DNA of 64,000 nt from a bacterium (GTDB taxonomy: Bacteria > Patescibacteriota > Minisyncoccia > UBA6257 > 2-01-FULL-56-20). Numbering within the stretch: the stretch's first letter is position 1; each line of letters opens with the position of its first letter. Of this stretch, positions 1-64,000 are shown piece by piece. Location of the stretch: positions 37,236 through 101,235 of the forward strand of contig DAICZW010000001.1 in assembly GCA_027310965.1 (NCBI GenBank). Direction: 5' to 3'. The position numbers and the translations under genes are program-made. The notes beneath the pieces are model-generated. The model did not search any database. It was given only the letters and a program-made list of their open reading frames with translations, and was not told the DNA's origin.

Positions 1-230
1 GTTCGTCCCCTTGATTTTTGTTCCGTAAAATTTTTAACGACAAGACCGGGGATGGCGAAACGCGCTTTTACTTTTTGCCATTCGTTGTGCGGCAGCCGTT
101 TTTTCCAGAGCGCCTGCGGATCGGGCCGCGCCATGATGACGCCGCCGTACCGTTCCAGTTTTTCTCCGTCGCCGCTGTCCAAAAGTTCATAGCCGTCGCA
201 TCCGGCTGTTTCCGTTATGAGATAATCCAT
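1..230 (-). CDS. Class I SAM-dependent (RlmI-like, PUA-type N-terminus) methyltransferase, N-terminal part; 3' end lies outside the window
   Basis: Minus-strand translation from the ATG at 230 gives MDYLITETAGCDGYELLDSGDGEKLERYGGVIMARPDPQALW..., the typical N-terminus of PF10672-type rRNA methyltransferases. Not in the ORF track because it is partial. Confidence 0.4.
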   Translation of the reverse strand, partial: MDYLITETAGCDGYELLDSGDGEKLERYGGVIMARPDPQALWKKRLPHNEWQKVKARFAIPGLVVKNFTEQKSRGR

Positions 231-355
231 AATGCAAAGTATACAGGAAACGGAAGAGAGAACATAGAATCGATTTTTTAAAATTTAAATATTACAAAAG
301 CGTGATCAAAAAGACAGCGTCGTAAGGCCCTGTCGACGCCATCGCAGATCTTTTT

Positions 356-1708
356 CTATTCCGGAAAATCGAAGCGGACAAGATTTTGGGCGGGATTGAT
401 AAGATACAGCGCGTTGTTGTCGGCGTCATAGAACGGCGCCATGCCCTGCGCCACGGTCGTGAAGTTGTCGAGGCCGGCGTCTTTGAGGTCGAGGAACGAA
501 ACGCGGTCGCCGTATTCTATGAAAAGGTGCATGGTGTCCTTATACCAGATGACGCGCCGCGCATCCGCAATATCCGGCAGATTGAAGCGGTAGTAATCGT
601 AACTATTGCCCGTGAGCGGGATGATCTCCATACTTTTGTTTTCGAGCGCCGCGACGGACGATCCGTCCGCGGTCGGCGCGAAATATTTCACGTCGTCGGC
701 GATATGCGTGACGCTGTCCGTTCCCGTATCGTAAAGATAAAGTTCGCCGTCGTTCTGAAGGATGCCGAGCATGCCGTCTTTCACCCATTTGAGGTCGCTA
801 TTTTGTCCGGGCAGGGTGGATGAAGCGGCTATCGATTCCGCGGACGTATCATAAATCATTATATCCGACGAACGCGCCGATTTTTCCGATTCCGTCCATG
901 CGATCATGTTTGTTCCGGCGGCGATGCTATCGCCGATAATTTCTTTTGCGGATATTTTTGCGGTTGCGGCTGCGGATATATTCTTAATCAGCGTTGTATT
1001 TGCATTCGCGGTATCGATAAGCCATATCTTGGACGGTCCCGCCGCGACGATCATTCCCGGATCGCGCGGATCGAAAAAGATGCTCGCAACATCGCCTTTC
1101 GCCGCGCCGCTTTTCGCGAGGATGGCGCTCAGGTCGGTTGTGCCGCCGTTTCCGGATTGGTAGAGCGAATATTTTCCGTTCGTATTATTTTTTATGATTG
1201 CGGCGCTGCCATCCTTCGCTTCATCGATAAGCGTTCCTTTGCCGATTGGCAGGCCGTCGGACGACAGCGCGCCATTCGTATTTTGGACTACTACCGTATT
1301 ATTCGCGGCGAAAAATTTTTGTACGGGTCCCTGCGCGACCGAAGTCGCATTTTGCGGGACGAGCACCGCGGATTTGAATGCGGCAACGAGAGAAGGGGAC
1401 ACCGCGGCGTTTTCGTGCCATGCGTCATAGCCGGTTTTTTCAAGTTCAAGGTCGTACGTTTTCGGAAAAAGGTTTGCAATGAGCGTGCCGCGTCCAAGGA
1501 ACGAGGAATCATTTTGAATGGGTTTTTTATCGAGGGATATCCGGGCGTCATCGGGGAATGATCGGACGAAAATGCCGCCGACTTTGCTCGCGCGCCACGT
1601 TGCCGCATCGAACCGCCATCCCTGCGCATAAAGGATGACGGCGGCGCCGATGACGAAAAATAATGCGACCAGGAGATAAAATATCAGTTTTCTTTTTTTC
1701 AGGGTCAT
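356..1708 (-). CDS. Membrane-anchored hypothetical protein with an N-terminal TM helix and a repetitive, beta-propeller-like extracellular region
   Basis: 450-aa ORF. N-terminal KKRKLIFYLLVALFFVIGAAVILYA TM segment, then a Gly/Asp/Thr-rich repetitive region. No recognisable catalytic motif. Confidence 0.5.
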   Translation of the reverse strand: MTLKKRKLIFYLLVALFFVIGAAVILYAQGWRFDAATWRASKVGGIFVRSFPDDARISLDKKPIQNDSSFLGRGTLIANLFPKTYDLELEKTGYDAWHENAAVSPSLVAAFKSAVLVPQNATSVAQGPVQKFFAANNTVVVQNTNGALSSDGLPIGKGTLIDEAKDGSAAIIKNNTNGKYSLYQSGNGGTTDLSAILAKSGAAKGDVASIFFDPRDPGMIVAAGPSKIWLIDTANANTTLIKNISAAATAKISAKEIIGDSIAAGTNMIAWTESEKSARSSDIMIYDTSAESIAASSTLPGQNSDLKWVKDGMLGILQNDGELYLYDTGTDSVTHIADDVKYFAPTADGSSVAALENKSMEIIPLTGNSYDYYRFNLPDIADARRVIWYKDTMHLFIEYGDRVSFLDLKDAGLDNFTTVAQGMAPFYDADNNALYLINPAQNLVRFDFPE

Positions 1709-2155
1709 GGAATATACGGTAGAAACATCTATAATAGCGCATCTAAGGATATTTTGAAAGGATACGTACTACGTACAGGATATTGAAAAGACAAAGATAC
1801 TTTTATAGAAACAATCGTTTCGATAAAAGCCTTTTTTGCGCGGAAAGTTATCCACTTTACAGGCGGAAAACGGTTGCTATACTGAAAGCAGATCCCGTAT
1901 TAGATCTCGGATCAAACAATTACAAAAGGGATGGCGAATCATTGCGATTCTTGGATCGCAATTGAGCCGACCCACATGGCGTTACGCCTGAGATCTATCG
2001 GGATTTACAAAGAACCCCTGCCGTGAGCGGGGATTTTTTGTTGAATGGTCGAGCGCCGATTTTTCTGTTTCTTTGCCTCGTTTCAAAAAAACCGCAACCG
2101 TGAAAATTATCGGGGGCGGTGAAAATCTTTTTGTGAAATGAAACAAAAAAGGAAA

Positions 2156-2192
2156 AAGAAAAACACCGCATCCGGAAAAATGCGGTGTTTTA
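2156..2192. terminator. Bidirectional rho-independent terminator hairpin abutting the hemerythrin stop codon
   Basis: aaaACACCGCATccggaaaaATGCGGTGTtttat: perfect 9-bp stem flanked by A-run and T-run. Confidence 0.6.
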
Positions 2193-2615
2193 TCGCAATC
2201 CGTGTTCGTGGAAAACGGCGGTATATTGTTTATCCATTACGAGGATGTGTTCTTTGAGCCAGTCGCCCGCATAAATCGCCATTGCGCGCGCTATCTTGGC
2301 GGTGTCGGATGCCGGATCTCGCAAGTCGTTAAGATATTTTTTCGTTATCCCGCGGAAAACGTCATGGGCGGCCCGGTGTACCTGCGCACCTTCATATTTG
2401 AATTCGTCAAAAAACTTTTCTTCCGTGCCAAGATGATAAAAAGAATAATCGCCGAGTTCTCCGAGATAGGTGAAGAGCATTTCCTTTTCCACCGCTTTCC
2501 CATCCGCGAAGCCAAGGATATTATTCGCAATCTCGAAGAAATGCTGGTGTTGTTCATCGATAAGCGTGACGCCTACGCTATAGTCGGGAGTCCATATATA
2601 TTTTTCCATATTCAC
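2190..2615 (-). CDS. Bacteriohemerythrin (hemerythrin HHE cation-binding domain protein)
   Basis: WTPDYSVGVTLIDEQHQHFF N-terminal hemerythrin signature. His/Glu/Asp ligand pattern (HxxxE, HxxxxD) is spread over 141 aa. Confidence 0.8.
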   Translation of the reverse strand: MNMEKYIWTPDYSVGVTLIDEQHQHFFEIANNILGFADGKAVEKEMLFTYLGELGDYSFYHLGTEEKFFDEFKYEGAQVHRAAHDVFRGITKKYLNDLRDPASDTAKIARAMAIYAGDWLKEHILVMDKQYTAVFHEHGLR

Positions 2616-2712
2616 AGTATACCATATTGCACGGAAAAAAAATTATCGTGCGGTTGACAGCGAGCGAAGCGAGCGCGTTGGTTTTGAAAAAATTAAAGCA
2701 CTTCCCACTATG

Positions 2713-2783
2713 TCGGGCTGCCGGGAATTGAACCCGGTCTTTACGCACCCCATGCGCACGTACTGCCGGTATACTACAGCCCG
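2713..2783 (-). tRNA. tRNA-Pro (anticodon GGG); CCA not encoded
   Basis: Minus-strand cloverleaf: acceptor CGGGCTG/CAGCCCG; 3-bp D stem GTA/TAC with a GG-containing loop; anticodon stem TGCGC/GCGTA with loop AUGGGGU (U33, GGG, G37 as in Pro tRNAs); canonical T arm CCGGG-TTCAATT-CCCGG; discriminator A. Folded by eye only. Confidence 0.6.
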
Positions 2784-2891
2784 CATTTATCCAGCACCTT
2801 TTCAGAATACTTGCAGGGCCGGACGAATGCAAGGTGAATTTTTGCGGGATCGCCGGCATATTGGAAGCTACGGGAACCCAGAACTCGTATC

Positions 2892-3135
2892 AAAAGCAGG
2901 CCAGCGGGGATTGCCGGCCGTCGGCAGCGATAAAAAATGAATGCGTTCGCACATTCATTTTTTCAGAGCGAACCGGCGGATGAAATAAAGTTTCATAAAA
3001 TTTCCGAGCGAGCGGCGTGATCTCCTAACGAGAGAAACTCATGTCTTCCGAGGAGGGAATCGCGGTGCGCAGCCGGAAATGGACGCAAGACCTGCGGACC
3101 ATTTTTAGAAAAACTACTTTTGAGACGGGTTTTAC
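2892..3135. mobile_element. MITE-like repeat element, copy 1 (terminal inverted repeats AGAAC(T)CGT..CAAAAGCAGG / CTTTTGAGACGGGTT)
   Basis: Shares ~85-90% identity over >150 bp with the copies at 20629..20880 and 62726..62903. Has an internal long hairpin and the conserved core CATTTTYTCAGAGCGAACCGGCGGATGAAA. Confidence 0.6.
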
Positions 3136-3947
3136 TCTTTCTCGTATCTTTGATCTAAGTCGTTTACTATCTTTTTGAATGCGACAAGTTTTTGCCTCAA
3201 TGCGGGATCCAGCCGTTTTCTATAAAGTTCAAGGCCTTGTATCTGGGCGCCGAGCGTTGCAATAAAATATTTAAAGAGCCTTTTTTCGAATTCCGATTGT
3301 TCCTGCCCTTTGGCGAATTCCCTTATTCCTTTTTCGATCCTGTCTTTAGGGAGGGCGATATAGAAAAGAGGGATATGGTCCGCGGCGCCCGGCACGGCTG
3401 TTTTTTTTCCGTCCTTTTCGTCGAGGCGGAGTGCGTATTTGAGTTCCGCGCCGCCATCGTCAACGTTACGTTTCTGGACCAAGTTCTTTTTCTTCTCGTA
3501 GGCGTCGCCCGTCGTGTCGCCGACCTCGTCGAATGCGCATACCAAGTTCCCCGTTTCGCGGTCGAATATCAGCGTGTCGACATTGTGTTTTTTATCGTCG
3601 TACGGCGCCGAGCGCATCACGATGAATTTCCCGCTGAGGTTTTTTGTGAAAACGGCATAGGCGAGCATCTCAAGCTTTTCGCCGTCGGTGTGTAATTTTT
3701 TTTCCAAAAGCGCCGCGCTGTCGGTGCCTCCTTCTCTTGTGCGTTGAAAATCCTGTTCAACATCGGGATAGATGGCCTTATAAGCGCCGTTGCGCATATC
3801 AATGCGCCCGCTTTTATCCACGGGGATGCCTTCGGCGCGGTACGGCTCCGTCAAAATTTCGACAAAACTTTTAAGTTTTTCTATCCCTTCTTTTTCCTCT
3901 TCGCGTTCTATCAATGGATCGATTCCTGGCTTTTCGAATCCGGACAT
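3132..3947 (-). CDS. Hypothetical protein (charged, 271 aa)
   Basis: Long ORF with coding-like composition and no recognisable motif. Confidence 0.55.
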   Translation of the reverse strand: MSGFEKPGIDPLIEREEEKEGIEKLKSFVEILTEPYRAEGIPVDKSGRIDMRNGAYKAIYPDVEQDFQRTREGGTDSAALLEKKLHTDGEKLEMLAYAVFTKNLSGKFIVMRSAPYDDKKHNVDTLIFDRETGNLVCAFDEVGDTTGDAYEKKKNLVQKRNVDDGGAELKYALRLDEKDGKKTAVPGAADHIPLFYIALPKDRIEKGIREFAKGQEQSEFEKRLFKYFIATLGAQIQGLELYRKRLDPALRQKLVAFKKIVNDLDQRYEKE

Positions 3948-3957
3948 GGGATATGTT

Positions 3958-4170
3958 TTATTTCGTGACTGCTGCTTTTGTGGTTTTATGCGGAGCTTTA
4001 TGGAGCGATTTTATGCACTGCACGCAGATGCGCGTGCGAATGCCCTTGATCGTCGCCCATTGGATGTTGGGATATTTACGGGTCCAGTTGGTCGGATTGT
4101 AATGGCCGCGGAGAAGCCGCCGGTGGCCGACCATTTTTGATCCCTTTTCGCATTGTGCGCATTTTCTCAT
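3958..4170 (-). CDS. rpmB: 50S ribosomal protein L28
   Basis: 70 aa, MRKCAQCEKGSKMVGHRRLLRGHYNPTNWTRKYPNIQ...RICVQCIKS. L28 family signature (CxxC...SH...R.F.PNLQ...CxxC). Confidence 0.85.
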   Translation of the reverse strand: MRKCAQCEKGSKMVGHRRLLRGHYNPTNWTRKYPNIQWATIKGIRTRICVQCIKSLHKAPHKTTKAAVTK

Positions 4171-4320
4171 GGTAGTGATAGTATACGGTCATTGGCGGCG
4201 TCCGGTATCGTGCATTTCCACCGGCCGCTTTTCATTTGATGGGTCGAGTATAACAGTGTCGCCGCTTTTTTGCAAGCAGCATGGAAGCAATTGTCTGGAA
4301 ATAACCTCTTACGGTCCATT

Positions 4321-4445
4321 TCGTCGTCCTCGCGGAGGCGAAGATCCGTGCTTTAATAAAGAAGTAGCGATGAGGAAGAGAGCGATGAGTGATTAAGAAA
4401 AAAGATTGGAAGCATGGATCCTCCTCTTCGCGAGGACGACAGAGG
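4321..4445. repeat. REP-like palindromic element pair (GTCGTCCTCGCGGAGGCGAAGATCC ... GGATCCTCCTCTTCGCGAGGACGAC)
   Basis: Two inverted copies of the GTCGTCCTCGCGGAGGCGAGGATCC family motif, located between rpmB and hsp20. Confidence 0.6.
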
Positions 4446-4557
4446 GGATAGATTTTTTCCTTCGGGGGGACGACGGAGAGAAAATGTCTCGTGCGCGGCA
4501 CAAGCGCGTATATTCTATTGTATAGAATAAAAGGCTGGCCTGCTTTTAAAACGGATT

Positions 4558-5073
4558 TTACTCCGTTTTCACGCTCAGTTTTTTCGTTTTTTTCTTGTTC
4601 ACTTTGGGGAGCCGGACCGTGAGGACGCCGTTCTTGAACGTCACGGTCGCGCCTTCCGGATCCACTTCCTGCGGGAGGATGACCGAACGGGTGAATTTTC
4701 CCCAATAGCATTCCTGATAAAGATAATTTTCGTCTCTCGCTTCTTTTTCCCGTTTGCGCGACCCCCTGATGGTTACGGAATCAGTCGTGGCGCTGACGTC
4801 GATGTTCTCGGGTTTTGTGCCTGCAATCGCGGATTCGATGACGATCTCGGACGGCGTCTGATAGACGTCAACCATGAGCTTCCCTTCCGGCTCGCCGTCG
4901 TCCCATTTTTCTTCCGCCTCGTCCTGGTCCGCGATCTTCGGTTCGGCGGCTTTCGAGCGCGCGGCGGCTATGGCGCCGGTTTCGGCTTTCGCGAACTCTA
5001 CGCCGTAATTTTCTTCGGCGCTTGAATTCGCGACCGCGAGTGTTTCAAAAAAATTTTTTTCCGATGCGTCCAT
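4558..5073 (-). CDS. Hsp20/alpha-crystallin family small heat-shock protein
   Basis: LMVDVYQTPSEIVIESAIAG...TVTFKNGVLTVRLPK alpha-crystallin domain motifs. Confidence 0.85.
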   Translation of the reverse strand: MDASEKNFFETLAVANSSAEENYGVEFAKAETGAIAAARSKAAEPKIADQDEAEEKWDDGEPEGKLMVDVYQTPSEIVIESAIAGTKPENIDVSATTDSVTIRGSRKREKEARDENYLYQECYWGKFTRSVILPQEVDPEGATVTFKNGVLTVRLPKVNKKKTKKLSVKTE

Positions 5074-5125
5074 GGCGATTGATAATTATTATTTTTTATA
5101 ATACGGTTTGTTTTGTGATTTTTTA

Positions 5126-5812
5126 TCAACTTATGATATCGATCGGCTTCTCTTTCAGTTTTTCAAAATCAACCAGTACGAAAAGACCGACGACGCCGAG
5201 GAATATGATCGAGTAAGCGATATTCTCATAGTTCAGTATAAGATAATTGAATGTGGCGTGCAACACGGTGGCGAGCGCGAGTCCGAAGGCGAGGAAGCGT
5301 ACCACTTTGCCGCGGATGATGCCTTTTGCCCAATAATATCCGACGACGCCCGACGCGAGGGAATGCAGGAGCGTTGCGCCAACGAAGCGGAGCGACGAGG
5401 TCTGGAAGATCGCGGCGATAAGCGCGGTCTGTTGCGGCATCGCGGCGATGGTGCCGATATTTTCGAGGGTGGCGAATCCGAGCGCGGCGACGATGGCGTA
5501 GATCATGGCGTCGACGGGCTCGGTGAAGCGCGGATCCTTATTGACGGCGAAATATGCCGCGCCGAATTTCAGGAATTCCTCTATGAATGCGAATACGATG
5601 AGCGCAATGACGGAGTATTCGCCGATGCCGGTTTCGCTGATGGCCTGCTTGAAGATCAATTCGATGCCGATGGCGAAAAGTCCGGCAATGATGCCGGCGG
5701 CAAACGCGAGCGCGATAAGCCGTTTCGGTTCGGGACGGGGATCTTCGCCGAGATAGAAAACCAGCCACGCGAAGCCGGGCGCAAGCGCAAGGATCAGCGA
5801 AAAGAGGAGCAT
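5126..5812 (-). CDS. PrsW-family intramembrane metalloprotease
   Basis: Multi-TM protein with the PrsW motifs EEFLK (EExxK), FATLEN (FxxxE) and HATFNY (HxxxN). Confidence 0.7.
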   Translation of the reverse strand: MLLFSLILALAPGFAWLVFYLGEDPRPEPKRLIALAFAAGIIAGLFAIGIELIFKQAISETGIGEYSVIALIVFAFIEEFLKFGAAYFAVNKDPRFTEPVDAMIYAIVAALGFATLENIGTIAAMPQQTALIAAIFQTSSLRFVGATLLHSLASGVVGYYWAKGIIRGKVVRFLAFGLALATVLHATFNYLILNYENIAYSIIFLGVVGLFVLVDFEKLKEKPIDIIS

Positions 5813-5935
5813 GGGTTTATTTTATCACATTGTTGCGCCACGCCCGCGCCGCCGAGGCATGTTGCCGGGAAATATACTTCGTAAAATTTTAATTTAAAAA
5901 GAAAAAAGCCGATCCATGAAGGACCAGCTTTATTT

Positions 5936-6685
5936 TTATAATCCGAAAATCATCTTCAGGCCGAGCAACCCTCCGATGATCACGAAAAGCAACTTTATAA
6001 ATTTGTTGCCTTTCTTTTGCACATGCCTTGATCCGAGATATGCGCCCGCAACCGATCCGGTTGCCGCGAAAATCATCATAGGAATGTCGTAATATCCGCG
6101 TTGAATGAACAGGATTGCGGCGAACAATGCCCATGAAAACGAGATGAGGTAGTAATGGGCGAGTCCATCCTTAAAATCGAACCCGTTTGTATGAACAGTC
6201 AGCGATGTAAACATAATGCCGTTCGCTGAACCGAACACTGTCTCGTAAAACCCGAGGACCAGCGCAAACGGCCATGCAATCGCCTGACGGAAGCGCGAAT
6301 AGACGTGATGTTCGCTAAGTCCGAAACCTTTCCTGAAGTAGGTATATACTGCCAGGAAGACGATGATAATACCCACGACGATTGCGAGAATCCGCTGATT
6401 CACGTCAATCGCGAAGATTACGCCGGCGTAGCAGCCGATAAGTCCCACGATTGAAAATATGGCGACGAGTGGCCAATGTATTTTCCTCCCGCCTTTCAGA
6501 TAATTCCTCGCCGCAGGAAGAACCCATGCCGCGGAATTCACCGATGAAACGGCGGCGACCAGTGGATACGACACTCCCATAGAAAGGAGGACTGGAAAAA
6601 GAATAACCCCCGCGCCGCCGCCCGACATCGAACTTAATCCTGCCGCGACGAACGCGATCGCGAAAATTAAAATATCTTGTAGCAT
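5936..6685 (-). CDS. TSUP (TauE/SafE) family anion exporter membrane protein
   Basis: 249 aa, ~8 TM segments, internally duplicated 4-TM halves with Gly-rich motifs typical of TauE/SafE. Confidence 0.7.
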   Translation of the reverse strand: MLQDILIFAIAFVAAGLSSMSGGGAGVILFPVLLSMGVSYPLVAAVSSVNSAAWVLPAARNYLKGGRKIHWPLVAIFSIVGLIGCYAGVIFAIDVNQRILAIVVGIIIVFLAVYTYFRKGFGLSEHHVYSRFRQAIAWPFALVLGFYETVFGSANGIMFTSLTVHTNGFDFKDGLAHYYLISFSWALFAAILFIQRGYYDIPMMIFAATGSVAGAYLGSRHVQKKGNKFIKLLFVIIGGLLGLKMIFGL

Positions 6686-6834
6686 TTGTTGCCTCCTTTT
6701 AAAGAATTACCGGATATCTCTCCGGCGAGTGGCCGCGAGGCCTTATTTTTTTATCTATTTAATTATCAAAGAACATTGTTATATCATAGCTTATCTTTAA
6801 TTAAATGTCAAATCCTTGGACGCGACCAACCTTG

Positions 6835-9129
6835 CTACCATTTTTCCGCCATCAGTATTTTTTCCGGGCGGAATTTCCGCCAGACGGCTTCCGTGACGAA
6901 CGGCATGAAAGGATGGAGCAGTTTCATGGAGCCGAGGAGGAGCGACTCGAGGATTGCGTATGATGCCGCTTTTTCCGCTTCCGTGCCGTTCTTTAAATTT
7001 TCTTTTTCCGTTTCGATGATTTTGTCCGCAAACGTGTGCCAGATATAGCGGTACATTTTTTCCGCGCCGAGGTGGAACTCGAAATTTTCGATATGCGCCG
7101 TCACTTCGGATTTCAATGCTTCAAATTCTTTGAGATATATTTCATGGCGCTCGTTTTTTTTCATTTCTCCGTTTTCCGCTCTCCATTCTGAATTCTGCAT
7201 TATGAACCGCGCGATATTCCATATTTTCGTCGAAAAGTTCCGGTAGCCGCGGATGCGGTCTTCGGAAAGCTTGATATCGTTGCCGGGCGCAGCGCCGATG
7301 ATGAGCGAAAGACGTGTGGCATCGGCGCCGTACTTGTCCGCCATTTCCAAAGGGTCGATGCCGTTGCCTTTTGATTTCGACATTTTCCGCCCTTTCGCAT
7401 CGCGCACGAGGCCGTGCAGATACACTTTATGGAAGGGGACTTCGCCCATAAGACACGTTGACATAAGGATCATCCGCGCGATCCAGAAGAAAAGGATGTC
7501 GTAGCCCGTCTCGAGTACGGAATTCGGAAAATAATTTTTCAGATCCGCTGTTTCGTCGGGCCAATTGAATACCGAGAACGGCCAAAGCCCCGACGAGAAC
7601 CAGGTATCGAGCGTATCGGGATCCTGTTGCCAGCCGTCGCCTTCCGGCGGCTCAATGTCGACGTAGAATTTTTCAGGCTGTTCTTTGGCTAAATCCGTCT
7701 GCGTCAACAAAGATTCATCGTCGATATCCTTATACCATGCCGGGATCCGATGCCCGAACCAGATCTGCCGCGAAACGCACCAGTCGCGGAGATTATCGAT
7801 CCAATTGAAATAGATCTTCTCGAAGCGGCCGGGGAGAATTTTTACTTTACCGCTTTCTACGGCATCGCGCATTAATTCTTTCAATGTTCTTTCTTCGTCT
7901 TTTTCATTGAAAGCGCGGATCTCCGCCTTCGCGGGGACGGCATCGGAATGTCGTTTTCCGGTTTTTGCCGCAAACGGCTTGTTCACCATTATGAACCACT
8001 GCAGTTTCGGCAGCGGTTCGATGATGCCACCGGTGCGTTCGGCCGTCGCGACATTTTGTGAAATTTCCTCTTCTTTTTCGATAAGATTCGCGTTGCGCAA
8101 CAGTGCAACGACCGCTTCGCGCGCTTCCGCGGTTTTTTTACCGTATACCGTTTCGCCGCCGACTGTCATCTTCCCGTATTCGTCGATGATCTGTTTAAAG
8201 GGGAGGCCGTGCCGCCGCGCGATTTCTCCGTCGATCACGCTGTGCGCGGGCGTCACGCCCAACGCGCCCGTTCCGAAATCTTTTTCAACCGACTGGTCGG
8301 CGATGATTTTAATGTGAAGCGCTGCGCCGCAGAATGCCACATCGTATTCTTTGCCGGCGAATTTCTTATACCGTTCATCGTCGGGATGGATTGCGACGGC
8401 CACGTCGCCGAATTTCGTTTCCGGCCGCGTGGTTGAAATGGCGACAGGGAAGAGTTTATCTTTTTCCGGACCGCTCAGGATTTTCCCGTAGCGGAACGTA
8501 TAGAGTTTTGTTTTCCGTTCTTCATAGACAATTTCATCGTCCGAGATGACGGTTTGACCTTTCGGGTCCCAATTCACCACGCGAAAATTGCGCTCAATGA
8601 GCCCCCTGTCGTACATCTCCTTGAATGCCGTCCGGACAGCGCGGCTGCGCGTTTCGTCCAGCGTATATGCTTCGCGGCTCCAATCCAAAGAAGCGCCGAG
8701 CCGTTTTATCTGCCGTACGATCGTATCATGGCTTTCCTGCGCGAACGCGTTCACGCGCGAGAGGAATTCTTCGCGCCCGAGATCGTGGCGGTTCTTTTTT
8801 TCTTCTTTCAATATCTTTTTCTCGACTTTCGATTGCGTGGCGATGGCGGCATGGTCGGTACCGGGCACCCAGAGCGTCCGTTTGCCGTTCATGCGGTGGT
8901 AGCGTACCATGACGTCCTCGACGGCAAGCATTGCCGCGTGCCCCATATGCAGTTCGCCCGTCACATTCGGCGGCGGCAATATAATAGAGAACGGTTCCGC
9001 GTCCGCCGCCGTCACTCCGTTTTCTGCGCAGATATCGGGGTTGAAATATCCCGACTCTTCCCAGAGCTTATAAATCTTCTCTTCGCTTTTGACGTGGTCG
9101 TAGCGGGGTTCGAATTCGTTTTCGTCCAT
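6835..9129 (-). CDS. valS: Valine--tRNA ligase (short form, 764 aa)
   Basis: PPPNVTGELHMGHA class-I signature specific to ValRS, plus a KMSKSKGN motif near the C-terminal part. Confidence 0.9.
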   Translation of the reverse strand: MDENEFEPRYDHVKSEEKIYKLWEESGYFNPDICAENGVTAADAEPFSIILPPPNVTGELHMGHAAMLAVEDVMVRYHRMNGKRTLWVPGTDHAAIATQSKVEKKILKEEKKNRHDLGREEFLSRVNAFAQESHDTIVRQIKRLGASLDWSREAYTLDETRSRAVRTAFKEMYDRGLIERNFRVVNWDPKGQTVISDDEIVYEERKTKLYTFRYGKILSGPEKDKLFPVAISTTRPETKFGDVAVAIHPDDERYKKFAGKEYDVAFCGAALHIKIIADQSVEKDFGTGALGVTPAHSVIDGEIARRHGLPFKQIIDEYGKMTVGGETVYGKKTAEAREAVVALLRNANLIEKEEEISQNVATAERTGGIIEPLPKLQWFIMVNKPFAAKTGKRHSDAVPAKAEIRAFNEKDEERTLKELMRDAVESGKVKILPGRFEKIYFNWIDNLRDWCVSRQIWFGHRIPAWYKDIDDESLLTQTDLAKEQPEKFYVDIEPPEGDGWQQDPDTLDTWFSSGLWPFSVFNWPDETADLKNYFPNSVLETGYDILFFWIARMILMSTCLMGEVPFHKVYLHGLVRDAKGRKMSKSKGNGIDPLEMADKYGADATRLSLIIGAAPGNDIKLSEDRIRGYRNFSTKIWNIARFIMQNSEWRAENGEMKKNERHEIYLKEFEALKSEVTAHIENFEFHLGAEKMYRYIWHTFADKIIETEKENLKNGTEAEKAASYAILESLLLGSMKLLHPFMPFVTEAVWRKFRPEKILMAEKW

Positions 9130-9135
9130 ACGGGT

Positions 9136-9164
9136 ATTGTAAGCGATTTTTCAGGCGTTTGTCA
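9136..9164 (-). promoter_or_regulatory. Putative sigma70-type promoter of valS; transcript predicted to be leaderless
   Basis: On the minus strand: TGACAA, 17-nt spacer, TACAAT, then only 6 nt before the valS ATG at 9129. No Shine-Dalgarno sequence is possible. Confidence 0.4.
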
Positions 9165-9171
9165 TCTGTCT

Positions 9172-9222
9172 TCGTTTGCTATCCTGTTTTTGATGGTTGT
9201 TAAAAACAGGATAGCAAACGAA
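9172..9222. repeat. Perfect 20-bp inverted repeat TCGTTTGCTATCCTGTTTTT-N11-AAAAACAGGATAGCAAACGA
   Basis: Seen directly in the tsaD-valS intergenic region. Lies just upstream of the putative valS -35 element. Confidence 0.7.
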
Positions 9223-9261
9223 TATGAACGCTTTCGCAAACCGATAAATAGGAAGGTATAA

Positions 9262-9295
9262 AAATACTTTTATCGAAACAATCGTTCCGATAAAA
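9262..9295. promoter_or_regulatory. 13-4-13 palindromic operator-like motif ACTTTTATCGAAAC-AATC-GTTCCGATAAAAGT, copy 2 of 3
   Basis: The same palindrome occurs at 1797..1830 and 22033..22062, always in intergenic DNA. Confidence 0.45.
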
Positions 9296-9315
9296 GTATT
9301 TTTGCATTGCGCGTA

Positions 9316-10341
9316 TTAAATATCCAGATCTCCTTTCGCGGCGAGCTTATATTTTTTTTTGCGGAGGAACGCCATAAAGCCGGCGGTGGCAATCATCGCG
9401 GCATTGTCCTGGTTATACGCGGCGTCGGGAACGAAAAACGCGCAGCCGATCCTTTCGGATTCTTTCTTAAGCGTTTTCCGGAGAAGTTTGTTCGACGCGA
9501 CGCCGCCGGAAAGCAGAACCGATCGCGCACCGTATTCTTTCGCCGCGCGGATCGTTTTTGCGGCAAGGACATCGACGGCGGCCTGCTGGAACGAAGCGGC
9601 GACATCGGCGCCGTCCGCATTTTTATGGCTGCGCAAATAATAGAGCACGGCGGTCTTCAGTCCCGAAAAGCTGAAATCATAGTTTTTGTCGCGCATCATC
9701 GGCCGGGGAAAATCAATCGCGCGCGCGTCGCCCTTGCGCGCAATCTTTTCTATTTCCGGGCCGCCCGGGTAGGGGAGCTCCAACAGCCGCGCAACCTTAT
9801 CGAATGCTTCGCCGGCGGCATCGTCGCGCGTTTCGCCGAGCCGTTTCCATTTTTCGAATGTATCCATCTTGAGGACGATCGTATGTCCGCCGCTTGCAAT
9901 CAGAGCGACGGCGGGGAAAAGAGCCGGACGGCGCGCGGCGGGTGATGTACGATGCGCGGGAAGTAAAAAACTGTACAGGTGTCCTTCGAGGTGGTTTGCG
10001 CCGATAAGAGGTTTCTTCAATCGTGCGGCGAGTTCTTCCGCGAAATTGATGCCGGTCCAGAGCGCCGGTTCAAGTCCGGGCCCGACGGTGACGGCGACGA
10101 GATCGACGGAATTGAGCATCGAGCATCGAGCATTTAGTTTTTTGAGGAGCAGCGGAAGATTTTTGATGTGTTCCCGTTTCGCGAGATTGGGAACGACGCC
10201 GCCGAACGGGCGGTGAATCTTTATCTGCGACGCAACCAGACTTTTTAAAATTTTGAATTTCGGATTCCGCAATCCGCCCGTCGCTTCCACCAGGGCAACG
10301 CCGGTTTCGTCGCAGCTTGTTTCAATGGCGAGAATGCGCAT
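9316..10341 (-). CDS. tsaD: tRNA N6-adenosine threonylcarbamoyltransferase TsaD (Kae1/Gcp family)
   Basis: MRILAIETSCDETGVALV N-terminus plus HxEGH-type metal-binding region. The ORF track gives 9316..10527; the start was moved to the ATG at 10341, which matches TsaD homologues. Confidence 0.9.
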   Translation of the reverse strand: MRILAIETSCDETGVALVEATGGLRNPKFKILKSLVASQIKIHRPFGGVVPNLAKREHIKNLPLLLKKLNARCSMLNSVDLVAVTVGPGLEPALWTGINFAEELAARLKKPLIGANHLEGHLYSFLLPAHRTSPAARRPALFPAVALIASGGHTIVLKMDTFEKWKRLGETRDDAAGEAFDKVARLLELPYPGGPEIEKIARKGDARAIDFPRPMMRDKNYDFSFSGLKTAVLYYLRSHKNADGADVAASFQQAAVDVLAAKTIRAAKEYGARSVLLSGGVASNKLLRKTLKKESERIGCAFFVPDAAYNQDNAAMIATAGFMAFLRKKKYKLAAKGDLDI

Positions 10342-10399
10342 GATGTTTTTACGGATAAAACCCGGCGGTCGCAAAATTTGCGTGCACGCCGATCTTTCT

Positions 10400-10891
10400 T
10401 TATTCTTCCGACGATTTTTTATGCCGGGGCGCAAAATGGATATGCATAAAACTGTCGATGCCGAGGTAGCTGCCGGCGTTCGCGGCGACCAATACCAAAA
10501 GGCATACGATGATAAGGATTTCGTCATTGATAAATTGCGACGCGCTCACGGCGGAAAAATTTACAGTGGGTAAATAGCCCGCAAGCGTGAGGCCGATGCC
10601 GATAATGGACGCGAGACGGGTAAAGAGCCCTATGACGAGGCACGCGCCGATGATAAGGAATGCCCACTGGAAATAGAGCTGGACATGGCTTACCGGGATT
10701 GCCGTCGGCGCGCCGCTGCTCAGCCATTGATAGAGGCTTGCGAACGATCGCGCGCCGAGTTCACGTCCGAGCGGGACGTTAAAGATCGTACTGAAGCCGA
10801 GATAAAAAAAATTCAAACCGAGCGTGAGCCGCAGGAAAAAAATGACAAGCCGCAGGGAATGGGAAATTTTTGATTTGGCGGCGTTTTTCAT
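10400..10891 (-). CDS. DoxX-family membrane protein
   Basis: 163 aa, 4 TM segments, LTLGLNFFYLGFS-type DoxX pattern. Confidence 0.6.
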   Translation of the reverse strand: MKNAAKSKISHSLRLVIFFLRLTLGLNFFYLGFSTIFNVPLGRELGARSFASLYQWLSSGAPTAIPVSHVQLYFQWAFLIIGACLVIGLFTRLASIIGIGLTLAGYLPTVNFSAVSASQFINDEILIIVCLLVLVAANAGSYLGIDSFMHIHFAPRHKKSSEE

Positions 10892-10938
10892 GGATGATTA
10901 TGGTACAATGATAACATTATAACAAATATTTTACATCA

Positions 10939-11481
10939 ATGGAAAATCATAAAAAACATTCGCTTGGCCATCGCGCGTTCATTTTTTTCCTTTCAAAGCG
11001 CCTCAAGATCCCGTTCTTTATGTTTATACTTGTGGCGGTGTTTTGGTATACCGAACGATGGATTCCGTCGGGTCCATCGTTTTTTATATGGCAGATAGGG
11101 CAGGACTATATTACGAAGTTTTTTCTTCTTATGAGTATCGCGTATCTTGTTTTAGTGCTCGTGCGGACTTACCTGGAATATCGCTATTATACGTACGTTT
11201 TCACGGAGGAAGCGTTCGTGATGACGTCCGGTTATATTATGCGGAGCGAGGTTGCGGCGCTGTACCATCAGATCCAGAACGTGAATATCAATCGTGGCAT
11301 TCTCGACCGGCTTTCGGGCGTGAGCCATGTCGTCATTTTTATGACGGGTTCCGAGAGGGGCAATACGCACAATAAGATCGTCTTGCCGGCAGTAGGGAGA
11401 GCTAAGGCGAAACTGGTACAGAAGGAATTGCTCGTTCGCGCGCGCAATCATATCGCGCATGAATCCCCGCGGCCGGAGTAG
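10939..11481 (+). CDS. Membrane protein with a bacterial PH domain (YdbS/YdbT-like, DUF304)
   Basis: Two N-terminal TM helices followed by YTYVFTEEAFVMTSGYIMRSEVAALYHQIQNVNINRGILDRLSGVSHVVI, typical of bPH_2. Confidence 0.6.
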   Translation: MENHKKHSLGHRAFIFFLSKRLKIPFFMFILVAVFWYTERWIPSGPSFFIWQIGQDYITKFFLLMSIAYLVLVLVRTYLEYRYYTYVFTEEAFVMTSGYIMRSEVAALYHQIQNVNINRGILDRLSGVSHVVIFMTGSERGNTHNKIVLPAVGRAKAKLVQKELLVRARNHIAHESPRPE

Positions 11482-11757
11482 GGAATCCGCATAAGATTTC
11501 TTTAGAACCCGTCTCAAAAATAGCTTTTATAAAACTCCCGTGGGTTTCGTGGTGTTTAATGAAATTTTGTTTTGAAAAAAATCTTCGCGGTATTTGATGG
11601 CCTATTTGAGGCAAGTGTCGAGTTTTATAAAAAAGAAAAGGGCTCGCCGCGTAAATATGCGGAGAGCCCTGTGAAAAAAATCGCACGATGCGATGGATTG
11701 AATGGATCAATATCCGCCTCAACAGAGGCAAAAAATAAAAATATATTGGTCGGGCGT

Positions 11758-12471
11758 TCAAGGTTCCATTTGCTGCGGGACGGACACGGACGCCGAGCCG
11801 TATTCTTCGAATGCGCTGTCGATAACGATCGCGCAGAACCTCACCTCGTCGTCGAGGAAAAAGAAACACGGTGCTTCATTAAACGTGCCATTGGCGCTAC
11901 AGCTGAATTCGTCTCCTGCGCAGTTGATATAAAGATCATCGCCGTGCTTGAGACGTTCGGGATGCGTGAGAAGCATAATCCCGGTGGCGAATACGCCGAG
12001 GCCGGATTCGAAGGTATTCATAATTATGCGTGCCTTACGAATCGAGCGGCCCCTATGATGCCATCCGAACTGAGCCGCAATGACGAGGAAGTCATAATTC
12101 TTCTGTTCTCCGCCGAGTTTCCGGAATATTTTTTCCGACTTTTCGGATTGGCGGAGATGTCGCTGACCGAGCTGGCCATCACGATAGTTGTAGAATCTGC
12201 CGTTGCGAGCCTCCTTAATCCTGTCGAGCACCATCTGTACCGCTTCGTTGTAGGTTTTGGCCATCGTCTGCCACTTCGGGACGGCGAACCATCCTTCGGT
12301 GTTCGGCGGAAGCGGCCGTTCGGCAATTGTCTCGTCGGCGAAACCGATGCCGGGGAAAAGCTGATGTAAGATGTTTGTCTGTTCGGTGATGCTTTTCGGT
12401 TTGTAGCCTGAGAAGTATCCATAACCGGATTCCACCTCTTCTTCTTCGGCGAATTGTGCTTCTTGTGTCAT
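11758..12471 (-). CDS. Hypothetical protein (237 aa from the RBS-preceded ATG)
   Basis: The ORF-track start at 12546 is replaced by the ATG at 12471, which has a GGAGGTAGTA spacer-compatible RBS. Conserved-looking FGWHHRGRS and CAGDEFSC segments, no family assignable. Confidence 0.5.
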   Translation of the reverse strand: MTQEAQFAEEEEVESGYGYFSGYKPKSITEQTNILHQLFPGIGFADETIAERPLPPNTEGWFAVPKWQTMAKTYNEAVQMVLDRIKEARNGRFYNYRDGQLGQRHLRQSEKSEKIFRKLGGEQKNYDFLVIAAQFGWHHRGRSIRKARIIMNTFESGLGVFATGIMLLTHPERLKHGDDLYINCAGDEFSCSANGTFNEAPCFFFLDDEVRFCAIVIDSAFEEYGSASVSVPQQMEP

Positions 12472-12778
12472 TACTACCTCCTCTTTTTTGGAATTACCGG
12501 ATGCCCTCCGGTTGGAGAAACGCCTCGATATGAGACGAGTATTCAAAGGGCTTGCGCGACCCGCTGAACACTCATCTCATATACAGACAGATAAAAACCT
12601 TGCATTTTTTTCAGTTGTCAAAGAGCGGATGTATTATAACTATGTATAGCAGAGTCGTCAATCGCGTTGCGCAAATTCAATCTTGAATTGCATTATTGAC
12701 GGCGGCGTTTCTGACGACTGGATTTTCGGCCGAAATACATAATCAAAGCAACAGATCTTTCATGAAGGATCTTTTTCC

Positions 12779-12806
12779 TTGACAATCACAGAGCGGCGGC
12801 TATACT
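12779..12806 (+). promoter_or_regulatory. Near-consensus sigma70 promoter upstream of rplJ
   Basis: TTGACA, 16 nt, TATACT. A ~150-nt leader precedes rplJ, which could be an L10 autoregulatory leader. Confidence 0.6.
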
Positions 12807-12968
12807 TATGAAGTAATTCCAAAGACAGCAGGTTGTGCCGGACACGGAAATCCTGCCGAGGAATAAACGGAAGGCGTTCGCTTTCGGTTTATTTCAACGA
12901 CCTTTGGATGGGTCGTTTTTTAAATAATACGGCGCGAATCCATTGTAATCCGCATTATCCGTACCAAT

Positions 12969-13490
12969 ATGAAAACAAAAATTCAAAAAACCGAAGAACT
13001 TGCGCGGGCGAAAGAGCTTTTGGAAAAGAGCCGGGCTTTGATATTCACCGATTTCACGAAAGTTCCCGCGGAAGACGTGCGGCGGCTGCGGCGGGAACTC
13101 AAGAAATCCGGCGCGCAATTTTTGGTCATCAAGAAGCGCCTTTTGTCCCTGCTTTTGAAAGAGAAGGGGATTGCCGCCGATCTTACACAGTTCAAGACGT
13201 CGGTCGGAACCGTTTTTTCCGAAAATGACATCGAGCGCGCGACCGCCCCCGCGTTCAAGTTCTTTTCCGCGCTTGAAATTCCCGAAGGATCGCCGAAGGA
13301 CATGTGGATCAAGCACCTTTTGGGCGGCTATGACATGGCGAAGAACAGTTCGTTCGATACCGCGCAGATCGTTTTCATCGGAAAGCTCCCGCCGCGCGAA
13401 GTGCTGTTGTCCCGGCTTTTGGGAACGCTCGCCGGTCCCATCAGATCGCTGTTATACGTGTTGGATGAAAAAGTAAAAAGGTCGAGCTAA
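12969..13490 (+). CDS. rplJ: 50S ribosomal protein L10
   Basis: [36 protein letters not shown], canonical L10 N-terminus. Confidence 0.9.
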
Positions 13491-13509
13491 CGCAAGCATT
13501 ATTATTCCA

Positions 13510-13875
13510 ATGGCAAATAATTTAGAAGATATCATTACAAAGATAGAAACCTTGAGCGCGGTGGAGCTCGCGGAGCTCGTGCATAAGCTTGAAGAGAAGT
13601 TCGGCATCTCTGCGGCGGCTCCGGTCGCGGCGGCGGGTGCGGCGGCTCCGGCGGAGGACGAGAAGACCAGCTTTAACGTTCTTTTGAAATCGAGCGGCGA
13701 AAGCAAATTGAATGTCATCAAAGTCGTTCGTGAAGTGACGGCGCTTGGCCTCAAGGAAGCGAAGGATCTGGTGGATGCCGCTCCGAAAGTGGTGAAAGAG
13801 GGACTGAAGAAAGAGGAAGCGGAAGAGATAAAGAAAAAACTTGAAGCTGCCGGCGCGACGGTCGAGCTGCAGTAA
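13510..13875 (+). CDS. rplL: 50S ribosomal protein L7/L12
   Basis: Ala-rich hinge ([15 protein letters not shown]) and C-terminal [22 protein letters not shown]...ATVELQ. Confidence 0.95.
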
Positions 13876-13959
13876 GGAGAGGAAATTATTATCCGAGCCA
13901 GCTCTTTTTTGTCTGTTTTTTTTCTGTCATCCTCGCGGAGGCGATGGCAGACCCGCAAC

Positions 13960-13998
13960 AAAACCGTCCCGATGCGCATCGGGACGGTTTTGTTTTGT
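13960..13998 (+). terminator. Rho-independent terminator after rplL
   Basis: ACCGTCCCGATgcgcATCGGGACGGT hairpin followed by TTTTGTTTTG. Confidence 0.7.
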
Positions 13999-14049
13999 GT
14001 TATACTGTACACTGATATTAAACAAAAGGTCGGTTATCATTTTACGCTC

Positions 14050-14250
14050 ATGGAAGAAATAAAAAATCAGGAAAATAAAAGTTTTTGGAGGAAATTCAAC
14101 CCGCCGTTGAAAGAGCTTGAGGAGCGGCATCCGAATATCAGCATTTTGGAATTGTGGTGGGCGTGGTATTGGCGATTGGCGGTGCTCGTGATCGGCGTTT
14201 GCGTTATTTTCTTCGTCATTGCGCTGGTACTTTCGTTGTTCACGAAATAA
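14050..14250 (+). CDS. Small (66 aa) single-TM membrane protein, hypothetical
   Basis: In-frame ATG inside ORF 13909..14250 after the rplL terminator. C-terminal WWAWYWRLAVLVIGVCVIFFVIALVLSLF TM helix. Confidence 0.3.
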   Translation: MEEIKNQENKSFWRKFNPPLKELEERHPNISILELWWAWYWRLAVLVIGVCVIFFVIALVLSLFTK

Positions 14251-14601
14251 TTTCATATAGGACTTACGCGTTTGAAAAAATATTTTTAAAACGTCGGATG
14301 TTTCAAACCGCAACGGCTTGGCTCGTTCCTTCATTATTTTCCTGCGGTTTTCATCGCCGTAGTCGGACTACGGCTCAGAAAATCCTCGGGAAATGCCTCG
14401 TGCTTGGCCAAGCGCGTACGTCCTATAAAAAATTGAGATTCATGCGCATCATTGCGCTTTTAAGCGACGATTTCCTTTAATCGATTGAAGAAATCGTTAT
14501 TTTAACTTATGCTTTTACAGCAGGTGTTTTTACCGTTTTTTCCTGTATCGCTTGCATTATGGCGCCGGGCGGAAGGAAAATTTTTAATTGCGCATCATGC
14601 C

Positions 14602-14640
14602 GCGTCTTTAGCTCAGCGGTAGAGCGTTTTGTTCACAACC
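14602..14640 (+). other. Truncated tRNA-like fragment (acceptor 5' half, D arm and a CAC-containing loop; no T arm)
   Basis: GCGTCTTTAGCTCAGCGGTAGAGCG is near-identical to the first 25 nt of the adjacent tRNA-Val, but the rest cannot fold into a cloverleaf. Confidence 0.3.
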
Positions 14641-14651
14641 CGCCTGCCGAA

Positions 14652-14724
14652 GCGTGCATAGCTCAGTGGTTAGAGCGCTCCGTTCACATCGGAGAGGTCC
14701 CTGGTTCGATTCCAGGTGCGCGCA
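14652..14724 (+). tRNA. tRNA-Val (anticodon CAC); CCA not encoded
   Basis: Acceptor GCGTGCA/TGCGCGC (one G-U pair); D arm GCTC-AGTGGTTA-GAGC; anticodon stem CTCCG/CGGAG with loop TTCACAT; T arm CCTGG-TTCGATT-CCAGG. Confidence 0.85.
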
Positions 14725-14793
14725 CAAAATTTCGCAGCGGGCAGGTCGGAGAAGCCGCAGGTTTGATCCCCGTAAGACGCACCCAATTATTAA

Positions 14794-15171
14794 ATGACTA
14801 AAAAAATGGCTAAAAATTTTTCCGATAATTTCAGGGCCGCTTTCAGCGGGTTCAGGGAGACGGTGATTTTCGAAAAGAGTTTTAAAATAATGCTCGTCAT
14901 AACCGCGCTCGTGGCGGCCGCCATGTTTTATTTTCCCACTTCGCGACTGGAAAAAATAATACTCCTGCTCACGATTTTTGCCGTGCTTATTCTGGAGCTC
15001 ATCAATACGACCGTTGAAAGGATTATGGACGTGATAGTCCCCGAACACGACAACAGGGTGAGAATCATCAAAGATTTGATGGCCGCCATAGTGCTCCTCG
15101 CGAGCTGCGGCGCCGCTCTTGTCGGCATTTTGGTTTTCCTCCCGTATATTTTGAATTTATTCGCGCACTGA
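14794..15171 (+). CDS. dgkA: Diacylglycerol kinase / undecaprenol kinase (DgkA family)
   Basis: 3-TM protein with the ELINTTVERIMD motif (DgkA ELxNTAIE signature). Confidence 0.8.
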   Translation: MTKKMAKNFSDNFRAAFSGFRETVIFEKSFKIMLVITALVAAAMFYFPTSRLEKIILLLTIFAVLILELINTTVERIMDVIVPEHDNRVRIIKDLMAAIVLLASCGAALVGILVFLPYILNLFAH

Positions 15172-15264
15172 TGCCGCCGGCGTGCGGGCGCGCAGGATGT
15201 TTTATTCGAATAATCCCGAATTTAAGCCGGATAAATAAGATACAGCGAATAGAAGTTATATAAA

Positions 15265-15296
15265 AAATAGGCCTCATTGCTGAGGCCTATAAAATC
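15265..15296. terminator. Hairpin terminator downstream of dgkA
   Basis: TAGGCCTCAttgcTGAGGCCTA, perfect 9-bp stem. Confidence 0.5.
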
Positions 15297-15408
15297 AACA
15301 GTTAGATAGAAGATGATACTGAATGTAGTATAACATATCCATAATTTCTGTCACGCAACACAAGAGCGCAGTTCGCGGATATGACGGGTTCCGGGATATA
15401 CTGTATTC

Positions 15409-15918
15409 ATGCAGGAATACGTGACCGAAGCAATCGTTTTGAGAAAGCAGGCGGTGGGGGATTGCGATTTCCGCTATGCTCTTTTTACGCGCCGTTTCGG
15501 GAAGATGGTGGCGAAAGCGAAAAGCGCGCGGAAAATCGCATCGAAGCTCGCCGGGCATCTGGAGCCGGGAAATATCGTACGTGCGCGGCTCATCGAAAGG
15601 AACGGCTTGCTGATTGCGGATGCGCTCAAAGAGACGCGGCTCGGCGTATCGCTTGCGGATCTTTCTTTTTTGTCGGATCTTTTACCTGAAAGAGAAGCGG
15701 AGCCGGATCTTTGGGCGGCGTGCGCCGCCGGAAAATTCGCGCGGCGCGATATCCTTCGCGCGCTTGGCTGGGATCCGGATTATGCCGCATGCGCCACATG
15801 CGATTCCCGTGCAATATATTTTTTTAATGTTTCCAGTCAGGATTTTTTTTGCCGGCGCTGCATCGGGAGCTATCTCAAGAACAAGCCGCGCGCCGCCCAT
15901 ATCTATTCTTTACTATAA
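15409..15918 (+). CDS. recO: DNA repair protein RecO (short form)
   Basis: N-terminal OB-fold-like EAIVLRKQAVGDCDFRYALFTRRFGKMVAKAKSAR and a C-terminal CATCDS...CRRC zinc-finger pair. Confidence 0.6.
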   Translation: MQEYVTEAIVLRKQAVGDCDFRYALFTRRFGKMVAKAKSARKIASKLAGHLEPGNIVRARLIERNGLLIADALKETRLGVSLADLSFLSDLLPEREAEPDLWAACAAGKFARRDILRALGWDPDYAACATCDSRAIYFFNVSSQDFFCRRCIGSYLKNKPRAAHIYSLL

Positions 15919-15991
15919 CAATTAGACATTCCATTTTTGCCGAGCTTGATTGAACCGGTGTTTTATCTCTGAGATGATGTAGTATAATAGT

Positions 15992-16663
15992 ATGATGCGT
16001 AAAAAAGTGGTGCTGTTCGATTTTGACGGGACGATTGCGGCGACCGTGCAGGCGGGTATCGATGTCTTCAATGAAATGGCGCGCGAGCAGGGTTTTTCGG
16101 AAGTAACGCCGGACAACATCCCGATGCTCAGGGAAAAAGGAGTGCGGCAAGCCGCGCAGGAATTGGGGATTCCGAGATTAAAAATACCGATGGTCGTGAG
16201 CCGGCTGAGAAAAGGAGTGCAGTCGCGGATTGCCGCGATCGCACCCATGCCCGGCATGAAGCAAATTCTCCTTGCGCTCAAGAAGAGCGGCTGTGAACTC
16301 GGGATTGTCACGTCCAACTCAAAGAGGAATGTTCTCGCATTTCTCAAAAACAACCAGCTGGAAATTTTCGATTACATCAATGCCGGCAGCGGCGTTTTTT
16401 ATAAGGCGCGCGCGATACGGCATACGGTCGAAAGCAACGGCCTCGAAGATCATGAGATAATTTTCGTCGGGGATGAGATCAGGGATGTTGTCGCGGCGAG
16501 GAAGAATAAGATCACGGTTATTGCGGTCGCATGGGAAACTAATTCGAAAAAAGGATTGGAAGAGGCGGGCGCCGATTTCGTCGCCGGCACCCCCGAAGAG
16601 CTTGCGGCGCTTCTTGCTGATTTTTCCGAGATGACGTCGGAAGAAATGGAATACAGTATTTAG
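15992..16663 (+). CDS. HAD-superfamily hydrolase (subfamily IA, phosphoglycolate-phosphatase-like)
   Basis: VVLFDFDGTIAAT motif I, TSNSK motif II, and a GDEIRD motif IV region. Confidence 0.8.
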   Translation: MMRKKVVLFDFDGTIAATVQAGIDVFNEMAREQGFSEVTPDNIPMLREKGVRQAAQELGIPRLKIPMVVSRLRKGVQSRIAAIAPMPGMKQILLALKKSGCELGIVTSNSKRNVLAFLKNNQLEIFDYINAGSGVFYKARAIRHTVESNGLEDHEIIFVGDEIRDVVAARKNKITVIAVAWETNSKKGLEEAGADFVAGTPEELAALLADFSEMTSEEMEYSI

Positions 16664-16720
16664 TATTTAGAATATAGAATTCTGAATTTTACCTACTAAA
16701 TTCTAAATACTATATTCTAT
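16655..16720. terminator. AT-rich inverted repeat between the convergent HAD and smpB genes (bidirectional terminator candidate)
   Basis: AGTATTTAGAAT ... ATTCTAAATACT 12-bp perfect inverted repeat. Confidence 0.45.
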
Positions 16721-17157
16721 ATTTTATTTTGCCGCATCTCGCGGATGTGCGCGCGCTTTTTCAGATCCTCGCGCCGATCGGAAGTTCGCTTCATGCGGCC
16801 GAGACCCAGTTCTATTTTTATGAAACCACGCTTGAGGTAGACGCGCAGGGGAATAAGCATGCGCCCTTTTTCGTTAAGCGCCCCCGTGAATTTTTTAATT
16901 TCGTCTTTCCGCAAAAGCAACCGGCGCGCCCGGTCTTCTTCGTAATTTGCCGGTGCGTTTTTCGGCTGATAGGGAGGGATATGCGCATTCACGAGCCATA
17001 CTTCGCCGCCGCGGATAAGCGCCCGCGCGCCCGCGATCTGAAACCGGCCGCCTTTCGCGCTTTTCACTTCCTGTCCGGTGAGTTCAATGCCTGCTTCGGC
17101 GGCCATTTCGATTTCATAATCGTGCCGCGCCCGCCGGTTTTCCGCAATGTCGTCCAT
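16717..17157 (-). CDS. smpB: SsrA-binding protein SmpB
   Basis: NRRARHDYEIEMAAEAGIELTGQEVKS...LLRKDEIKKF, canonical SmpB. Confidence 0.9.
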   Translation of the reverse strand: MDDIAENRRARHDYEIEMAAEAGIELTGQEVKSAKGGRFQIAGARALIRGGEVWLVNAHIPPYQPKNAPANYEEDRARRLLLRKDEIKKFTGALNEKGRMLIPLRVYLKRGFIKIELGLGRMKRTSDRREDLKKRAHIREMRQNKI

Positions 17158-17256
17158 GAAACAATTATGGACGAAGATTGCTTGACAAGCAAATTATAAT
17201 TGCTGATACTAAAGCCAGTGCAGTCTTCATAACTTAAAAAAATAGGAGGTGGTTTT

Positions 17257-17484
17257 ATGGGAACTTTAATGGGAACTTTGAAGGATAATTCGAGGTGGAA
17301 GTGGAAGGAGTGGAAGGAATGTAATAAGTGTTCCGGCAAGGGCCAGATAAAATGCCTCAATTGTGGCGGTACCGGCAAGCGCCAATACGGTATTGATAGT
17401 TATAATTGCGCGCAGTGTGGCGGAAGCGGAACCGTGACCTGCCGTGTTTGTGGCGGCGGAGGTCGTGTCGCTATCGCCGGATAA
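17257..17484 (+). CDS. Stand-alone DnaJ-type (CxxCxGxG x4) zinc-finger microprotein, 75 aa
   Basis: CNKCSGKG, CLNCGGTG, CAQCGGSG, CRVCGGGG. Strong RBS AGGAGGTGGTTTT before the ATG; a terminator follows. Confidence 0.6.
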   Translation: MGTLMGTLKDNSRWKWKEWKECNKCSGKGQIKCLNCGGTGKRQYGIDSYNCAQCGGSGTVTCRVCGGGGRVAIAG

Positions 17485-17490
17485 ATATTA

Positions 17491-17527
17491 CGCGCTCTCG
17501 ATTTTATTGGGAGCGCATTTTTTATTC
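17491..17527 (+). terminator. Rho-independent terminator after the zinc-finger microprotein gene
   Basis: GCGCTCTCgattttattGGGAGCGC followed by ATTTTTTATT. Confidence 0.6.
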
Positions 17528-17617
17528 TTCCCTTCCGCGGTATGCGCCGCGATGCCGGACAATGGAATCACGATTACGCCGCGTATTTTATTTCCATTAT
17601 GGCGCTGCGATTTTGAT

Positions 17618-17645
17618 TTGCTTATTTTTTGTAAAAATGTATAAT
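17618..17645 (+). promoter_or_regulatory. Putative sigma70 promoter of the PIN-PhoH gene
   Basis: TTGCTT, 16 nt, TATAAT. RBS AAAGGAGG lies 7 nt before the ATG at 17693. Confidence 0.5.
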
Positions 17646-17692
17646 AAATTCGGTTATTTGCTCTTCACAATTTAATATAAAAGGAGGTTTTT

Positions 17693-19159
17693 ATGGTAGG
17701 AAAGGACGCACAAGTTGAGCCAAAAAACGTAAAGGTGTTTATTGTTGACCGATCTCTTTTGCTTCACGATCCGAAATCCATCCTGAGTTTTCAGGACAAT
17801 ATTGTTGTTGTTCCGGCTTCTGTCCTTGATGAACTTATAAACGGCGGAAACGGAGCGGCGGCATATGCCCAGCAAGCCATCAGGATTCTCGATTCATTAT
17901 GCGAGAAAGAAAGCGATCTTTATCATGGCGTGAAAACGGCTTCGGGAGGACTTATTCTTGTGGATCATCATGGATATGTTCCGCGCCGTTTTTCTTTGCC
18001 GGATGATGCGCCTTACAGTTCCATTATCAGCATTGCGTTGAAATGGACGCTGAGGGAGGAATGGACGCGGAAGGTGAAAGCCCGCGGCAGCGAGCATGAT
18101 ATCGTCACGGTGTTCTCAAAAAATTTTCACATCACGGCCGTATCTATCGTCACAAAGGATGTTAAGCTTCGGGTCAAAGCTCACGGATATGACGTCTCTT
18201 CGGAAGATTACCTAAAGGGCAGGGTCGTTGAGCCGGATAGCCATCTTTACTCCGGCATTATCCATATCCCGATCGATAAGGGAGATTTCGGTGACGTGAG
18301 CCGGTTGATTTGTAATGGAGGCGGCCTTCGCGAAGATCTTAAAAAAATGGTTTCGATTCCCCGCGTTATTCCGAATCAATGTTGCGTTTTTTCTGCGGGC
18401 GACGAGGAACGCCTTTCCATTTACAAAGAAAGCGAGGGCACCCCTCATTTTATTCACGTTCCAAAGCCAAGACCAAAGCCGAAAGAAAAAGAAGAGAAGC
18501 GCCAGGATATTGAGCCCCGCAACAGAGAGCAGGCGCTCGCTCTTGCCCTTCTTATGGATCCGGCCGTGGAGATTGTGACGCTCGCGGGCGTTGCGGGAAG
18601 CGGGAAGACGCTCATGGCTCTTCTTGCGGGAATCCGTCAGGTAGATAAAAAACTTTATGAACGGATTATCGTCTATCGTTCCAACGTCGAGATCGGGCAG
18701 CCACTGGGTTTTTTACCCGGTTCTCTTGACGAGAAATTTGCTCCATGGAAACGTCCGATTCATGATCTCCTGCGCCTTTTCCCAAGGAACAGCGAACCGG
18801 AAGTTTCAAAGAAGAAGAGATCGTCCGATCCAAAAGACCCTCTTTTGGGAAGGAATATCGAAATTGAACCGATCAATTTCATCCAAGGGAGGACGCTTTA
18901 TAAAACGTATGTCATCGTAGACGAAACCCAAAATTTCCGCCCCGCGGACTTGAAAAAAATGATCACCCGCGTCGGGGAAGGCACGAAGATCGTCTTAACC
19001 GGCGACATCGACCAGGTCGAGAATTCTTATCTCGACGCGATGTCGAACGGATTGACCTACGTCATCGAGAAAATGAAAGGCCAGCCGCTTTTCGGCCACG
19101 TTACGTTCCCTCGGAGCGTGCGCAGTAAACTTGCAGAGATTGCCGCGACGGTTCTGTAG
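17693..19159 (+). CDS. PhoH-like ATPase with an N-terminal PIN domain (YlaK/PhoH2 family)
   Basis: N-terminal PIN (VFIVDRSLLLHD...VVVPASVLDEL), Walker A LAGVAGSGKTLMAL, and a PhoH C-terminal region. Confidence 0.85.
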   Translation: MVGKDAQVEPKNVKVFIVDRSLLLHDPKSILSFQDNIVVVPASVLDELINGGNGAAAYAQQAIRILDSLCEKESDLYHGVKTASGGLILVDHHGYVPRRFSLPDDAPYSSIISIALKWTLREEWTRKVKARGSEHDIVTVFSKNFHITAVSIVTKDVKLRVKAHGYDVSSEDYLKGRVVEPDSHLYSGIIHIPIDKGDFGDVSRLICNGGGLREDLKKMVSIPRVIPNQCCVFSAGDEERLSIYKESEGTPHFIHVPKPRPKPKEKEEKRQDIEPRNREQALALALLMDPAVEIVTLAGVAGSGKTLMALLAGIRQVDKKLYERIIVYRSNVEIGQPLGFLPGSLDEKFAPWKRPIHDLLRLFPRNSEPEVSKKKRSSDPKDPLLGRNIEIEPINFIQGRTLYKTYVIVDETQNFRPADLKKMITRVGEGTKIVLTGDIDQVENSYLDAMSNGLTYVIEKMKGQPLFGHVTFPRSVRSKLAEIAATVL

Positions 19160-19171
19160 CTCTTTTTGTTC

Positions 19172-19208
19172 AAACGGCTCCCTATTTCACGGAGCCGTTT
19201 TTTTTATC
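19172..19208 (+). terminator. Rho-independent terminator after PIN-PhoH
   Basis: AAACGGCTCCctatttcacGGAGCCGTTTTTTTT. Confidence 0.7.
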
Positions 19209-19272
19209 CGTTTTTATTAAGAAAGCGCAGGATTAATTTTCGTATTTTTTCTTCGTGTGATATTATAGAGCA

Positions 19273-20553
19273 ATGCTGGATATCAAGTTCATCAGGGAAA
19301 ATCCCGATATTATAAAAGACGTTGCGGTGAAAAAGGGTATCGACCCGGCTCTTGTCGACGCGCTGCTTGAGGCCGATAAAACGAGGCGGGAGCTCATCCA
19401 GTCCGCGGAAGCGATCCGCGCCGAGCAGAAAAAGACCAAGGACCGCGAAGAGGGGATGCAGTTAAAAGAAAAGTTCAAGCAGCTTTATGAAGAAGCGCGT
19501 TTTGCCGGCATCGAGAGGAAATTCGACGAGTTGATGGCGCTTATACCGAATATTATTTCGCCGGATACACCGATCGGGAAAAGCGAGAAGGACAACGTCG
19601 AAGTTTACCATTGGGGCGCGCCGAAAAAATTCGATTTCGAACCGAAGGATCATGTCGCGCTTGGACAAGCGCTCGATATCCTGGATTTTGAAAAAGGCGC
19701 GAAGGTCGCCGGATTCCGCGGGTACTATATAAAAAACGACGGTGTGCTGCTCGCGATGGGTATTATGATGTATGCGGTGCATATGATGGTCGAGAAGGGA
19801 TATGCGCCGATGATTCCGCCGACGCTTGTCCGAAGTTCCGCTCTTTTCGGGTCGGGATATTTCAAAGGGCTTGAATACGATCCCGGGGTTGATGAAATCT
19901 ACCAGATCGCCACTCCCGATAAAGAATCGACCGGCGAAGCGAGTAAGGATAAAAAATTTCTCGTGGGCACCGCCGAGCCGTCGCTTTTGGCATATTATTC
20001 CGACGAGGTTTTGAAAGAGGAAGACCTGCCGATAAAAACATGCGGTTACAGCCAGTGCTACCGGAGTGAGATCGGGAGTTACGGCAAAGAGCTGAAAGGT
20101 ATGTACCGCGTGCATGAATTCATGAAAGTGGAACAGGTGGTGGTTGCCCCCGCCGACATCGAAAAAGCGAACGCGCTGCAGGACGAGATGACGGGCATTT
20201 CGGGCGCAATGCACGAGGAGCTCGGATTGCCGTACCGGCGCCTGCAGATTTGTTCGGGCGACATGAGCGCGGGGAAATATCGCGCGTTCGATCTTGAGGC
20301 GTGGCTTCCCGGAATGAACCGGTGGGCGGAGACGGGTTCCGCGAGCGATTTTTTGGACTGGCAGGCGCGGAGGCTGAACGTGAAGTATGTCGATAAAAAC
20401 GGTGAGAAAAAATATGCCTATTTATTGAATAATACCGCGCTGCCCAGCCCGCGCATTTTCATCGCTATCCTTGAAAACTACCAGATGAAAGACGGCACAA
20501 TAGAAGTGCCGGAAGTGTTGCAAAAATATGTCGGGAAAAAGGTGATCGGATAG
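19273..20553 (+). CDS. serS: Serine--tRNA ligase
   Basis: MLDIKFIRENPDIIKDVAVKKGID coiled-coil N-terminus and class-II motifs (FRSE, GSGYFKGLE). Confidence 0.95.
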   Translation: MLDIKFIRENPDIIKDVAVKKGIDPALVDALLEADKTRRELIQSAEAIRAEQKKTKDREEGMQLKEKFKQLYEEARFAGIERKFDELMALIPNIISPDTPIGKSEKDNVEVYHWGAPKKFDFEPKDHVALGQALDILDFEKGAKVAGFRGYYIKNDGVLLAMGIMMYAVHMMVEKGYAPMIPPTLVRSSALFGSGYFKGLEYDPGVDEIYQIATPDKESTGEASKDKKFLVGTAEPSLLAYYSDEVLKEEDLPIKTCGYSQCYRSEIGSYGKELKGMYRVHEFMKVEQVVVAPADIEKANALQDEMTGISGAMHEELGLPYRRLQICSGDMSAGKYRAFDLEAWLPGMNRWAETGSASDFLDWQARRLNVKYVDKNGEKKYAYLLNNTALPSPRIFIAILENYQMKDGTIEVPEVLQKYVGKKVIG

Positions 20554-20628
20554 CAACGGAAGGCGTATGGTAGTGTTTAGGCGTTCCCGTACCGCGTCGC
20601 GGCGCGGCGGTGCGTAGAATCCTGTTCC

Positions 20629-20880
20629 AAAAGCAGGCCAGCGGGATTATGGAAATTTCCGAGCGAGCAACGCGGACACCGCACGAGGAATGCCGCGGGG
20701 TATTCCGAGGAGGGAATCGCGGTTCGCAGCCGTCGGCAGCGATGAGAAAATGAATGCGCGGACGCATCCATTTTCTCAGAGCGAACCGGCGGATGAAACA
20801 GGGTTTCATAAAATTTCCATACAACCCGCGGACTTTGCCTGAAAAGCTGCTTTTGAGACGGGTTCTCATCATGGCAATGC
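20629..20880. mobile_element. MITE-like repeat element, copy 2 (internal modules permuted relative to copy 1)
   Basis: Contains the AAAAGCAGGCCAGCGGG module, the GAGCGAGC...TCCGAGGAGGGAATCGCGG module, the long GAGAAAATGAATGCG/CGCATCCATTTTCTC hairpin, and the terminal CTTTTGAGACGGGTTCTC. Confidence 0.6.
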
Positions 20881-20905
20881 CGCACCATTAAAACATAACA
20901 AAATT

Positions 20906-21778
20906 ATGGAAGTCGGCGATTATATTTCGGCGTCGCAAAAAAAGCGCAAACAGCGGCGTAAATATATCGTGATTGCGTTGTCCGTTATTGCGGCGTGCTT
21001 TGTCGTTTTCGGTTCTTACTGGATCGTTTTCAAGTCGCCGGTTTTTAGGATAAAAAATATCGACGTACGGGGAAACACAACGGTTGCGAGCGATACCATT
21101 ATTGCGCTCGTCCGCTCCTCCGCTTTTTCGAAAAATAATTTTACAGCATTATTGCTTGGGACGGGGAACATGCTTGCATGGCCGGATGCGATTCCGGCGA
21201 ACGTTATCGCGTCCGTTCCGAGCCTCGTCGGCGTGGACATAAAAAAGGATTATATGGCGCGCACGATTACGATAACGGTTGCGGAACGAAAACCGTTCGC
21301 CGTGTGGTGTTTTATGCCGAAAGGATCGGCCGCTGATGCGAATACCGGCGGCACGGCGACGGGAACGATGGTAATGGCCATGGAAACAAACGAACAATGC
21401 TCCTGGTTTGACGAAAGCGGGATCATGTTCGAGGACGGGTTTGATTCCGAAGGGAGCGTCGTCATGGCGGTGCATGATTATTCGCAGAGTAGCGCGCCCC
21501 TCGGCGCCGCCATTTTACCCGCTCGCTTCGTTCCCAATCTTATCTCAATCATAAAAGTGCTTCGCGCGAGCGGATTGAACGTGAAAGAGGTGCGGCTGAA
21601 CGATATCGGTCTCGAAGAAATCCAGGCGACGACCTATGACGGTCCGGATATTTATTTCAGTTTGCGTTTTCCCGCCGATGATGACTTGCCGGTTATTCAG
21701 AGCTTGATGGCCGATCCGGGATTCAAGAATTTGCAGTATCTTGATTTCAGGACCGAAGACAGGGCGTATTATAAATAA
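20906..21778 (+). CDS. FtsQ/DivIB-type cell-division protein (POTRA domain)
   Basis: Basic cytoplasmic tail, one TM helix, then FRIKNIDVRGNTTVASDTIIALV, typical of the FtsQ POTRA start. Confidence 0.5.
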   Translation: MEVGDYISASQKKRKQRRKYIVIALSVIAACFVVFGSYWIVFKSPVFRIKNIDVRGNTTVASDTIIALVRSSAFSKNNFTALLLGTGNMLAWPDAIPANVIASVPSLVGVDIKKDYMARTITITVAERKPFAVWCFMPKGSAADANTGGTATGTMVMAMETNEQCSWFDESGIMFEDGFDSEGSVVMAVHDYSQSSAPLGAAILPARFVPNLISIIKVLRASGLNVKEVRLNDIGLEEIQATTYDGPDIYFSLRFPADDDLPVIQSLMADPGFKNLQYLDFRTEDRAYYK

Positions 21779-21924
21779 AAAATTTACAGAGCAAGCATTT
21801 CCTCCGTTCATTTAATCGGAGGAAAGATAAGCAAAACATAAGTTTAAAAAATATCATCCGCTTCCGCGCGTCAATTGGAATCATTTTTATACGCGGAAAA
21901 AATAGAGCCCGTATCTAAAGAATA

Positions 21925-21963
21925 AAAAAAACAGCTTGGAACCCGGGCTGTTTTTTATTTTTT
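21925..21963 (+). terminator. Rho-independent terminator
   Basis: AAAACAGCttggaacccggGCTGTTTTTTATTTTTTT. Confidence 0.5.
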
Positions 21964-22032
21964 TCTTTGCGATAAAACTGAATATATTACCGCATTTCGC
22001 GCGTAAAAAATAAAAATATTGAAATACTGATC

Positions 22033-22062
22033 GTTTCGATAAAAGTATTTTATGGAGAAAAA
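22033..22062. promoter_or_regulatory. 13-4-13 palindromic operator-like motif, copy 3 (ACTGATCGTTTCGATAAAAGT half-degenerate)
   Basis: Same GTTTCGATAAAAGT arm as at 1797 and 9262. Confidence 0.4.
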
Positions 22063-22199
22063 AATAAGCGAAGTGGAGACCTCTTTATTTTGTTTTGTGG
22101 ATATGCTGTGCATATCTCGAAGGTTTTTAAGTAGGTTATTTCAAAAAACATAGATAAATCAACACTTATAACACCGCCCGAATTTTTGAGCGGCATATT

Positions 22200-22227
22200 T
22201 TGACATTGTAACAGAGTGGACTATTAT
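22200..22227 (+). promoter_or_regulatory. Putative mraZ promoter
   Basis: TTGACA, 16 nt, TATTAT. Confidence 0.55.
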
Positions 22228-22236
22228 TAAATGAAA

Positions 22237-22260
22237 GTGGCGCGAAGTGGAGGGTTGTGG
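22237..22260 (+). promoter_or_regulatory. Putative MraZ operator: three GTGG direct repeats at exact 10-bp spacing just downstream of the -10 element
   Basis: GTGGcgcgaaGTGGagggttGTGG. MraZ is known to bind spaced GTGG(G) direct repeats in its own promoter region. Confidence 0.5.
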
Positions 22261-22406
22261 ATAATTCTGGGTATAAGTGCCACTTTCTGTGCAGAAGTGA
22301 CGGGGGTGCTCATCCTGTCATCACGGATAAACGTTTGAAGCATCATGTTTTTCGGGGTGACAAAAAAACCAATCGCTCATAACTAATCCTTAATCGTTTC
22401 ACTATC

Positions 22407-22838
22407 ATGTTACTTGGAGAATACAGACACAATTTAGATAGCAAAGGTCGGATGGCGATGCCGGCGAAATTCCGCGATGCATTAGTTGCCGGCGCCATTA
22501 TTACGCGCGGAATCGATAACTGTCTTTTTGTTTTTACGAATGCGGATTGGGATGCGCTCGCGAAAAAGCTGGTTGCGCTTCCGCTCGCGCAGGCGAACGC
22601 GCGCGCGTTCGCGCGGCTCATGCTTGCCGGCGCAACGGACGTCGCGCTCGACAGCCAGGGACGGATACTCATTCCCGATTATCTCAGGAAATATGCCGGC
22701 CTTAAAAAAGAGATTGTCGTGGCGGGATTATATAATCGCATTGAAATATGGGACGATGCGGCGTGGCAATCCTACAAGACGAAGACGGAAAATTCCTCGG
22801 AGGCGATTGCGGAAAAATTAGGCGAATTGGGAATTTAG
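22407..22838 (+). CDS. mraZ: Transcriptional regulator MraZ
   Basis: MLLGEYRHNLDSKGRMAMPAKFRDAL and a second DxxxR repeat half. Confidence 0.9.
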   Translation: MLLGEYRHNLDSKGRMAMPAKFRDALVAGAIITRGIDNCLFVFTNADWDALAKKLVALPLAQANARAFARLMLAGATDVALDSQGRILIPDYLRKYAGLKKEIVVAGLYNRIEIWDDAAWQSYKTKTENSSEAIAEKLGELGI

Positions 22839-22972
22839 TTTTCTCTGTCGTCCCCGCGGAGGCGAGGGTCCACGCTTTGGGAATTATAGACTGAAAGCAT
22901 TGATCCTCTTTTTCAGGAGGGCGATTTCTTCAAGAGGGCGATGGACGGGAAGCGCGGATTTAAAATTTTTTT

Positions 22973-23860
22973 ATGTCTCATATCCCTGTTCTTTTACAAG
23001 AAGTGATGGCATTGCTTGATCCGAAACCGGGCGATTGCATCATTGACGGCACGGTCGACGGCGGCGGGCACGCGGAAGCGGTCCTTGCGAAGATCATGCC
23101 GGGCGGAAGATTCATCGGGCTGGACTTTGACGAAAATATGCTCGCGGCATGCAAGGTGCGTATCGGCAGCCGTGAGAATGTTTCATTGCTGCACGGCAAT
23201 TATGCCGATTTACCGGAGATCATCGAAGAGAAAAAAATCGGAAAAGCGGACGGACTGCTGCTCGATCTCGGATTTTCTTCCGAACAGCTCGCGCAGTCGG
23301 GAAGGGGATTCAGCTTCGGGGAGTCATCGGCGGGCGAGCCGCTGCTCATGACGTACGATGATTCGCGGAAGCCGGTACGGGAGATCCTCCGTGCCATGCC
23401 CGAGAAAGAGATTGCGGACATCATTTTTGAATTCGGCGGAGAGCGTTTTTCGAGAAGAGTCGCGCGGGCGATTGCGGAACGCGAAAAACGAAAACCGATC
23501 ATGTTTGTGGGAGAGCTTGCGGAAACGGTGCGGAACGCCCTGCCGCGGGGATATGAACGGGGGAGAATCGATCCGGCGACGCGGACGTTCCAGGCGTTGC
23601 GGATCTACGCAAACGACGAGCTGGGAAATCTCGAACGCGTTTGCGGCGGTTTGGAAAAGATCCTGAAGCCCGGCGGTCGTGCGGTCGTCATCAGTTTCCA
23701 TTCGATCGAAGACCGCATTGTGAAGGCGGCATTCCGGAAATTGGCGAAAGAAAACAAAGCCGCGATCCTTACGAAAAAACCGCTCACCGCTTCCAGGGAG
23801 GAAATAAAGAAAAACCCGCGGAGCCGTTCGGCAAAACTAAGGGCAATCAGGATGATGTAA
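22973..23860 (+). CDS. rsmH: 16S rRNA (cytosine1402-N4)-methyltransferase RsmH
   Basis: HIPVLLQEVMALLDPKPGDCIIDGTVDGGGHA and DLGFSSEQL motifs. Confidence 0.9.
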   Translation: MSHIPVLLQEVMALLDPKPGDCIIDGTVDGGGHAEAVLAKIMPGGRFIGLDFDENMLAACKVRIGSRENVSLLHGNYADLPEIIEEKKIGKADGLLLDLGFSSEQLAQSGRGFSFGESSAGEPLLMTYDDSRKPVREILRAMPEKEIADIIFEFGGERFSRRVARAIAEREKRKPIMFVGELAETVRNALPRGYERGRIDPATRTFQALRIYANDELGNLERVCGGLEKILKPGGRAVVISFHSIEDRIVKAAFRKLAKENKAAILTKKPLTASREEIKKNPRSRSAKLRAIRMM

Positions 23861-23974
23861 TGATGCAGTGTTTTAAATGAAAATTTTCAACATTACAACA
23901 ATAGAACACTGGATCATTTTTACTATTTCGCCGCAACATTACCATTACAACCTTATAACAATTACAACGCATCT

Positions 23975-24280
23975 ATGACTTATATCCAACCCAACAAGAA
24001 CAACAGCCTTTGGAATGGCCTTATCGCCGTATTGGGTATCGCGGCGCTCGGCGGGATATTTTTCCTCGTGACGCTTTACAACAGTACGGTGAACCTGAGC
24101 CATAACATTGCCGCCGTAAAGACGGAACTTGATGCCGTGAGCGCGCAAGATACCGGCCTTAACAACACCATTATCGCGGCGCTCGACGGTAATAAGGTTG
24201 CGGCGTTCGCCCAAGCGAACGGTTTGGTGGAAGAAAAAAATCCGCAATATTTCTCAACGGGGCTATCCGAAAACCTTTAA
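23975..24280 (+). CDS. FtsL-like small bitopic cell-division protein
   Basis: 101 aa with one TM helix (LIAVLGIAALGGIFFLVTLY) then a short coiled-coil region. In the dcw context sits between rsmH and ftsI. Confidence 0.5.
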   Translation: MTYIQPNKNNSLWNGLIAVLGIAALGGIFFLVTLYNSTVNLSHNIAAVKTELDAVSAQDTGLNNTIIAALDGNKVAAFAQANGLVEEKNPQYFSTGLSENL

Positions 24281-24331
24281 AATCAATCCGCGGCAAAAAC
24301 GAATTTCCGGGCAATTTTTCAACGATAAAAA

Positions 24332-25999
24332 ATGGCGCGCTTCTCAATATTGATCGGAGTATTTTTTCTCGCTTATGCCGTCCTGCTTTTCCGCCTTTAT
24401 AACCTGGAGCTGGTGAAGGGCGGCTATTACACCGCGCGCGCCGCGTCAGAGATGCTGTCATCGACGGATGCGGGTGCAAATCGCGGCGCCATTTATTTGA
24501 CGGACGAGAACGGCGGCATACTCCCGGCGGCTATCAATGAAAATTTTCCGATCATTTATGCCGTGCCGAAGGCGATACTTGATCCGCGGGAAGCGGCGGA
24601 CACGCTGGCGCCGATTTTGAACATGCCGGCGGATTCGCTTTTTAAAATCTTGTCGAAGCCGAATGATTCCTACGAAGCGCTTGTGAGAAAAGCCGACCCT
24701 GCCGTCGCGTCGCAGGTCGAAAATTTGAATATCAAGGGGATTTATACCGATACGGCGTCGGAGCGTTTTTACCCTCTGGGTCCGATTGCGTCGCAGGTTC
24801 TGGGCTATGTCGGACCGAACGCGACGAATGACGGCGAAAGCGGGCGTTACGGCATCGAGGAATTTTATAATAATACGCTGGCGGGTGCGGCATCGGATAC
24901 GAAAGCCATCGCGCAGGGAACCGATATCAACCTGACCATCGATCCGAATATCCAGATCGAGGCGGAAAAAATTCTCGACAATCTGGTTACGGCGAACAAT
25001 GCGTCGGGCGGCAGCGTCATCGTGGAAGATCCTCAGACGGGGAAGATCCTTGCGATGGGAAGCACGCCCGATTTCGATCCGAACAATTACAGCTCGTCGT
25101 CGATCGCGGATTTCTTGAACCCCAACGTGCAGACGGTCTATGAACCGGGTTCGATTATGAAAGTTATCACGATGTCGGCGGGAATAGATTCGGGGAAGAT
25201 CACGCCGGACACAACCTATGACGATAAGGGATACGTGGACGTCAGCAGGGCGCATATCACCAATTACAATCTGACCACGCATGGCGCATATGGTCCGGGC
25301 ACCACCATGACCCAGGTGATCGAGCACTCTATAAATACCGGCGCTATCTGGGCCGAGAACACTACCGGCAACGATATCTTTCTGAGCTATCTTAAAAAAT
25401 TCGGCCTTGACCAGAAAACCGGAATCGATCTGCCCGGAGAGGTGGGCGGCAATCTCAGCCAGCTTACTCCAAGAGCGCCTGCGGTCGATTGGGACACCGC
25501 CGCTTACGGGCAGGGAGTTGCCGTTTCTCCCATTGAGCTTGTGAGCGCGGTTTCCGCCATTGCGGACAAGGGGATATTGATGCGCCCCTATCTTAATGCA
25601 GGATTGCAGCCGCAGGAGATACGCCGGGTGATAAGCACGAACACGGCGGAGCAGGTGACGCAGATGATGGTCGATGCCGTCGATCTCGCTCAGGTTGCCA
25701 ATATCAACGGTTATGCTATGGCAGGGAAAACGGGCAGCGCGTTCATTCCTAACCCTGCCGGCGGCGGATACTTGAACGAATTGACCGATTCATATATCGG
25801 TTTCGGCCCTGCGTCCAATCCGCGTTTTGTAGCATTTATCAGATTGAACACCATACCCGTTACGTCGCTTGCGGCGGAAACCGTGGTTCCGGCATGGGAA
25901 CAGCTTGCCCAGTATATCGTGAATTATTACAACATTCCTCCGGACCGGACGACGCGCGACGTAATACCAAACTGCCGCGACCTCATATGCGGACAATAA
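24332..25999 (+). CDS. ftsI: Penicillin-binding protein 2 / FtsI-type D,D-transpeptidase
   Basis: N-terminal TM anchor, SxxK (GSIMK), SxN (HSINTG) and KTGS motifs. Confidence 0.85.
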   Translation: MARFSILIGVFFLAYAVLLFRLYNLELVKGGYYTARAASEMLSSTDAGANRGAIYLTDENGGILPAAINENFPIIYAVPKAILDPREAADTLAPILNMPADSLFKILSKPNDSYEALVRKADPAVASQVENLNIKGIYTDTASERFYPLGPIASQVLGYVGPNATNDGESGRYGIEEFYNNTLAGAASDTKAIAQGTDINLTIDPNIQIEAEKILDNLVTANNASGGSVIVEDPQTGKILAMGSTPDFDPNNYSSSSIADFLNPNVQTVYEPGSIMKVITMSAGIDSGKITPDTTYDDKGYVDVSRAHITNYNLTTHGAYGPGTTMTQVIEHSINTGAIWAENTTGNDIFLSYLKKFGLDQKTGIDLPGEVGGNLSQLTPRAPAVDWDTAAYGQGVAVSPIELVSAVSAIADKGILMRPYLNAGLQPQEIRRVISTNTAEQVTQMMVDAVDLAQVANINGYAMAGKTGSAFIPNPAGGGYLNELTDSYIGFGPASNPRFVAFIRLNTIPVTSLAAETVVPAWEQLAQYIVNYYNIPPDRTTRDVIPNCRDLICGQ

Positions 26000-26209
26000 G
26001 GACCCGGCGGCGCGTTTCAAAAATAAATTAGGACATACGCATTTTAAAAAAATCATAAGAAAAATTTTTTCTGTCATCATCCGGCCAAGCCGGACAATGA
26101 CAGGGGGAAATGTCTCGTACTCGGCGCAAGCGCGTACGTCTTAAGATGGAAGCGGGAAAATCATAGTGGTGCGGCGCCGAAAAAAATATATTTATCTCCG
26201 TTATCGAAA

Positions 26210-27538
26210 ATGAAAAAAATCTTGACCAAAATCCTGCGCGTGAAATTACAGTGGCTTGCCCGCCTCACCATAGCGCGTTATGAACCGAAGATCGTGGGCA
26301 TTACCGGAACCGTCGGGAAGACGTCAACGAAGCGTGCGCTGTCAGCCGTACTGGCGAAACATCACCGGGTGCGCGCATCATCGGGAAATTTGAATAACGA
26401 GTTCGGGCTTTCGCTTGCCATTCTGGGAGATTGGAGCGCGGAGGATCTTTCGCTGGTGAGCCACGGGCAGCCCGTCCGAAAAACCGGCGGTCCGGCGGGC
26501 GAGCGGGACATGGCTGCGGGCGCCGAAAAGATCCGCAGGATTTTTTTCTGGATGAAAGTACTCGCGTTTTCGGCATGGCGGCTTATAAAAAAAACGGATC
26601 GCTATCCGGAAATTTTGATTTTGGAATATGCCGTTGACCGTCCCGGCGACATTAAAAATCTGTTAAAAATCGCGCGGCCGGAAATAAGCGTCATCACCGC
26701 CATCGGCGATATTCCGTCGCATGTCGAATTTTTTTCCGGCGCGGATGAGGTTGCGCGCGAAAAAGGACGGCTTATCGAGTGCCTTCCCGCGGCCGGGTAC
26801 GCGATTCTGAACGGCGACGACGACAGCGTGATGCGTTTGAAAAATCGCACCCGCGCGCGGGTCATGTCCTTCGGTTTCCTCAGGGAAGCGGATGTCCGTA
26901 TGACGAGGTTTGAGAACGTCATCCGCGACGGCGCGCCGCTCGGCATTTCGTTCAAGCTTGAATATCAGAATGCGTTCGTGCCGGTGCGCGTGGCATACGC
27001 GTTCGGGAAAGCGCAGGCGTATGCCGCCGCCGCCGCGGGCGCGGTCGGTATCGCGTTCGGCATGAACCTCGTCGATATTTCCGAAGCGCTCGGGAATTAT
27101 GTTCCGGCGCCGGGGCGCATGCAGCTTTTGCCGGGGGTCAAGGATTCCCTTATTCTCAATGATTGTTATAACGCCAGTCCGCTTTCCATGCATGCGGCGC
27201 TTGATACCTTGCGCGACTTGCCGGCGAAAAGAAAAGTCGCGGTGCTCGGCGATATGCTCGAGATAGGAAAATATACTCCCGAGGCGCATGAATATGTCGG
27301 CGATGCCGCCGCGGAATTTCTTGATGTTCTGGTGACGGTAGGCCCGCGCGCGAAATTTATCGCCGCGGCGGCAAAGGCATCCGGTATGAAAAGCGCGGAT
27401 ATTCTTTCATACGACACCGCCGACGACGCGAAAAAACCAGTGCAGGGTCTCATCCGAAAAGGCGACCTCGTCCTCGTGAAAGGATCCCATTCCATGGCGC
27501 TCGATAAGGTTGTAGAGGAAATAGGGAGCAGTTTGTAA
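26210..27538 (+). CDS. murF: UDP-N-acetylmuramoyl-tripeptide--D-alanyl-D-alanine ligase (MurF-type Mur ligase)
   Basis: GITGTVGKTSTK P-loop and a C-terminal NDCYNASP motif (MurF DDSYNANP type, rather than the MurE/C/D DxAHNP type). Confidence 0.7.
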   Translation: MKKILTKILRVKLQWLARLTIARYEPKIVGITGTVGKTSTKRALSAVLAKHHRVRASSGNLNNEFGLSLAILGDWSAEDLSLVSHGQPVRKTGGPAGERDMAAGAEKIRRIFFWMKVLAFSAWRLIKKTDRYPEILILEYAVDRPGDIKNLLKIARPEISVITAIGDIPSHVEFFSGADEVAREKGRLIECLPAAGYAILNGDDDSVMRLKNRTRARVMSFGFLREADVRMTRFENVIRDGAPLGISFKLEYQNAFVPVRVAYAFGKAQAYAAAAAGAVGIAFGMNLVDISEALGNYVPAPGRMQLLPGVKDSLILNDCYNASPLSMHAALDTLRDLPAKRKVAVLGDMLEIGKYTPEAHEYVGDAAAEFLDVLVTVGPRAKFIAAAAKASGMKSADILSYDTADDAKKPVQGLIRKGDLVLVKGSHSMALDKVVEEIGSSL

Positions 27539-27695
27539 ATTGTATCTTGTCCGGATAGGATTTTCTTGCATTCAGGCGTTTTTTTCTGTTATACTCCACT
27601 TAATAACGGCTTGTCCGCGCTTATTTTTTTGTTAAAACGGACGGGACACGCCTTATTTTTCAAGATAATCTTCAAAGACGGACTTTTAATAAAAC

Positions 27696-28451
27696 ATGTC
27701 TCCCCATATTTCCATCCGCGCCGAAGAGATTTTCAGTATAGCCGGATTTCCGGTCACGAACGCGCTGTTGCTTTCCGCGCTTGTTTTTATTATTTTTTGC
27801 GTTGCCGCGGTCGTGATCCGGCGGCGGCTTTCGTTGATACCGAATACTCTTCAAAGCATCGCCGAACTGATAATGGAAGGCGCTTTAGACATCGTGGATT
27901 CGGTACTGCTTGACCGTCGCAAGTCGGAAAAATATCTCCCGCTCGTGCTTACGATATTCCTTTTCGTGCTGTTTTCGAACTGGCTCGGCCTTTTGCCCGG
28001 CGTAGGATCGCTCATCGTTACGCGCGCCGGAGAAACCGTGCCGCTTTTCCGGTCGCCCGCAGCCGACCTCAATTTTACGATTGCGCTTGCGCTGATCACG
28101 GTCATTTTCGCGAACGTCATGGGCATCCTGACGATCGGCCTGCGGTCGCGCCTGTCGGTATTTTTCAATTTCAAAAGTCCGATCAAGTTTTTCGTCGGTA
28201 TCCTTGAACTCATCTCGGAATGTGCTAAAATTATCTCGCTCTCGTTCAGGCTGTTCGGCAATATTTTCGCGGGCGAAGTGCTTCTGACGATCATGGCGTT
28301 TCTCGTGCCGTATATCGCGCCGATGCCGTTCATATTCCTGGAGGTATTCGTCGGTTTCATCCAGGCATTCATCTTCGGGATGCTCACGCTTGTTTTCGTC
28401 AGTATGGCGATTGTCGACGAACACGGAGAAGAAACGCGCCGGCATGCGTGA
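27696..28451 (+). CDS. atpB: F0F1 ATP synthase subunit a
   Basis: LSFRLFGNIFAGEVLL with the conserved Arg. Confidence 0.9.
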   Translation: MSPHISIRAEEIFSIAGFPVTNALLLSALVFIIFCVAAVVIRRRLSLIPNTLQSIAELIMEGALDIVDSVLLDRRKSEKYLPLVLTIFLFVLFSNWLGLLPGVGSLIVTRAGETVPLFRSPAADLNFTIALALITVIFANVMGILTIGLRSRLSVFFNFKSPIKFFVGILELISECAKIISLSFRLFGNIFAGEVLLTIMAFLVPYIAPMPFIFLEVFVGFIQAFIFGMLTLVFVSMAIVDEHGEETRRHA

Positions 28452-28730
<279 letters not shown>

Positions 28731-28854
28731 AAAATCCGCGCAACCATTTTTTCGTCATGCGCGACTCCGGTCGGGAGTTCGCGTTTTCTAAAAGAGAAGA
28801 CGGGAAGCGCGGGTCGTCCGCTTTCGCGGACGATAACAGGAAAAATTCATCATC

Positions 28855-29349
28855 ATGCAAGAAATGTTCAGCCAATTGGGGATAGATTGGCGCCTGCTTA
28901 TAAGCCAGGCGGTGGATTTTTTCGTGCTGCTTTTCGTTTTATGGCTGCTTTTATACAAGCCGCTTCTGAAGCTGTTGCGCGACCGGCGGCAGAAGATCGA
29001 GGAAGGGATTGTAAAAGCGAAAATGGCCGACGTGCGGCTTTCGGAAGCGAACGAAACAAGCAAGGAAAAAATAAAAGAAGCCGAGGCGCAGGCGCTCGGT
29101 ATTTTGCGGAAGACGGAGAATGACGCGAAAGTCCTCGAAGCGAAACTTCTCGCGAAAGCGAAAGAAAAGGAGGCGGCGGCGTTGAAAGACATGGATGCCG
29201 TGCTTCGCGTCAAGGAAGATGCATCGCGGCGGGAGGTTTTGCGCGGCGCGCAATCGCTCGTGAAAGAATCGCTCGTGAAAATGGTCGAGCTTGATCCGTC
29301 GGCAATCGACGATGCCTTGATTGCAAGAGCGGTGAAAGAAGTGCAATAA
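28855..29349 (+). CDS. atpF: F0F1 ATP synthase subunit b
   Basis: One N-terminal TM helix followed by a long charged coiled coil. Confidence 0.85.
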   Translation: MQEMFSQLGIDWRLLISQAVDFFVLLFVLWLLLYKPLLKLLRDRRQKIEEGIVKAKMADVRLSEANETSKEKIKEAEAQALGILRKTENDAKVLEAKLLAKAKEKEAAALKDMDAVLRVKEDASRREVLRGAQSLVKESLVKMVELDPSAIDDALIARAVKEVQ

Positions 29350-29440
29350 AAACATTTTTTGTCGTCCCCGCGGAGGCGGGGATCCGCGCTTTAAGAAATT
29401 AAAATTGGAAGCACAGGTTTCCGCCTTCGCCGGAATGACA
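29350..29440. repeat. REP-like palindromic element in the atpF-atpH spacer
   Basis: TTGTCGTCCCCGCGGAGGCGGGGATCCGCGCTTTAAG ... GCCTTCGCCGGAATGACAGAGGG. Confidence 0.6.
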
Positions 29441-29478
29441 GAGGGAGCGGATTTTCATTTTGAACGAACCATTATAGT

Positions 29479-29856
29479 ATGAAATATCCCGTATTATTTT
29501 ACGCAAAAGCGCTTGCCATGGCGGTTGCCGAGGCGGGGAAAAGCGACGCCGTCGCGAAAAATTTTCTTGCATTGGTGCGCAGGAACGGAGACGGACGATA
29601 CCTGCCGAAGATCGTGCGGGAAAGCGAACGCCTGATGCGCAAACAGCACGGCGTGCGGGAGATAACAGTGGCGTCGGCGCGCGGACTCAAACAGCCGCCG
29701 CGGGCATTGCTCAAAAATTTTGCAAAACCTGAAGATGAAGTTTATGGTGTCATCATGCCGGAGCTTGTCGCGGGAGTGAAGATTATGGTGGACGGCGAGG
29801 CGCAATTCGACGGATCGCTGAAAGGGAAAATAGACAGGATGTTCAAAAATATATAA
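29479..29856 (+). CDS. atpH: F0F1 ATP synthase subunit delta (short, 125 aa)
   Basis: Position in the operon and an OSCP-like C-terminal region. The N-terminal domain is shortened. Confidence 0.6.
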   Translation: MKYPVLFYAKALAMAVAEAGKSDAVAKNFLALVRRNGDGRYLPKIVRESERLMRKQHGVREITVASARGLKQPPRALLKNFAKPEDEVYGVIMPELVAGVKIMVDGEAQFDGSLKGKIDRMFKNI

Positions 29857-29879
29857 GCTAAGAAACGATGCCATTCTCA

Positions 29880-29995
29880 TGGTGTCGTCCTCGCCCCTCG
29901 AAAACTCGGGAGGAACTCCGGCGGGGATTCACACTTTAAGAAATAAAGACTGAAAGCATGGGTCGTCCGCCTTCGCGGACGATGACAGAAGGGAT
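29880..29995. repeat. REP-like palindromic element in the atpH-atpA spacer
   Basis: GTGTCGTCCTCGCCCCTCG...GGGTCGTCCGCCTTCGCGGACGATGACAGAAGGG. Confidence 0.6.
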
Positions 29996-30016
29996 AGTTG
30001 ATGAAATATTAAAATT

Positions 30017-31540
30017 ATGAGTTACGAAATCATAGAAAAACTGAAAAAAGAGATAGAGGGTTTCAAGGACGATCCGAAGTGGGAGGAATTCGGGCGCGTG
30101 ATCGAGGTTGGCGACGGCATCGTGAAGATCGTCGGTTTGCGGAACGCCGTGAGTCAGGAGATTTTAAAAATACAAACGCCGCGCGGCGAGCGTACGGCGC
30201 TGGCGCTGAATCTTGAAGAAGAATCGATCGGCGCGCTTGTACTCGACGATTTTCTTGCGGTCGAGGTCGGCAATGAAGTAAAACGTACCGGCGATGTCTT
30301 GTCCATTCCGGTCGGCGAGGAACTTATCGGCCGCGTCGTTGATCCGCTGGGAAATCCTTTGGACGGCAAAGGGCCGATTTTCACGAAAACAAAACCGCAG
30401 TTCAATCCGCTTGAAGCGCGCGCGCCGTCGGTTCTGGAGCGTGAATCGGTCACGACGCCGCTGCATACGGGGCTGAAGGCGATCGATGCCATCATTCCCA
30501 TCGGCCGCGGACAGCGCGAACTTATCATCGGCGACCGGCAGGTCGGGAAAACGGCGATCGCGATCGATGCTATCATCAACCAGGCGCAGGAAACCGGAAA
30601 AAAGAAGCCGGTCTGCATTTATGTCGCCATCGGCCAGAAGGAATCCAAGGTCGTGAAGACCGCGGAGACCCTGAAAAAATTCGGCGCGTTCGAATACAGT
30701 ATTATCGTTTCGGCGCCGGCATCGTCGCCCGCGGCAATGTGGTATCTCGCGCCGTATGCGGGCTGCGCGATAGGGGAATATTTCCGCGATAAAGGGCAGG
30801 ACGCGCTGATTGTTTACGACGACCTTTCGAAACATGCGTGGGCGTACCGGCAGATCTCGCTGCTTCTGCGCCGGCCGCCGGGCCGCGAAGCGTATCCGGG
30901 CGATATTTTTTATCTCCATTCCCGTTTATTGGAACGCGCCGCGAGACTTTCAAAAGAAAAAGGCGGCGGGTCGCTGACGGCATTGCCGATCGTGGAGACC
31001 CAGCTCGGCGACGTGACGGCGTACGTTCCGACGAACATCATTTCCATAACCGACGGGCAGATTTATCTCGAATCGGATCTTTTCAACCAGGGATTGCGGC
31101 CAGCGCTGAATGTCGGCATTTCCGTTTCACGCGTCGGTTCGGCCGCGCAGACGAAGGCGATGAAAAAAGTCGCCGGAAAATTGCGGCTCTCGCTCGCGCA
31201 GTTCCGCGAATTGCAGGCATTCGTGCAGTTCGCGACGGATGTGGATGATGCGACGAAGAAAAAGATCCTCCAGGGGCAGAAGATCAACGAGATTCTGAAG
31301 CAGGAAGACCTTGCGCCGTTGCCGTTCGAGAAACAGGTGTGCGTTTTTTACGCGGTGCTCAATGGTTATTTCGAGCATATCGCCGTGGAAAACATAAAAG
31401 AGACCGAAAACCGCTTACTCGAATACCTCGGAGAGTTTCACGAAGCCGATGTTTTGAAGCCGATCCGCGAGACCGGCGAATTCACGGAACAAGTCGAAAC
31501 CAAATTAAAAGAAGTGATAGGAAAATTCTTGGGAAAGTAA
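30017..31540 (+). CDS. atpA: F0F1 ATP synthase subunit alpha
   Basis: [19 protein letters not shown]-loop and [29 protein letters not shown]. Confidence 0.95.
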
Positions 31541-31544
31541 CCAT

Positions 31545-31690
31545 TCTGTCGTCTTTGCGGAGGCGAGGATCCATGCTTTAGGCGTAGAAAACGGAAGGCA
31601 GAAAGTAGGAAGTAAGAAGGAAGTATGGATCCTCGACCAGAGCATGCTCTTGACCTAATCGAGGGTCGAGAACGGCGAAGGAGAGAAATT
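31545..31690. repeat. REP-like palindromic element pair in the atpA-atpG spacer
   Basis: CTGTCGTCTTTGCGGAGGCGAGGATCCATGCTTTAGG ... GGATCCTCGACCAGAGC. Confidence 0.6.
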
Positions 31691-31748
31691 TCCCTCATCG
31701 CTAAAGACTTCACGCCACTTTTCATTGTCAACTTTTGATTATTATCCA

Positions 31749-32684
31749 ATGGAATCTCTCCAAAATCTCAAGCGGCGCCTGAAGGGGGCGCAGAATATCG
31801 GGACGATCACGAAAGCGATGGAGCTTGTCGAGGTTACGAAAATGCGCAAAAGCCAGGAATACGCGCTCAATTCGCGTCCGTATTCGTATACCGCGCTCGG
31901 CATTTTGGGGATTCTTTCCATGCAGGTATATTCGCCACTGCCGAAACTTTTACGCGGGCGTCCGGTCAGGAAGACAGCGTTCATGCTTATCGCTTCGGAT
32001 AAGGGTCTTGCCGGATCGTTCAACAGCGCGGTCATCCGCAAATTTGAAAGTTTCATCCGCGCGCACGCTATCGACGTGTACGAAAAAAAATATTCCTTTA
32101 TCGCCGTCGGCCAGAAGGCGCGCGCCTATTGCGAACGCAGGAATCTTGCTCTTGCGCAGTCGTTCCGCCACATGGGCGATGCTTCAAAAATGGAAGAAGT
32201 GGAACCGATCGCCGATTTTTTGATCAAGGGCTACCTGCGGGAGGATTTCGACGAAGTAATCTTGTTTTCAACGGGTTTCGTGAGCGCTTTGCGTCAGGAT
32301 CCCATCATGCGCCAGCTCTTTCCGGTCACGTTCGCGAAAATAAAAGAAAGTATCGAGGAAACCGTTCCGCGGGCGGGGCGTTATTCGCACTATATCGATA
32401 TCGAATCCCTCGCGGGGCGGCAGAACGGGGACTATCTTATCGAGCCGTCCGCGAACGAAGTCATGGAAGAGCTTGCTCCCAAGCTTTTAAAAATACAACT
32501 GTACCATCTTATACTCGAGGCGAACGCGTCGGAACATTCGGCGCGGCGCGTGGCGATGAAGAACGCTTCGGAGAACGCCGAAGACCTTTCGGAAAAACTG
32601 AACGTCGTATATAATAAATCCCGCCAAGCGGCGATCACGAACGCGATTATCGAAGTGACGTCGGGCGCGGAAGCGGCGGCATAA
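31749..32684 (+). CDS. atpG: F0F1 ATP synthase subunit gamma
   Basis: MESLQNLKRRLKGAQNIGTITKAMELVEVTKMRK N-terminus. The start was moved from the ORF-track 31725 to the homologous Met. Confidence 0.9.
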   Translation: MESLQNLKRRLKGAQNIGTITKAMELVEVTKMRKSQEYALNSRPYSYTALGILGILSMQVYSPLPKLLRGRPVRKTAFMLIASDKGLAGSFNSAVIRKFESFIRAHAIDVYEKKYSFIAVGQKARAYCERRNLALAQSFRHMGDASKMEEVEPIADFLIKGYLREDFDEVILFSTGFVSALRQDPIMRQLFPVTFAKIKESIEETVPRAGRYSHYIDIESLAGRQNGDYLIEPSANEVMEELAPKLLKIQLYHLILEANASEHSARRVAMKNASENAEDLSEKLNVVYNKSRQAAITNAIIEVTSGAEAAA

Positions 32685-34199
<1,515 letters not shown>

Positions 34200-34202
34200 T
34201 TC

Positions 34203-34345
34203 CTGCATTCTCTGTCGTCCTCGCCCTATGGAGTGGCGGCTTCGCCTACTCCATAGGGCGAGGATCTACGCTTGAAACGTATAATACAAAAAGCAGAATG
34301 GAGAAAGAGAAGATGGAAGCATGGATCCTCGACCGGGGCGAGGAC
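34203..34345. repeat. REP-like palindromic element pair in the atpD-atpC spacer
   Basis: TCTGTCGTCCTCGCCCTATGGAGTGGCGGCTTCGCCTACTCCATAGGGCGAGGATC ... GGATCCTCGACCGGGGCGAGGACGACGG. Confidence 0.65.
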
Positions 34346-34439
34346 GACGGAAAAAGAATTTTAATTTTTAATCGCTAATAACTTTTCACTTTTCACTATT
34401 AACTTCTTCGCGCTTTTCACTAATAACTTTTCACTTCTC

Positions 34440-34688
34440 ATGACTCTCGGCGTTTATTCATTGGAAAAAGTCCTCTATCGCGGCGAGGCGGTTTCGGTGA
34501 ATTGCGCGACCGCGATGGGGGAAATCACGATCCTCGACCATCACCAGCAAATGATTTCCATTTTAAAAAAAGGCGTGATGAAAATAGTTGACAATAATGG
34601 TAAAGAGCATTATATTAATGTCAGCTCTGGTTTCCTGGAAGTGGGTTCCGGGAACGAAATTAAAATTTTAATAGAAGAGGTATTGTAA
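34440..34688 (+). CDS. atpC: F0F1 ATP synthase subunit epsilon (N-terminal beta-sandwich domain only, 82 aa)
   Basis: SLEKVLYRGEAVSVNCATAMGEITILDHHQQMISILKKGVMKI. The C-terminal helical hairpin is absent. Confidence 0.8.
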   Translation: MTLGVYSLEKVLYRGEAVSVNCATAMGEITILDHHQQMISILKKGVMKIVDNNGKEHYINVSSGFLEVGSGNEIKILIEEVL

Positions 34689-34698
34689 GGAGGGCACC

Positions 34699-35283
34699 GT
34701 GAAGAAAGAATATGAAGGCCGTTTAAAATTGTCGATTGAAGACCGCAATCTAGTAAGGAAACTTCGAATGGACGGTGTTTTGGATGATGCAAAAGGACAT
34801 TTTCTCGACCAGAATAATGGAATTATCCTGGTAACGTGCTCCGACGGGGATCAATTCTTCGATATTTTTGAACACCAGGCCCAGATGCAGGCGGGCCAAC
34901 AGCCTGCCGATCCGCGCATCCATACTTTTGGATGGCATGGCGGGGCACTCGCCTGTGCGCCCTGCTCGCCGATAAACGAGAGAAAAAAAGCCGATCTGGT
35001 TTTCCTCGACCAGATCAAAGCCGCTCGTAAAATGAAAAACATCGACATGGTGGCGCTTTATACGCACGCACCCTGCGGTGCGGCAAGCGGGAACGGTGTG
35101 AATCTCGTAAAGGCCTTTGCCCTGCAAGCCGGAGCAAAGGTAAAAATAAAAACCTTGAACAGGGGCATCAAGGTAGCTTGTTTTTTCCATGTTGATTACG
35201 GGAATGGCGTAAAGAGAACGTATTTTTTTTCGCGCAGAAAGTGGGATGCATGGGCGCGCGAGAACGCGAAGGAAGAGCGATAA
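34699..35283 (+). CDS. Cys/His-rich hypothetical protein translationally coupled to atpC; weak beta-carbonic-anhydrase-like motif pair (CSDGD ... HAPCG)
   Basis: Starts 11 nt after the atpC stop behind a GGAGGG RBS. Motifs VTCSDGD and YTHAPCGAASG resemble the beta-CA CxDxR/HxxCG zinc site, but the Arg is replaced and the spacing is longer. Confidence 0.45.
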   Translation: MKKEYEGRLKLSIEDRNLVRKLRMDGVLDDAKGHFLDQNNGIILVTCSDGDQFFDIFEHQAQMQAGQQPADPRIHTFGWHGGALACAPCSPINERKKADLVFLDQIKAARKMKNIDMVALYTHAPCGAASGNGVNLVKAFALQAGAKVKIKTLNRGIKVACFFHVDYGNGVKRTYFFSRRKWDAWARENAKEER

Positions 35284-35577
35284 CGGCTGTTATCGTCGCA
35301 GAGGTATGAAGTGATGCTTGATGCTATCTAAGATAATAATTTCGTCATTTTCGGGCCGCACATTTTCCGTGCGGCCCTTTTTATTTTTATTTTCGCGCCG
35401 CTGTCGAAAATAAGCAGGATTTTTGCCGTTTCCCCTCGCGGAGGAGGATCCGCACTTCCGGTCTTTTCCTTTGAATTTTCAAATCGCGGATATTCAGTAA
35501 GGCCGATGATGGCGGGAATGGAAATATGGATTTATGTTTGCGTGAAGACGACGGAACGGAAACCGGACGACGCCGGA

Positions 35578-37155
35578 TTACAAATCGTTGCCCGTATACG
35601 AAAGATTGAAGCTCTTGTTGATGAGGGGAAAATCGGGAACCATATTGCCCTGGCCCGCATAACCGAGGATGGTCCAGTTCAAAAAAGAAGGATCGCGGAC
35701 ATCCACGCCGCTTATTTCGCCGCGCGGGCCGGTCGTTATGAAATAGACGATATCGCCGCGCCATCCTTCAACGATGCCGACCGCAGTAGCGTCTTTTTTG
35801 AGATTGATTTTATCGATTGCCGCCGCGGCAGTCCCGTCGGGAATTTTTTTCAAAGCTTCCGTGATAAGACGGTGGGATGCGTACGCTTCTTCAATGCGGA
35901 CATGGAAACGCGCGTACACGTCGCCGCTTTGATAGAGGGGAATTTTCGGTATAAGCCGGTCATAGGCGGCATATGGATAATCGATCCGCGCGTCCTTGTT
36001 GATGCCGACGGCTTTTCCCGCGACGCCGATAACGCCGTGGTTTTTCGCCTCATCGTACGGCGTCACGCCGGTTTCTTTCAGGCGGTTGATAAGCGAAGAA
36101 CTTTGCTCCGCGACCGCAATCACTTCCGAAAAATCTTTTATGATAGCGTCAAGTTCGCCGATGAGTCGCTGTTTCGTTCCCATTGCGATGTCTTTGGTAA
36201 CGCCGCCGATCGTATTGACGCCTCTCAAAAAACGGCTTCCGGTCGTCCGTTCGTTGATCTGCATGATCATTTCCCGCAGCCGCGCCCCGTGCGCTCCGCC
36301 GAAATTGAATCCGGTATCAAGCATGATGGCGCCGATGTCGCCGAAATGATTCGCCAACCGTTCCAGTTCGGCATAGACCGTCCTCAAATAGCGCGCCCGT
36401 TCAGGGACGTCGATGCCCGCCAATCGTTCGATGGCCTGCGAGAACGCGAGCGAATGGCTGAACGAGCTGTCTCCGGAAATTTTTTCCGACAAGCGGAGTT
36501 TTCCCTCAAGCGGGAGAATCCCGAATAATTTTACGCTGCCTTTATGGGTATATCCGAGCCGCGGTTCGAGCAGGACGATTTCTTCTCCCGCGACGCTGAA
36601 CCGGAAATGCCCCGGTTCGATGATACCGGCATGGATAGGCCCTACCGAAATCTCATAGATGCCTTCTCCCGCGACTTTTTGGAAATCGTATCGTTCGCGC
36701 GCGATCGCCGGTCTTGTTTGCCAGTTGAAATCATTGCGCAAAGGAAAAACGCCGCGCGGCCAATTTTCATGCAGGATCATGGCTTCTTTTTTCGGATGTC
36801 CCGCGGGATCCAGTCCGAAAAAAGTTTTTATTTTTCGTTCGTAGTTCCACGCTTCGTGGATGAACGGGGAGACCGACGGGAACTCATCCGCATTTTTTAC
36901 GCATATGAACGGAACAAGGAAAATATTTTCTTTCGGCGCGCCGAAGACATACCAGATTTTAAAATAACCGCTTTCATTTCTTTCGTCCGTCGCGGTGATG
37001 ATTTTGAGCGACAATGCTTCGTCCGCGTACATCTCTTTTATCGTCGCGACGATGGTATCGATAGGCACTTCAAAAGTAGCCGTATTTTCGGACGGGTCAA
37101 AATGGAAATTTTCGGGAAGATATTTTTTCAGTTTTTGGGGGATGGCGTGCGTCAT
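35578..37155 (-). CDS. Fused NuoC/NuoD-like (HycE/HyfG-like) large subunit of an Ehr-type complex; NiFe-binding cysteines absent
   Basis: N-terminal 30-kDa-subunit-like domain, then GPIHAGIIEPGHFRF...EPRLGYTHKGSVK (NuoD-like HRGxEK region, with no RxCGxC). C-terminus ...SFNLSYTGNDL lacks DPCxxC. Confidence 0.8.
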   Translation of the reverse strand: MTHAIPQKLKKYLPENFHFDPSENTATFEVPIDTIVATIKEMYADEALSLKIITATDERNESGYFKIWYVFGAPKENIFLVPFICVKNADEFPSVSPFIHEAWNYERKIKTFFGLDPAGHPKKEAMILHENWPRGVFPLRNDFNWQTRPAIARERYDFQKVAGEGIYEISVGPIHAGIIEPGHFRFSVAGEEIVLLEPRLGYTHKGSVKLFGILPLEGKLRLSEKISGDSSFSHSLAFSQAIERLAGIDVPERARYLRTVYAELERLANHFGDIGAIMLDTGFNFGGAHGARLREMIMQINERTTGSRFLRGVNTIGGVTKDIAMGTKQRLIGELDAIIKDFSEVIAVAEQSSSLINRLKETGVTPYDEAKNHGVIGVAGKAVGINKDARIDYPYAAYDRLIPKIPLYQSGDVYARFHVRIEEAYASHRLITEALKKIPDGTAAAAIDKINLKKDATAVGIVEGWRGDIVYFITTGPRGEISGVDVRDPSFLNWTILGYAGQGNMVPDFPLINKSFNLSYTGNDL

Positions 37156-37163
37156 AGCGGTTA

Positions 37164-38603
37164 TTAATAGGCTGCGGCGGCATTATGCAGCAAGGTGATA
37201 AGGAACGGCGGCAGAGAGAAACTAAAGCAGATGAAAATAATGACGAGCGCGAGCGGCGGAATGAGGATCCAATAATTCCGTTCTCCGGAACCGGAACCGA
37301 CGTCATCCGGCCGTTCGCCGAACATCATCGATGACGTATGTTTCAGGAATCCGGCGAAGACCAGCGCGAACGCAAGGATTGCGACGGCGGTAATCACGGG
37401 ATGCATGCCAATGCCGCCGGCCAAAATGGAAAACTCGGTCAAAAATATGCCGGACGGCGGCACGCCGGTGATGGCCAGGAATCCGACGATGAAAAGTATG
37501 CCCGTTATCGGCAGCGCCGCAAGCGCCCCCCGTACCTGTTTTATTTTGGTCGTGCTGTATTTCAAAAAGATATTTCCGGAGGAAAGGAACAGCGCCGGTT
37601 TCACGAGGGCGTGATAGACCATATGAAGAACGGCGGCAAGCGCGGCCAGTCCGCCGAATCCGAAGCCGAGCGCGACAATTCCCATATTTTCGATGCTGGA
37701 ATATGCCAGAAGCCGTTTGTAATTTTTTTGCGTCAAGATGGTGAATGCGGCCAAAATAATCGAAGCAAGCCCGAACCAGATCAGAAGCGTCTGGGAAAAG
37801 TGTACGCCGAGGACGCTGTCCGTGACTGCCTTGAAGCGGATGATCGCGAGGAATGCCACGTTGAGCAGGACGCCCGAAAGCAAAGCGCTGATCGGAACCG
37901 GCGCTTTGCTGTGCGCGTCGGGAAGCCATGTGTGCATGGGCACCAGGCCGGCTTTCGTGCCGTATCCTATAAGGACGAATATAAAAGCGATTTTCGCGAC
38001 GGCGGGATTAAGATGCCCGGCATTCGCAAAAAGCATTCCCCAGCTGACGAGTCCGGTTCCGTGGATGGACGTGAAGTAGAGTAGCGTTCCGAAAAAACCG
38101 AGCAACAAACCGACCGAATTGACCATCAGATATTTCCATGCCGCTTCCATCGCCGACGGCTTATTGTAAAAACTAATCAGGAATGCCGTCGAGAGCGTCG
38201 TTGCCTCTATCGAAATCCACATGATGATCGGATTGACCGTGGCGACGGCAAAGAACATCGCCAAAAGGAACAGGTTGAACAAAATAAAATATTGTTTGAC
38301 TCTGCGGAAGCCGATGATATTTTTTGCGGTCTCTTCCCGGAGATATCCTTTGGAATAGAACGCCGTGGCGACTCCGACCGCGGCGACGGCGAGCATGATG
38401 ATCGCGCCCAGCGCGTCGACGGAAAAAAGCGGCAAAAAACTGTACGTTCCGAAAGAAGCGACCTCTATCGCGATTGCGACCGCCGCCCCGAACGAGCAAA
38501 GCGAAGCGGCGATCGAAACGGTTTCGATTGTTTTTCTTTGTCTGCTTGCGATGCCCGTAAGCGCCGCAACGAACAATGACGCGATGATAATGACGATGGC
38601 CAT
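37164..38603 (-). CDS. NuoN/NuoM/HyfF-like proton-translocating antiporter-type membrane subunit
   Basis: 479 aa, ~14 TM segments, PF00361-like core (WLPDAHSKAPVPISALL...). Confidence 0.8.
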   Translation of the reverse strand: MAIVIIIASLFVAALTGIASRQRKTIETVSIAASLCSFGAAVAIAIEVASFGTYSFLPLFSVDALGAIIMLAVAAVGVATAFYSKGYLREETAKNIIGFRRVKQYFILFNLFLLAMFFAVATVNPIIMWISIEATTLSTAFLISFYNKPSAMEAAWKYLMVNSVGLLLGFFGTLLYFTSIHGTGLVSWGMLFANAGHLNPAVAKIAFIFVLIGYGTKAGLVPMHTWLPDAHSKAPVPISALLSGVLLNVAFLAIIRFKAVTDSVLGVHFSQTLLIWFGLASIILAAFTILTQKNYKRLLAYSSIENMGIVALGFGFGGLAALAAVLHMVYHALVKPALFLSSGNIFLKYSTTKIKQVRGALAALPITGILFIVGFLAITGVPPSGIFLTEFSILAGGIGMHPVITAVAILAFALVFAGFLKHTSSMMFGERPDDVGSGSGERNYWILIPPLALVIIFICFSFSLPPFLITLLHNAAAAY

Positions 38604-38607
38604 GTGA

Positions 38608-39258
38608 TTATTCTTCTTTTAAATGTTTCATCACGGTGGTTTCGAACGAGCCGAAATGGCGGTAGATCATCGACGCGAATATGGATGCGATGGTCACCCA
38701 GATGACAAGATTGAACATAATGCCCGCCTGAAGCGCCGGCGATTGTTCCAATCCCGAGAGAACGGAAAACGCCACAATCCCGTTTTCAAGAGAAAGAATG
38801 CCGACCATCTGGGATAAGATGCCCTTGCGGTTGATGATAAGCAGGAACGCTATCAGCATGACGGCGATGGCGAGTGTTATCATCGGCGCATGGTCCGGCA
38901 TGATGGCGACCAGCGGCGCGAATATCCGCGAATGCGCGAGCGCCGCCAGAAGCGCAACGGCCAAAAGGCTGAGCGGCACGTTCAAATAAGTGCTGGCGGA
39001 GAAGGTGAGGCGGTGCTTTTTTATCAATCGCGTGAAGAACAAAGGAGCGAAGACGACTTTGACGGCAAAGGTCAGAAGCGCGATCATGGCAAGCGACACG
39101 GCGTGCGTTTCGAAAAAAGAACCGAATAGGATCAGGGTTATTGCCGCGGATTGTATGGCGTAAAGCGCGATGACCATTGAGTTTTTTCTCGTCACGTGCA
39201 AAAAAACAACCGTGAGAAAAACGATGATTACGAAGAATGATAAAAAGTTATATGCCAT
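38608..39258 (-). CDS. HyfE-like small membrane subunit (216 aa)
   Basis: 7-TM protein the same length as E. coli HyfE, in the position between the NuoH-like and NuoN-like genes of hyf-type operons. Confidence 0.55.
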   Translation of the reverse strand: MAYNFLSFFVIIVFLTVVFLHVTRKNSMVIALYAIQSAAITLILFGSFFETHAVSLAMIALLTFAVKVVFAPLFFTRLIKKHRLTFSASTYLNVPLSLLAVALLAALAHSRIFAPLVAIMPDHAPMITLAIAVMLIAFLLIINRKGILSQMVGILSLENGIVAFSVLSGLEQSPALQAGIMFNLVIWVTIASIFASMIYRHFGSFETTVMKHLKEE

Positions 39259-39260
39259 GA

Positions 39261-40193
39261 TTACATTATTACCATGCCGATTGCGATAATGCCCAGGATA
39301 AACGAAGTAAGAAGGAGGTCGGGAAGCCGGAAAAATCTGAACTTGGCGATGCTCGATTCAAGCGCGGCTATTGCGGCGCAAAAAACAAGGATTTTCAGCG
39401 CAAAAATTCCCAGTCCGAAAGCTATGGCGCCCATGCTTGGCGAAATTGCGATGCCCCACGGGAAGAACAGGCTCGATCCGAGCGCGATGAAGATCGCGAG
39501 CTTGTTGGCCGACGCCCATTCCATCAGCGCGAGCTTCTTCCCTGAATATTCAAGGATCATCGCTTCGTGGATCATCGTGAGTTCGAGATGGGTTGCCGGA
39601 TTATCGAAAGGAAACCGCGCCGTTTCCGCAAGAAGGACAATCAGGAATCCCGTGAAAGCGATGAATATCGGAAGGAAAAAAGAATGTCCGTTTAAGGATA
39701 TCGCCGCGGCGATGGAAAATAAGTTCGTTGTTTTGGCGATGACGGCGAGCGCGAACAGCGAAAAGATCAATCCGCCTTCCGCGAGCGCCGCAACGGTCAT
39801 CTCGCGGCTCGAACCGAAGCCGCCGAAAGAGCTTCCGGCATCCATGCCTGCGAGCGCCAGAAAGAACGTGCCGATTGCGAGGAGGTAGACGAGCGCCAGA
39901 AGATCGCCGGTGAACTTATTGGACAGGAACGCGGCGAATGTCGGGATGCCCGCCGCGGCGGCGAGCGTTACCGCAAAAACGATATACGGCGCGGCGCGGA
40001 ACAGCCACGATGCGTCGGTGCTGATAATTTCGTCCTTGTGAAGAAGTTTCCAGATATCTTTATACGGCTGGAAAATTCCCGCTCCTGCGCGGTTTTGAAG
40101 CACCGCTTTCATTTTCCTGATGATGCCGAGCATGAGCGGCGCGATCATCGGTAAAAGAAATAATTGCAATGTCCAAAGCAGGATGGTGATCAT
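39261..40193 (-). CDS. NuoH/HycD/HyfC-like membrane subunit
   Basis: 310 aa, 8 TM segments, conserved QNRAGAGIFQPYKD and loop regions of the NuoH family. Confidence 0.8.
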   Translation of the reverse strand: MITILLWTLQLFLLPMIAPLMLGIIRKMKAVLQNRAGAGIFQPYKDIWKLLHKDEIISTDASWLFRAAPYIVFAVTLAAAAGIPTFAAFLSNKFTGDLLALVYLLAIGTFFLALAGMDAGSSFGGFGSSREMTVAALAEGGLIFSLFALAVIAKTTNLFSIAAAISLNGHSFFLPIFIAFTGFLIVLLAETARFPFDNPATHLELTMIHEAMILEYSGKKLALMEWASANKLAIFIALGSSLFFPWGIAISPSMGAIAFGLGIFALKILVFCAAIAALESSIAKFRFFRLPDLLLTSFILGIIAIGMVIM

Positions 40194-40196
40194 GGC

Positions 40197-42251
40197 TTAA
40201 AATAAAGATGCCGATAATAACGCCGCGAGCAGGACGATCAGCATGTAGAGAATATACGCATTGATGTTGCCGCTTTGTATCTTTTTTACGTATCCGGATA
40301 TTTTCATGAAACCGAACCGGATCGGATCGTAGAATCGCACCCGGTAAAAATCGGCAAGATGCATGGTCGCCGTTCTTGATTTCGGAACATAGCGCATCGA
40401 GGCGTCGTTGTATTCTATGTCGGTCTGGAAACTCGGTTTCAATATTCCCTGGAAGATCATAATAATGGATCGCGAGAACCCGGTCGCCGTTATTTCCATG
40501 CGGGGCGTGAGATCGGTGCCGCAATCCCACGTGGCGCCGGTTTTGATATTTTGTTTCCGGTTGACGAGATATTTGATCGCGACTACGGAAAGGGCGAGTG
40601 CCAGAATGATGATGGCGAACAGCGCCGGCGCGGAAACCGAAGCAAAGCCGTTCACCGCGATTGTCTGGGCGGGATGAACCGCAACAATCGATGCCGCGTC
40701 GCGCAAGCCGGAAATATTTTTTACGACGGCATTCAGGATGGAAACGATGGAACCGGAAAACAGGCCGAATACGAGCGACAGGAGCGCGAGTCCCGCCATG
40801 CCAAACTGCAAAGAAAATCCCGATTCCTTCGCGCATGCGGCTTCATGGCTTCGGGGACGGGCGAGGAATGTCGCGCCGAACGCTTTTACGAAACAGGCGA
40901 GCGCAAGGCCGCTTGTAAGGGCGAGCGTTCCGGCCGACAGGATGAAGATCCAGACGACCAGGGAAGAGAACGAATAAATACCCGCGAAGAGCGACTGGAA
41001 TGTCAGCCACTCGCTGAAAAAACCGTTAAAAGGAGGGAGCGCGGCGATGGCCATCGATCCTATGAGAAAGAAAAAGGCGGTTTCGGGCATCCGTTTCATG
41101 AGCCCGCCGTATTCTTCGATATTTCTTGTGCGCGTTCCCTCGATAACGGAGCCGGCGCTCAAAAATAACAATGATTTAAAGACGGCGTGGTTCAAAGTGT
41201 GGAAAAGCGCGGCGATCATGCCCAATGCCGCGAGTGCCGGCATCCCGAGCGACGAGAAAACAAGCGCGCTGCCGATGCCGAGCAGGATGATGCCGATATT
41301 TTCGATGCTGTGGTATGCCAGAAGGCGTTTGATGTCGTGTTCGGTCAGCGCATAAAGCACGCCCAGCAAGGCGGATACGGATCCGATGACGAGTATCGCG
41401 ACGCCCCACCATAACGGCGCCGTCGTAAAAACATCGAAAAATAATTTGATCATCATGAATATCCCCGTTTTGATCATGACGCCGGACATCAATGCGGATA
41501 CGTGCGAAGGGGCGGCGGGATGGGCGTCGGGAAGCCAGATGTGCAAAGGGATGATGCCCGCTTTCATGCCGAAACCGATGAATGAAAAAATAAAGATCAT
41601 GTTTTTCGCGAACATGGGTATGGCGGCGCTGTTCGCTTTGATAACGCCGAAGTCGAACGATCCGGTGTACCGGTATAAAAGAAGGAATGCGAGCATGATG
41701 AAAGCGGTGCCGATGTGCGTCATGATGAAATAGAGGGATCCGGCTTTGATATTTTTCGGGTCGTTCCGGTCGTAGATCACCAAAAAATACGATGCGAGCG
41801 ACATGATTTCCCAGACGATAAGAAACAAGATTGCGTTGGATGCCGTAACCACCATCAGCATGCCGGCGATGAAGAAATGGTAAAAAAATCCCAGGGTGCC
41901 GATGGTGTATTTTTTATAATAATGTTTGACGTATCCTATGCCGTAGATCGAAGCGAAAAGCGCCACCAATGAAATGATAAAAATAAAAAACGCGGACAGC
42001 GCGCCGACGGCGAACGATATCGATAAAAAAGGAGAGAGCGCCGCGGCGATATGGAATGATAATGTCGTTCCGGAAATGAATATGGAAAGCGCGAAAATGA
42101 TGCCCCAGAGCGACCCGCCGACGGCGAACGCGCTGCTCCAAAAATTTGCAAGCGCGTCATTTTTCCTGAACGCCAATGCGCCCAAGGCTCCCGCGGCGAA
42201 GAATGAAAGCAGCAATAAAAAACCGCCTTGCGATGCAATGGATGCGATCAT
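40197..42251 (-). CDS. NuoL/HyfB/MnhA-like large antiporter-type membrane subunit
   Basis: 684 aa, ~17 TM segments, WLPDAHPAAPSHVSALMSG core. Confidence 0.85.
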   Translation of the reverse strand: MIASIASQGGFLLLLSFFAAGALGALAFRKNDALANFWSSAFAVGGSLWGIIFALSIFISGTTLSFHIAAALSPFLSISFAVGALSAFFIFIISLVALFASIYGIGYVKHYYKKYTIGTLGFFYHFFIAGMLMVVTASNAILFLIVWEIMSLASYFLVIYDRNDPKNIKAGSLYFIMTHIGTAFIMLAFLLLYRYTGSFDFGVIKANSAAIPMFAKNMIFIFSFIGFGMKAGIIPLHIWLPDAHPAAPSHVSALMSGVMIKTGIFMMIKLFFDVFTTAPLWWGVAILVIGSVSALLGVLYALTEHDIKRLLAYHSIENIGIILLGIGSALVFSSLGMPALAALGMIAALFHTLNHAVFKSLLFLSAGSVIEGTRTRNIEEYGGLMKRMPETAFFFLIGSMAIAALPPFNGFFSEWLTFQSLFAGIYSFSSLVVWIFILSAGTLALTSGLALACFVKAFGATFLARPRSHEAACAKESGFSLQFGMAGLALLSLVFGLFSGSIVSILNAVVKNISGLRDAASIVAVHPAQTIAVNGFASVSAPALFAIIILALALSVVAIKYLVNRKQNIKTGATWDCGTDLTPRMEITATGFSRSIIMIFQGILKPSFQTDIEYNDASMRYVPKSRTATMHLADFYRVRFYDPIRFGFMKISGYVKKIQSGNINAYILYMLIVLLAALLSASLF

Positions 42252-42829
42252 GATAGTGAGGCTGATTTTTTATGCTCGATATCGTTGAGGATCGCCAAAA
42301 GGTGGCGGAGGATGATTTTGGGGGAAGGAGGATCGCCCGGGATCTGATAATCGACGGGAATCACGTTATGCGCGCCGTCCAAAACCGCATATGATCCTCT
42401 ATAAATACCGCCGTCGATTGCGTCATCGCCGACCGCCACGACGATCTTCGGATCGGGCGTCGCCCGGTATGCGCGGACCAGCGCTTCGCGCATATTCCTT
42501 GTCACGGGGCCGGTCACCATAAGCATGTCGGCGTGTCTTGGTGAAGCGACAAAATGGATGCCGAAGCGTTCAATGTCGTAAAAAGCGTTCGAAAGCGCGA
42601 CCAGTTCCTGTTCGCAGGCGTTATCGGATCCGGCGTCGACCTGACGTATCGCGAGCGACCCGCGGAATAATTTCTTGACGCGGTCGCTTATTTTTCCTCC
42701 GAGAGCGGCGACCTCGTCTTTTTCCATAGCGCTGTCACGGAACGGGATGACGGGGCTTTTCGTCCGGAATATTTTTGTGAGTAGCCTCAACATGGATTGA
42801 ATGCGGATTGAATTATGATAATGCCGCAC
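42248..42829 (-). CDS. NuoB-like (hydrogenase small-subunit-like) protein with three of the four N2 [4Fe-4S] cysteine ligands replaced
   Basis: Aligns to NuoB across RFG...SPRHADMLMVTG...PDPKIVVAVG...VIPVDYQIPG. The Cys motifs become CCxxE>ACEQE, GTC>GPV, GAC>GDD and PGCPP>PGDPP. Confidence 0.8.
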   Translation of the reverse strand: MRHYHNSIRIQSMLRLLTKIFRTKSPVIPFRDSAMEKDEVAALGGKISDRVKKLFRGSLAIRQVDAGSDNACEQELVALSNAFYDIERFGIHFVASPRHADMLMVTGPVTRNMREALVRAYRATPDPKIVVAVGDDAIDGGIYRGSYAVLDGAHNVIPVDYQIPGDPPSPKIILRHLLAILNDIEHKKSASLS

Positions 42830-42869
42830 ATTATAATTTGCAAGAAAAAAATAACGATTTTTTTAAAGC

Positions 42870-42945
42870 GTGGATCCTCGCCCTGTGGAGTAGGCGAAGT
42901 CGCCACTCCATAGGGCGAGTCTCCGCGAGGACGACAAGAAAAGGC
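42870..42945. repeat. REP-like palindrome upstream of the Ehr-like operon
   Basis: GGATCCTCGCCCTGTGGAGTAGGCGAAGTCGCCACTCCATAGGGCGAGTCTCCGCGAGGACGAC. A near-identical copy occurs at 48700..48790. Confidence 0.65.
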
Positions 42946-43013
42946 AATGACCCGCGCTTTTAAATGACCGCGTTCGGCGGCGCCGAAAAACGGGAAGGGC
43001 CATGAGGGCGTTT

Positions 43014-43598
43014 TTAAACAACCTCGTTTTCTTTCAGTGTGAACCGATAGGGTTTTTCCGCCCATGTGCGGCCGGCGAAATTAACGCCGATTCTTTTTCG
43101 CGCGGCAATGGTCCGTTTTTTTATTTTTATTCCGCGATCTTCGAACCATAAGCCGGTTTTTTTGCAGGCGCGTTTTCCGTTTTGCGCATCGGCGATATGC
43201 AGGAATTTTGCAAGCCGCGCCGGACCATTGACAATAATTCCCTCGCCGGTTTTCGGGTCATTATATTTTCCGGCGCGCAAAAGCGCCGCCGCGGGATAAT
43301 CCGCGGGGCCGGTCACGATATTAACGAGCCAATGCATGCCGTATACGAAATAAATATAGAAATGTCCCGGTTCGCCGAACATTATTTCCGTCCGTTCCGT
43401 TCTGCCGCGGCTCGCGTGCGATGCCTTATCGCGCGGTCCGTCGTACGCTTCGACGTCGGTGATCATGAGCGCGATCCGTTTGCCGCGCCACGATCGCACG
43501 ATATATTTTCCGATAAGATCTTTCGCCGCGACAATCGTCGGCCGATTGAAGAATTTTTGCGGAAGTGTTTTCGCCATGAAATCCAATAGTATAATCAT
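43014..43598 (-). CDS. DNA-3-methyladenine glycosylase (Mpg/AAG family)
   Basis: VEAYDGPRDKASHASRGRTERTEIMFGEPGHFYIYFVYGMHWLVNIV. Alternative start at 43577 (MAKTLPQ...). Confidence 0.8.
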   Translation of the reverse strand: MIILLDFMAKTLPQKFFNRPTIVAAKDLIGKYIVRSWRGKRIALMITDVEAYDGPRDKASHASRGRTERTEIMFGEPGHFYIYFVYGMHWLVNIVTGPADYPAAALLRAGKYNDPKTGEGIIVNGPARLAKFLHIADAQNGKRACKKTGLWFEDRGIKIKKRTIAARKRIGVNFAGRTWAEKPYRFTLKENEVV

Positions 43599-43809
43599 TG
43601 AGAGTATATCCCAAGAGGAAATCTTTCGGTAGCGCGGTTATTTCGCGGAATGCCGCCGATTCCCTGAAACGCGACCCGCTTGATTTACCCCGAAAGAAAG
43701 GATAGAATTTTCGATAAAGATGCGTTGGTATTCATTTATAGAACCTGCTTTAAAAGTAAGACAGAGAGTTTGCTTAAAAAGTTATTTTTGAGACAGGTTC
43801 TCATCAATG

Positions 43810-43884
43810 CGGTCGTAGCTCAATTTGGTTAGAGCACCGCCCTGTCACGGCGGGGGTTGCCGGTTCAAGTCCGGTCGACCGCGC
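43810..43884 (+). tRNA. tRNA-Asp (anticodon GTC); CCA not encoded
   Basis: Acceptor GCGGTCG/CGACCGC; D arm GCTC...GAGC; anticodon stem CCGCC/GGCGG with loop CTGTCAC; T arm GCCGG-TTCAAGT-CCGGT; discriminator G. Confidence 0.85.
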
Positions 43885-44166
43885 CCCTTTGGGCACGTTT
43901 GAGATACCGCTGGGGCCTTCATGGTTCCAGCGGGTTTGCGACGGCCGATGCTCTTTAATCTCCACCGGGCAGCCTCTAAAGCGATAAATACTACAACTTG
44001 TTTCCCTGCCGGTCCTTGCCGCAGGGTCCATGCAGGAAAGTCCGAAAACCTTTGTTTTCTGATATACCGACCTCATGAGACGGGTTCTTTTTGCAACAGG
44101 AGGATCAGGAAGCGCCGCCTGCAAGTCATAGACTTCAAACGCGTCCGCCCAAGCGCGCATAAAAAT

Positions 44167-44200
44167 AAAACCGCTCTCCGATGGGCGGTTTTATTTTTTT
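44167..44200. terminator. Rho-independent terminator (bidirectional) closing the tRNA-Asp transcript and the convergent membrane-protein gene
   Basis: AAAACCGCtctccgatggGCGGTTTTATTTTTTT. Confidence 0.6.
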
Positions 44201-44257
44201 CTTTCGGATATCGGTCCGGCGGCATAACGGAATTTCAAAATAACGAAACAGGATTCT

Positions 44258-44617
44258 TTATAAAATCATCGGTGATGAAAATACAAAAAGAATTCCCGAT
44301 ATGGCGCATTCAAGAAAATATAATAACGCAATGCCGGACGCAAAAAACAGGAACGAGCTGAAAAATCCGGCGCGTGCGGCGGACAGGGGATTTAAAAAAC
44401 GGCGATAGATGAAAAACGGGATAACGCCGATTGTGATATATGAAATCGCAAGCGTTATGATGGCCATAAGCATATCCGCCGCTGGAAATATCCTTATTAT
44501 TATTTCATAGCCCGCAAGACCGGGGCGCATGCTGCCGGAAAAGATCCACGGCGCAAGCGCGAATAAAATAATTCCCGTTAAAAACCCCGCGATGATGTCG
44601 GCGTAATTCCGTTTCAT
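44258..44617 (-). CDS. Small 4-TM membrane protein, hypothetical
   Basis: 119 aa, hydrophobic, overlaps the start of the upstream lipase gene stop by 4 nt. Confidence 0.5.
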   Translation of the reverse strand: MKRNYADIIAGFLTGIILFALAPWIFSGSMRPGLAGYEIIIRIFPAADMLMAIITLAISYITIGVIPFFIYRRFLNPLSAARAGFFSSFLFFASGIALLYFLECAISGILFVFSSPMIL

Positions 44618-47055
44618 GAAGAATCCCGCTGAAAAGATTTTTGGATTCTTCCTTTTTCTCTTTTTCCGTCGCCGCGCGGGCGGATCGCCGCAGAACGGAC
44701 TTCGAAATAGATTTTCTTGACGCGCGGACTCCCTGCTTTATCGATTGCGCGGATTATGAAAATATTTTTGCCGAGCTTTGTGAAAGTAACATTATCGCCG
44801 CTCGAAACCGGAACGTCGTTCATGGTCGCCGCGATTGACGCGACGCCCGATTCGCCATCAACGGCGCTGAACGATATCGTTGCCGTACTGTCCAGAAGCG
44901 GCGCGCGCGGAAGCGCGGATACCAAGATGACCGGCGGCGTGAAGTCATTTATGGCGTCCGGCGCGGAAAGAATTGCGTCGGGATGGCGTATTTTTTCAAA
45001 TTTCGGTCGGCTCTTGCGTCCCGTTTTTAGGTCAATATTTTTTCCGAACCCGGAAAAATCAAGTTCCGCAATCGAACTCGTGCCGTCCTGCGGCACCGAA
45101 AGATAGGTTGCCTGCCGGTCGATCGCGCCGCCGCGATAACCTTTCACTTTCATATCGAATGTTCCGGATGCCGTCGCTTGATTGATTGCTCTGTAATTAT
45201 TTCCCGCCGGAACGAGAATAAAAGCGTTGTCGCCGAGCTTTTCGTATTCGCTTCCAGGGATGCCGAGCGCGACCGTTCCCGACGCCGTTATGCCGGTATA
45301 TTGGTTTTCGGCGTTGTACACGCCGAGATCGGCCGAACCGTGCGTGCTGAATTCAAGGGTTGTCTCGCCTTCCGATGATATTGTTGCCGATTTTTGCGGC
45401 GAAACGCAATCGGCGGTGGATGCCGAAATGCCCTGCGGCAGGGGCGCCGTGACGCCCTCGATTATATTTTTTATGAGCGTGACCGGCCGCGCATCGCTCG
45501 TGAGTCCCGTATGGTCGATGCCGGTTTCGCCGCTCATCACGAAATAATTATGAAATTGATTCGCCCTGTCCATCGCGCTCGTTTCCGGCACGGTGCCATC
45601 GCCGGCCGCGCGCCGAAGATTTATCACGCCGTCATCATAAAGATCAAATCCCGTAATCGTCGGCTTTCCGCAGCCGACGATATTATAGACGTCCGGCGCG
45701 GCGATCGGATGATCGTCAATTGCGTCGTGGAACGCATCCGCGGCATTCAAAAGTCCGGCGTTACGGCGGTCGGCGCTGTCGCTTGTCATCACGTTCGCCG
45801 TCGCGTCATAATCAAGAAATTGTTCGCCGCCGTTCCGAAAATCCTGTACGTATCCGCCATTCTCGGCGACGTATTTCCTGCTCGGCAGTAATTGATAGAG
45901 AGAAGGCATATTCTGGGCGATTTTTTTTATCTCATCGCCGTTTACGACCGGAATACCCAGATCGTCGCCGTAATTCAATATCTTGAACGTGTCCGGCGCG
46001 CCGAGCTGGGGAACTCCCGCGAGTATCACTTTATCCAGGAACGGCGCGTTCGGAATTTCCGCGAGGTATTTTTTGAGCACCAGTCCGCCCATGCTGTGCG
46101 CGATGATGTCTATCTTTCCTGTCGGCGACGCCGCGGCCGCCTGTGCGATCTTCGCCGCGATTGCGGGAATGGCGCGGTTGATATCGAGCCGCCAGTCGTA
46201 CGGCGCCGTAAAAAGATTCCGGTTTTCAACGTAGCCGTCGTTTTTGAACGCACCGATCAGGTTACCGTAAAAATCATCGCTGAAAAGGACGATGCCGCCG
46301 ACCGTAATCGCCGCCGCCGATAATATTCCCGCCGCGCGTATCGTGCTTTGGGCATCGTCGCCGTTGGTATTGAGCATCAGCGCATCAAGATAATCATCCG
46401 ACGGCGATACGATCATCGTGTCGACGTTCGGCCATGCCTCGCTTCCGTCGGACGTTTTTTGAAGCGCCGTCCCCGCAATGCCGGGAATAATGACGACGGG
46501 TTCGCGCAGCGCGACCGTGAAATCGGTGTTCCCCGGAACGCCGAATTCCTGCCAGCCGGATACGGCGCCCGTGAGAACATTTTGAAGCCGCGCGCGCCAG
46601 TGATAGCCTCCGTTCGCGAGTCCATGCATTGCAACGGCACTGTTTTGCGTCCAAAGAAAAATATTTCCTGCCGCGGTCGGTACGCCGGTGAACGCCGCGT
46701 TCGTCGGCCGGACCTCGACCTGCAGCCGCAGCGGTATAAAAACTCTCGACGGAAATGAGATGCCGAGTATCGCCGTTCCCGCCGCGAGCGTGCCGCCTTC
46801 GAGGATCGCCGTTGCCTCGTCGGACCTGTATTGGTGCAATGATCCTTGCGGAAACCGGAATATAGTGAAGAAAAATCCGTTCCCGGTTGCCGGCGATATA
46901 TTTGCTCTATTAATAGATGGGCGCTGCGGCGAAAAGCTTGCGCTTAAAGCGCTGCTCGATAACAACGCAATAGCGAACAATACAAAAATGTTCCGTGTGA
47001 GGTATTTTACCGTTGCAACAGGTTGTATCATGGGATTGCTCCCAGTAAAACACAC
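44614..47055 (-). CDS. Secreted LCAT/PGAP1-like alpha/beta-hydrolase (lipase/acyltransferase) with large C-terminal beta-rich domains
   Basis: Signal-peptide-like N-terminus (start probably at 47031, MIQPVATVKYLTRNIFVLFAIALLSSSALSA). IIAHSMGGLV GxSxG nucleophile elbow. Confidence 0.6.
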   Translation of the reverse strand: MCFTGSNPMIQPVATVKYLTRNIFVLFAIALLSSSALSASFSPQRPSINRANISPATGNGFFFTIFRFPQGSLHQYRSDEATAILEGGTLAAGTAILGISFPSRVFIPLRLQVEVRPTNAAFTGVPTAAGNIFLWTQNSAVAMHGLANGGYHWRARLQNVLTGAVSGWQEFGVPGNTDFTVALREPVVIIPGIAGTALQKTSDGSEAWPNVDTMIVSPSDDYLDALMLNTNGDDAQSTIRAAGILSAAAITVGGIVLFSDDFYGNLIGAFKNDGYVENRNLFTAPYDWRLDINRAIPAIAAKIAQAAAASPTGKIDIIAHSMGGLVLKKYLAEIPNAPFLDKVILAGVPQLGAPDTFKILNYGDDLGIPVVNGDEIKKIAQNMPSLYQLLPSRKYVAENGGYVQDFRNGGEQFLDYDATANVMTSDSADRRNAGLLNAADAFHDAIDDHPIAAPDVYNIVGCGKPTITGFDLYDDGVINLRRAAGDGTVPETSAMDRANQFHNYFVMSGETGIDHTGLTSDARPVTLIKNIIEGVTAPLPQGISASTADCVSPQKSATISSEGETTLEFSTHGSADLGVYNAENQYTGITASGTVALGIPGSEYEKLGDNAFILVPAGNNYRAINQATASGTFDMKVKGYRGGAIDRQATYLSVPQDGTSSIAELDFSGFGKNIDLKTGRKSRPKFEKIRHPDAILSAPDAINDFTPPVILVSALPRAPLLDSTATISFSAVDGESGVASIAATMNDVPVSSGDNVTFTKLGKNIFIIRAIDKAGSPRVKKIYFEVRSAAIRPRGDGKREKGRIQKSFQRDSS

Positions 47056-47200
47056 TGCCGATTAAAACTATTTAAAGAAACGTTTCGTAAGTCTGTTTTT
47101 GAGGCGGACTCTATTGCTTCGGCTGCAGAGGGGATTTTTTCGGTATTATAAAGGAGAATAGACGGCGGATGATATAAAAAAGTATTTCAAATACGTTTTT

Positions 47201-48547
47201 TTGTTTCTCATAATCATGGAATCCCGTTATAATGAGTGCATGGAGGAAAACGATCAAAAAGAGAAGAAAGAGAAAGGACCGCGAAAGAGATGGGCCGCGC
47301 GGCTTTTTAGAATCCTCGGTCCGGGACTCATCACGGGCGCGGCGGACGATGATCCGTCGGGCATAGCGACGTATTCCCAGACCGGCGCGCAGTTCGGCTA
47401 CGGCCAGCTTTGGACGGCTCTTTTTTTGTATCCTTTGATGACGGCCGTGCAGGAGGCGTGCGCGCGGATTGGCGCGGTGACGAAAAAAGGCATCGCGTCG
47501 GTCGTAAAAGAGCATTACGGCCGGACAATTTTGTATTGCGCAGTTTTTCTCATCGTACTTGCGAACACGATCAATATCGGCGCGGATATCGGCGCGATGG
47601 CGGCGGCCGTGCGCCTCGTCGTGCCGATTCCCTTCGCGGTCGCCACGCTTTTTTTTGCGGCGCTGATGCTCACGCTCGAGATATTTATTTCATATAAAAA
47701 ATATGCCCGCATTTTGAAATGGCTTGCCGCGAGCATGCTGGTCTATCCCGCTACATTGCTTTTGATCGCCGCGCCGTGGGGCGCGATTCTTCGCGCCACG
47801 TTCCTGCCGCGCATCGAGCTGAATGCCGCTTTCTTTTTCGTCATTACCGGCGTCATAGGCACGACGATTTCGCCGTATATGTTTTTTTGGCAGGCGTCGG
47901 AAGAGGTGGAGGAAGAGGTCGAGCAGGGGATTGCGAAGCGGCATGCGGTTGACAAAGGTTTTATAAAAAATATGCGCATCGATAATGCGCTGGGAATGTT
48001 TCTTTCGCAGGCCGTCATGTGGTGCATCATCGTGGTTACGGGCACCGTCCTTCACCGGGGCGGCGTGACGAATATCGCGACGGCTGCCGATGCCGCAAAG
48101 GCGCTCGCGCCGCTTGTGCATACTTTTCCCGACGCCGGATTCCTTGCGGAGATCGTTTTTGCGATCGGCATCGTCGGGCTCGGCCTTCTTTCGGTGCCGG
48201 TGCTCGCCGGTTCCGCGGCGTACGCCGTTGCCGAGGCGTTCGATTGGCATGAAGGGCTTTACCGGAAATTGCGCAAAGCGCACGGGTTTTACGGCGTCAT
48301 CACGGTTGCGACGTTCGTCGGGCTTGCCATTAATTTTGTCGGCATCAATCCGATGAAAGCGCTTATCGTCGCCGCCGTTGTGAACGGCGTCGTTTCCGTC
48401 CCGCTTATTTTTCTCATTGCTTTTATTTCGTCGAACAAAAAAATCATGGGCGAACACGCGAGCGGCCGCCTTTCAAAAATATTCCTTTGGATTTCTTTTG
48501 TCGCGATTCTTATTGCGGCGATTGCAATGTTCGCGACGGTATTATAG
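47201..48547 (+). CDS. mntH: NRAMP-family divalent metal (Mn2+/Fe2+) transporter
   Basis: GPGLITGAADDDPSGIATYSQTGAQFGYGQLW (DPGN-type motif variant), 11-12 TM segments. Confidence 0.8.
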   Translation: MFLIIMESRYNECMEENDQKEKKEKGPRKRWAARLFRILGPGLITGAADDDPSGIATYSQTGAQFGYGQLWTALFLYPLMTAVQEACARIGAVTKKGIASVVKEHYGRTILYCAVFLIVLANTINIGADIGAMAAAVRLVVPIPFAVATLFFAALMLTLEIFISYKKYARILKWLAASMLVYPATLLLIAAPWGAILRATFLPRIELNAAFFFVITGVIGTTISPYMFFWQASEEVEEEVEQGIAKRHAVDKGFIKNMRIDNALGMFLSQAVMWCIIVVTGTVLHRGGVTNIATAADAAKALAPLVHTFPDAGFLAEIVFAIGIVGLGLLSVPVLAGSAAYAVAEAFDWHEGLYRKLRKAHGFYGVITVATFVGLAINFVGINPMKALIVAAVVNGVVSVPLIFLIAFISSNKKIMGEHASGRLSKIFLWISFVAILIAAIAMFATVL

Positions 48548-48599
48548 GACCCGGTTAAGAAAATAAATAAAATAGGGTAACCTCTCGCTGCCTATAACC

Positions 48600-48830
48600 A
48601 GCGCCGATTCTGTCGCGGCATTTTCCCCTCCGCCGTCCCTTCGAAGGAGGGGATCCGTGCTTTTCGTCTTAGTTTGTGAGTTTTAAATCGTGAATTATAA
48701 AATTCTTAAAGCGTGGATCCTCGCCCTGTGGAGCAGGCAAAGCCGCCACTCCATAGGGCGAGTCTCCGCGAGGACGACAGAAAAAGCATATAGATCCTCG
48801 ACCAGGCCGAGGACGACGGAAAAGATGGGT
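48600..48830. repeat. Cluster of REP-like palindromes
   Basis: CCCCTCCGCCGTCCCTTCGAAGGAGGGGATCC hairpin; the GGATCCTCGCCCTGTGGAGCAGGCAAAGCCGCCACTCCATAGGGCGAGTCTCCGCGAGGACGAC copy; GGATCCTCGACCAGGCCGAGGACGACGG. Confidence 0.65.
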
Positions 48831-48851
48831 ACCGGCGCGTACGTCCTCTAT

Positions 48852-49916
48852 TTATTTTCTCTCGGCGAGCGTCACGGCGGCGTCGAACTGTTTTCCGCCG
48901 CGGAGGACGACGAGCGTGATTACGTCGCCGACGTTTTTGTTTTCCAAAAGATCCTGGATGGGGCGGGTGCGATCCAGTTTTTTTCCGTCAAGCGCGAGGA
49001 CGATATCTTTTTCCTTCAACCCGGCTTTTTCCGCGGGACTGCCAGGAACGACCGCGCTGTCGCGCGCGCTTTCGCGGACGACGAGCGCGCCGTAATCGAT
49101 CGGCAGTTTCATTTTTTCCTTCAGCGTGTCGTCGATCATGATATAGCGGAGGCCGAGGAGCGGCCGGCGGATGCGCCCGTAATTTTTCATATCGTCGAGA
49201 TCGCGTTTCGCGGCGTTCACGGGGATAGCGAAGCCGATGCTTTGCGCGCCGGAAACAATGGCGGCATTTACGCCGATGACAAGACCCTTCGCGTCGACGA
49301 GCGGTCCGCCCGAATTGCCGGGATTGATCGCGGCGTCCGTCTGGATGAGGCCGCGCATTTCCTGCGGCGGGTGATCGGGGTCCGCCTGCGCCATAATGGA
49401 GCGCGAGAGGCCGGAAACGATGCCGAGCGACACCGTATTTTTGAAAATGCCGAGGGCATTGCCGATCGCGATCAGGCTTTGCCCGAGCTGCAACTTTGTC
49501 GCGTCGCCGAGTTTGAGGAAGGGAAGATTCTCTGATGGGATTTGCAAAATGGCGACATCGTTGATGGGATCGCGGCTCAATATCACCGCGGGAAATTTCT
49601 GCCCGTCGTTCAGTATCACCGTGTATTCCGCCTGCGGATCGCTGATAACGTGCTTGTTCGTGAGAATGATGCCGTTCGCGCTCACAATGAACCCCGAACC
49701 GCCGCCGACTTCCACCATGCCGCGTTTGTCCACCATGAAATCGGGAATATCTATTTTTTCTTTTTCGACGGGCTTATTGTTCGCCGCGCCGTCTGCGGCA
49801 GGGGAGGATTCCTGCGACAGCTCTTTTTCAAGATCGGCAAGATGTTTCGCGATGGCGATCGAAACCACCGCCGGCATCACCTTTTTGATTATCGCAATCG
49901 TTTTTTTGTCGTTCAT
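48852..49916 (-). CDS. HtrA/DegP-family serine protease with PDZ domain
   Basis: Catalytic triad context TNKHVI...D...GNSGGPLV, and a C-terminal PDZ. Confidence 0.9.
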   Translation of the reverse strand: MNDKKTIAIIKKVMPAVVSIAIAKHLADLEKELSQESSPAADGAANNKPVEKEKIDIPDFMVDKRGMVEVGGGSGFIVSANGIILTNKHVISDPQAEYTVILNDGQKFPAVILSRDPINDVAILQIPSENLPFLKLGDATKLQLGQSLIAIGNALGIFKNTVSLGIVSGLSRSIMAQADPDHPPQEMRGLIQTDAAINPGNSGGPLVDAKGLVIGVNAAIVSGAQSIGFAIPVNAAKRDLDDMKNYGRIRRPLLGLRYIMIDDTLKEKMKLPIDYGALVVRESARDSAVVPGSPAEKAGLKEKDIVLALDGKKLDRTRPIQDLLENKNVGDVITLVVLRGGKQFDAAVTLAERK

Positions 49917-50209
49917 GTTCGATGTTCCGTTGTTAGAGTGTCGTAATTGTTCTCATGAACCTATCGGACATTAGAACATTCAAACATTACAACGCGCTTC
50001 TTTGCTTCATTATAGCATACTTCCGTGAAAATCGGCGGTTTTCTCGCTGAAAAATCCTTTTAGAATCTTTTAATGTTCAATATGGCAGAATAAGACAGGT
50101 TCCGGGACTCATCATAAAACAGATCGCTCGGGCGCCTGATTGCGGATGTTTTAATATCGTCGTATTATAAAAATAACACATCCGCTCTCTTTGCTTATAA
50201 ATAAATAGC

Positions 50210-50974
50210 ATGCGCATATTGCTCATTGAGGATGAGAAGGGTATTGCGGATTTTATTATAGCCGGGCTGCGCGCGGAACGGTTCGCGGTGGATTGGGCGA
50301 GTACCGCCGAAAAAGGACTGCTTCTGGCGAAAGTCAATCCGTATGATGCGGGGGTCTTCGACATACGGCTTTCGGACCCGTCCTCCGGCGCTTTACCTTC
50401 CCATGTTTTGTCGGGCAAAACCGTCGGCGTTTCGTCCCATAAAATTTCGGATGGCAAAGTCTGGGGCGGCGAGCGTGACGGGCTTTGTATTCTGGAAGAA
50501 GTGCGCAGGAAAGGAAAAATATTTCCGATCATCATGCTTTCGGTGACGGGCGACGCGCAGACGAAAATCGACGCCCTGAACCTCGGCGCCGATGATTATC
50601 TGACGAAGCCGTTCTCTATGGCGGAACTTATCGCGCGCATCCGCGCGCTCTTGCGCCGGGAAAAGAAAATAACGGAGCAGGTTCTCGCCGTTGCCGATCT
50701 TACGATGGACACGCGTGCGCATACGGCTGCGCGCGGCGGCAAGCCGGTAAAACTGAACCGCAAGGAATTCGCGCTGCTCGAATATTTTATGCGGAATCCC
50801 GGAACGATGCTCACGCGGAGCATGATTCTGGATCACGTGTGGGACATGAGCGTGGATCCGTTCACGAACACGGTGGATGTCCATATGCGGTTCCTGCGGG
50901 AGAAGATTGATGACGGGCGCAAGAAAAAATTATTGAAGACCGTGCACGGCTACGGATATAAAATAGAGGAATGA
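50210..50974 (+). CDS. OmpR-family response regulator with a ~32-aa insertion in the receiver domain
   Basis: MRILLIEDE...DIRLS[insert DPSSGALPSHVLSGKTVGVSSHKISDGKVWGGER]DGLCILEEVRR...KPF, and a winged-helix C-terminus (LLEYFMRNPGTMLTRSMILDHVW). Confidence 0.85.
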   Translation: MRILLIEDEKGIADFIIAGLRAERFAVDWASTAEKGLLLAKVNPYDAGVFDIRLSDPSSGALPSHVLSGKTVGVSSHKISDGKVWGGERDGLCILEEVRRKGKIFPIIMLSVTGDAQTKIDALNLGADDYLTKPFSMAELIARIRALLRREKKITEQVLAVADLTMDTRAHTAARGGKPVKLNRKEFALLEYFMRNPGTMLTRSMILDHVWDMSVDPFTNTVDVHMRFLREKIDDGRKKKLLKTVHGYGYKIEE

Positions 50975-50984
50975 GGACTACGTT

Positions 50985-51060
50985 TTTCCTCTTCGGAAGC
51001 AGGGGCTCTCTTAACTGCTTCCGAAGAGGAAAAACTCCGTTTGTGGCAGAAGCAACGGAA
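50985..51060. repeat. Long perfect hairpin with the conserved loop GGGCTCTCTTAA (bidirectional terminator candidate after the response-regulator gene)
   Basis: TTTTCCTCTTCGGAAGCAG-GGGCTCTCTTAA-CTGCTTCCGAAGAGGAAAAA followed by CTCCGTTTG...AATAAGAAAC, as in the 61011..61210 array. Confidence 0.6.
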
Positions 51061-51162
51061 TGGCTTTTTTAAAACTCCTTTGCGAATAAGAAACGCTTTG
51101 TCCGGCGAAAGGAAATATGAAAACGGATTTTTTAATATAATAAGTCTTAATATAATAACGCG

Positions 51163-53325
51163 GTGAATAACGGATTGCTTTTGCAATATGTCGTTATCGG
51201 CCTTGATCTGGCGGTTGCTTTTCTGGTGCTTGTTGACCGTCCGAGAAATCCGTTCAACCGCTCGTTTTTCATTTTCGCTTTCGGCGCCGCGCTATGGATC
51301 TTTTGCGCGGACATGGTTTCGCTCGGAAATAACCTCGCGTTCTTCAGGCCGGCATTATGCGGCGCGGAGATCATGATCTTGGGTTTCGTCCTTTTGGCGA
51401 AATTTTTTCCGGGCGACAAAGAAGACAACGGAAAAATAACGGGGAATTTTTTATTTTTTCTCCTTCCGTGGCTTATCATTTTCATCCTTACTTTCTCGCA
51501 ACTCATCATCCGTTTCGCCGATATCAATAACGACGGCTACCTCGATGCGGTCGGCGGCATCCTCGTTCCGGCGCGTTTTGCGGTGATGGCGGGATATCTT
51601 CTATGGAGCAGTTTCATATTTTTCGGGAAGTACCGGAACCTTGCGCCGTCCGCGCGTGTCCGGAATTTTTCTTTTGTCGCCGGCGCGGGCTTATTCGCCG
51701 GCGCGGTGCTTTCGTGCGATGTTTTCTTTCTTATGTTCCGCATTTTCGGCATGGCGATGATCGGCAGTCTGTTTTCCCTTTTTTTCACGGGATGCATGGC
51801 GTACGCGATCATGCGCTACCGGCTCATGGATATCCGGCTGATCGTAAAAAGAGGGGCGGTCTATGTTATCGCCATATTCATGGTCGCCGTTTTTTATTTC
51901 GGAGCATCTTTTTTCCTTCAGGAATTTCTTCATGATAACGACGCCCTTACGTATCCGGCAAGCGCCGTTGCGGCCGCTGTCTTGTGCGTGTTCGGGTTTC
52001 TCTACCTTAAACGCGAATTCGAGGAAATAACCGACCGTTTTTTCTTCCGCGGTGAATATGATTATTTTACGGCTGCGCGCGACCTGAGGAATGCATTTTG
52101 CTCCACGATTGCCCTCGATGATTTTCTCGGGTCCGTAAGCGGTGTTTTTTCCGATACCATCAAGCCGGAACGGATCGTTTTCTTTCTTGATACCGCGCAT
52201 CAGCCGTATTTTTTCGACGGCGTTTCGCGGAAGCCGCCGCCTTCCGCCGCCGAAAACCGTTACGGAGAACTGATTAAAAACTTCCGTGCGCTTCCTTCGG
52301 AACCTGTTTTTATGGAAGAGCTGGGACGCGCCACGAACGATGTCCAGCCGCGGCGGAGGAAAAAATACGAATCGCTTTGCGTCGCCGCAAAAAGAGCGCG
52401 CATCGGCGCAATCATCCCGATTTTTTCGAAAGAAAAAATAAGCGCGATTTTATTGCTGGGCGATAAGCGGTCGGAAGTTCCGTTTTCTTCGAAAGACAGG
52501 GAATTATTGTCGATCGCTTCGCATCAGGCGGGCATGGCGATCGAGAATGCGATGCTGTATGCGGCGCTGCGCCGCCATACGGAAGAACTTGAACGCCGCG
52601 TTTACGAACGCACGGAGCGGATAAAAAACATGTACGACGGGCAGGCGCGATTTTTGGCGGATCTTTCGCACGAATTCCAGACGCCGATTTCGATATTGAA
52701 AGGGAATATCGAACGTCTGGAGAAAATAAACAGCACGAAAGGCAGGGACGAATTTTATGCAATGGAAACGACGCTTGACCGGCTTTCGCGCCTCATCCGC
52801 GACGTCCTGGGTCTGGCAAGGTTAAATTCTTCTAAAACAAACCTTGCGAAGAAGCGGGTCAATGTGGAAAAATTGATCGAGGAGGCGTACGATGACTGTC
52901 TTACTCTCGCGAAAAACAAAGGCATCGCGTTGTCGTTCTCAAGCGAGAAATGTTTTATTTGCGGAAGTGTCGATAAATTAAAGGAAGTTCTTTTGAACCT
53001 GATCGGTAACGCATTGAAGCATACGCCCGCCGGCGGCGCCATTATGCTTTCCGCGAAAGCCGTCGATGACGAGGTTGCCCTCGCGGTTGCGGATACCGGA
53101 TCGGGGATTTCCCATAAAAACCTCCCGCATGTTTTTGAAAGGTTTTATAAGATTGACGGCGCGGGTTTTACGGGAACGGGGCTTGGTCTTTTTATCTGCC
53201 GCCAGATCATCGAGGCGCATAACGGCACGATCATTGCGGAGAGCCAGCCGGGGAACGGCAGCCGTTTTATCATTCACCTGCCTGCCGCGCCGTTACGCAA
53301 TCGGAAAAAATTTGATATAATATAA
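51163..53325 (+). CDS. Sensor histidine kinase (multi-TM sensor, GAF-like, HisKA and HATPase_c domains)
   Basis: H-box LADLSHEFQTPISIL; N, G1 and G2 boxes (NLIGNALKHT, DTGSGI, GTGLGLFICRQIIEAHNG). Confidence 0.85.
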   Translation: MNNGLLLQYVVIGLDLAVAFLVLVDRPRNPFNRSFFIFAFGAALWIFCADMVSLGNNLAFFRPALCGAEIMILGFVLLAKFFPGDKEDNGKITGNFLFFLLPWLIIFILTFSQLIIRFADINNDGYLDAVGGILVPARFAVMAGYLLWSSFIFFGKYRNLAPSARVRNFSFVAGAGLFAGAVLSCDVFFLMFRIFGMAMIGSLFSLFFTGCMAYAIMRYRLMDIRLIVKRGAVYVIAIFMVAVFYFGASFFLQEFLHDNDALTYPASAVAAAVLCVFGFLYLKREFEEITDRFFFRGEYDYFTAARDLRNAFCSTIALDDFLGSVSGVFSDTIKPERIVFFLDTAHQPYFFDGVSRKPPPSAAENRYGELIKNFRALPSEPVFMEELGRATNDVQPRRRKKYESLCVAAKRARIGAIIPIFSKEKISAILLLGDKRSEVPFSSKDRELLSIASHQAGMAIENAMLYAALRRHTEELERRVYERTERIKNMYDGQARFLADLSHEFQTPISILKGNIERLEKINSTKGRDEFYAMETTLDRLSRLIRDVLGLARLNSSKTNLAKKRVNVEKLIEEAYDDCLTLAKNKGIALSFSSEKCFICGSVDKLKEVLLNLIGNALKHTPAGGAIMLSAKAVDDEVALAVADTGSGISHKNLPHVFERFYKIDGAGFTGTGLGLFICRQIIEAHNGTIIAESQPGNGSRFIIHLPAAPLRNRKKFDII

Positions 53326-53331
53326 TCATTC

Positions 53332-54099
53332 ATGGCGCAAGCAATAATCGAGACCAAAGAAAAGAGCGGCATCTACCTTCAAAAAGAAGGGGACATGATT
53401 TTGGACGGCGGGGATAAGACGTACGTTTTAAAACTGCGCGATCTGCCGGCGGAAGAAAAGCCGCGCGAGAAACTGATCAAGCACGGTCCGGCGAACCTCT
53501 CCGTCGCCGAACTGCTTGCCATCATCCTGAACGTCGGTACGAAAAAAGAGGATGTGCTTGCGATGTCGCGCCGCCTGCTCAAGGAATACGGCGACAGTAT
53601 CATCGTCAATCAGAAAGATCCGCAAAAAGTGAGCGAACTTTTGGGAATTCCCATTGCGAAAGCATGCCAGGTGGTCGCATGTTTCGAGCTGGGGCGGAGA
53701 TTTTTCAAGATGCCGGACGGCGGCGCGCCGATCGTGCTCCGGACGGCGCGGCAGGTGTACGACCATCTGAAAGATATGCGCGACCTGCCGAAGGAGCATC
53801 TGCGCGGGCTGTATCTGGACAGCCATTACCAGCTTATCCATGACGAAGTGATCTCCATCGGGAGCTTGACGTCGAACATCATCCATCCGCGGGAAGTGTT
53901 CCGGCCGGCACTGGAATATTCGGCGACGGCGGTTATCCTCGCGCATAATCATCCGTCGGGTATCGCCGCACCGAGCGAGCCGGATATCGCGATCACGAAG
54001 CAGATCATCGAAGCGGGCAAGATCCTCGGCATCAGTCTGCTTGATCACGTGATTGTCGCGAAAAATAAATTCGAAAGCATTCCCGCGGAGTACGAGTGA
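53332..54099 (+). CDS. radC: RadC-like JAB/MPN-domain protein (UPF0758)
   Basis: HNHPSGIAAPSEPDIAITKQI JAMM motif and an N-terminal HhH-like region. Confidence 0.85.
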   Translation: MAQAIIETKEKSGIYLQKEGDMILDGGDKTYVLKLRDLPAEEKPREKLIKHGPANLSVAELLAIILNVGTKKEDVLAMSRRLLKEYGDSIIVNQKDPQKVSELLGIPIAKACQVVACFELGRRFFKMPDGGAPIVLRTARQVYDHLKDMRDLPKEHLRGLYLDSHYQLIHDEVISIGSLTSNIIHPREVFRPALEYSATAVILAHNHPSGIAAPSEPDIAITKQIIEAGKILGISLLDHVIVAKNKFESIPAEYE

Positions 54100-54230
54100 T
54101 ACCGATCATCGTTTAAGCAAGTTTTGTTTCGACCGCCGTCCCATTTTGGCGGCCGTCAAGATGGGACAGCGGGTCCGAAAAAGGTGATTTTTATGAGGTC
54201 ATCTATTTTTACGGCGCATGATGATATATA

Positions 54231-54956
54231 ATGGCTTTTATGGTTGTTTACTCTTCGGTCAGAAAGGCATATAAGAAGCGCGTGGCGGTCACGGATTTTT
54301 CGCTTTCGGTTTCGGCGCCGATATTCGGATTTTTGGGCGCGAATGGCGCGGGGAAAACGACGATTATGAAAATGACCGTCGGACTTTTGGCGCCAACGAG
54401 CGGCACGATTATGATCGACGGACAGCCGTCATCCGCGCCGGTTTCGAAGAACAAGATCGGGTTCATGCCCGAAACGCCGTATTTTTACGAAACGTTCACG
54501 GGGATGGAATTTATGAAATTCTGCGGAGAACTTTACGGTCGCCGCGGCTCTGCCTTCAATTCGTTCGCGGGCGGACTTTTGAAGAAAGTCGGCATTTACG
54601 GCGCGCGCGATTATCAGATCCGGACGTATTCAAAGGGCATGCGTCAGCGTCTCGGGTTCGCGCAGGCGCTTGTGAACGATCCCGAATATCTTTTTCTCGA
54701 TGAACCGCTGGACGGCCTTGATCCCGTCGGGCGGCGCGAGATGAAGGACGTGATGCGCGATCTCCGGCGCGACGGCAAGAAGATATTCCTCAACACGCAC
54801 ATTCTCTATGACGTCGAAGAGATGTGCGAAGAGCTCGGCGTTTTGCATCGCGGGCGTCTTCTCTATGCCGGTTCCGTCAAGGAATTTTGCGCGGGAAAAT
54901 CGCTCGAAGAACGGTTCGTCGAAGTCGTCGGAGCGTCGGGTTCTCAAGAGTTGTAG
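54231..54956 (+). CDS. ABC transporter ATP-binding protein
   Basis: Walker A GANGAGKTT, signature YSKGMRQRLGFA, Walker B LFLDEP. Confidence 0.85.
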   Translation: MAFMVVYSSVRKAYKKRVAVTDFSLSVSAPIFGFLGANGAGKTTIMKMTVGLLAPTSGTIMIDGQPSSAPVSKNKIGFMPETPYFYETFTGMEFMKFCGELYGRRGSAFNSFAGGLLKKVGIYGARDYQIRTYSKGMRQRLGFAQALVNDPEYLFLDEPLDGLDPVGRREMKDVMRDLRRDGKKIFLNTHILYDVEEMCEELGVLHRGRLLYAGSVKEFCAGKSLEERFVEVVGASGSQEL

Positions 54957-55037
54957 TGCCGGAGTGTTCTATGGTTGTCATTGAAAATACAATACTGCGC
55001 ACAATAAAACATTAGAACATTAGAATATTTTATCATC

Positions 55038-55802
55038 ATGCATACTGTCCTTGTCATCGCAAAAAATACGTTCAAGCTTGAGATCCGCAACAAAATACTC
55101 TATGCCATCCTCGGGTTCGGCGTTCTTTATGCGGTCGTGATGCTTTTTCTGTCGGATCTCGTGCTTCAGGAGCTCCCCATGGTGAAAAGTTTCGGTCTTT
55201 TGGGAATTTATTTTTTCAATGTTATCGTGGCTCTTTTTCTCGGCACGACCTCGTTCCATAAAGACATTGAGCGGAAGATCGTTTATTTCATCCTTGCGAA
55301 ACCGGTCTCGCGGGCGCAATTCGTCATCGGAAAATTCACGGGGCTGTGCCTTGTCCTACTCTCATCGAGCGTCATGCTCGGCGCCGTATATTGCGGCGTC
55401 ATCGCATACGCGCACGGAGGGTTCGACGCCATGGGGCTTCTTGCGATCGCGATGCAATTCCTTGAAATGGCGCTCTTTCTCGCGTTCGCGATTTTCGTTA
55501 CGACGTTTTCAAGTTCGCTCTTGTCCATCGTCTACACTTCCGCCGTGTTTTTTGCGGGGCATATCGTGAGCTCGATCCTTGTCGATGCGAAGGCGATCGG
55601 GATCGGCGGTTTCAAGCTTTTGGCCGTCGAGGCAATGTATTACGTCCTTCCGAACCTTGAGAAATTCAATATCCGCGATTTCGCCGTGCATCCCGTCGCA
55701 ACGCCGTTCACTTTTTTCTTCATGGCGTTGTGTTATGCCGCCGCGTATATCGCGCTTCTTCTTTTTGCCGCCATCTGGATTTTCGAGAAGAAGGAATTAT
55801 AA
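55038..55802 (+). CDS. ABC-2 type transporter permease
   Basis: 254 aa with 6 TM segments, immediately downstream of the ABC ATPase. Confidence 0.7.
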   Translation: MHTVLVIAKNTFKLEIRNKILYAILGFGVLYAVVMLFLSDLVLQELPMVKSFGLLGIYFFNVIVALFLGTTSFHKDIERKIVYFILAKPVSRAQFVIGKFTGLCLVLLSSSVMLGAVYCGVIAYAHGGFDAMGLLAIAMQFLEMALFLAFAIFVTTFSSSLLSIVYTSAVFFAGHIVSSILVDAKAIGIGGFKLLAVEAMYYVLPNLEKFNIRDFAVHPVATPFTFFFMALCYAAAYIALLLFAAIWIFEKKEL

Positions 55803-55900
55803 AAGATGTTTTAGTGTTTTATATGTTATGGCGCAACGAAGAACGCAGCGAAAACGTTGTATCATTACATCATGAGAACATTGCAACACCTTTTCGCATT

Positions 55901-56746
55901 ATGAAAACCGACATTGCATTTAAATCGATAGTCGTTGCCGCGCTTTTCGCCGCCGTTATTTTTTTCCAGTACGGCTATGACGCGACGGCGGTTGCAACGG
56001 CAGCAGGGACCGCGCCCGTGCAGCTTTCTCCCGGCTTTGTCCGCACCGTCGATATGGGGTTCAATGCGCCCATCGCGTCATTTGCGTGGATCGGCACGAT
56101 GCCGGATATCATCGATCTTTTCCTGAACGGCAAGACGGAATATTTTTCCGGCCTTGATTTCGTGACGGGCGTCGATCCGAAGCTGAGCTACCCGTACGCT
56201 TTTTCCGTCATCACCGTTCCCGCCGTGGCGTCGTATCCGAATGCCGTGCAGACGGCGAATGCGATAGGCGCGCGCGGGCTCGCGGCGGCCGATCCCGACT
56301 GGCGGATACCGTTTTACATGGCGACGAATTATTTTCTCTATCTCAAGGACAAGGAAGACGCGCTCCGGTATTACGACATTGCCGCGCGGACGCCCGGCAT
56401 TCCGCCGGTCTCGCAGCGCTTTGCAATTAATTTCAGCATCGGATTTGGGACGCGCGCGCAGATGGAGAATCTTTGGAAAACGATCCGCGACACGACAAAC
56501 GACCCGTCCATGAAACAGCGCGCGCAGGCGTATATCGACCGGTTCGATGCGCTTGATTATCTTGAAGCCGCGGCGAAGCAATACAAAACGGAGTACGGCG
56601 CGTTTCCGAAAACGCCGAACGATCTTGTGGCGAAACATATCATCCCGCAAATTCCGCAGGACCCGTTCGGCTATGCGTTTATTTTCAACGCCGACGGTAC
56701 GGCGACCGTCGACATCGCGCACCCGCCGGCCGTGATCGGGCAGTGA
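55901..56746 (+). CDS. Exported/membrane-anchored hypothetical protein
   Basis: Start moved to MKTDIAFKSIVVAALFAAVIFF (signal/anchor). No recognisable family. Confidence 0.5.
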   Translation: MKTDIAFKSIVVAALFAAVIFFQYGYDATAVATAAGTAPVQLSPGFVRTVDMGFNAPIASFAWIGTMPDIIDLFLNGKTEYFSGLDFVTGVDPKLSYPYAFSVITVPAVASYPNAVQTANAIGARGLAAADPDWRIPFYMATNYFLYLKDKEDALRYYDIAARTPGIPPVSQRFAINFSIGFGTRAQMENLWKTIRDTTNDPSMKQRAQAYIDRFDALDYLEAAAKQYKTEYGAFPKTPNDLVAKHIIPQIPQDPFGYAFIFNADGTATVDIAHPPAVIGQ

Positions 56747-56810
56747 CGGGCTTTTCAGGAGATTTTCGTCCGCGTAAGTAAAACTTAATATTTGATGGTA
56801 TATTTATTAA

Positions 56811-57746
56811 ATGACAGGAATTTCGAAGTATATCCAATTTTTCAAGCGGCGTCGCGCGGACGCCGGAAAAGGCTGCTATAAAAAACCGAAAGTCGTGTTG
56901 GTCGATATCGACGGCACGGTCATAGAGCCCAAAATAAAAATGTTTACCTTGGCCGAACAGAAATTCGGAAAAGAAATAATGGCGAAGATCGAAAAGGAAA
57001 AAATACGTCCGTTAAGAAAAGAAATGACGGAAGGGAAAATCAGCTTTGAGAAGTACCTTCTCGAACTTTCGAAAATCAATATAGCACTGGGCCAGTCATA
57101 TCGGGATTATAAGGATTTTTTCTTTGATGTTGCGGAAAAAAAGCTCATCAATGAGCCGCTTGTCCGCGCTTTGGGCAATATAAAGAGAAAAAATAAAATT
57201 AAGGTTATCTTTCTTACGTCAAATTTGAGAGTCTACGGGGAAATTATCGCCGATAATGTTTTAAAATTATTGGGAGAGAAGGGAAAATTCGACGGGTGCG
57301 TCGGAGAAGAAAAAGAGTTCAATGAAAAAGGAAAAGGGAAGGCGATAAAAGTGAAAAGCATCATCAGCCACAGAAACGCGGTTTGCGAAGGGGTGAAATT
57401 CATGACCAAAATCGCCGCCATAAAAGAATATTTCAGGAAAAATAAAATAAACGTGAAAGACGAAGCAGTGGCGGTCATAAGCGACGCGGATACCGCTCTT
57501 ATGAAGCACTTCGGGCTTGGCGGATTGGTGCTGTATCCGTGGCGGGAGCTTTCCGACCAGTTCAGGCATATTGAGTACGTGAGGAATGCGCGAAAAGGAC
57601 TTTTCGATTTTTGCGTCGATTATCGGAAAGAAAAAGATCTTCCGGTCGCGCAAAAAAAGTGGGAGCTGATATTGGACAATCCCGCCGTTCTGGAATTTTC
57701 TGACATAAAAATAAAAGCGATATTAAAAAATGGCGCAAAAAAATAA
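56811..57746 (+). CDS. HAD-like hydrolase (DxDGT motif) encoded in an AT-rich island
   Basis: VVLVDIDGTVIE motif I. Lys-rich, visibly lower GC than the flanks. Overlaps the next gene by 17 nt. Confidence 0.55.
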   Translation: MTGISKYIQFFKRRRADAGKGCYKKPKVVLVDIDGTVIEPKIKMFTLAEQKFGKEIMAKIEKEKIRPLRKEMTEGKISFEKYLLELSKINIALGQSYRDYKDFFFDVAEKKLINEPLVRALGNIKRKNKIKVIFLTSNLRVYGEIIADNVLKLLGEKGKFDGCVGEEKEFNEKGKGKAIKVKSIISHRNAVCEGVKFMTKIAAIKEYFRKNKINVKDEAVAVISDADTALMKHFGLGGLVLYPWRELSDQFRHIEYVRNARKGLFDFCVDYRKEKDLPVAQKKWELILDNPAVLEFSDIKIKAILKNGAKK

Positions 57747-58275
57747 AATAATCATCGCGTTATATGGTCCTGCGGGAACGGGAAAAACCGCGGTTGCCGG
57801 AAAACTTTGCAGGAAATTACCCGGCAAAACGGCGAGAATTTCCGTGGACATATTGCGGGACATGACGTGCCTGTGTTTTGGCAGTTGGAAAGAAAGCGAT
57901 GCCCATATAACATTAGGGAAAAAAACAGCCGTGCTTTTGGCGAAGGAATACGTGCGACGGGGATATAACGTGGTTATCGAAGTGGCGCCGCCCACGATAT
58001 ACGATAAGGGAAAAACCGATAAATGGCTGGCGCTTTCTTTGAAGAAAATGGGAGCCCGTGTTTTTCTTCTTGATGCGCCGCTGGCATCGGTCCTGAAAAG
58101 AAATAAAAAACGGAAAGGGGAATTCGGACAAGGCAATTTGAGCGGGAAATTAACCGAGAAACTTTATGGTTATTGCCAAAAATACCTTGATAAAAAAGAT
58201 TACATTATCATTGATACGGAAAAAATCGGCGCGGACAAAACGGCGGCGCTGATTCTGAAAGCAAAAAATCATTGA
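57730..58275 (+). CDS. P-loop small-molecule kinase (AAA_33 / chloramphenicol-phosphotransferase / zeta-toxin-like fold)
   Basis: Walker A ALYGPAGTGKTAV, followed by ISVDILRD (CPT-like substrate-binding Asp region). Confidence 0.55.
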   Translation: MAQKNKIIIALYGPAGTGKTAVAGKLCRKLPGKTARISVDILRDMTCLCFGSWKESDAHITLGKKTAVLLAKEYVRRGYNVVIEVAPPTIYDKGKTDKWLALSLKKMGARVFLLDAPLASVLKRNKKRKGEFGQGNLSGKLTEKLYGYCQKYLDKKDYIIIDTEKIGADKTAALILKAKNH

Positions 58276-58301
58276 CTATCCACCGCGTGCGTGGTAATAT
58301 T
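58273..58301 (+). promoter_or_regulatory. Putative sigma70 promoter of purB
   Basis: TTGACT, 17 nt, TAATAT. The leader contains a GACCGTTcaACGGTC hairpin followed by a T-run, which could be an attenuator. Confidence 0.5.
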
Positions 58302-58402
58302 TTCATTACAAAAACGACCGTTCAACGGTCATTTTTCAGCTCATTTAAAATTGAATAAAGATAAAAATCTTAAAAGCGCGGAATGCGCAAGGGAGGAAAT
58401 CA

Positions 58403-59722
58403 ATGTTGGAAAGGTACAGCAGGAAAGAAATGACCGGCATCTGGTCGGAACGGAACAAATTTTTGCGATGGTTGTCGGTGGAACTGGCCGTACTCAGGGC
58501 GAGGCAGCATATAGGCGAGCTTATATACGATGGTTCTTGGGATTTTGCGGGGGAAATTCGCATTGATCCCGAGGAAATCAACCGCATTGAAAAAGAGATT
58601 ACGGGACATGATGTGATTGCGTTTCTCGAACATTTATCGCCCCAGTTTCCGGAAGAGCTTCGTCCGTGGTTACATAGAGGATTGACATCATACGACGTCG
58701 GGGACACGGCGCTGAGCATGCAGATGCGCGAAAGCGTCAGGCTGCTGATCGAGGGAATCATGAAACTTATGGATGCGGTCAGGGAAAAGGCTCTTGAGTA
58801 TAAGTACGCGCCGCAGATCGGACGCACGCACGGCGTTCATGCCGAGCCGATTACGTTCGGGGTCAAGCTGGCTAATTGGTATGATGAGCTTCACCGGCAT
58901 CGGGACAGGCTTATCAGGCTTTGTAGCGTTGTTGCGGTCGGCAAGATAAGCGGAGCGGTCGGCATGTATACGATCGATCCGAAAATCGAGGAATTGGTTT
59001 GCGAAGAATTATGGCTTAAACCTGTCATTGCCACGCAAATCATTGCGCGCGACATCGCGGCCGAGTATATGTCCGTGTTAGGTATCGTTGCCGCCACAAT
59101 CGGCAAGATAGCCACCAATCTCAGGTTGCTTTCAAAAACGGAAATTGGCGAGGTTATGGAGCCGTTCGGCAGGAACCAGAAAGGTTCATCGGCGATGCCG
59201 CACAAGAAGAACCCGATAGGGAGTGAAAATTTGTCGGGCCTGATGCGTGTCGTTCGCGCGAATGTCCAGGTTGCCCTGGAAAACCTTGCAACGTGCTGGG
59301 ATGAGCGCAGTTTGGACAATTCCGGTCCGGAGAGAGTCATTATTCCCGATTCTTCGATTCTCCTTGATTATGCCATAGACCGGCTTACCGGCATCATCGA
59401 AAAGATGAGGGTTTTTCCCGGCAGGATGCTGATTAATATTGATCACACCAAGGGGCTTGTCTTTTCCCAGGATGTTATGATGCTTGTTGCGGAAAAAAGC
59501 GGCTTGCCCCGGGAAGAGGCGCATACCTTGATTCGCGACATTGCGTTGGGATGCTGGGAGAATCAGGCGAAAGGGCTTGCTGTAGATTTTGATTTTTTGG
59601 AAGCTTTGCTCGCCAACGATATCGTCATGCGGTTCGTTAGCGAGAAAGATTTAAAATCGTGTTTCAATCTCACAAAAAAATTACAGCACGTCAATCATAT
59701 TTTCGACAAAGTATTCGGTTGA
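58403..59722 (+). CDS. purB: Adenylosuccinate lyase
   Basis: MLERYSRKEMTGIWSERNKF N-terminus and fumarate-lyase signature GSSAMPHKKNP. Confidence 0.9.
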   Translation: MLERYSRKEMTGIWSERNKFLRWLSVELAVLRARQHIGELIYDGSWDFAGEIRIDPEEINRIEKEITGHDVIAFLEHLSPQFPEELRPWLHRGLTSYDVGDTALSMQMRESVRLLIEGIMKLMDAVREKALEYKYAPQIGRTHGVHAEPITFGVKLANWYDELHRHRDRLIRLCSVVAVGKISGAVGMYTIDPKIEELVCEELWLKPVIATQIIARDIAAEYMSVLGIVAATIGKIATNLRLLSKTEIGEVMEPFGRNQKGSSAMPHKKNPIGSENLSGLMRVVRANVQVALENLATCWDERSLDNSGPERVIIPDSSILLDYAIDRLTGIIEKMRVFPGRMLINIDHTKGLVFSQDVMMLVAEKSGLPREEAHTLIRDIALGCWENQAKGLAVDFDFLEALLANDIVMRFVSEKDLKSCFNLTKKLQHVNHIFDKVFG

Positions 59723-59756
59723 AAATATGATTGAGTTTTATTTGAAAGAATATCAA

Positions 59757-59788
59757 GGCGCTCCCCTGAAAAGGAGCGCTTTTTTTGT
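59757..59788 (+). terminator. Rho-independent terminator after purB
   Basis: AGGCGCTCCcctgaaaaGGAGCGCTTTTTTTG. Confidence 0.7.
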
Positions 59789-59922
59789 TATTTTACTCCG
59801 AGCTTAACGCCGTTTTCTTGCCGGTAACGCGAAGGATGGAGAAATTTCCGCAACGCGTTGAATATGGCCATATGGCCGCGCGAAACTTCATAAATTATCC
59901 GCATGTATGTTATAGTGGTGCA

Positions 59923-60996
59923 ATGGCAAAACTATCCATCGGCATCGTGGGGCTTCCGAATGTCGGGAAATCGACGCTGTTTAAACTTATTACGAAACAG
60001 GATGTGACGATTGCGAACTATCCGTTTGCGACAATAGATCCCAATGTCGGCGTCGTTGCGGTGCCGGATGAGCGGCTCGAAAAATTGAACGATCTCAGTA
60101 AATCGAAAAAGAAAATTCCGGCGGTCGTGGAGTTCTTGGACATCGCGGGACTCGTGAGGGGCGCGAATAAAGGCGAAGGACTCGGCAACCAGTTCCTGTC
60201 GCACATCCGCGAGACGCAGGCGATCGTAATCGTATTGCGGATGTTTCGGAATGCAGAAATCATCCATGTCGAGAATTCCGTCGATCCTTTGCGCGATCTG
60301 GAAATTATCAATACCGAGCTTATTTTGAAAGATCTTGAAACGGTCGAAAAGCGGCTTACCAAAGCCGAGGCGGAAGCACGGAGCGGCAAGAAGGAAGCGC
60401 GTGAGGACAGGGAGCTTTTGGAAAATCTGAAAGCGCGTCTTGAAAAAGGCGATCTGCCGGTTGCGGACGCGGAATGTATGGAAAGCATCCGCAAAAATAT
60501 CAGGATGATCGATCTGAACTTGTTGACAATGAAGCGGCAGATTTATTTATTGAACGGCGAAGAAAAAGAAGCGCCTGATGCGTTGAAAAATAAAATAGCA
60601 TCGCTTGCCCCCAAAAAGTTTGCGGAACAAAATTCAGACCGCTGCGGCGTGGGATTTGTCGTCGCAGATCTTTCCGCCGCGGCAGAAGGTTCCGGAGGGG
60701 AGATTCCTGAGCTTATCAAAAAAGCGTACGAAGTTCTGGGTCTCGCAAGTTTTTTCACGACGGGCGAGGACGAGACGCGCGCGTGGACGATTGAGAATGG
60801 CACGAAAGCGCCGCAGGCGGCGGGCGTCATCCATACCGATTTCGAGAAAAAATTCATCCGGCTGGAAGTCATTGACTGCGAAAAATTACTCGCGGCCGGC
60901 GGCTGGACGCAGGCGAAGCAGAAAGGATGGGTGCGGCTTGAGGGAAAGGAATACGAAGTGCGGGACGGCGATATTGTCGTCGTGCGGCACGGATAA
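59923..60996 (+). CDS. ychF: Ribosome-binding ATPase YchF (Obg-like)
   Basis: MAKLSIGIVGLPNVGKSTLF G1 motif and a C-terminal TGS-domain region. Start moved from the ORF-track 59785 to the homologous Met. Confidence 0.9.
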   Translation: MAKLSIGIVGLPNVGKSTLFKLITKQDVTIANYPFATIDPNVGVVAVPDERLEKLNDLSKSKKKIPAVVEFLDIAGLVRGANKGEGLGNQFLSHIRETQAIVIVLRMFRNAEIIHVENSVDPLRDLEIINTELILKDLETVEKRLTKAEAEARSGKKEAREDRELLENLKARLEKGDLPVADAECMESIRKNIRMIDLNLLTMKRQIYLLNGEEKEAPDALKNKIASLAPKKFAEQNSDRCGVGFVVADLSAAAEGSGGEIPELIKKAYEVLGLASFFTTGEDETRAWTIENGTKAPQAAGVIHTDFEKKFIRLEVIDCEKLLAAGGWTQAKQKGWVRLEGKEYEVRDGDIVVVRHG

Positions 60997-61010
60997 GGGA
61001 CTTCGCATTT

Positions 61011-61210
61011 TTATTTTTGAGGGACGGGCTCTCTTAAGTCCCTCAAAAATAAAAATACTCCGTCTGATGCGGAAATAAGAAACGAGGGACGGGTTCTCTT
61101 AAGTCCCTCAAAAATAAAAATGCTCCGTCTGATGCGGAAACAAAGGAGGGGTTCTTTTTGCTCCTTCGCGAATAAAAATGCTCCGTCTGGTGCGGAAATA
61201 AAAGAATGAA
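61011..61210. repeat. Tandem array of three ~62-bp units, each a hairpin with loop GGGYTCTCTTAA/GGGTTCT plus a conserved 3' tail AAAATRCTCCGTCTGRTGCGGAAA
   Basis: GAGGGACGGGCTCTCTTAAGTCCCTC repeated three times with compensatory stem changes in the third copy (AAGGAG...CTCCTT). Confidence 0.7.
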
Positions 61211-61272
61211 TCTTGATTAAAAAATCATTAAAGACATTTTGACGGGAGGTATCGGAAGGATAGAATGGAGGA

Positions 61273-61812
61273 ATGAAAAAGAAAAATTCCGGCGGCAATA
61301 ATATCGGGTTGAAAGAACTTTTCAGCGAAGTGAAGAAAATAGGTTCTCGCATGGACGATCGCGATGTCGAAATAAGGAAGATCGGTGTCCTCATGGAAAG
61401 CCATGATATTGAAATAAAAAAGATAGGCGTCATTTTGGAAAGCCATGATGTCGAAATAAGGAAGATTGGTGTCCTTTTGGAAGAACGCGACGACAAACTC
61501 GACTTGGTTTTGGAAGGATATGCCGCGCTGGATAAAAAGATCGATGATCTTCACGAAGAGATGAATGAACGGTTTGCGATTGTTGATTTTAAATTCGGCA
61601 TTGTTTTTGAAGAAATAAACGGGATAAAAGGCGAGATTATTGTAATAAATGGACGATTGGAAAGAATTGAAGGACGGCTCGAAAAACTCGAAGTGCGGAT
61701 AGGGAAAGTCGAAGTACGGCTGGAAAAAGTCGAGGGAACGCTTGTGGAAATTCGCAGCGATTTAAATGCCGAAACGGATTGCGGCGAATTGGCTGTATTT
61801 AAAAGCCTATAA
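61273..61812 (+). CDS. Coiled-coil hypothetical protein with internal 14-aa (42-nt) tandem repeats
   Basis: RDVEIRKIGVLMES / HDIEIKKIGVILES / HDVEIRKIGVLLEE, and later RLERIEGRLEKLEVRIGKVEVRLEKVEG. Confidence 0.55.
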   Translation: MKKKNSGGNNIGLKELFSEVKKIGSRMDDRDVEIRKIGVLMESHDIEIKKIGVILESHDVEIRKIGVLLEERDDKLDLVLEGYAALDKKIDDLHEEMNERFAIVDFKFGIVFEEINGIKGEIIVINGRLERIEGRLEKLEVRIGKVEVRLEKVEGTLVEIRSDLNAETDCGELAVFKSL

Positions 61813-62007
61813 CTTATATCAAGATAGTCCGATAGGCAGCCGTAGGTTCTCTTCGCTCACTAATATCACGTGCGTAAGTTTGCGGGATGGCGGCGCGCCG
61901 CCGGCTTTGCGGCGCAAACCGTTCCGGCGGTTTGAAACGAGTGCTATACCCCGCCGCGTGAGCGCGCGGAGCTTCATTTTTTTTGAGACGGGTTCTATAC
62001 TGTTTTT

Positions 62008-62727
62008 ATGGCGGATAAATTTTCTGAGCTTAAAAAACTCGAGGCGGAAATGGTGGCGGATGCGTCGTTGCCGTTGCGCGAATCGAACTTAGTGTTCGGC
62101 GAGGGAAATCCTGATTGCGCCGTGATGTTCGTCGGCGAAGCGCCGGGCATGAACGAAGATCGTTTGCGCCGGCCGTTCGTCGGCCGTGGCGGACAGCTGT
62201 TGGACGGGATGATGCGAAACATCGGTTGGAAGCGCGAAGACGTTTATATCACGAATATCGTAAAGCGCCGTCCGCCGGATAACCGTGATCCGCTGCCGGA
62301 GGAAATTGCGGCTTATAAGCCGTATCTCGCGCGGCAGATCGCCATCATCCGTCCGCCGGTTATCGTTACGCTCGGCCGGTTCGCGATGCATTATTTTCTT
62401 CCCGATGCGAAGATGATGCGCGACCATGGCCGGGTGTTTGCCGTTCCCCGGGAGCCGTTTGAGCAAGCAGAGAATGAAGGTGCCTTTCGTCGTCCCGGCG
62501 AAGAATCACCGGCTGGGGATTATCTCATTTTTCCCGTGTTGCATCCCGCGGCGGCGCTCCGGTCGCCGCAGCAGATGATGCTTCTTTTGAAGGAAGATTT
62601 TAAAAAATTGCCGAATATCATTAAGGGCGATTTTATTCCCGTAATCGCGACCCCCGTATTTTCCATCGGCTCCGCGCGAAAAGAAAACAAAAATCCGGGA
62701 AAAGAAAAGCAGAGAGCGTTGTTTTAG
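62008..62727 (+). CDS. Uracil-DNA glycosylase, family 4
   Basis: VMFVGEAPGMNEDRLRRPFVGRGGQLL (GEAPG motif A) and HPAAALR motif B, with a C-terminal extension. Confidence 0.85.
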   Translation: MADKFSELKKLEAEMVADASLPLRESNLVFGEGNPDCAVMFVGEAPGMNEDRLRRPFVGRGGQLLDGMMRNIGWKREDVYITNIVKRRPPDNRDPLPEEIAAYKPYLARQIAIIRPPVIVTLGRFAMHYFLPDAKMMRDHGRVFAVPREPFEQAENEGAFRRPGEESPAGDYLIFPVLHPAAALRSPQQMMLLLKEDFKKLPNIIKGDFIPVIATPVFSIGSARKENKNPGKEKQRALF

Positions 62728-62903
62728 AACCCGTCCTAAAAGCATGCCGGCGGGGATTGCCGGCCGTCGGCAGCGAGGAGAAAATAAATGCGTCCGCGCA
62801 TTCATTTTCTCAGAGCGAACCGGCGGATGAAACAGAGTTTCATAAAATTTCCGTAAGACCTGCGGATACTGCTTAAAAAGCTGCTTTTGAGACGGGTTCT
62901 ATG
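62726..62903. mobile_element. MITE-like repeat element, copy 3, with both terminal inverted repeats intact
   Basis: Starts AGAACCCGTCCTAAAAGCATGCC and ends GCTTTTGAGACGGGTTCT. The left end overlaps the UDG stop codon. Confidence 0.6.
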
Positions 62904-63045
62904 ACCGTACGGCGTGCTGCGCGGATGCGCTTGATTATCCGATTTCTGCTATACTTTAAATGGAGTTGTCATGATGTAATGTTATAGTATTCTATCGGAA
63001 AATCGGATATGCGGCACAACAACACTACACCATGCCAATACTTTT

Positions 63046-63390
63046 ATGAACTTCGCTTTTATTTATATCATCCAGCGTTTTCTTTATCGGTTCGTCGATT
63101 TCTTTCATCACTGGTATGTCGACGGAACCCGTTTTATAGCGCACAAATTCATTTCCGTGCTCACGGAAATGGATAAATCGTTCGCGGTTAAAATTACGCT
63201 TCGGCATTTTTTCGATCCGCTCTATAAAGATTACAGCATCGTGGGGAGGATTCTCGGGATTATCTTCCGTTCGATAAGGGTTGCGATCGGCGGCGCCGTT
63301 TACATTGTGTTCGCGATTGTCTTCCTTTTTTTATATCTCGTCTGGATCGCCATTCCGGCCGTACTTATTATTCTTGCGGTACGAGGATGA
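63046..63390 (+). CDS. Hypothetical membrane protein
   Basis: 114 aa with a hydrophobic C-terminal half (two TM helices). Confidence 0.4.
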   Translation: MNFAFIYIIQRFLYRFVDFFHHWYVDGTRFIAHKFISVLTEMDKSFAVKITLRHFFDPLYKDYSIVGRILGIIFRSIRVAIGGAVYIVFAIVFLFLYLVWIAIPAVLIILAVRG

Positions 63391-63466
63391 ACCCGTCCTG
63401 ACGTTCTGATAATGGAGCATCTCGATACCTATTTTCATTACAATATCCAAACGCTGCAATACCAAT

Positions 63467-64000
63467 ATGACTTCTGTTGCTTCCCAAAAACAAGAAAAAA
63501 AACTGACCGTCGGTTTTTCCGATCCGCGTTTCGGTATGACGCTCGCGGGGAGGATTCTTATCCGCATCATACGGTATGTTTTTTATCTGACGCTCATCGC
63601 GGCGACGGCGATTTTTCTCTTCCAATCCGACCTCCGCGGTTTTCGCTATATCGGGTTATTGCTGTGCCTTTTTTTCGCCGACCGGCTGAGGCATCACGGC
63701 GAAGCAGATATCCCGTTCATCGAACTTCCCGCGGAAGGAGCAATCAATTTGGCGAAGGTCGTGCGGCCGCGGACTTTTTCCGTTCTGGAGCGGGCGTTCG
63801 ACCGGAGCATCATCACGAAGGAGGATTTTTTTCTGGAGACCGCGCGCCAGCTTATCGGCTATCCGCAGATTGAAGAAGGGTTGCGCCGTCTTGATGTTTC
63901 ACCCGAAGAGTTCAGACAGAAATTGGACGGGTTGCTTCTTGAAAGCAAAAATAAAGACCGCGGGACGGCGGAGTATTATCGCGCCGATGCCGAAGCGCTC
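63467..64000 (+). CDS. Membrane-anchored protein with a Clp-N-like repeat domain; 3' end lies outside the window
   Basis: Open frame (phase 2) from the ATG at 63467 to the window end, not listed in the ORF track. TM segment ILIRIIRYVFYLTLIAATAIFLF, then VLERAFDRSIITKEDFFLETARQLIGYPQIEEGLRRLDVSPEEFRQKL resembling a Clp N-domain repeat. Confidence 0.4.
   Translation, partial: MTSVASQKQEKKLTVGFSDPRFGMTLAGRILIRIIRYVFYLTLIAATAIFLFQSDLRGFRYIGLLLCLFFADRLRHHGEADIPFIELPAEGAINLAKVVRPRTFSVLERAFDRSIITKEDFFLETARQLIGYPQIEEGLRRLDVSPEEFRQKLDGLLLESKNKDRGTAEYYRADAEAL

Follow-up and report, generated by a model that had tools for sequence, protein, structure and literature searches.

The genome of a small-genome Paceibacteria MAG contains a family of non-coding repeats (62–254 nt) that is real and far above chance. 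We examined approximately 84 kb of this one genome, namely the window (the whole 64-kb stretch of DNA that was analysed) and two extensions, of about 10 kb leftward (L014) and about 8.7 kb rightward (L017). Five complete copies and three or more solo ends were located at unrelated intergenic sites, and all long copies had a constant three-helix frame around a variable set of hairpin units. On balance, we lean towards reading the family as a lineage-specific, non-autonomous, selfish and hairpin-forming interspersed repeat, similar to MITE, BOX and REPIN elements. Elements of this kind are already known; the family itself is undescribed.

In the window, the right-end 16-mer TTTTGAGACGGGTTCT gave 12 matches at three or fewer mismatches (0.75 expected), and a 33-nt core gave 3 matches (0 expected). 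Four long copies were found: c1 (2880–3133, plus strand, 254 nt), c2 (20616–20866, plus strand, 251 nt), c3 (62726–62900, plus strand, 175 nt), which is the basic form without the unit X described below, and c4, located on the minus strand at 13534–13707 of the right extension (L017), about 7 kb past the window. The covariance model scored c1 at 140 bits and c3 at 210 bits. The initial annotation had placed three long copies of high mutual identity in the window. These copies are real, identity over the shared segments was 87–90.5%, and the start proposed for c3 was correct, whereas the starts proposed for c1 (2892) and c2 (20629) both fell 12–13 nt inside the left repeat, the true starts being 2880 and 20616.

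The remaining complete element is a mini-element of 62 nt (43740–43801, plus strand) made up of the two terminal repeats and segment F alone. Its left repeat is AGAACCTGCTTTAAAAG, and it was matched at 37 bits (E=7e-6) by a covariance model built from the long copies. Four sites had initially been listed as solo ends. Those at 44073 and 61981 were indeed solo right ends (44073–44088, plus strand, 14/16 match, downstream of tRNA-Asp; 61981–61996, plus strand, 16/16 match), whereas the one at 43786 was the right end of the complete mini-element. The inverted end noticed near 11507 was a right end in minus orientation, located at 11504. It belongs to a decayed or truncated copy (11504–11580, minus strand; covariance model 13.9 bits, E=0.59) in which an exact right 16-mer is followed by about 75 nt of decayed interior, with identity to segments F, E and D dropping inward from 100% at the right end to approximately 55–65%. 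The stretch at 43905–44072 may be a strongly decayed interior belonging to the 44073 end. Two degenerate right-end-like motifs, each matching at 13 of 16 positions, were located upstream of an Nramp gene (47097–47112, plus strand) and downstream of the FtsQ-like gene (21904–21919, minus strand). The solo ends were right ends in every case.

The anatomy of the elements was obtained by module-by-module alignment and folding of the copies. The frame consists of three helices. P1 is formed by the two inverted ends (19–20 bp; consensus AGAACCCGTCTCAAAAGCAG/CTGCTTTTGAGACGGGTTCT) and was present in all five complete copies; P2, CC[R]GCGGG/CC[Y]GCGG, has 7 bp and one bulged purine and was present in 4/4 long copies; P3 is TTGC/GYAA, with a longer version, TTGCGG/CCGCAA, in c4 and AT/AT in its place in c2. 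Two kinds of hairpin unit were found within this frame. The C-D unit begins with hairpin C, in which an outer helix CCGTCGG/CCGGCGG with a conserved G·U pair is followed inward by a GC/GC step and then by a 15-bp inner stem with a tetraloop; hairpin D is ATGAAAC-NNN-GTTTCAT. The 14-bp stem that the initial annotation had noticed before the core was present, as a stem of 14–15 bp. The E-X unit consists of motif E, (G)GAAATTTCC, and X, a hairpin of about 70 nt. The units are parted by the motif GGAAATTTCC / (G)GAAATTTCC.

The content of the frame differed among the long copies: C-D and E in c3, C-D, E-X and E' in c1, E-X, C-D and E in c2, and E-X and E in c4. From its left repeat, c1 runs through P2/P3, hairpins C and D of the core, motif E and unit X to E', and closes with right part F and the right repeat. 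In its core (2919–3005, plus strand), the outer helix CCGTCGG/CCGGCGG and the inner hairpin of 15 bp are accompanied by hairpin D (ATGAAAT/GTTTCAT) and by motif E, and its X hairpin (3006–3074, plus strand) lies 3' of the core, preceded by AAAATTTCC and followed by GGAAATGG. In c2, the left repeat and P2 are followed by E and X, then by hairpins C and D of the core, and finally by E, F and the right repeat; here the X hairpin (20661–20730, plus strand) lies 5' of the core (C, D and E; 20731–20818, plus strand) and has GGAAATTTCC (20651–20660) just before it. In c3, the core (C, D and E) occupies 62765–62852 on the plus strand and X is absent. The internal modules of c2 had been described as circularly permuted; the rearrangement is present and is explained by interchangeable units that occur in any order. 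The mini-element retains P1 alone and about 25 nt preceding the right end. The elements thus fall into size classes of 62, 175 and about 250 nt, and both ends are kept in every class. RNAalifold applied to an alignment without X recovered P1, P2, P3, C and D unguided, in agreement with the single-sequence folds.

The copies are predicted to fold very strongly. Fold z-scores ranged from −5.9 to −8.3 on the plus strand, and the z-score was −7.1 for c3, the sole minus-strand fold that was compared with shuffled sequences. The tetraloop of the 15-bp hairpin was TTCG, CGGA and TCCG in three copies, with the stem conserved, and two of the three loop positions of hairpin D were variable. Among the base-paired sites of P1, P2, C and D, four double changes from the consensus were found, and each restored Watson–Crick pairing. 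Three of these compensated pairs were in P1 of the mini-element and the fourth was a G-C to A-T change in the 15-bp hairpin of c1. With the same number of substitutions placed at random, 1.70 double changes would be expected (P=0.054). This covariation signal is suggestive and not decisive, the copies being few in number and related to one another. Compensatory covariation in the stem before the core had been taken initially to imply a selected structure. One double change was indeed found there in c1, together with two A·C mismatches, and the family-wide excess is weaker than that claim. Template-switch correction of quasi-palindromes during replication could yield the same double changes without selection. 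RNA folding was better on the plus strand than on the minus strand in 5/5 copies, by 3.9–15 kcal/mol. Despite these better folds, the single-sided changes, which gave G·U on the plus strand 11 times and A·C 8 times, favoured neither strand. All four single-sided changes in the 15-bp hairpin gave A·C, indicating that this stem pairs better on the minus strand.

The two ends of the element were unequally conserved. Mismatches to the right 16-mer in its eight occurrences were 0, 0, 0, 0, 0, 1, 1 and 2, whereas those to the left 16-mer in its five occurrences were 1, 2, 2, 3 and 4 (Mann-Whitney P=0.006; P=0.009 within the five complete elements). The solo ends at 61981 and 11504 matched the 16-mer exactly and were no more degenerate than paired ends. 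In addition, the 9-mer ACGGGYTCT occurred nine times, against 0.45 expected, and all occurrences were intergenic. This one-sided conservation indicates that the right end looks sequence-specific and that the left arm mainly keeps complementarity.

The GGGYTCT motif was also found in the loops of four other hairpins with unrelated stems in the window, at 50984–51043 (20-bp stem), 61008–61056, 61084–61120 and 61142–61170, and a further hairpin of this type lies at L017 12228 on the minus strand. The loop was GGGYTCTCTTAA in three of the four window hairpins and GGGTTCTTTTTG in the fourth, and the loop has ACGGGYTCT in common with the right end of the element. The stems were wholly different (TTTTTCCTCTTCGGAAGCAG, TTTTTGAGGGAC and AAGGAG). 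The hairpins at 61008–61170 form three tandem units of about 60 nt between ychF and the next gene. A conserved loop on co-varying stems suggests a recognised hairpin motif.

The elements lie in varied genomic contexts. The neighbours of c1 are a tRNA-Pro gene (2712–2783, minus strand) and a 271-aa ORF (3132–3947, minus strand); c1 is antisense to both, and the TAA stop of the ORF (3132–3134) overlaps the last bases of c1. c2 is located between serS (19273–20553) and the FtsQ-like gene (20906–21778). The UDG gene (62008–62727) ends in a TAG stop codon (62725–62727) composed of a T and the first two bases of c3. Alignments with UDG homologues end at about residue 206–210 of 239, indicating that the last 30 or so residues are lineage-specific; such a C-terminus is compatible with an insertion at the 3' end of the gene. 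A promoter-like site (43680–43708) lies upstream of the mini-element, which stops 6 nt short of tRNA-Asp (43808). The end at 61981 is 11 nt before the UDG start codon, directly after a terminator-like hairpin (61954–61969). Both the 11504 copy and c4 are between convergent genes. Element ends faced the starts of the FtsQ-like gene at 39 nt, UDG at 11 nt, tRNA-Asp at 6 nt and a small Cys-rich ORF beside c4 at 25 nt, and they faced gene 3' ends about equally often (serS, GH18, the bPH_2 gene and the 271-aa ORF).

We searched the copies for coding and regulatory signals. No promoter or terminator common to the copies was found. A right-end promoter using TTGAGA as a −35 box was rejected, as no copy had a usable −10 box 16–18 nt away. 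An intrinsic terminator was also rejected: a terminator-like hairpin (GCCGGC stem followed by TGCTTTT) occurs on the minus strand of c1 and c3 only and not in c2 or c4. The elements do not qualify as integron attC sites, lacking the GTTRRRY core, or as tRNA-like 3' ends, lacking a T-arm. Most frames contain stop codons and no frame is open across all copies, which argues against a small protein; a translated query of the frame open through c2 had no match among 5.8 billion protein clusters. A scan with the covariance models of Rfam 15 gave nothing at the gathering score and noise only (≤19 bits) at E≤10. The initial annotation had raised a regulatory, terminator or small-RNA role from the proximity of several copies to gene starts. 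Some ends are near gene starts, as proposed, whereas gene 3' ends are approached as often, no promoter or terminator is shared, and no Rfam family was matched; a regulatory or small-RNA function thus has no support.

The proposal of a MITE-like family stood in part. The elements are dispersed, non-coding and intergenic, with inverted repeats of about 20 bp and a structured interior, whereas MITE status was not established. No direct repeat longer than 2 bp flanked any copy. The left flanks were mostly T or TA, and the right flanks were TA (c1, c3, 61981 and 11504) or TCATC (c2, c4 and the mini-element). TA could be read on both sides of c3 alone, and this TA/TA is palindromic and indistinguishable from a longer inverted repeat; no target-site duplication was visible at the copies. 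Gene tables, Pfam and NCBIfam revealed no transposase, integrase or RAYT-like protein in the 84 kb, which also contained no autonomous insertion sequence with matching ends. The G+C content of the long copies was 0.49–0.53, against about 0.50 for the window, and they thus do not show the AT-richness that is common, although not universal, among MITEs; the mini-element alone was AT-rich (0.32).

Exact look-up of proteins encoded in the window showed that its sequence is present, at 99.9–100% identity, in three MAGs (GCA_027308955.1, GCA_027308945.1 and GCA_027308915.1), as well as in the Logan assemblies of SRR9320195-99. The high identity of these assemblies means that they carry no polymorphism information. 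No empty site or insertion polymorphism was found among them, and the relatives were non-syntenic at the insertion sites. Logan short-read contigs ended repeatedly within c2 and c3, as expected of a multi-copy repeat. The SerRS relatives carry the source names Patescibacteria or Candidatus Paceibacterota. In relatives with SerRS 80–88% identical (L009 and L011), the family, the end motif and the E motif were absent from intergenic DNA, and spacers were short; the median spacer was about 140 nt in this genome and about 65–100 nt in the relatives. Gene order near serS differs between the window and L009/L011. A chimeric protein query made from genes of the relatives, for orthologues elsewhere in this genome, had no match. 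The invariant 20-nt core gave only chance hits, in coding DNA of unrelated bacteria, among GTDB species representatives and JGI metagenomes, the latter including those that hold the 88% and 80% SerRS relatives. Scans of viral contigs for the end motif and for the core gave a single chance match, in a coding region, and BLASTN against phage and plasmid collections gave no match. The absence from relatives and from public collections indicates that the family is confined, as far as visible, to one species-level lineage.

Known bacterial repeats share many of these properties. BOX, RUP, Correia and REPIN elements are described as having paired terminal repeats, modular size variation, compensatory stem changes, enrichment near gene ends, and singlets beside doublets (PMC3049150, PMC3116915). 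The BOX elements of Streptococcus pneumoniae (boxA-boxBn-boxC; PMC3049150) are, like the present family, modular and tightly folded interspersed intergenic repeats with paired terminal modules, which vary greatly in size by the number of internal modules and are probably non-autonomous and co-transcribed with their neighbours. BOX carries tandem copies of one box, whereas the family here carries two different hairpins in either order, and target-site duplications have been reported for BOX (PMC3049150), whereas none is visible here. No similarity in sequence to BOX was apparent and the hosts belong to different phyla; the likeness would be architectural only. The Correia/NEMIS elements of Neisseria, RUP and the Nezha MITEs are also small and non-coding, with inverted repeats of about 20–26 bp, long forms set apart from short ones by internal segments, locations next to or into gene ends, and paired ends that would form a long RNA duplex if transcribed. 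Unlike bacterial MITEs, the present family has no demonstrable duplication and no cognate insertion sequence in the 84 kb, is not AT-rich, and has a right end that is far better conserved than the left.

The RAYT-mobilised REPINs (PMC3116915) resemble the family in having a pair of conserved sequences in inverted orientation, which fold into a long hairpin as ssDNA or RNA, compensatory stem changes, singlets as well as doublets, and vertical and lineage-restricted inheritance. REPINs make no target-site duplication, and none is visible here. The family differs from REPINs in having no RAYT gene in the 84 kb, in its larger and more complex internal hairpins, and in its solo ends, which are no more degenerate than paired ends, whereas REP singlets are. 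ERIC/IRU elements, as generally known and as described in PMC3049150, are imperfect palindromes of about 130 nt whose longer forms arise from insertions of about 70 nt at fixed internal sites, a plan that the family shares. They are transcribed within neighbouring operons, as the elements here would be, and have no sequence relationship to the family. Orientation effects of ERIC on mRNA stability have been shown by experiment. IS91-type rolling-circle elements insert beside GAAC or CAAG without duplication and need mainly one end; by analogy, the AGAAC start and the single dominant end of the elements here may be comparable.

If the selfish-repeat reading is correct, a trans-acting enzyme encoded elsewhere in the genome would have spread the copies to unrelated intergenic sites. 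Such an enzyme would recognise the well-conserved right 16-mer TTTTGAGACGGGTTCT within the terminal hairpin and would need from the left arm complementarity only. Internal units would then have been gained, lost and reordered through recombination or slippage at the repeated E motif, and solo right ends would be remnants of older copies. The inserted elements would presumably be passengers in untranslated regions, with one in the tRNA-Asp leader and two supplying stop codons, and the long duplex of P1 could, as a side effect, influence how RNA is processed or how stable it is.

Several observations stand against this reading. No enzyme, duplication or mobility was seen and five complete copies only were available; the unequal conservation of the ends does not fit a classic two-ended transposase; and the exact solo right ends fit a selected motif better than neutral remnants. 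Because duplication and AT bias are lacking, the ends are unequal and the solo ends are intact, an explanation centred on the end motif and, with less force, one centred on RNA keep some weight. According to the former, the functional unit would be the right-terminal (TTTTGAG)ACGGGTTCT, a putative binding or processing site for a host protein, and the long elements would be hairpin elaborations of it that were spread by recombination or gene conversion instead of transposition, much as REP/BIME-type sites act as protein-binding sites. We regard this as rather unlikely, with a modest chance of being correct. It is consistent with the 16-mer being exact in 5/8 ends, among them solo ends with decayed interiors of about 55–65% identity, with the exclusively intergenic excess of ACGGGYTCT (9 vs 0.45 expected), and with GGGYTCT in the loops of four hairpins with unrelated stems (GGGYTCTCTTAA in three). 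However, the placement of the motif with respect to genes is inconsistent, about half of the ends facing gene starts and the rest 3' ends; it is absent from intergenic DNA of the relatives and has no known binding protein, and the explanation fails to account for the retention of both ends in mini and long forms alike.

A host-selected structured RNA, in which the copies would be transcribed and act either as multi-copy small RNAs or in cis, as structures within leaders or 3'-UTRs, and selection on RNA function would keep the frame and hairpins, appears unlikely, and somewhat more so than the motif-centred explanation. The very strong fold z-scores, the better plus-strand folds in 5/5 copies (3.9–15 kcal/mol), the conserved G·U in the CCGUCGG/CCGGCGG helix, the restoration of pairing by 4/4 double changes and the position of the mini-element within the tRNA-Asp leader would all agree with it. 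On the other hand, no Rfam family was matched at E≤10, no promoter or terminator is common to the copies, c1 is antisense to both neighbours and c4 is between convergent genes, and the ratio of 11 G·U to 8 A·C changes, with all four in the 15-bp hairpin being A·C, does not point to a plus-strand RNA. Units that are present, absent or reordered would be odd for a single conserved RNA function, and relatives lack the family. Chance or low-complexity similarity, or an assembly artefact, has a negligible probability, as the match counts were far above those of shuffled controls and the repeat sequence was identical in three independent MAGs and several read-set assemblies. A further possibility, which we consider improbable, is that the elements are a new type of single-strand (ssDNA or RNA) hairpin replicator, with a three-helix frame and swappable hairpin cargo, copied by an enzyme of this Paceibacteria lineage that would recognise only the right-terminal ACGGGTTCT. 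The presence of the motif in the loops of an independent hairpin family, with completely co-varying stems, points to a dedicated motif-binding factor.

Other repeats were found in the same sequence. A second palindromic intergenic family, GTCGTCCYCGCGGAG...GCGAGGATCCRCGCTTT, occurs as a long form of 84 nt, which contains an inner hairpin of 15 bp (42860–42943, 48703–48786, 34220–34273 and L014 8067–8138), and as a short form of about 35 nt (4315, 22839, 29353, 31540, 48624, 34321 and 48790). It often lies directly 3' of stop codons inside operons (mraZ and atp genes), and the relatives lack it. The third repeat, CTTTTATCGAAAC-AAT-CGTTTCGATAAAAG (1793–1836, 9260–9303 and 22009–22052), is perfectly palindromic, has runs of A and T on its flanks, and looks like a bidirectional terminator. 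The fourth is a hairpin, TCGTCCGC-N4-GCGGACGATGACAG, in spacers of the ATP synthase operon (28797–28839, 29946–29988 and 32711–32738). Within a coding region, three tandem 42-nt (14-codon) repeats were observed at 61363–61482, in a coiled-coil-like gene (61273–61812).

Some neighbouring loci were also recorded. A complex-I-like or Mrp-like cluster at 37164–42829 (minus strand) contains NuoB-like (Oxidored_q6), NuoH-like (NADHdh) and 4L-like proteins and two Proton_antipo_M proteins; Patescibacteria are usually described as being without respiratory complexes. For three consecutive ORFs at 34699–37167 (194, 340 and 207 aa), neither Pfam nor NCBIfam gave a match; a long ORF (35578–37155) overlaps them on the opposite strand, so that the gene model here is tentative. 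In a relative (JGI 3300025912; L012 1–397), a 2250-residue product in the gene table carries RpoB (Rpb2) and RpoC (Rpb1) domains, an apparent rpoB-rpoC fusion in a related Paceibacterium.

CPR bacteria have very small, streamlined genomes, and genomes of this type are usually thought to lack selfish or structural DNA. Repeats in CPR genomes have hardly been described, and a literature search found nothing relevant. The MAG examined here holds at least four lineage-specific intergenic hairpin repeat families, and its spacers are approximately twice as long as those of relatives according to the gene tables; together these suggest that selfish or structural DNA expanded in a recent burst. In practical terms, the repeats break short-read assemblies of the organism, and the stop codons and leader structures that they supply will be misread by annotation pipelines. 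Two features of the family are unusual, namely its architecture of a frame with cargo and the stronger conservation of one end. If the elements were hairpin replicators, they would represent a REPIN-like partnership between host and element in an ultra-small CPR genome.

Follow-up and report, generated by a model that had tools for sequence, protein, structure and literature searches.

How might a complex assembled from hydrogenase-like and complex-I-like subunits work if it has no complete site for a metal cofactor? This question is raised by six genes that lie close to the ATP synthase operon in a 64-kb stretch of DNA from a bacterium with a very small genome, a member of the CPR (candidate phyla radiation)/Patescibacteria (the window, 64,000 nucleotides). 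An earlier note had interpreted them as an Ehr-type module with a role in ion-gradient generation or interconversion. Its observations were partly confirmed, in that the genes and the cofactor loss stood while two motif assignments, the gene overlaps, one start and one distance had to be corrected, and its interpretation was partly supported.

Six genes of a formate-hydrogenlyase-type complex

Mapping of open reading frames in the window located six consecutive, tightly packed genes on the minus strand at 35578-42829, and a profile search confirmed their complex-I/hydrogenase-like nature, each of them scoring above the Pfam gathering score. The order S-B-C-E-F-G, which is kept in dozens of loci, starts with EhrS (42248..42793, 181 aa), a NuoB/HycG-like small subunit recognized by PF01058 (2.5e-25) and by alignment with HycG and MbhJ. 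It is followed by EhrB (40197..42251, 684 aa), an antiporter-like subunit of the HyfB/HycC/NuoL type (PF00361; NF005086 HyfB, 652.6 bits with a cut-off of 667; 7z0s_C, 1.6e-86), the HycD/NuoH-like EhrC (39261..40193, 310 aa; PF00146; 7z0s_D, 1e-40) and the HyfE-like EhrE (38608..39258, 216 aa), which matches NF008556 over its full length (2.6e-14) and has a NuoK-like C-terminal half (PF00420). A second antiporter-like subunit, the HyfF/NuoN-like EhrF (37164..38603, 479 aa; PF00361; NF005044 HyfF, 1.4e-122), and EhrG (35578..37155, 525 aa), a fusion of NuoC with a NuoD/HycE-like large subunit (PF00329 and PF00346; 7z0s_E, 2.3e-64), complete the set. The top NCBIfam matches were HyfB, HyfE and HyfF, every score being under the curated cut-off, and a structure-database search returned HycG, HycC, HycD and HycE of Escherichia coli formate hydrogenlyase as the closest solved relatives. 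No frameshifts or stops were found in the six genes and their lengths match those of homologues. They encode a real complex of the Hyf/formate-hydrogenlyase type.

Overlaps of 1-9 nt had been reported between all neighbours, but EhrS and EhrB are the sole overlapping pair (4 nt) and the remaining junctions are gaps of 3, 2, 4 and 8 nt. The start of EhrS was set at ATG 42793, based on the 181 aa shared with P0001 and with the called gene in locus L161; the frame opening at GTG 42829 (193 aa) is too long. Just upstream of this ATG, a promoter-like site (TTGCAA-17-TATCAT, 42815..42843, minus strand) was picked up by a consensus scan only.

Loss of cofactor sites within the Ehr family

In alignments, the NiFe ligands C241, C244, C531 and C534 of HycE correspond to S227, S230, S519 and G522 of EhrG, and the cluster ligands C48, C51, C115 and C145 of HycG to D69, C72, D136 and D166 of EhrS in the 193-aa numbering (D57, C60, D124 and D154 in the 181-aa protein). 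Three of the four [4Fe-4S] cysteine positions are thus occupied by aspartate, and the leftover C72 is not conserved. The claim that every ligand had been deleted therefore holds for seven of eight cysteines (four of the NiFe site, three of the cluster), and the absence of both the NiFe site and the N2 cluster was borne out; EhrS and EhrG contain a single cysteine each. Two motif assignments did not survive alignment. The stretch RLGYTHKG, taken for the counterpart of RxCGxC, aligns with RxxYxHRG, and the real L1 motif is KISGDSSFSHS (225-235), with SFNLSYTGNDL at the C-terminus. The supposed replacement of GTC by GPV lies in VTGPVT, which aligns with the cysteine-free FTGAVT and VAGTLT of HycG and PSST, the four ligands being distributed over three motifs.

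EhrS is devoid of a Fer4 domain, and neither CxxCxxCxxxC nor CxxCxxC is present in any open reading frame of at least 40 aa in the whole window. As the earlier note stated, the window has no NuoI/HycF-like or flavoprotein gene; Hyp maturation genes and an endopeptidase gene were likewise absent from the window, and a P-loop or Rossmann motif from the soluble subunits. The complex is without any complete metal-cofactor site. With the NiFe site and the last [4Fe-4S] cluster lost, its peripheral arm has no canonical cofactor site or electron path, and we infer that the complex cannot act as a redox-driven pump.

EhrG carries all eight residues of the Ehr signature (K205, S227, D229, D280, P489, N517, S519 and G522) and nests among Ehr sequences, and the complex belongs to the Ehr (energy-converting-hydrogenase-related) family, as had been proposed. 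The cluster loss, however, is atypical of that family. All four small-subunit cysteines are found in 85 of 86 other Ehr or hydrogenase loci but in 0 of 33 CPR-type loci, and the operon therefore exceeds the described Ehr complexes rather than merely matching them. None of the 120 closest homologues has the four cysteines. The median cysteine count of CPR-type small subunits is one and a Fer4 domain is never present (0/33); a fused 2x[4Fe-4S] domain occurs in all six true hydrogenases. The subclade lacking both the NiFe site and the last cluster is almost confined to CPR/Patescibacteria assemblies. A CPR Ehr clade without the NiFe cysteines had already been published (Jaffe 2020, PMC7304191), so the novelty was initially overstated. 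In the searchable literature, no earlier mention was found of a small-subunit cluster loss restricted to the CPR clade, of invariant membrane-arm residues combined with a dN/dS of about 0.11, or of a CPR-type Ehr beside an ATP synthase operon, and no assigned function for Ehr complexes was found in the literature searched.

Conservation, the ATP synthase and possible functions

Taken alone, the loss of cofactor ligands might point to a decaying, functionless hydrogenase remnant. This reading was refuted by six intact genes in more than 40 loci, by dN/dS values of 0.105-0.124 across the six genes versus 0.185 for atpC, by an identity between CPR lineages of 55-75%, similar to that of ATP synthase beta (65-68%), and by the invariance of functional residues. 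Selection on the six genes is purifying, and the earlier argument against pseudogenisation was right. Among 37-45 CPR-type sequences the canonical membrane-arm residues are all invariant. They include E148, K230, H237, K261, H351, H355, K359 and E414 of EhrB and E158 of EhrE, where E171 is acidic in the CPR-type clade only. Conservation extends to E133, K217, H224, H327, H331 and K335 of EhrF, whose TM12 residue is E390, and to E190, R193, D197, H202, E204, E210 and E215 in the TM5-6 coupling loop of EhrC. Judged by sequence, the ion-translocation apparatus is unchanged, with Glu/Lys/His chains in the two antiporter-like subunits, a NuoK-like Glu and a NuoH-like acidic TM5-6 loop.

The complete F1Fo ATP synthase operon (a, c, b, delta, alpha, gamma, beta, epsilon; 27696..34688, plus strand, by Pfam) ends 890 bp from EhrG; the roughly 300 bp given before are the distance from EhrG to orf194, which lies in between. 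The association itself proved far stronger than a single locus could show, since atp genes flank 8 of 28 informative CPR-type loci versus 0 of 70 other loci (Fisher p = 2e-5), and apart from atp subunits no family recurs in the flanks. In L093 only 9 nt separate the end of atpC from the start of the Ehr operon, and in L004 the Ehr operon sits between atpG and atpD with gaps of 5 and 24 nt. The c subunit of the window reads AEAI at its ion site, without the Gln/Ser/Thr Na+ motif, which from established knowledge of Na+-binding c-rings we take to be of the H+ type; by motif, the c subunits of all Ehr-linked atp operons are of this type.

A complex without a complete cofactor site that is nevertheless strongly conserved and often found next to or inside the atp operon probably moves ions without redox chemistry. 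The preferred reading, to which a probability of about 0.45 is given, sees in it a redox-independent, Mrp-like ion translocator that cooperates with the ATPase, in line with the antiport or gradient interconversion suggested earlier. The host organisms would be fermenters without a respiratory chain, in which the ATPase would hydrolyse ATP and export H+. The Ehr module would then readmit H+, exchanging it for Na+ or K+, or carry out the reverse reaction, by gradient-driven (secondary) cation/proton translocation in the manner of Mrp antiporters, and the cofactor-less NuoB/NuoCD cap would serve as a structural or gating module above the NuoH-like subunit. Such a cycle would set up a secondary ion gradient and keep the pH steady, the ion and the direction being left unspecified. 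A reversed ATPase powering antiporters is one reason proposed for the retention of ATP synthase in Patescibacteria (PMC11665869; PMC10633639).

Several observations count against this ion translocator. In the sole Saccharibacterium tested, the ATP synthase was dispensable by Tn-seq (PMC10633639), and about 70% of the informative CPR-type loci have no atp genes adjoining the Ehr operon. In the window the two operons are convergent, and the 294-bp gap between orf194 and EhrG contains a G+C-rich hairpin (35353..35377, no strand assigned; a 9 bp stem with eight GC pairs, then a T-run) that is likely a terminator, so they are not co-transcribed. Alternatively, the complex might be an accessory of the ATP synthase itself, physically bound to it, returning protons in a regulated way or helping in its assembly, instead of an independent transporter. 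The insertion in L004 and several loci with Ehr directly after atpC would fit, but linkage is missing in most loci, known ATP synthase accessories are all far smaller and the full antiporter-type charge network is retained, which makes this role highly improbable.

The small subunits MrpB, MrpE, MrpF and MrpG are missing from the complex, and its peripheral arm, which a simple antiporter would not need, matches the membrane arm in conservation. In EhrG, 98 of 525 positions reach 90% conservation or more over all Ehr, including a polar pocket in place of the NiFe site that probably has some specific task. The complex could still be an energy-coupled pump or pmf-driven catalyst with chemistry in this pocket (K205, S227, D229, S/T230, D280, N517 and S519) on an unnamed substrate or non-metal cofactor, as across the whole Ehr family, the small-subunit cluster of other Ehr being only structural. 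Over 112 Ehr sequences from CPR, Nitrospirota, Acidobacteria, Firmicutes and Thaumarchaeota, the pocket residues are conserved to at least 90%, and no fixed change sets the EhrG of the CPR type apart from that of cluster-bearing Ehr. The proton-relay Glu of hydrogenases (E180, EPGHF) and the EhrC coupling loop are kept, and EhrS and EhrG are both under strong purifying selection. A structural or proton-transfer role would explain the conservation of the pocket equally well, however; the search for a candidate substrate, a cofactor motif or a nucleotide-binding motif came up empty, the flanks have no recurrent partner gene besides atp and a redox reaction would have no electron wire. Pocket chemistry is thus considered unlikely, if clearly less so than an accessory role.

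The intervening orf194 (34699..35283, plus strand) begins 10 nt past atpC and converges on EhrG. It has a beta-carbonic-anhydrase fold with invariant Cys/Asp/His/Cys and is an uncertain member of the Ehr system; the nearly invariant D51 takes the place of Arg in the usual beta-CA Asp-Arg dyad. Such a gene separates atpC from the Ehr operon in the window and likewise in L172 (found only via look-up of the window's closest homologue), and it sits just 3' of Ehr in L093 and after atpC of the atp-Ehr fusion operon in L004. Cyanobacterial NDH-1MS, which contains CupA, uses a membrane module of the complex-I type to power vectorial CO2 hydration, and by analogy with it or with DabAB the complex and orf194 could form an energy-coupled CO2/bicarbonate system. 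Besides the atypical dyad, the distribution makes this improbable: only these three other Ehr loci have the gene, whose family counts 44 homologues versus more than 8000 listed NuoB-family matches for the small subunit (cluster-bearing homologues included), and it is also found in the absence of Ehr, behind atpC in L168 and with no atp or Ehr genes close by in L167 and L169. The present sample suggests that most operon-bearing genomes lack it.

Comparison with known systems

The closest relatives are other Ehr complexes, such as GSU0739-45 of Geobacter sulfurreducens and those of Nitrospira, Thaumarchaeota and Margulisbacteria. They share the subunit set (small, large, NuoH-like, HyfE-like and antiporter-like) and a large subunit without NiFe cysteines, marked by [RKS]-[IV]-S-G-D-[ST] and a C-terminal S-F-N-L-S-Y-[ST/A]-G-x-D-[LR]. 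Unlike the CPR type, those sampled keep the small-subunit cluster cysteines (85 of 86), some with a fused 2x[4Fe-4S] domain, and no link to the ATP synthase operon was seen in 70 other loci; the S-first gene order of the CPR type is common only to a Rokubacteria/Chloroflexi sister group.

The closest characterised homologues are hydrogenase-4/formate hydrogenlyase-2 (HyfABCDEFGHI) and FHL-1 (HycBCDEFG, PDB 7Z0S) of E. coli. Identity to Hyf is 39% for HyfB, 40% for HyfF, 36% for HyfC, 43% for HyfI and 31% for HyfG, 7Z0S is the top PDB match for four subunits and the B-C-E-F-G order is common to both. The operon in the window differs in having no NiFe site, Fe-S clusters, ferredoxins HyfA, HyfH or HycF, HyfD or formate dehydrogenase. 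The MBH (6CFW; MbhJ, MbhL, MbhH and MbhM are second-best PDB matches) and MBS/Mbx (6U8Y) of Pyrococcus furiosus resemble it in their evolutionary position between Mrp, hydrogenase and complex I, and MBS also lacks the NiFe site, but both retain three [4Fe-4S] clusters and run a reaction driven by ferredoxin. DabAB and NDH-1MS (CupA) offer non-redox CO2 hydration with complex-I-type membrane subunits and a parallel to the adjacent beta-CA-fold gene, a weak link given the few Ehr loci concerned and no detectable homology of orf194 to DabA or CupA. Mrp (CPA3) antiporters (7QRU, 6Z16, 7D3U) likewise have two PF00361 subunits with the full Glu/Lys/His chain and a NuoK/MrpC-like subunit, and no redox input. 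Ehr adds a NuoH-like subunit and a NuoB/NuoCD arm and dispenses with the four small Mrp subunits, so that the likeness lies in the proposed working principle and not in family membership.

Operon structure and family placement

The operon consists of six adjoining minus-strand open reading frames (ORFs), all of which (6/6) score above the gathering threshold in Pfam: EhrS (42248-42829; a 193-aa ORF matching Oxidored_q6, NuoB), EhrB (40197-42251; 684 aa, Proton_antipo_M), EhrC (39261-40193; 310 aa, NADHdh, NuoH), EhrE (38608-39258; 216 aa, Oxidored_q2, NuoK-like), EhrF (37164-38603; 479 aa, Proton_antipo_M) and EhrG (35578-37155; 525 aa, Complex1_30kDa and Complex1_49kDa). With six intact ORFs that each match a Pfam family, the six-gene operon proposed in the earlier note is real. 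The overlaps of 1-9 nt reported there had to be corrected, as the S/B pair alone overlaps (4 nt) and the other junctions are gaps of 3, 2, 4 and 8 nt. The true start of EhrS is the ATG at 42793, giving a protein of 181 aa in agreement with the database protein P0001 and the gene called in the homologous locus L161, and a promoter-like sequence (TTGCAA-17-TATCAT) is located immediately 5' of this ATG. NuoB-, NuoD/HycE-, NuoH/HycD- and PF00361 antiporter-like subunits, the set that characterizes Ehr complexes, are encoded together (Pfam, NCBIfam). The best NCBIfam matches are hydrogenase-4 components, namely HyfB (652.6 bits, cut-off 667), HyfE (full-length) and HyfF (410 bits); since all matches stay below the curated cut-offs, the operon proteins are divergent. 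They share 31-43% identity with E. coli HyfB/C/F/G/I, and the nearest solved structures are HycG, HycC, HycD and HycE of the E. coli formate hydrogenlyase (7Z0S), followed by the Pyrococcus MBH.

The annotated neighbours in the window are housekeeping genes. A methylpurine-DNA glycosylase gene (43014-43598) and a tRNA (43809-43883) separate EhrS from genes further upstream, where an 813-aa protein that contains an LCAT-like alpha/beta-hydrolase domain (44614-47055, minus strand) adjoins an Nramp metal transporter (47201-48547, plus strand). Two more tRNAs are found at 2713-2783 (minus strand) and 14652-14724 (plus strand), and Rfam detects a ribosomal protein L10 leader at 12801-12930 (plus strand, 50.9 bits). 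Cumulative GC skew climbs almost monotonically from position 1 to 64000, so the window lies in one replichore and contains neither origin nor terminus.

EhrG lacks both NiFe-binding CxxC motifs, as is typical of Ehr large subunits, and carries all eight Ehr signature residues (K205, S227, D229, D280, P489, N517, S519 and G522), defined as positions at least 90% conserved among 112 Ehr sequences and differing from hydrogenases. In a neighbor-joining distance tree of moderate support, the CPR-type sequences, an Ehr subclade almost confined to CPR bacteria, are monophyletic, with a bootstrap of only 29/50, and nested within Ehr. Their neighbours are the S-first Ehr of Rokubacteria and Chloroflexi, in which the cluster ligands are kept, and from this position the loss of the cluster is derived. 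Signature residues, nesting and the same placement published for CPR sequences (Jaffe et al., 2020; PMC7304191) together confirm the assignment to Ehr that had been suggested before. Ehr-like large subunits in CPR are thus already known and not new: the authors described them as a monophyletic group in Ehr that has no metal-binding cysteines and 'likely cannot interact with H2', and were silent on the ATP synthase and on the Fe-S ligands of the small subunit. Elsewhere in the literature, the function of Ehr is described as unknown. The literature searched, to which this statement is limited, yielded no description of small-subunit cluster loss or of a linkage to the ATP synthase (atp) genes; nor did we find in it the complete, CPR-clade-specific loss of cofactor sites, the untouched pumping machinery of CPR-type Ehr or the recurrent fusion of Ehr with the ATP synthase operon.

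Cofactor sites in the window and across Ehr loci

Alignment to the E. coli references places S227, S230, S519 and G522 of EhrG at the NiFe ligands C241, C244, C531 and C534 of HycE, and D69, C72, D136 and D166 of EhrS (193-aa numbering) at the [4Fe-4S] ligands C48, C51, C115 and C145 of HycG. Each of the two proteins contains a single Cys. The earlier claim that every ligand is deleted therefore holds for seven of the eight positions and fails for EhrS C72, which is still a cysteine. The L1 (RxCGxCxxxH) and L2 (DPCxxC) motifs of group 4 [NiFe] hydrogenases are absent from EhrG, which has KISGDSSFSHS and NLSYTG, and the NuoB N2 motifs (CCxxE, GxC, PGCPP) are absent from EhrS, which has ACEQE, GDD and PGDPP. 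Two further motifs had been misassigned: 'GPV', read as a cluster motif, aligns with a Cys-free stretch in HycG and PSST, and 'RLGYTHKG', taken as the counterpart of RxCGxC, aligns with an RxxYxHRG motif, the KISGDSSFSHS stretch being the real L1. The quinone-site residues of complex I, NuoD His38 and Tyr87 (T. thermophilus Nqo4 numbering), are not kept either and correspond to Ile and Gly in EhrG (ungapped HMMER alignment to 2fug_4).

No CxxCxxCxxxC or CxxCxxC motif occurs in any ORF of at least 40 aa over the whole 64 kb. Neither a small-subunit [4Fe-4S] site nor a 2x[4Fe-4S] ferredoxin-like subunit or domain (HycF/HyfH) was found in the operon or the window ORFs, and NuoA, NuoI, NuoJ and NuoEFG are missing from the annotated ORFs and from a motif scan of the 64-kb window, the operon being restricted to its six genes. 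The absence of a NuoI/HycF-like ferredoxin and of a flavoprotein module from the window, already noted on first reading, is thus upheld by annotation and by the Fe-S motif scan. Nucleotide-binding motifs were not found in the soluble subunits. Canonical cofactor sites are absent from the complex, and electrons have no path through it.

Homologous loci were collected by a large-subunit scan of one genome per GTDB species and by a NuoH-like-subunit scan of JGI metagenomes; synteny was established by ORF calling and blastp, and ligand positions were then tabulated. The locus sets are similarity-ranked and hold some duplicates (L010/L109, L163/L164), and all sequences derive from metagenome assemblies. 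Three grades can be distinguished. True hydrogenases are recognised by RICGxC/ELCYSC motifs and by the 2x[4Fe-4S] domain fused to their small subunit. In the Ehr of Nitrospirota, Verrucomicrobia, Acidobacteria, Rokubacteria, Firmicutes and Thaumarchaeota the NiFe cysteines are gone and the small-subunit ligands are kept; CCCC is found in 85/86 small subunits of these two grades combined (true hydrogenases and non-CPR Ehr). CPR-type loci form the third grade, in which none of 33 small subunits has the four Cys or a complete cluster site; the commonest ligand patterns are DCDD (14), TCDD (7), SEGD (3) and DCDN (3). Their small subunits contain a median of one Cys and never a Fer4 motif, and the positive control of the scan recovered Fer4 motifs in 6/6 true hydrogenases, where the domain is fused to the small subunit. 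The four Cys are likewise lacking in the closest database homologues of the small subunit (0/120). At 46/48 CPR-type operons a CxxCxxCxxxC ORF is absent within 2.5 kb; the remaining two are each accompanied, outside the operon, by one small ORF (77 and 95 aa) in which the motif occurs once. The four-Cys small subunit is typical of the sampled Ehr and does not figure in the definitions quoted in the consulted papers that cite Marreiros 2013. A few CPR-type loci bear non-CPR bin labels (Firestonebacteria, Fibrobacteria, Thermoleophilia and Bdellovibrionales), which could be due to mis-binning or gene transfer.

A new obligate metal site built from Asp and Cys is ruled out, since the substituting residues vary among homologues (D/T/S; C/A/E/V; D/G/A/E; D/N/S) and at the ligand positions of some close homologues Cys is missing altogether or just a single residue is acidic. 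Two loci contain another, more distantly related Hyf-like cluster immediately downstream of the cofactor-less CPR-type operon (L099, 15096-20915; L008, 10505-15708), cut in each case by the locus end. In L099 the large subunit of this cluster keeps the NiFe L1 motif (RICGACTVSH), and the cluster hence resembles a true hydrogenase, so both forms can coexist in tandem.

EhrG is the same in cluster-bearing and cluster-less Ehr, with no CPR-specific fixed position at the chosen thresholds, which hints that Ehr function may never have depended on the small-subunit cluster and suggests that the family as a whole may be able to dispense with this remaining Fe-S cluster. The constancy of EhrG, along with the high conservation of the peripheral arm and of the polar pocket that takes the place of the NiFe site, would also fit a chemical or ligand-gated step in the EhrG pocket common to all Ehr, an explanation that we regard as unlikely.

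Selection on the membrane arm

Compared with L172, the locus of the closest homologue (~80% amino-acid identity), dN/dS is 0.105-0.124 for 6/6 genes and 0.185 for atpC, values that are approximate because dS is ~1. With dN/dS ~0.11 in all six genes, pseudogenisation is rejected, and purifying selection rather than decay, as first proposed, is further supported by the finding of an unbroken S-B-C-E-F-G operon in over 40 genomic and metagenomic loci. Subunit identity between lineages is 55-75%, comparable to that of ATP synthase beta (65-68%). E148, K230, K261 and E414 of EhrB and E133 and K217 of EhrF are kept in almost every sequence sampled, and the TM12 residue of EhrF (E390 in the window) is Glu or Lys. 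EhrB H237, H351, H355 and K359, EhrF H224, H327, H331 and K335, EhrE E158 and, in the TM5-6 loop of EhrC, E190, R193, D197, H202, E204, E210 and E215 are invariant. Judged by these residues and substitution rates, both the membrane arm and the coupling loop have stayed intact under purifying selection.

Some charges differ in the CPR-type proteins. At EhrE position 171 they have Glu (E171 in the window) compared to Gly in 54/54 other Ehr, and at position 233 of EhrF, within the WLPDAHSxAP motif, Lys (K233) compared to Glu in 72/91 others. In TM12 of EhrF, 21/37 CPR-type sequences carry Lys and 87/91 others Glu. These membrane-arm changes may reflect an altered ion path. In the divergent, atp-linked CPR-type locus L078 (6573-8171), the NuoH-like and HyfE-like subunits are apparently fused in one 532-aa ORF.

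Linkage to the ATP synthase and possible function

When all ORFs flanking 40 CPR-type loci were clustered, ATP synthase subunits alone formed families that recurred. F-type alpha/beta genes were detected by tblastn in the flanks of 8/28 CPR-type loci with enough flanking DNA to be informative (~30%) and in 0/70 informative non-CPR Ehr/hydrogenase loci (Fisher p = 2e-5); the short contig L003 and L172 are also linked. Six loci have the operon placed after atpD or atpC in the same orientation, and the gap to atpC, where detected, ranges from 9 nt (L093) and 132 nt (L086) to ~1.1 kb (L013). In the Saccharibacteria locus L004, Ehr is inserted into the atp operon itself (a-c-b-delta-alpha-gamma-[EhrS-B-C-E-F-G]-beta-epsilon, gaps of 5 and 24 nt), with the flanking atp genes confirmed by Pfam. 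The proximity to the F1Fo operon noted at first reading is thus borne out in the window, where a complete atp operon (27696-34688) adjoins and converges on the Ehr operon, and recurs elsewhere. A strong, terminator-like hairpin separates the two, which are neighbours and not one transcript. A Gln/Ser/Thr signature marks Na+-binding c-rings. The c subunit in the window and those in all linked loci lack it, so that a Na+-type c-ring is rejected as an indicator of ion specificity and these ATPases are H+-coupled by motif. By gene order and motif, the Ehr operon is linked statistically and physically to an H+-ATPase operon. The 1.08-Mb contig of L163 and L164 encodes a heliorhodopsin (PF18761; 12-797 in L163, 6-797 in L164) ~10 kb upstream of its Ehr operon; NCBI gives the small subunit there, P0102, the label 'Patescibacteria group bacterium', and the ATP synthase is not nearby.

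Between atpC and EhrG, 10 nt after atpC, lies orf194 (34699-35283, plus strand, 194 aa), which has no Pfam match even at E = 10. Structure prediction, with database alignment rows as sole input, gave a confident beta-carbonic-anhydrase (beta-CA) fold, a relation visible by fold comparison only, and the predicted fold is accompanied by a Cys-x-Asp ... His-x-x-Cys zinc-site pattern whose residues C47, D49, H123 and C126 are invariant in a 43-sequence alignment. The family comprises 44 members without a family name, the one source-labelled member being Patescibacteria. Homologues frequently close an atp operon, following atpC in L004, L168 and L172; they come just after Ehr in L093 and occur elsewhere too; the one in L168 is preceded by a PF20393 'Pro_CA_2' gene, with which orf194 shares no sequence similarity. 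This neighbourhood recalls DabAB and NDH-1MS, and Ehr and orf194 might be imagined as a CO2/bicarbonate system; with an association too sparse to support a mechanism, such a role seems very improbable.

Our main reading, to which we assign a probability of about 0.45, is that the complex acts together with the ATPase as a redox-independent, Mrp-like secondary cation/proton translocator. The figure is no higher since a peripheral arm would be superfluous in a plain antiporter, whereas here the arm and the polar pocket are highly conserved. More tentatively, this translocator could be a natural redox-dead relative of complex I, with all NiFe ligands replaced, the last Fe-S cluster unbindable and peripheral arm, coupling loop and channels kept, that CPR recruited as an ion-gradient partner of the H+-F1Fo ATPase, either interconverting an ATP-made H+ gradient with a Na+/K+ gradient or drawing on an external cation gradient to make ATP.

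It is debated in the field how the chemistry at the NuoB/NuoD/NuoH interface powers antiporter-like subunits that lie far from it, and a naturally cofactor-free version with interface and channel residues under strong selection offers a minimal system for the non-electron roles of the peripheral arm. Reviews consider it surprising that nearly all CPR/Patescibacteria, which have no respiratory chain, retain an F-type ATP synthase (PMC11665869), and Tn-seq in one Saccharibacterium found the ATP synthase not essential (PMC10633639). For the missing partner of this ATPase, the atp-linked Ehr complex offers a concrete candidate that can be tested. If it does serve as a gradient partner, it would help to explain why the ATP synthase is retained in organisms without an electron-transport chain, and complex-I coupling machinery would be able to run without redox chemistry.

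Among known systems, the complex resembles the Mrp (CPA3) antiporters in its MrpA/MrpD-type subunits with TM5 Glu, TM7 Lys, TM8 Lys/His and TM12 Lys/Glu. Homologues of MrpB, MrpE, MrpF and MrpG were not found in the operon (Pfam, NCBIfam), and unlike the seven-subunit MrpA-G, which has no peripheral arm, the operon encodes NuoB-, NuoCD- and NuoH-like subunits.

Follow-up and report, generated by a model that had tools for sequence, protein, structure and literature searches.

The hairpins that follow the ychF gene in the window (the whole 64-kb stretch of DNA analysed here) belong to an undescribed, lineage-specific family of intergenic repeats from a small clade of Minisyncoccia/Paceibacteria, within the candidate phyla radiation. 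A sequence-only reading had noticed three tandem hairpin units with a conserved loop and compensating stems, together with a related unit after a response-regulator gene; the observation itself was confirmed, while the interpretation attached to it was partly supported. In a full unit of the family, an 8-nt foot (GGACTYCG) is followed by a 20-nt arm, a 12-nt loop (GGRYTCYYTTRR), a complementary 20-nt arm and an 18-nt tail (CTCCGYYTGKKGCRGAAA), with the last G of the foot pairing with the first C of the tail. Tentatively, and with somewhat less than even confidence, we interpret the units as copies of a REP/BIME-like structured intergenic repeat, lineage-specific and probably read through its single-stranded motifs.

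The array behind ychF covers positions 60998–61198, slightly different from the coordinates first given, and comprises one full unit, a tandem copy of the 3′ two-thirds of this unit and a half unit. The ychF gene occupies positions 59923–60996, with the stop codon TAA at 60994–60996, and its product matches the Pfam families YchF-GTPase_C and MMR_HSR1. Unit 1 lies on the plus strand and begins 2 nt past this stop codon with the foot GGACTTCG (60998–61005), an octamer of the GGACTYCG type that also precedes the full units of the related contigs L001, L050, L053 and L057. The 5′ arm CATTTTTATTTTTGAGGGAC (61006–61025) pairs in both RNA and DNA folds with the complementary 3′ arm GTCCCTCAAAAATAAAAATA (61038–61057), and the two arms enclose the 12-nt loop GGGCTCTCTTAA (61026–61037), which has its only other exact match in the window at 51003. 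The unit ends with the 18-nt tail CTCCGTCTGATGCGGAAA (61058–61075), showing 83–94% identity among orthologues. A 7-bp stem had been proposed for unit 1, but the stem is of about 19–20 bp (TTTTTATTTTTGAGGGAC/GTCCCTCAAAAATAAAAA plus outer pairs); counted outward from the loop and including the pair between foot G and tail C, it holds 20 Watson-Crick pairs and one A·C.

For units 2 and 3 the proposed stem lengths of 7 and 6 bp were correct: their stems are cut to these lengths, with the loop, the whole 3′ arm and the tail being kept. Unit 2 (61084–61140, plus strand; 79.7 bits with the covariance model R2, E-values of this model and of R1 being rough) has a 7-bp stem, the loop GGGTTCTCTTAA, and the 3′ arm and tail of unit 1. 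Over 60 nt it matches unit 1 at 95% identity, and since the orthologous arrays of L050, L053 and L059 contain nothing corresponding to it, it is a recent tandem duplicate. Unit 3 (61143–61198, plus strand) is a half unit composed of the 6-bp stem AAGGAG/CTCCTT, the loop GGGTTCTTTTTG, the conserved stretch CGCGAATAAAAATG and the tail CTCCGTCTGGTGCGGAAA; the orthologous half units of L050 and L053 carry the compensating short stems AAACAG/CTGTTT and AAACAT/ATGTTT, respectively. Unit 3 is the ancestral half unit of the ychF array. The tandem arrangement was also recovered by the program TRF, with periods of 65 and 58 nt and matches of 96% and 80%, and repeat clustering joined the three units and a copy at 50996–51055 into one four-member family.

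This fourth member is part of a second locus (50975–51114, plus strand), starting directly past the stop codon TGA (50972–50974) of the response-regulator gene, whose product matches the Pfam families Response_reg and Trans_reg_C. The full unit of this locus (50975–51052; 97.6 bits with model R1) carries the foot GGACTACG, the same loop GGGCTCTCTTAA as unit 1 (51003–51014) and the tail CTCCGTTTGTGGCAGAAG. Its stem had been described as perfect and of 20 bp, enclosing the loop of unit 1; the perfect pairing and the loop were found as described, and the stem (50982–51035) measures 21 bp. The tail assigned to this copy is present as well, but the sequence AATAAGAAAC, given as a part of it, belongs to a decayed half unit located approximately at 51060–51114 on the plus strand. 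This half unit retains the loop remnant GGCTTTTTTAAAA, the 3′ stretch CTCCTTTGCGAATAAGAAACG, resembling those of unit 3 and of L051, and the tail remnant CTTTGTCCGGCGAAAGGAAA, and it gives a weak match to model R2 (51071–51114, 10.8 bits).

Both loci of the window sit between a stop codon and the promoter of the next gene. After the ychF array we found the promoter-like sequence TTGACG-16-TAGAAT (61239–61266), conserved in L050; just upstream of the kinase start two TATAAT hexamers were recognised by eye and were not flagged by the strict promoter scan.

The succession of a full unit and a half unit recurs in both loci of the window and in L050, L053, L051, L001 and L057 (units C and D in the last two), and it defines a basic element of about 140 nt. 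Half units combine a 6–7 bp stem and the loop of the full unit with a conserved, A-rich stretch (TTYGCRAATAAGAAA-like) and a second tail. A GRCTCY core is present in all three of foot, loop and tail, with a spacing of about 30 nt, and CTCCG is directly repeated on either side of the palindrome. The loop occurs in the family as GGGCTCTCTTAA, GGACTCCCTTAA, AGGTTCTCTTTG, GATCTCCCTTAA, GGGTTCTTTTTA and further variants, and its first bases vary (GGGC, GGAC, AGGT, GATC). Arrays of some relatives include a second hairpin module, GACATTCAATGTCC-AGGCTNCGC-GGACATTGAATGTC, which is absent from the window.

Related units were identified in seven other metagenomic genomes, in four of which they occupy the orthologous position behind ychF, and the closest named homologues of the YchF protein, at about 70–72% identity, come from metagenome-assembled genomes of Minisyncoccia/Candidatus Paceibacterota. 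Two further assemblies of the source strain, GCA_027308915.1 and a Logan assembly, contain the identical array. In L050, L053 and L059 a full unit lies at the orthologous site, 0–9 nt past the ychF stop codon, L051 carries a copy at a different locus and L057 a mosaic array of about 400 nt. A metagenome scan with the pattern loop-N20-tail recovered the overlapping contigs L001 and L002, with an array of units of the same family on very different stems of 20–21 bp. The source genome itself has three loci in about 71 kb, the third being a decayed copy past the end of the window (L047), and the arm sequences of unit 1, of the 50975 unit and of the L047 copy are unrelated to one another. All copies are intergenic, between ORFs, and the combination of units differs among arrays. 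Relative to the flanking genes, the element reads in sense at two loci (ychF; response regulator/kinase) and in antisense at three others (L047, L051, L057), while in L001 it is placed between genes that diverge. No element was found behind ychF in L049, L051/L052, L054–L056 and L060–L064, whose YchF proteins are about 74–84% identical to that of the window, the same range as in the carriers.

Scanning a collection of species-representative genomes with the loop-N20-tail pattern gave no match, and scanning it with the tail only gave 44 single matches from unrelated phyla, all lacking an upstream loop or hairpin and attributed to chance on these grounds. Viral contigs gave no match in one scan and six chance matches, devoid of hairpins, in another. 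Since only such hairpin-less chance matches came from the genome and viral collections, the family seems confined to a narrow and poorly sampled lineage. Our literature searches brought up no account of repeats of this kind from Parcubacteria or Patescibacteria, and a search of Rfam 15 gave no family at the gathering threshold; relaxing the E-value limit to 10 added only generic models of long hairpins (miRNA precursors), far below threshold.

The array is not explained by chance. A check for random recurrence of the loop motif, suggested with the sequence-only reading, located the 12-mer with at most one mismatch only at three sites in the 64 kb, all of them sites of the family; at two mismatches two unrelated sites appeared, and the five matches taken together are within the shuffle expectation. 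For the 18-nt tail, 0.05 occurrences would be expected in the window and three were found. Unit 1 folds with a z-score of −5.3 and the 50975 unit with one of −6.9; for the array as a whole, z is about −6 whichever strand is folded, while unit 3 alone showed no significant stability (z = −0.8). The predicted RNA fold of the 50975 unit has −44.7 kcal/mol, in a range of −30 to −45 kcal/mol for the hairpins. A mini-hairpin within the tail (TCCGT/GCGGA), which folds in silico, was rejected as a structural element: it showed no two-sided changes or covariation, and one of its pairs is broken in 8 of 16 units.

Stems that vary and compensate had been noticed within the window, and the same was observed well beyond it. 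In an alignment of ten full units from six genomes, 98.6% of the cells of the 22-pair stem are paired, a level attained by none of 500 shuffles and to be compared with 42–52% in slid controls, and 18 of the 22 pairs have been altered on both sides; for the inner 7 bp, compared across 16 full and half units, pairing reaches 98.2%, with six of seven pairs altered on both sides. These figures come from a small sample of mutually related sequences (10–11 intact full units from about seven genomes, the relatives being all metagenomic contigs). Among the units behind ychF in the window, L050, L053 and L059, the arms differ at 5–9 positions per species pair, and all of these differences, or all but one, are compensated.

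In order to weigh the parts of the unit against a neutral benchmark, consisting of one gene, we used the fourfold-degenerate sites of ychF, at which orthologues show 46–63% identity (pooled, 53%). Pooled over the three orthologue pairs having fourfold data (window, L050, L053), identity was 60% in the arms (p = 0.33 vs fourfold sites), 72% in the loop (p = 0.034) and 88% in foot and tail (p = 1.4e-9). By this comparison, change in the arms proceeds at the neutral rate with complementarity retained, and constraint acts on the single-stranded foot and tail, to a greater degree than on the loop. The proposal that the conserved loop is what a protein or an RNA recognises needs to be widened accordingly: the loop is only moderately conserved between orthologues and comes in variants, foot and tail are the most conserved parts, and so a recognition model must include them and weigh them as much as the loop. 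The conservation and regular spacing of foot, loop and tail imply a candidate sequence-specific reader, and arms kept paired at a neutral rate of change, next to flanks under purifying selection, suggest that a specific hairpin is read by some factor of these cells.

The kinds of changes in the stems bear on the level, RNA or DNA, at which the pairing may act. The ten intact stems contain 204 Watson-Crick pairs, two G·U and three A·C, and no other mismatch. Changes of the transversion type make up 15 of the 42 compensated changes in orthologous stems (about 36%) and 70 of 185 in all stems (38%); such swaps, for example from A-U to U-A, cannot proceed through a G·U intermediate. An RNA-selected helix normally tolerates G·U far better than A·C, and the symmetric spectrum found here therefore points to a strand-symmetric constraint, namely a DNA hairpin or the transcription of both strands. 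It could also result from the copying of one arm onto the other, the template-switch “quasipalindrome correction” known from E. coli. In the same direction, two sense against three antisense copies in co-directional gene pairs do not favour a sequence-specific role at the RNA level, the counts of mismatches and orientations being small and not decisive between RNA and DNA. If template-switch correction alone kept the palindrome, the covariation would be no evidence of function, and foot and tail conservation alone would argue for it.

These features enter into a first alternative, in which the repeat would be a purely selfish, non-autonomous mobile element, transferred in the form of single-stranded DNA by an enzyme specific for structure and encoded elsewhere in the genome, for example an HUH/Y1 transposase (IS200/IS605 or RAYT type). 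This enzyme would find its determinants of recognition and cleavage in foot, loop and tail; the palindrome would be kept by template switching at the DNA level, and there would be no host function. The strand-symmetric mismatch spectrum, lacking a G·U excess, fits this explanation, and so do the dispersal at unrelated loci across genomes in either orientation, the direct repeat CTCCG flanking the palindrome and the full array of L053 against a reduced remnant in L057, sister genomes with 96% YchF identity. The hairpins of full and half unit are similar and directly oriented, as are those found at the two ends, left and right, of IS200/IS605 elements. On the other hand, the stem is different in each copy and gives no sign of recent copying bursts. 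Pfam scanning of the approximately 57 ORFs of the window returned housekeeping families or no match, with no Nop/Tas, Cas, transposase, HUH or reverse-transcriptase gene, and the Pfam lists of the related loci examined likewise contain no transposase/HUH and no Nop-domain gene. No uninterrupted foot-plus-tail sequence, as expected for an empty target (GGACTCCGTCTGG...), was found in the window and the related contigs examined; L054, considered as an empty site of the response-regulator/kinase locus, was discarded given that its upstream gene is not orthologous. The orthologous copies behind ychF have kept intact feet and tails at a near-saturated fourfold divergence, which would be unexpected for an inert copy and favours a host-level constraint over a purely selfish element. 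We regard this alternative as unlikely, though one to be taken seriously.

A second alternative, which we consider rather improbable though a serious rival, is that the element functions as an RNA, in trans or in cis, and is a small RNA with several hairpins that is either transcribed independently or derived from a 3′ UTR. Its C/U-rich motifs (CUCYCUU in the loop, CUCCG in foot and tail) would bind a protein as a sponge, or would pair with purine-rich Shine-Dalgarno regions. Tandem hairpins, conserved single-stranded motifs and covarying stems are in line with such an RNA, as is the complementarity of the CUCC-type motifs to the GGAG-type ribosome-binding sites of the clade, for example the GGAGGA preceding the ATG at 61273. 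Moreover, four loci have the start of a divergent gene on the 5′ side of the element, which leaves space for a promoter of its own. However, G·U accounts for 1% of the stem pairs and is no commoner than A·C, unusual for an RNA-selected helix; the scan found neither promoter nor terminator bracketing the arrays; there is no orientation bias with respect to the flanking genes; and the lack of covariation in the tail mini-hairpin, together with the lack of an Rfam relative, adds to these objections.

Whether the units act as terminators had been raised as a question to be checked. That the hairpins terminate transcription at the ends of ychF and of the response-regulator gene would agree with their high stability and with the position of both window loci, past a stop codon and ahead of the next promoter, where no other terminator-like site was found. 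Nevertheless, the T-run falls within the 5′ arm and the A-run within the 3′ arm, leaving no U-tract past the stem on either strand, and the sequence scan indicated that the hairpins are not canonical terminators: the scan criteria were satisfied only by weak 5-bp tail hairpins on the minus strand. Canonical terminators, with an A-rich 5′ and a T-rich 3′ side, do occur in the source genome with the opposite polarity, for example at 59755–59790. The conserved foot and tail would also be left unexplained, and overall we consider a terminator very unlikely.

The REP/BIME-like repeat that we tentatively prefer would work as follows. Local tandem duplication and decay would generate mosaic arrays, the three-unit array of the window being one such product. 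The stem would be a mere scaffold with pairing as its sole requirement, and the information would be carried by the single-stranded foot, loop and tail, all with the GRCTCY core, whose motifs a putative host protein would recognise; the Pfam scan of the window ORFs offered no candidate for this partner. Assuming that the hairpin is transcribed together with the upstream gene, its predicted stability of −30 to −45 kcal/mol could, by analogy with REP elements, set and protect the 3′ end of the upstream mRNA by blocking 3′ exonucleases. Alternatively, the co-transcribed hairpin may be a processing site of double-stranded RNA that attracts double-strand-specific RNases. In either case, the 3′ end or the stability of the ychF and response-regulator messages would be affected, as judged from the REP analogy, and the hairpin would not be acting as a canonical terminator. 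Perfect pairing might be upheld by selection, by DNA-level template-switch correction, or by both, and the family is naturally suited to telling selection on pairing apart from palindrome correction.

Genomes of the candidate phyla radiation are tiny, of about 1 Mb, with little non-coding DNA, and the RNA or DNA regulatory elements of these bacteria are, to our knowledge, almost undescribed. The reader of the hairpin could be a nuclease, a structure-specific recombinase or a protein that binds RNA, and naming it would give a handle on expression control or genome dynamics in organisms that are unculturable alone. A more far-reaching possibility, to which we give little credence, is that the repeats are the nucleic-acid half of an unrecognised protein-nucleic-acid system of the candidate phyla radiation, in which a structure-specific enzyme or binder reads foot, loop and tail and leaves the 20-nt arm free. 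If true, such a system would represent a new mobilisation by a hairpin-recognising recombinase or HUH enzyme, or an RNA-protein regulatory module with a “programmable” stem.

Variable segments between short conserved repeats also call for a comparison with guide-RNA arrays. The sequence-only reading had excluded a CRISPR array, and rightly so. CRISPR arrays have identical direct repeats of 25–36 nt with unique spacers of similar size between them and cas genes close by; here, the variable segments are paired, inverted copies of each other, and the window ORFs include no cas genes. TIGR arrays consist of 36-nt units whose spacers, of 9–12 nt, lack mutual complementarity, and they lie next to a Tas gene with a Nop domain; in a stem-loop variant the stems are “variable but consistently palindromic”, with the spacers inside a large loop (Faure et al., 2025; PMC12045711). 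As in TIGR, reported in candidate-phyla-radiation bacteria (PMC12045711), two short conserved repeats, here loop and tail, alternate with variable segments of equal length, superficially as TIGR edge, spacer A, loop and spacer B. Here, in contrast, the arms that would serve as spacers are 20 nt long and exact reverse complements within each unit, the conserved loop has 12 nt, the period is of 58–65 nt rather than 36, and no Nop/Tas or Cas gene lies within the 64 kb. The arms appear, moreover, as diverged copies of one ancestral sequence and not as unrelated acquisitions, and no arm match outside the elements was found in the window and the related contigs examined. A TIGR- or CRISPR-type guide array is essentially refuted.

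The window also contains a family of MITEs (2894–3138, 20729–20871 and 62727–62900) with the inverted ends TAGAACCCGTCTCAAAAGC, characterized by conserved ends (motif TGAGACGGGTTCT/...CTTTTGAGACGGGTTCT) and a conserved 140-nt body. It had been suggested that the two repeat families have the core ACGGGYTCT in common and may share a binding factor. The AC of this core, however, consists of variable stem bases, read elsewhere in the hairpin family as CAG-GGG, CAT-GGG or CAG-GGA, so that only GGGYTCT is truly common, a heptamer with 23 occurrences on both strands of the window against about 16 that we estimate for random sequence. Units 1 and 2 alone extend the similarity to GAG(GG)ACGGGYTCT (reading TTTTGAGGGACGGGYTCT), through bases of unit 1 that are not conserved in other members of the hairpin family. 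The hairpin arms are inverted repeats too but, unlike the MITE ends, are not conserved between copies. A factor binding both families may exist but is unsupported here, the similarity residing mostly in variable stem bases.

Two further classes resemble the family in part. Small RNAs of the CsrB/RsmZ and RsaE/RoxS type present short conserved single-stranded motifs on variable stems, as do the tandem hairpins described here; the latter, however, have far longer (21 bp) and perfectly Watson-Crick stems and no bracketing promoter or terminator. Most of their loops, differently from CsrB/RsmZ, read GGGCTC or GGGTTC and lack GGA, and no CsrA match was found among the window ORFs. Integron attC sites are recognised by structure and not by sequence, have a variable stem with conservation restricted to the bases at its foot, and lie at gene 3′ ends, and the present units are like them in all three of variable stem, conserved bases at its base and 3′-end position. 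In attC, however, R″ and R′ are mutually complementary and part of the stem, whereas the CTCCG of foot and tail are direct and not inverted repeats, and our units come with no extrahelical bases, cassette array or integrase. On these defining features, both the attC and the Csr-type sponge readings were rejected.

REP/BIME elements are short intergenic palindromes that occur in either orientation and in mosaic clusters, often at gene 3′ ends or between cistrons, where their RNA hairpin can protect the upstream mRNA, and they are recognised by host proteins. The family described here differs from them in several respects: all full units carry the foot GGACTYCG and no GTAG; the stem differs in every copy, whereas REP stems are common within a genome; conservation lies in the loop and in the flanks, which are single-stranded; the units are arranged head-to-tail, whereas REP units alternate in orientation; no RAYT gene (Y1 HUH transposase) is found among the approximately 57 ORFs of the window; and the copy number looks modest. 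The likenesses are, on the other hand, those of general organisation. The units are short, palindromic, present in multiple copies and confined to intergenic DNA; they occur in either orientation and in mosaic combination, often at gene 3′ ends; and the element has been gained, duplicated and lost at individual loci, being absent or reduced in some close relatives.

The open reading frame downstream of the tandem hairpin array behind ychF (61273-61812, 179 aa) contains three tandem coding repeats of 42 nt (14 aa) each at 61362-61482 and has no Pfam match; in the related contig L050, its orthologue likewise comes after the array. In one relative (L054/L055), which has no element behind ychF, a reverse-transcriptase gene (RVT_1, 329 aa; 9015-10004) lies immediately 5′ of ychF and overlaps the ychF start. 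At the second hairpin locus of the window, the preceding response regulator (50210-50974) has a Pfam receiver match spanning residues 88-145 only, and its N-terminal half appears to carry an insertion of ~35-40 aa past the expected phospho-acceptor region.

Within the arrays of the relatives, paired copies of GACATTSAATGTC, a perfect 13-bp palindrome, form a hairpin (L001, about 680-720; L053, 7806-7845; L057, 10652-10690 and 10893-10930). The palindrome is also present as a single copy adjoining the -10 box of recO promoters (L057, 3315; L053, about 7850), and it is absent from the window. GACATTSAATGTC resembles the operator of a dimeric regulator.

The MITE-like family of the window comprises copies of about 140-175 nt (2894-3138, 20729-20871 and 62727-62900) with the inverted ends TAGAACCCGTCTCAAAAGC and GCTTTTGAGACGGGTTCTA. 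Solo ends occur at 43766-43806, about 61975-61996, about 11498-11530 (minus strand) and about 44070-44088. Since such an isolated end motif is found directly upstream of both tRNA-Asp (43808) and the start of the UDG gene (62008), it might have a second role as a regulatory or promoter-proximal signal. In several genes, -10-like hexamers (TATAGT, TAGAAT, TATAAT) are located just 5-7 nt before the start codon (59910-59925, 61261-61275 and 51138-51165), a spacing suggesting that the organism uses leaderless or near-leaderless mRNAs.

Small structured repeats of a second family, GTCGTCC-CCGC-GGAG-GCGG-GGATCCRYGCTTT, in which a covarying stem of 4-6 bp encloses a GGAG or GAAG loop, occur in at least seven copies in the window, starting at 4323, 4440 (minus strand), 7941 (minus strand), 22847, 29361, 31548 and 48632 and partly arranged as inverted pairs spaced by about 120 nt (e.g., 4323/4440). 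In addition, an 84-nt repeat with two copies of 93% identity (42860-42943 and 48703-48786) holds a 15-17 bp hairpin (CTCGCCCTRTGGAGT...ACTCCATAGGGCGAG); close to position 34236 (about 34219-34266) there is a third hairpin related to these.

The window also encodes a complex-I-like/Mrp-type module (35578-42829, minus strand), comprising 30-kDa and 49-kDa subunit domains fused in a single ORF, two antiporter-like subunits and NuoH-, NuoK- and NuoB-like genes. It adjoins a full F-type ATP synthase operon (27696-34199, plus strand), a combination that is notable in a candidate phyla radiation bacterium.
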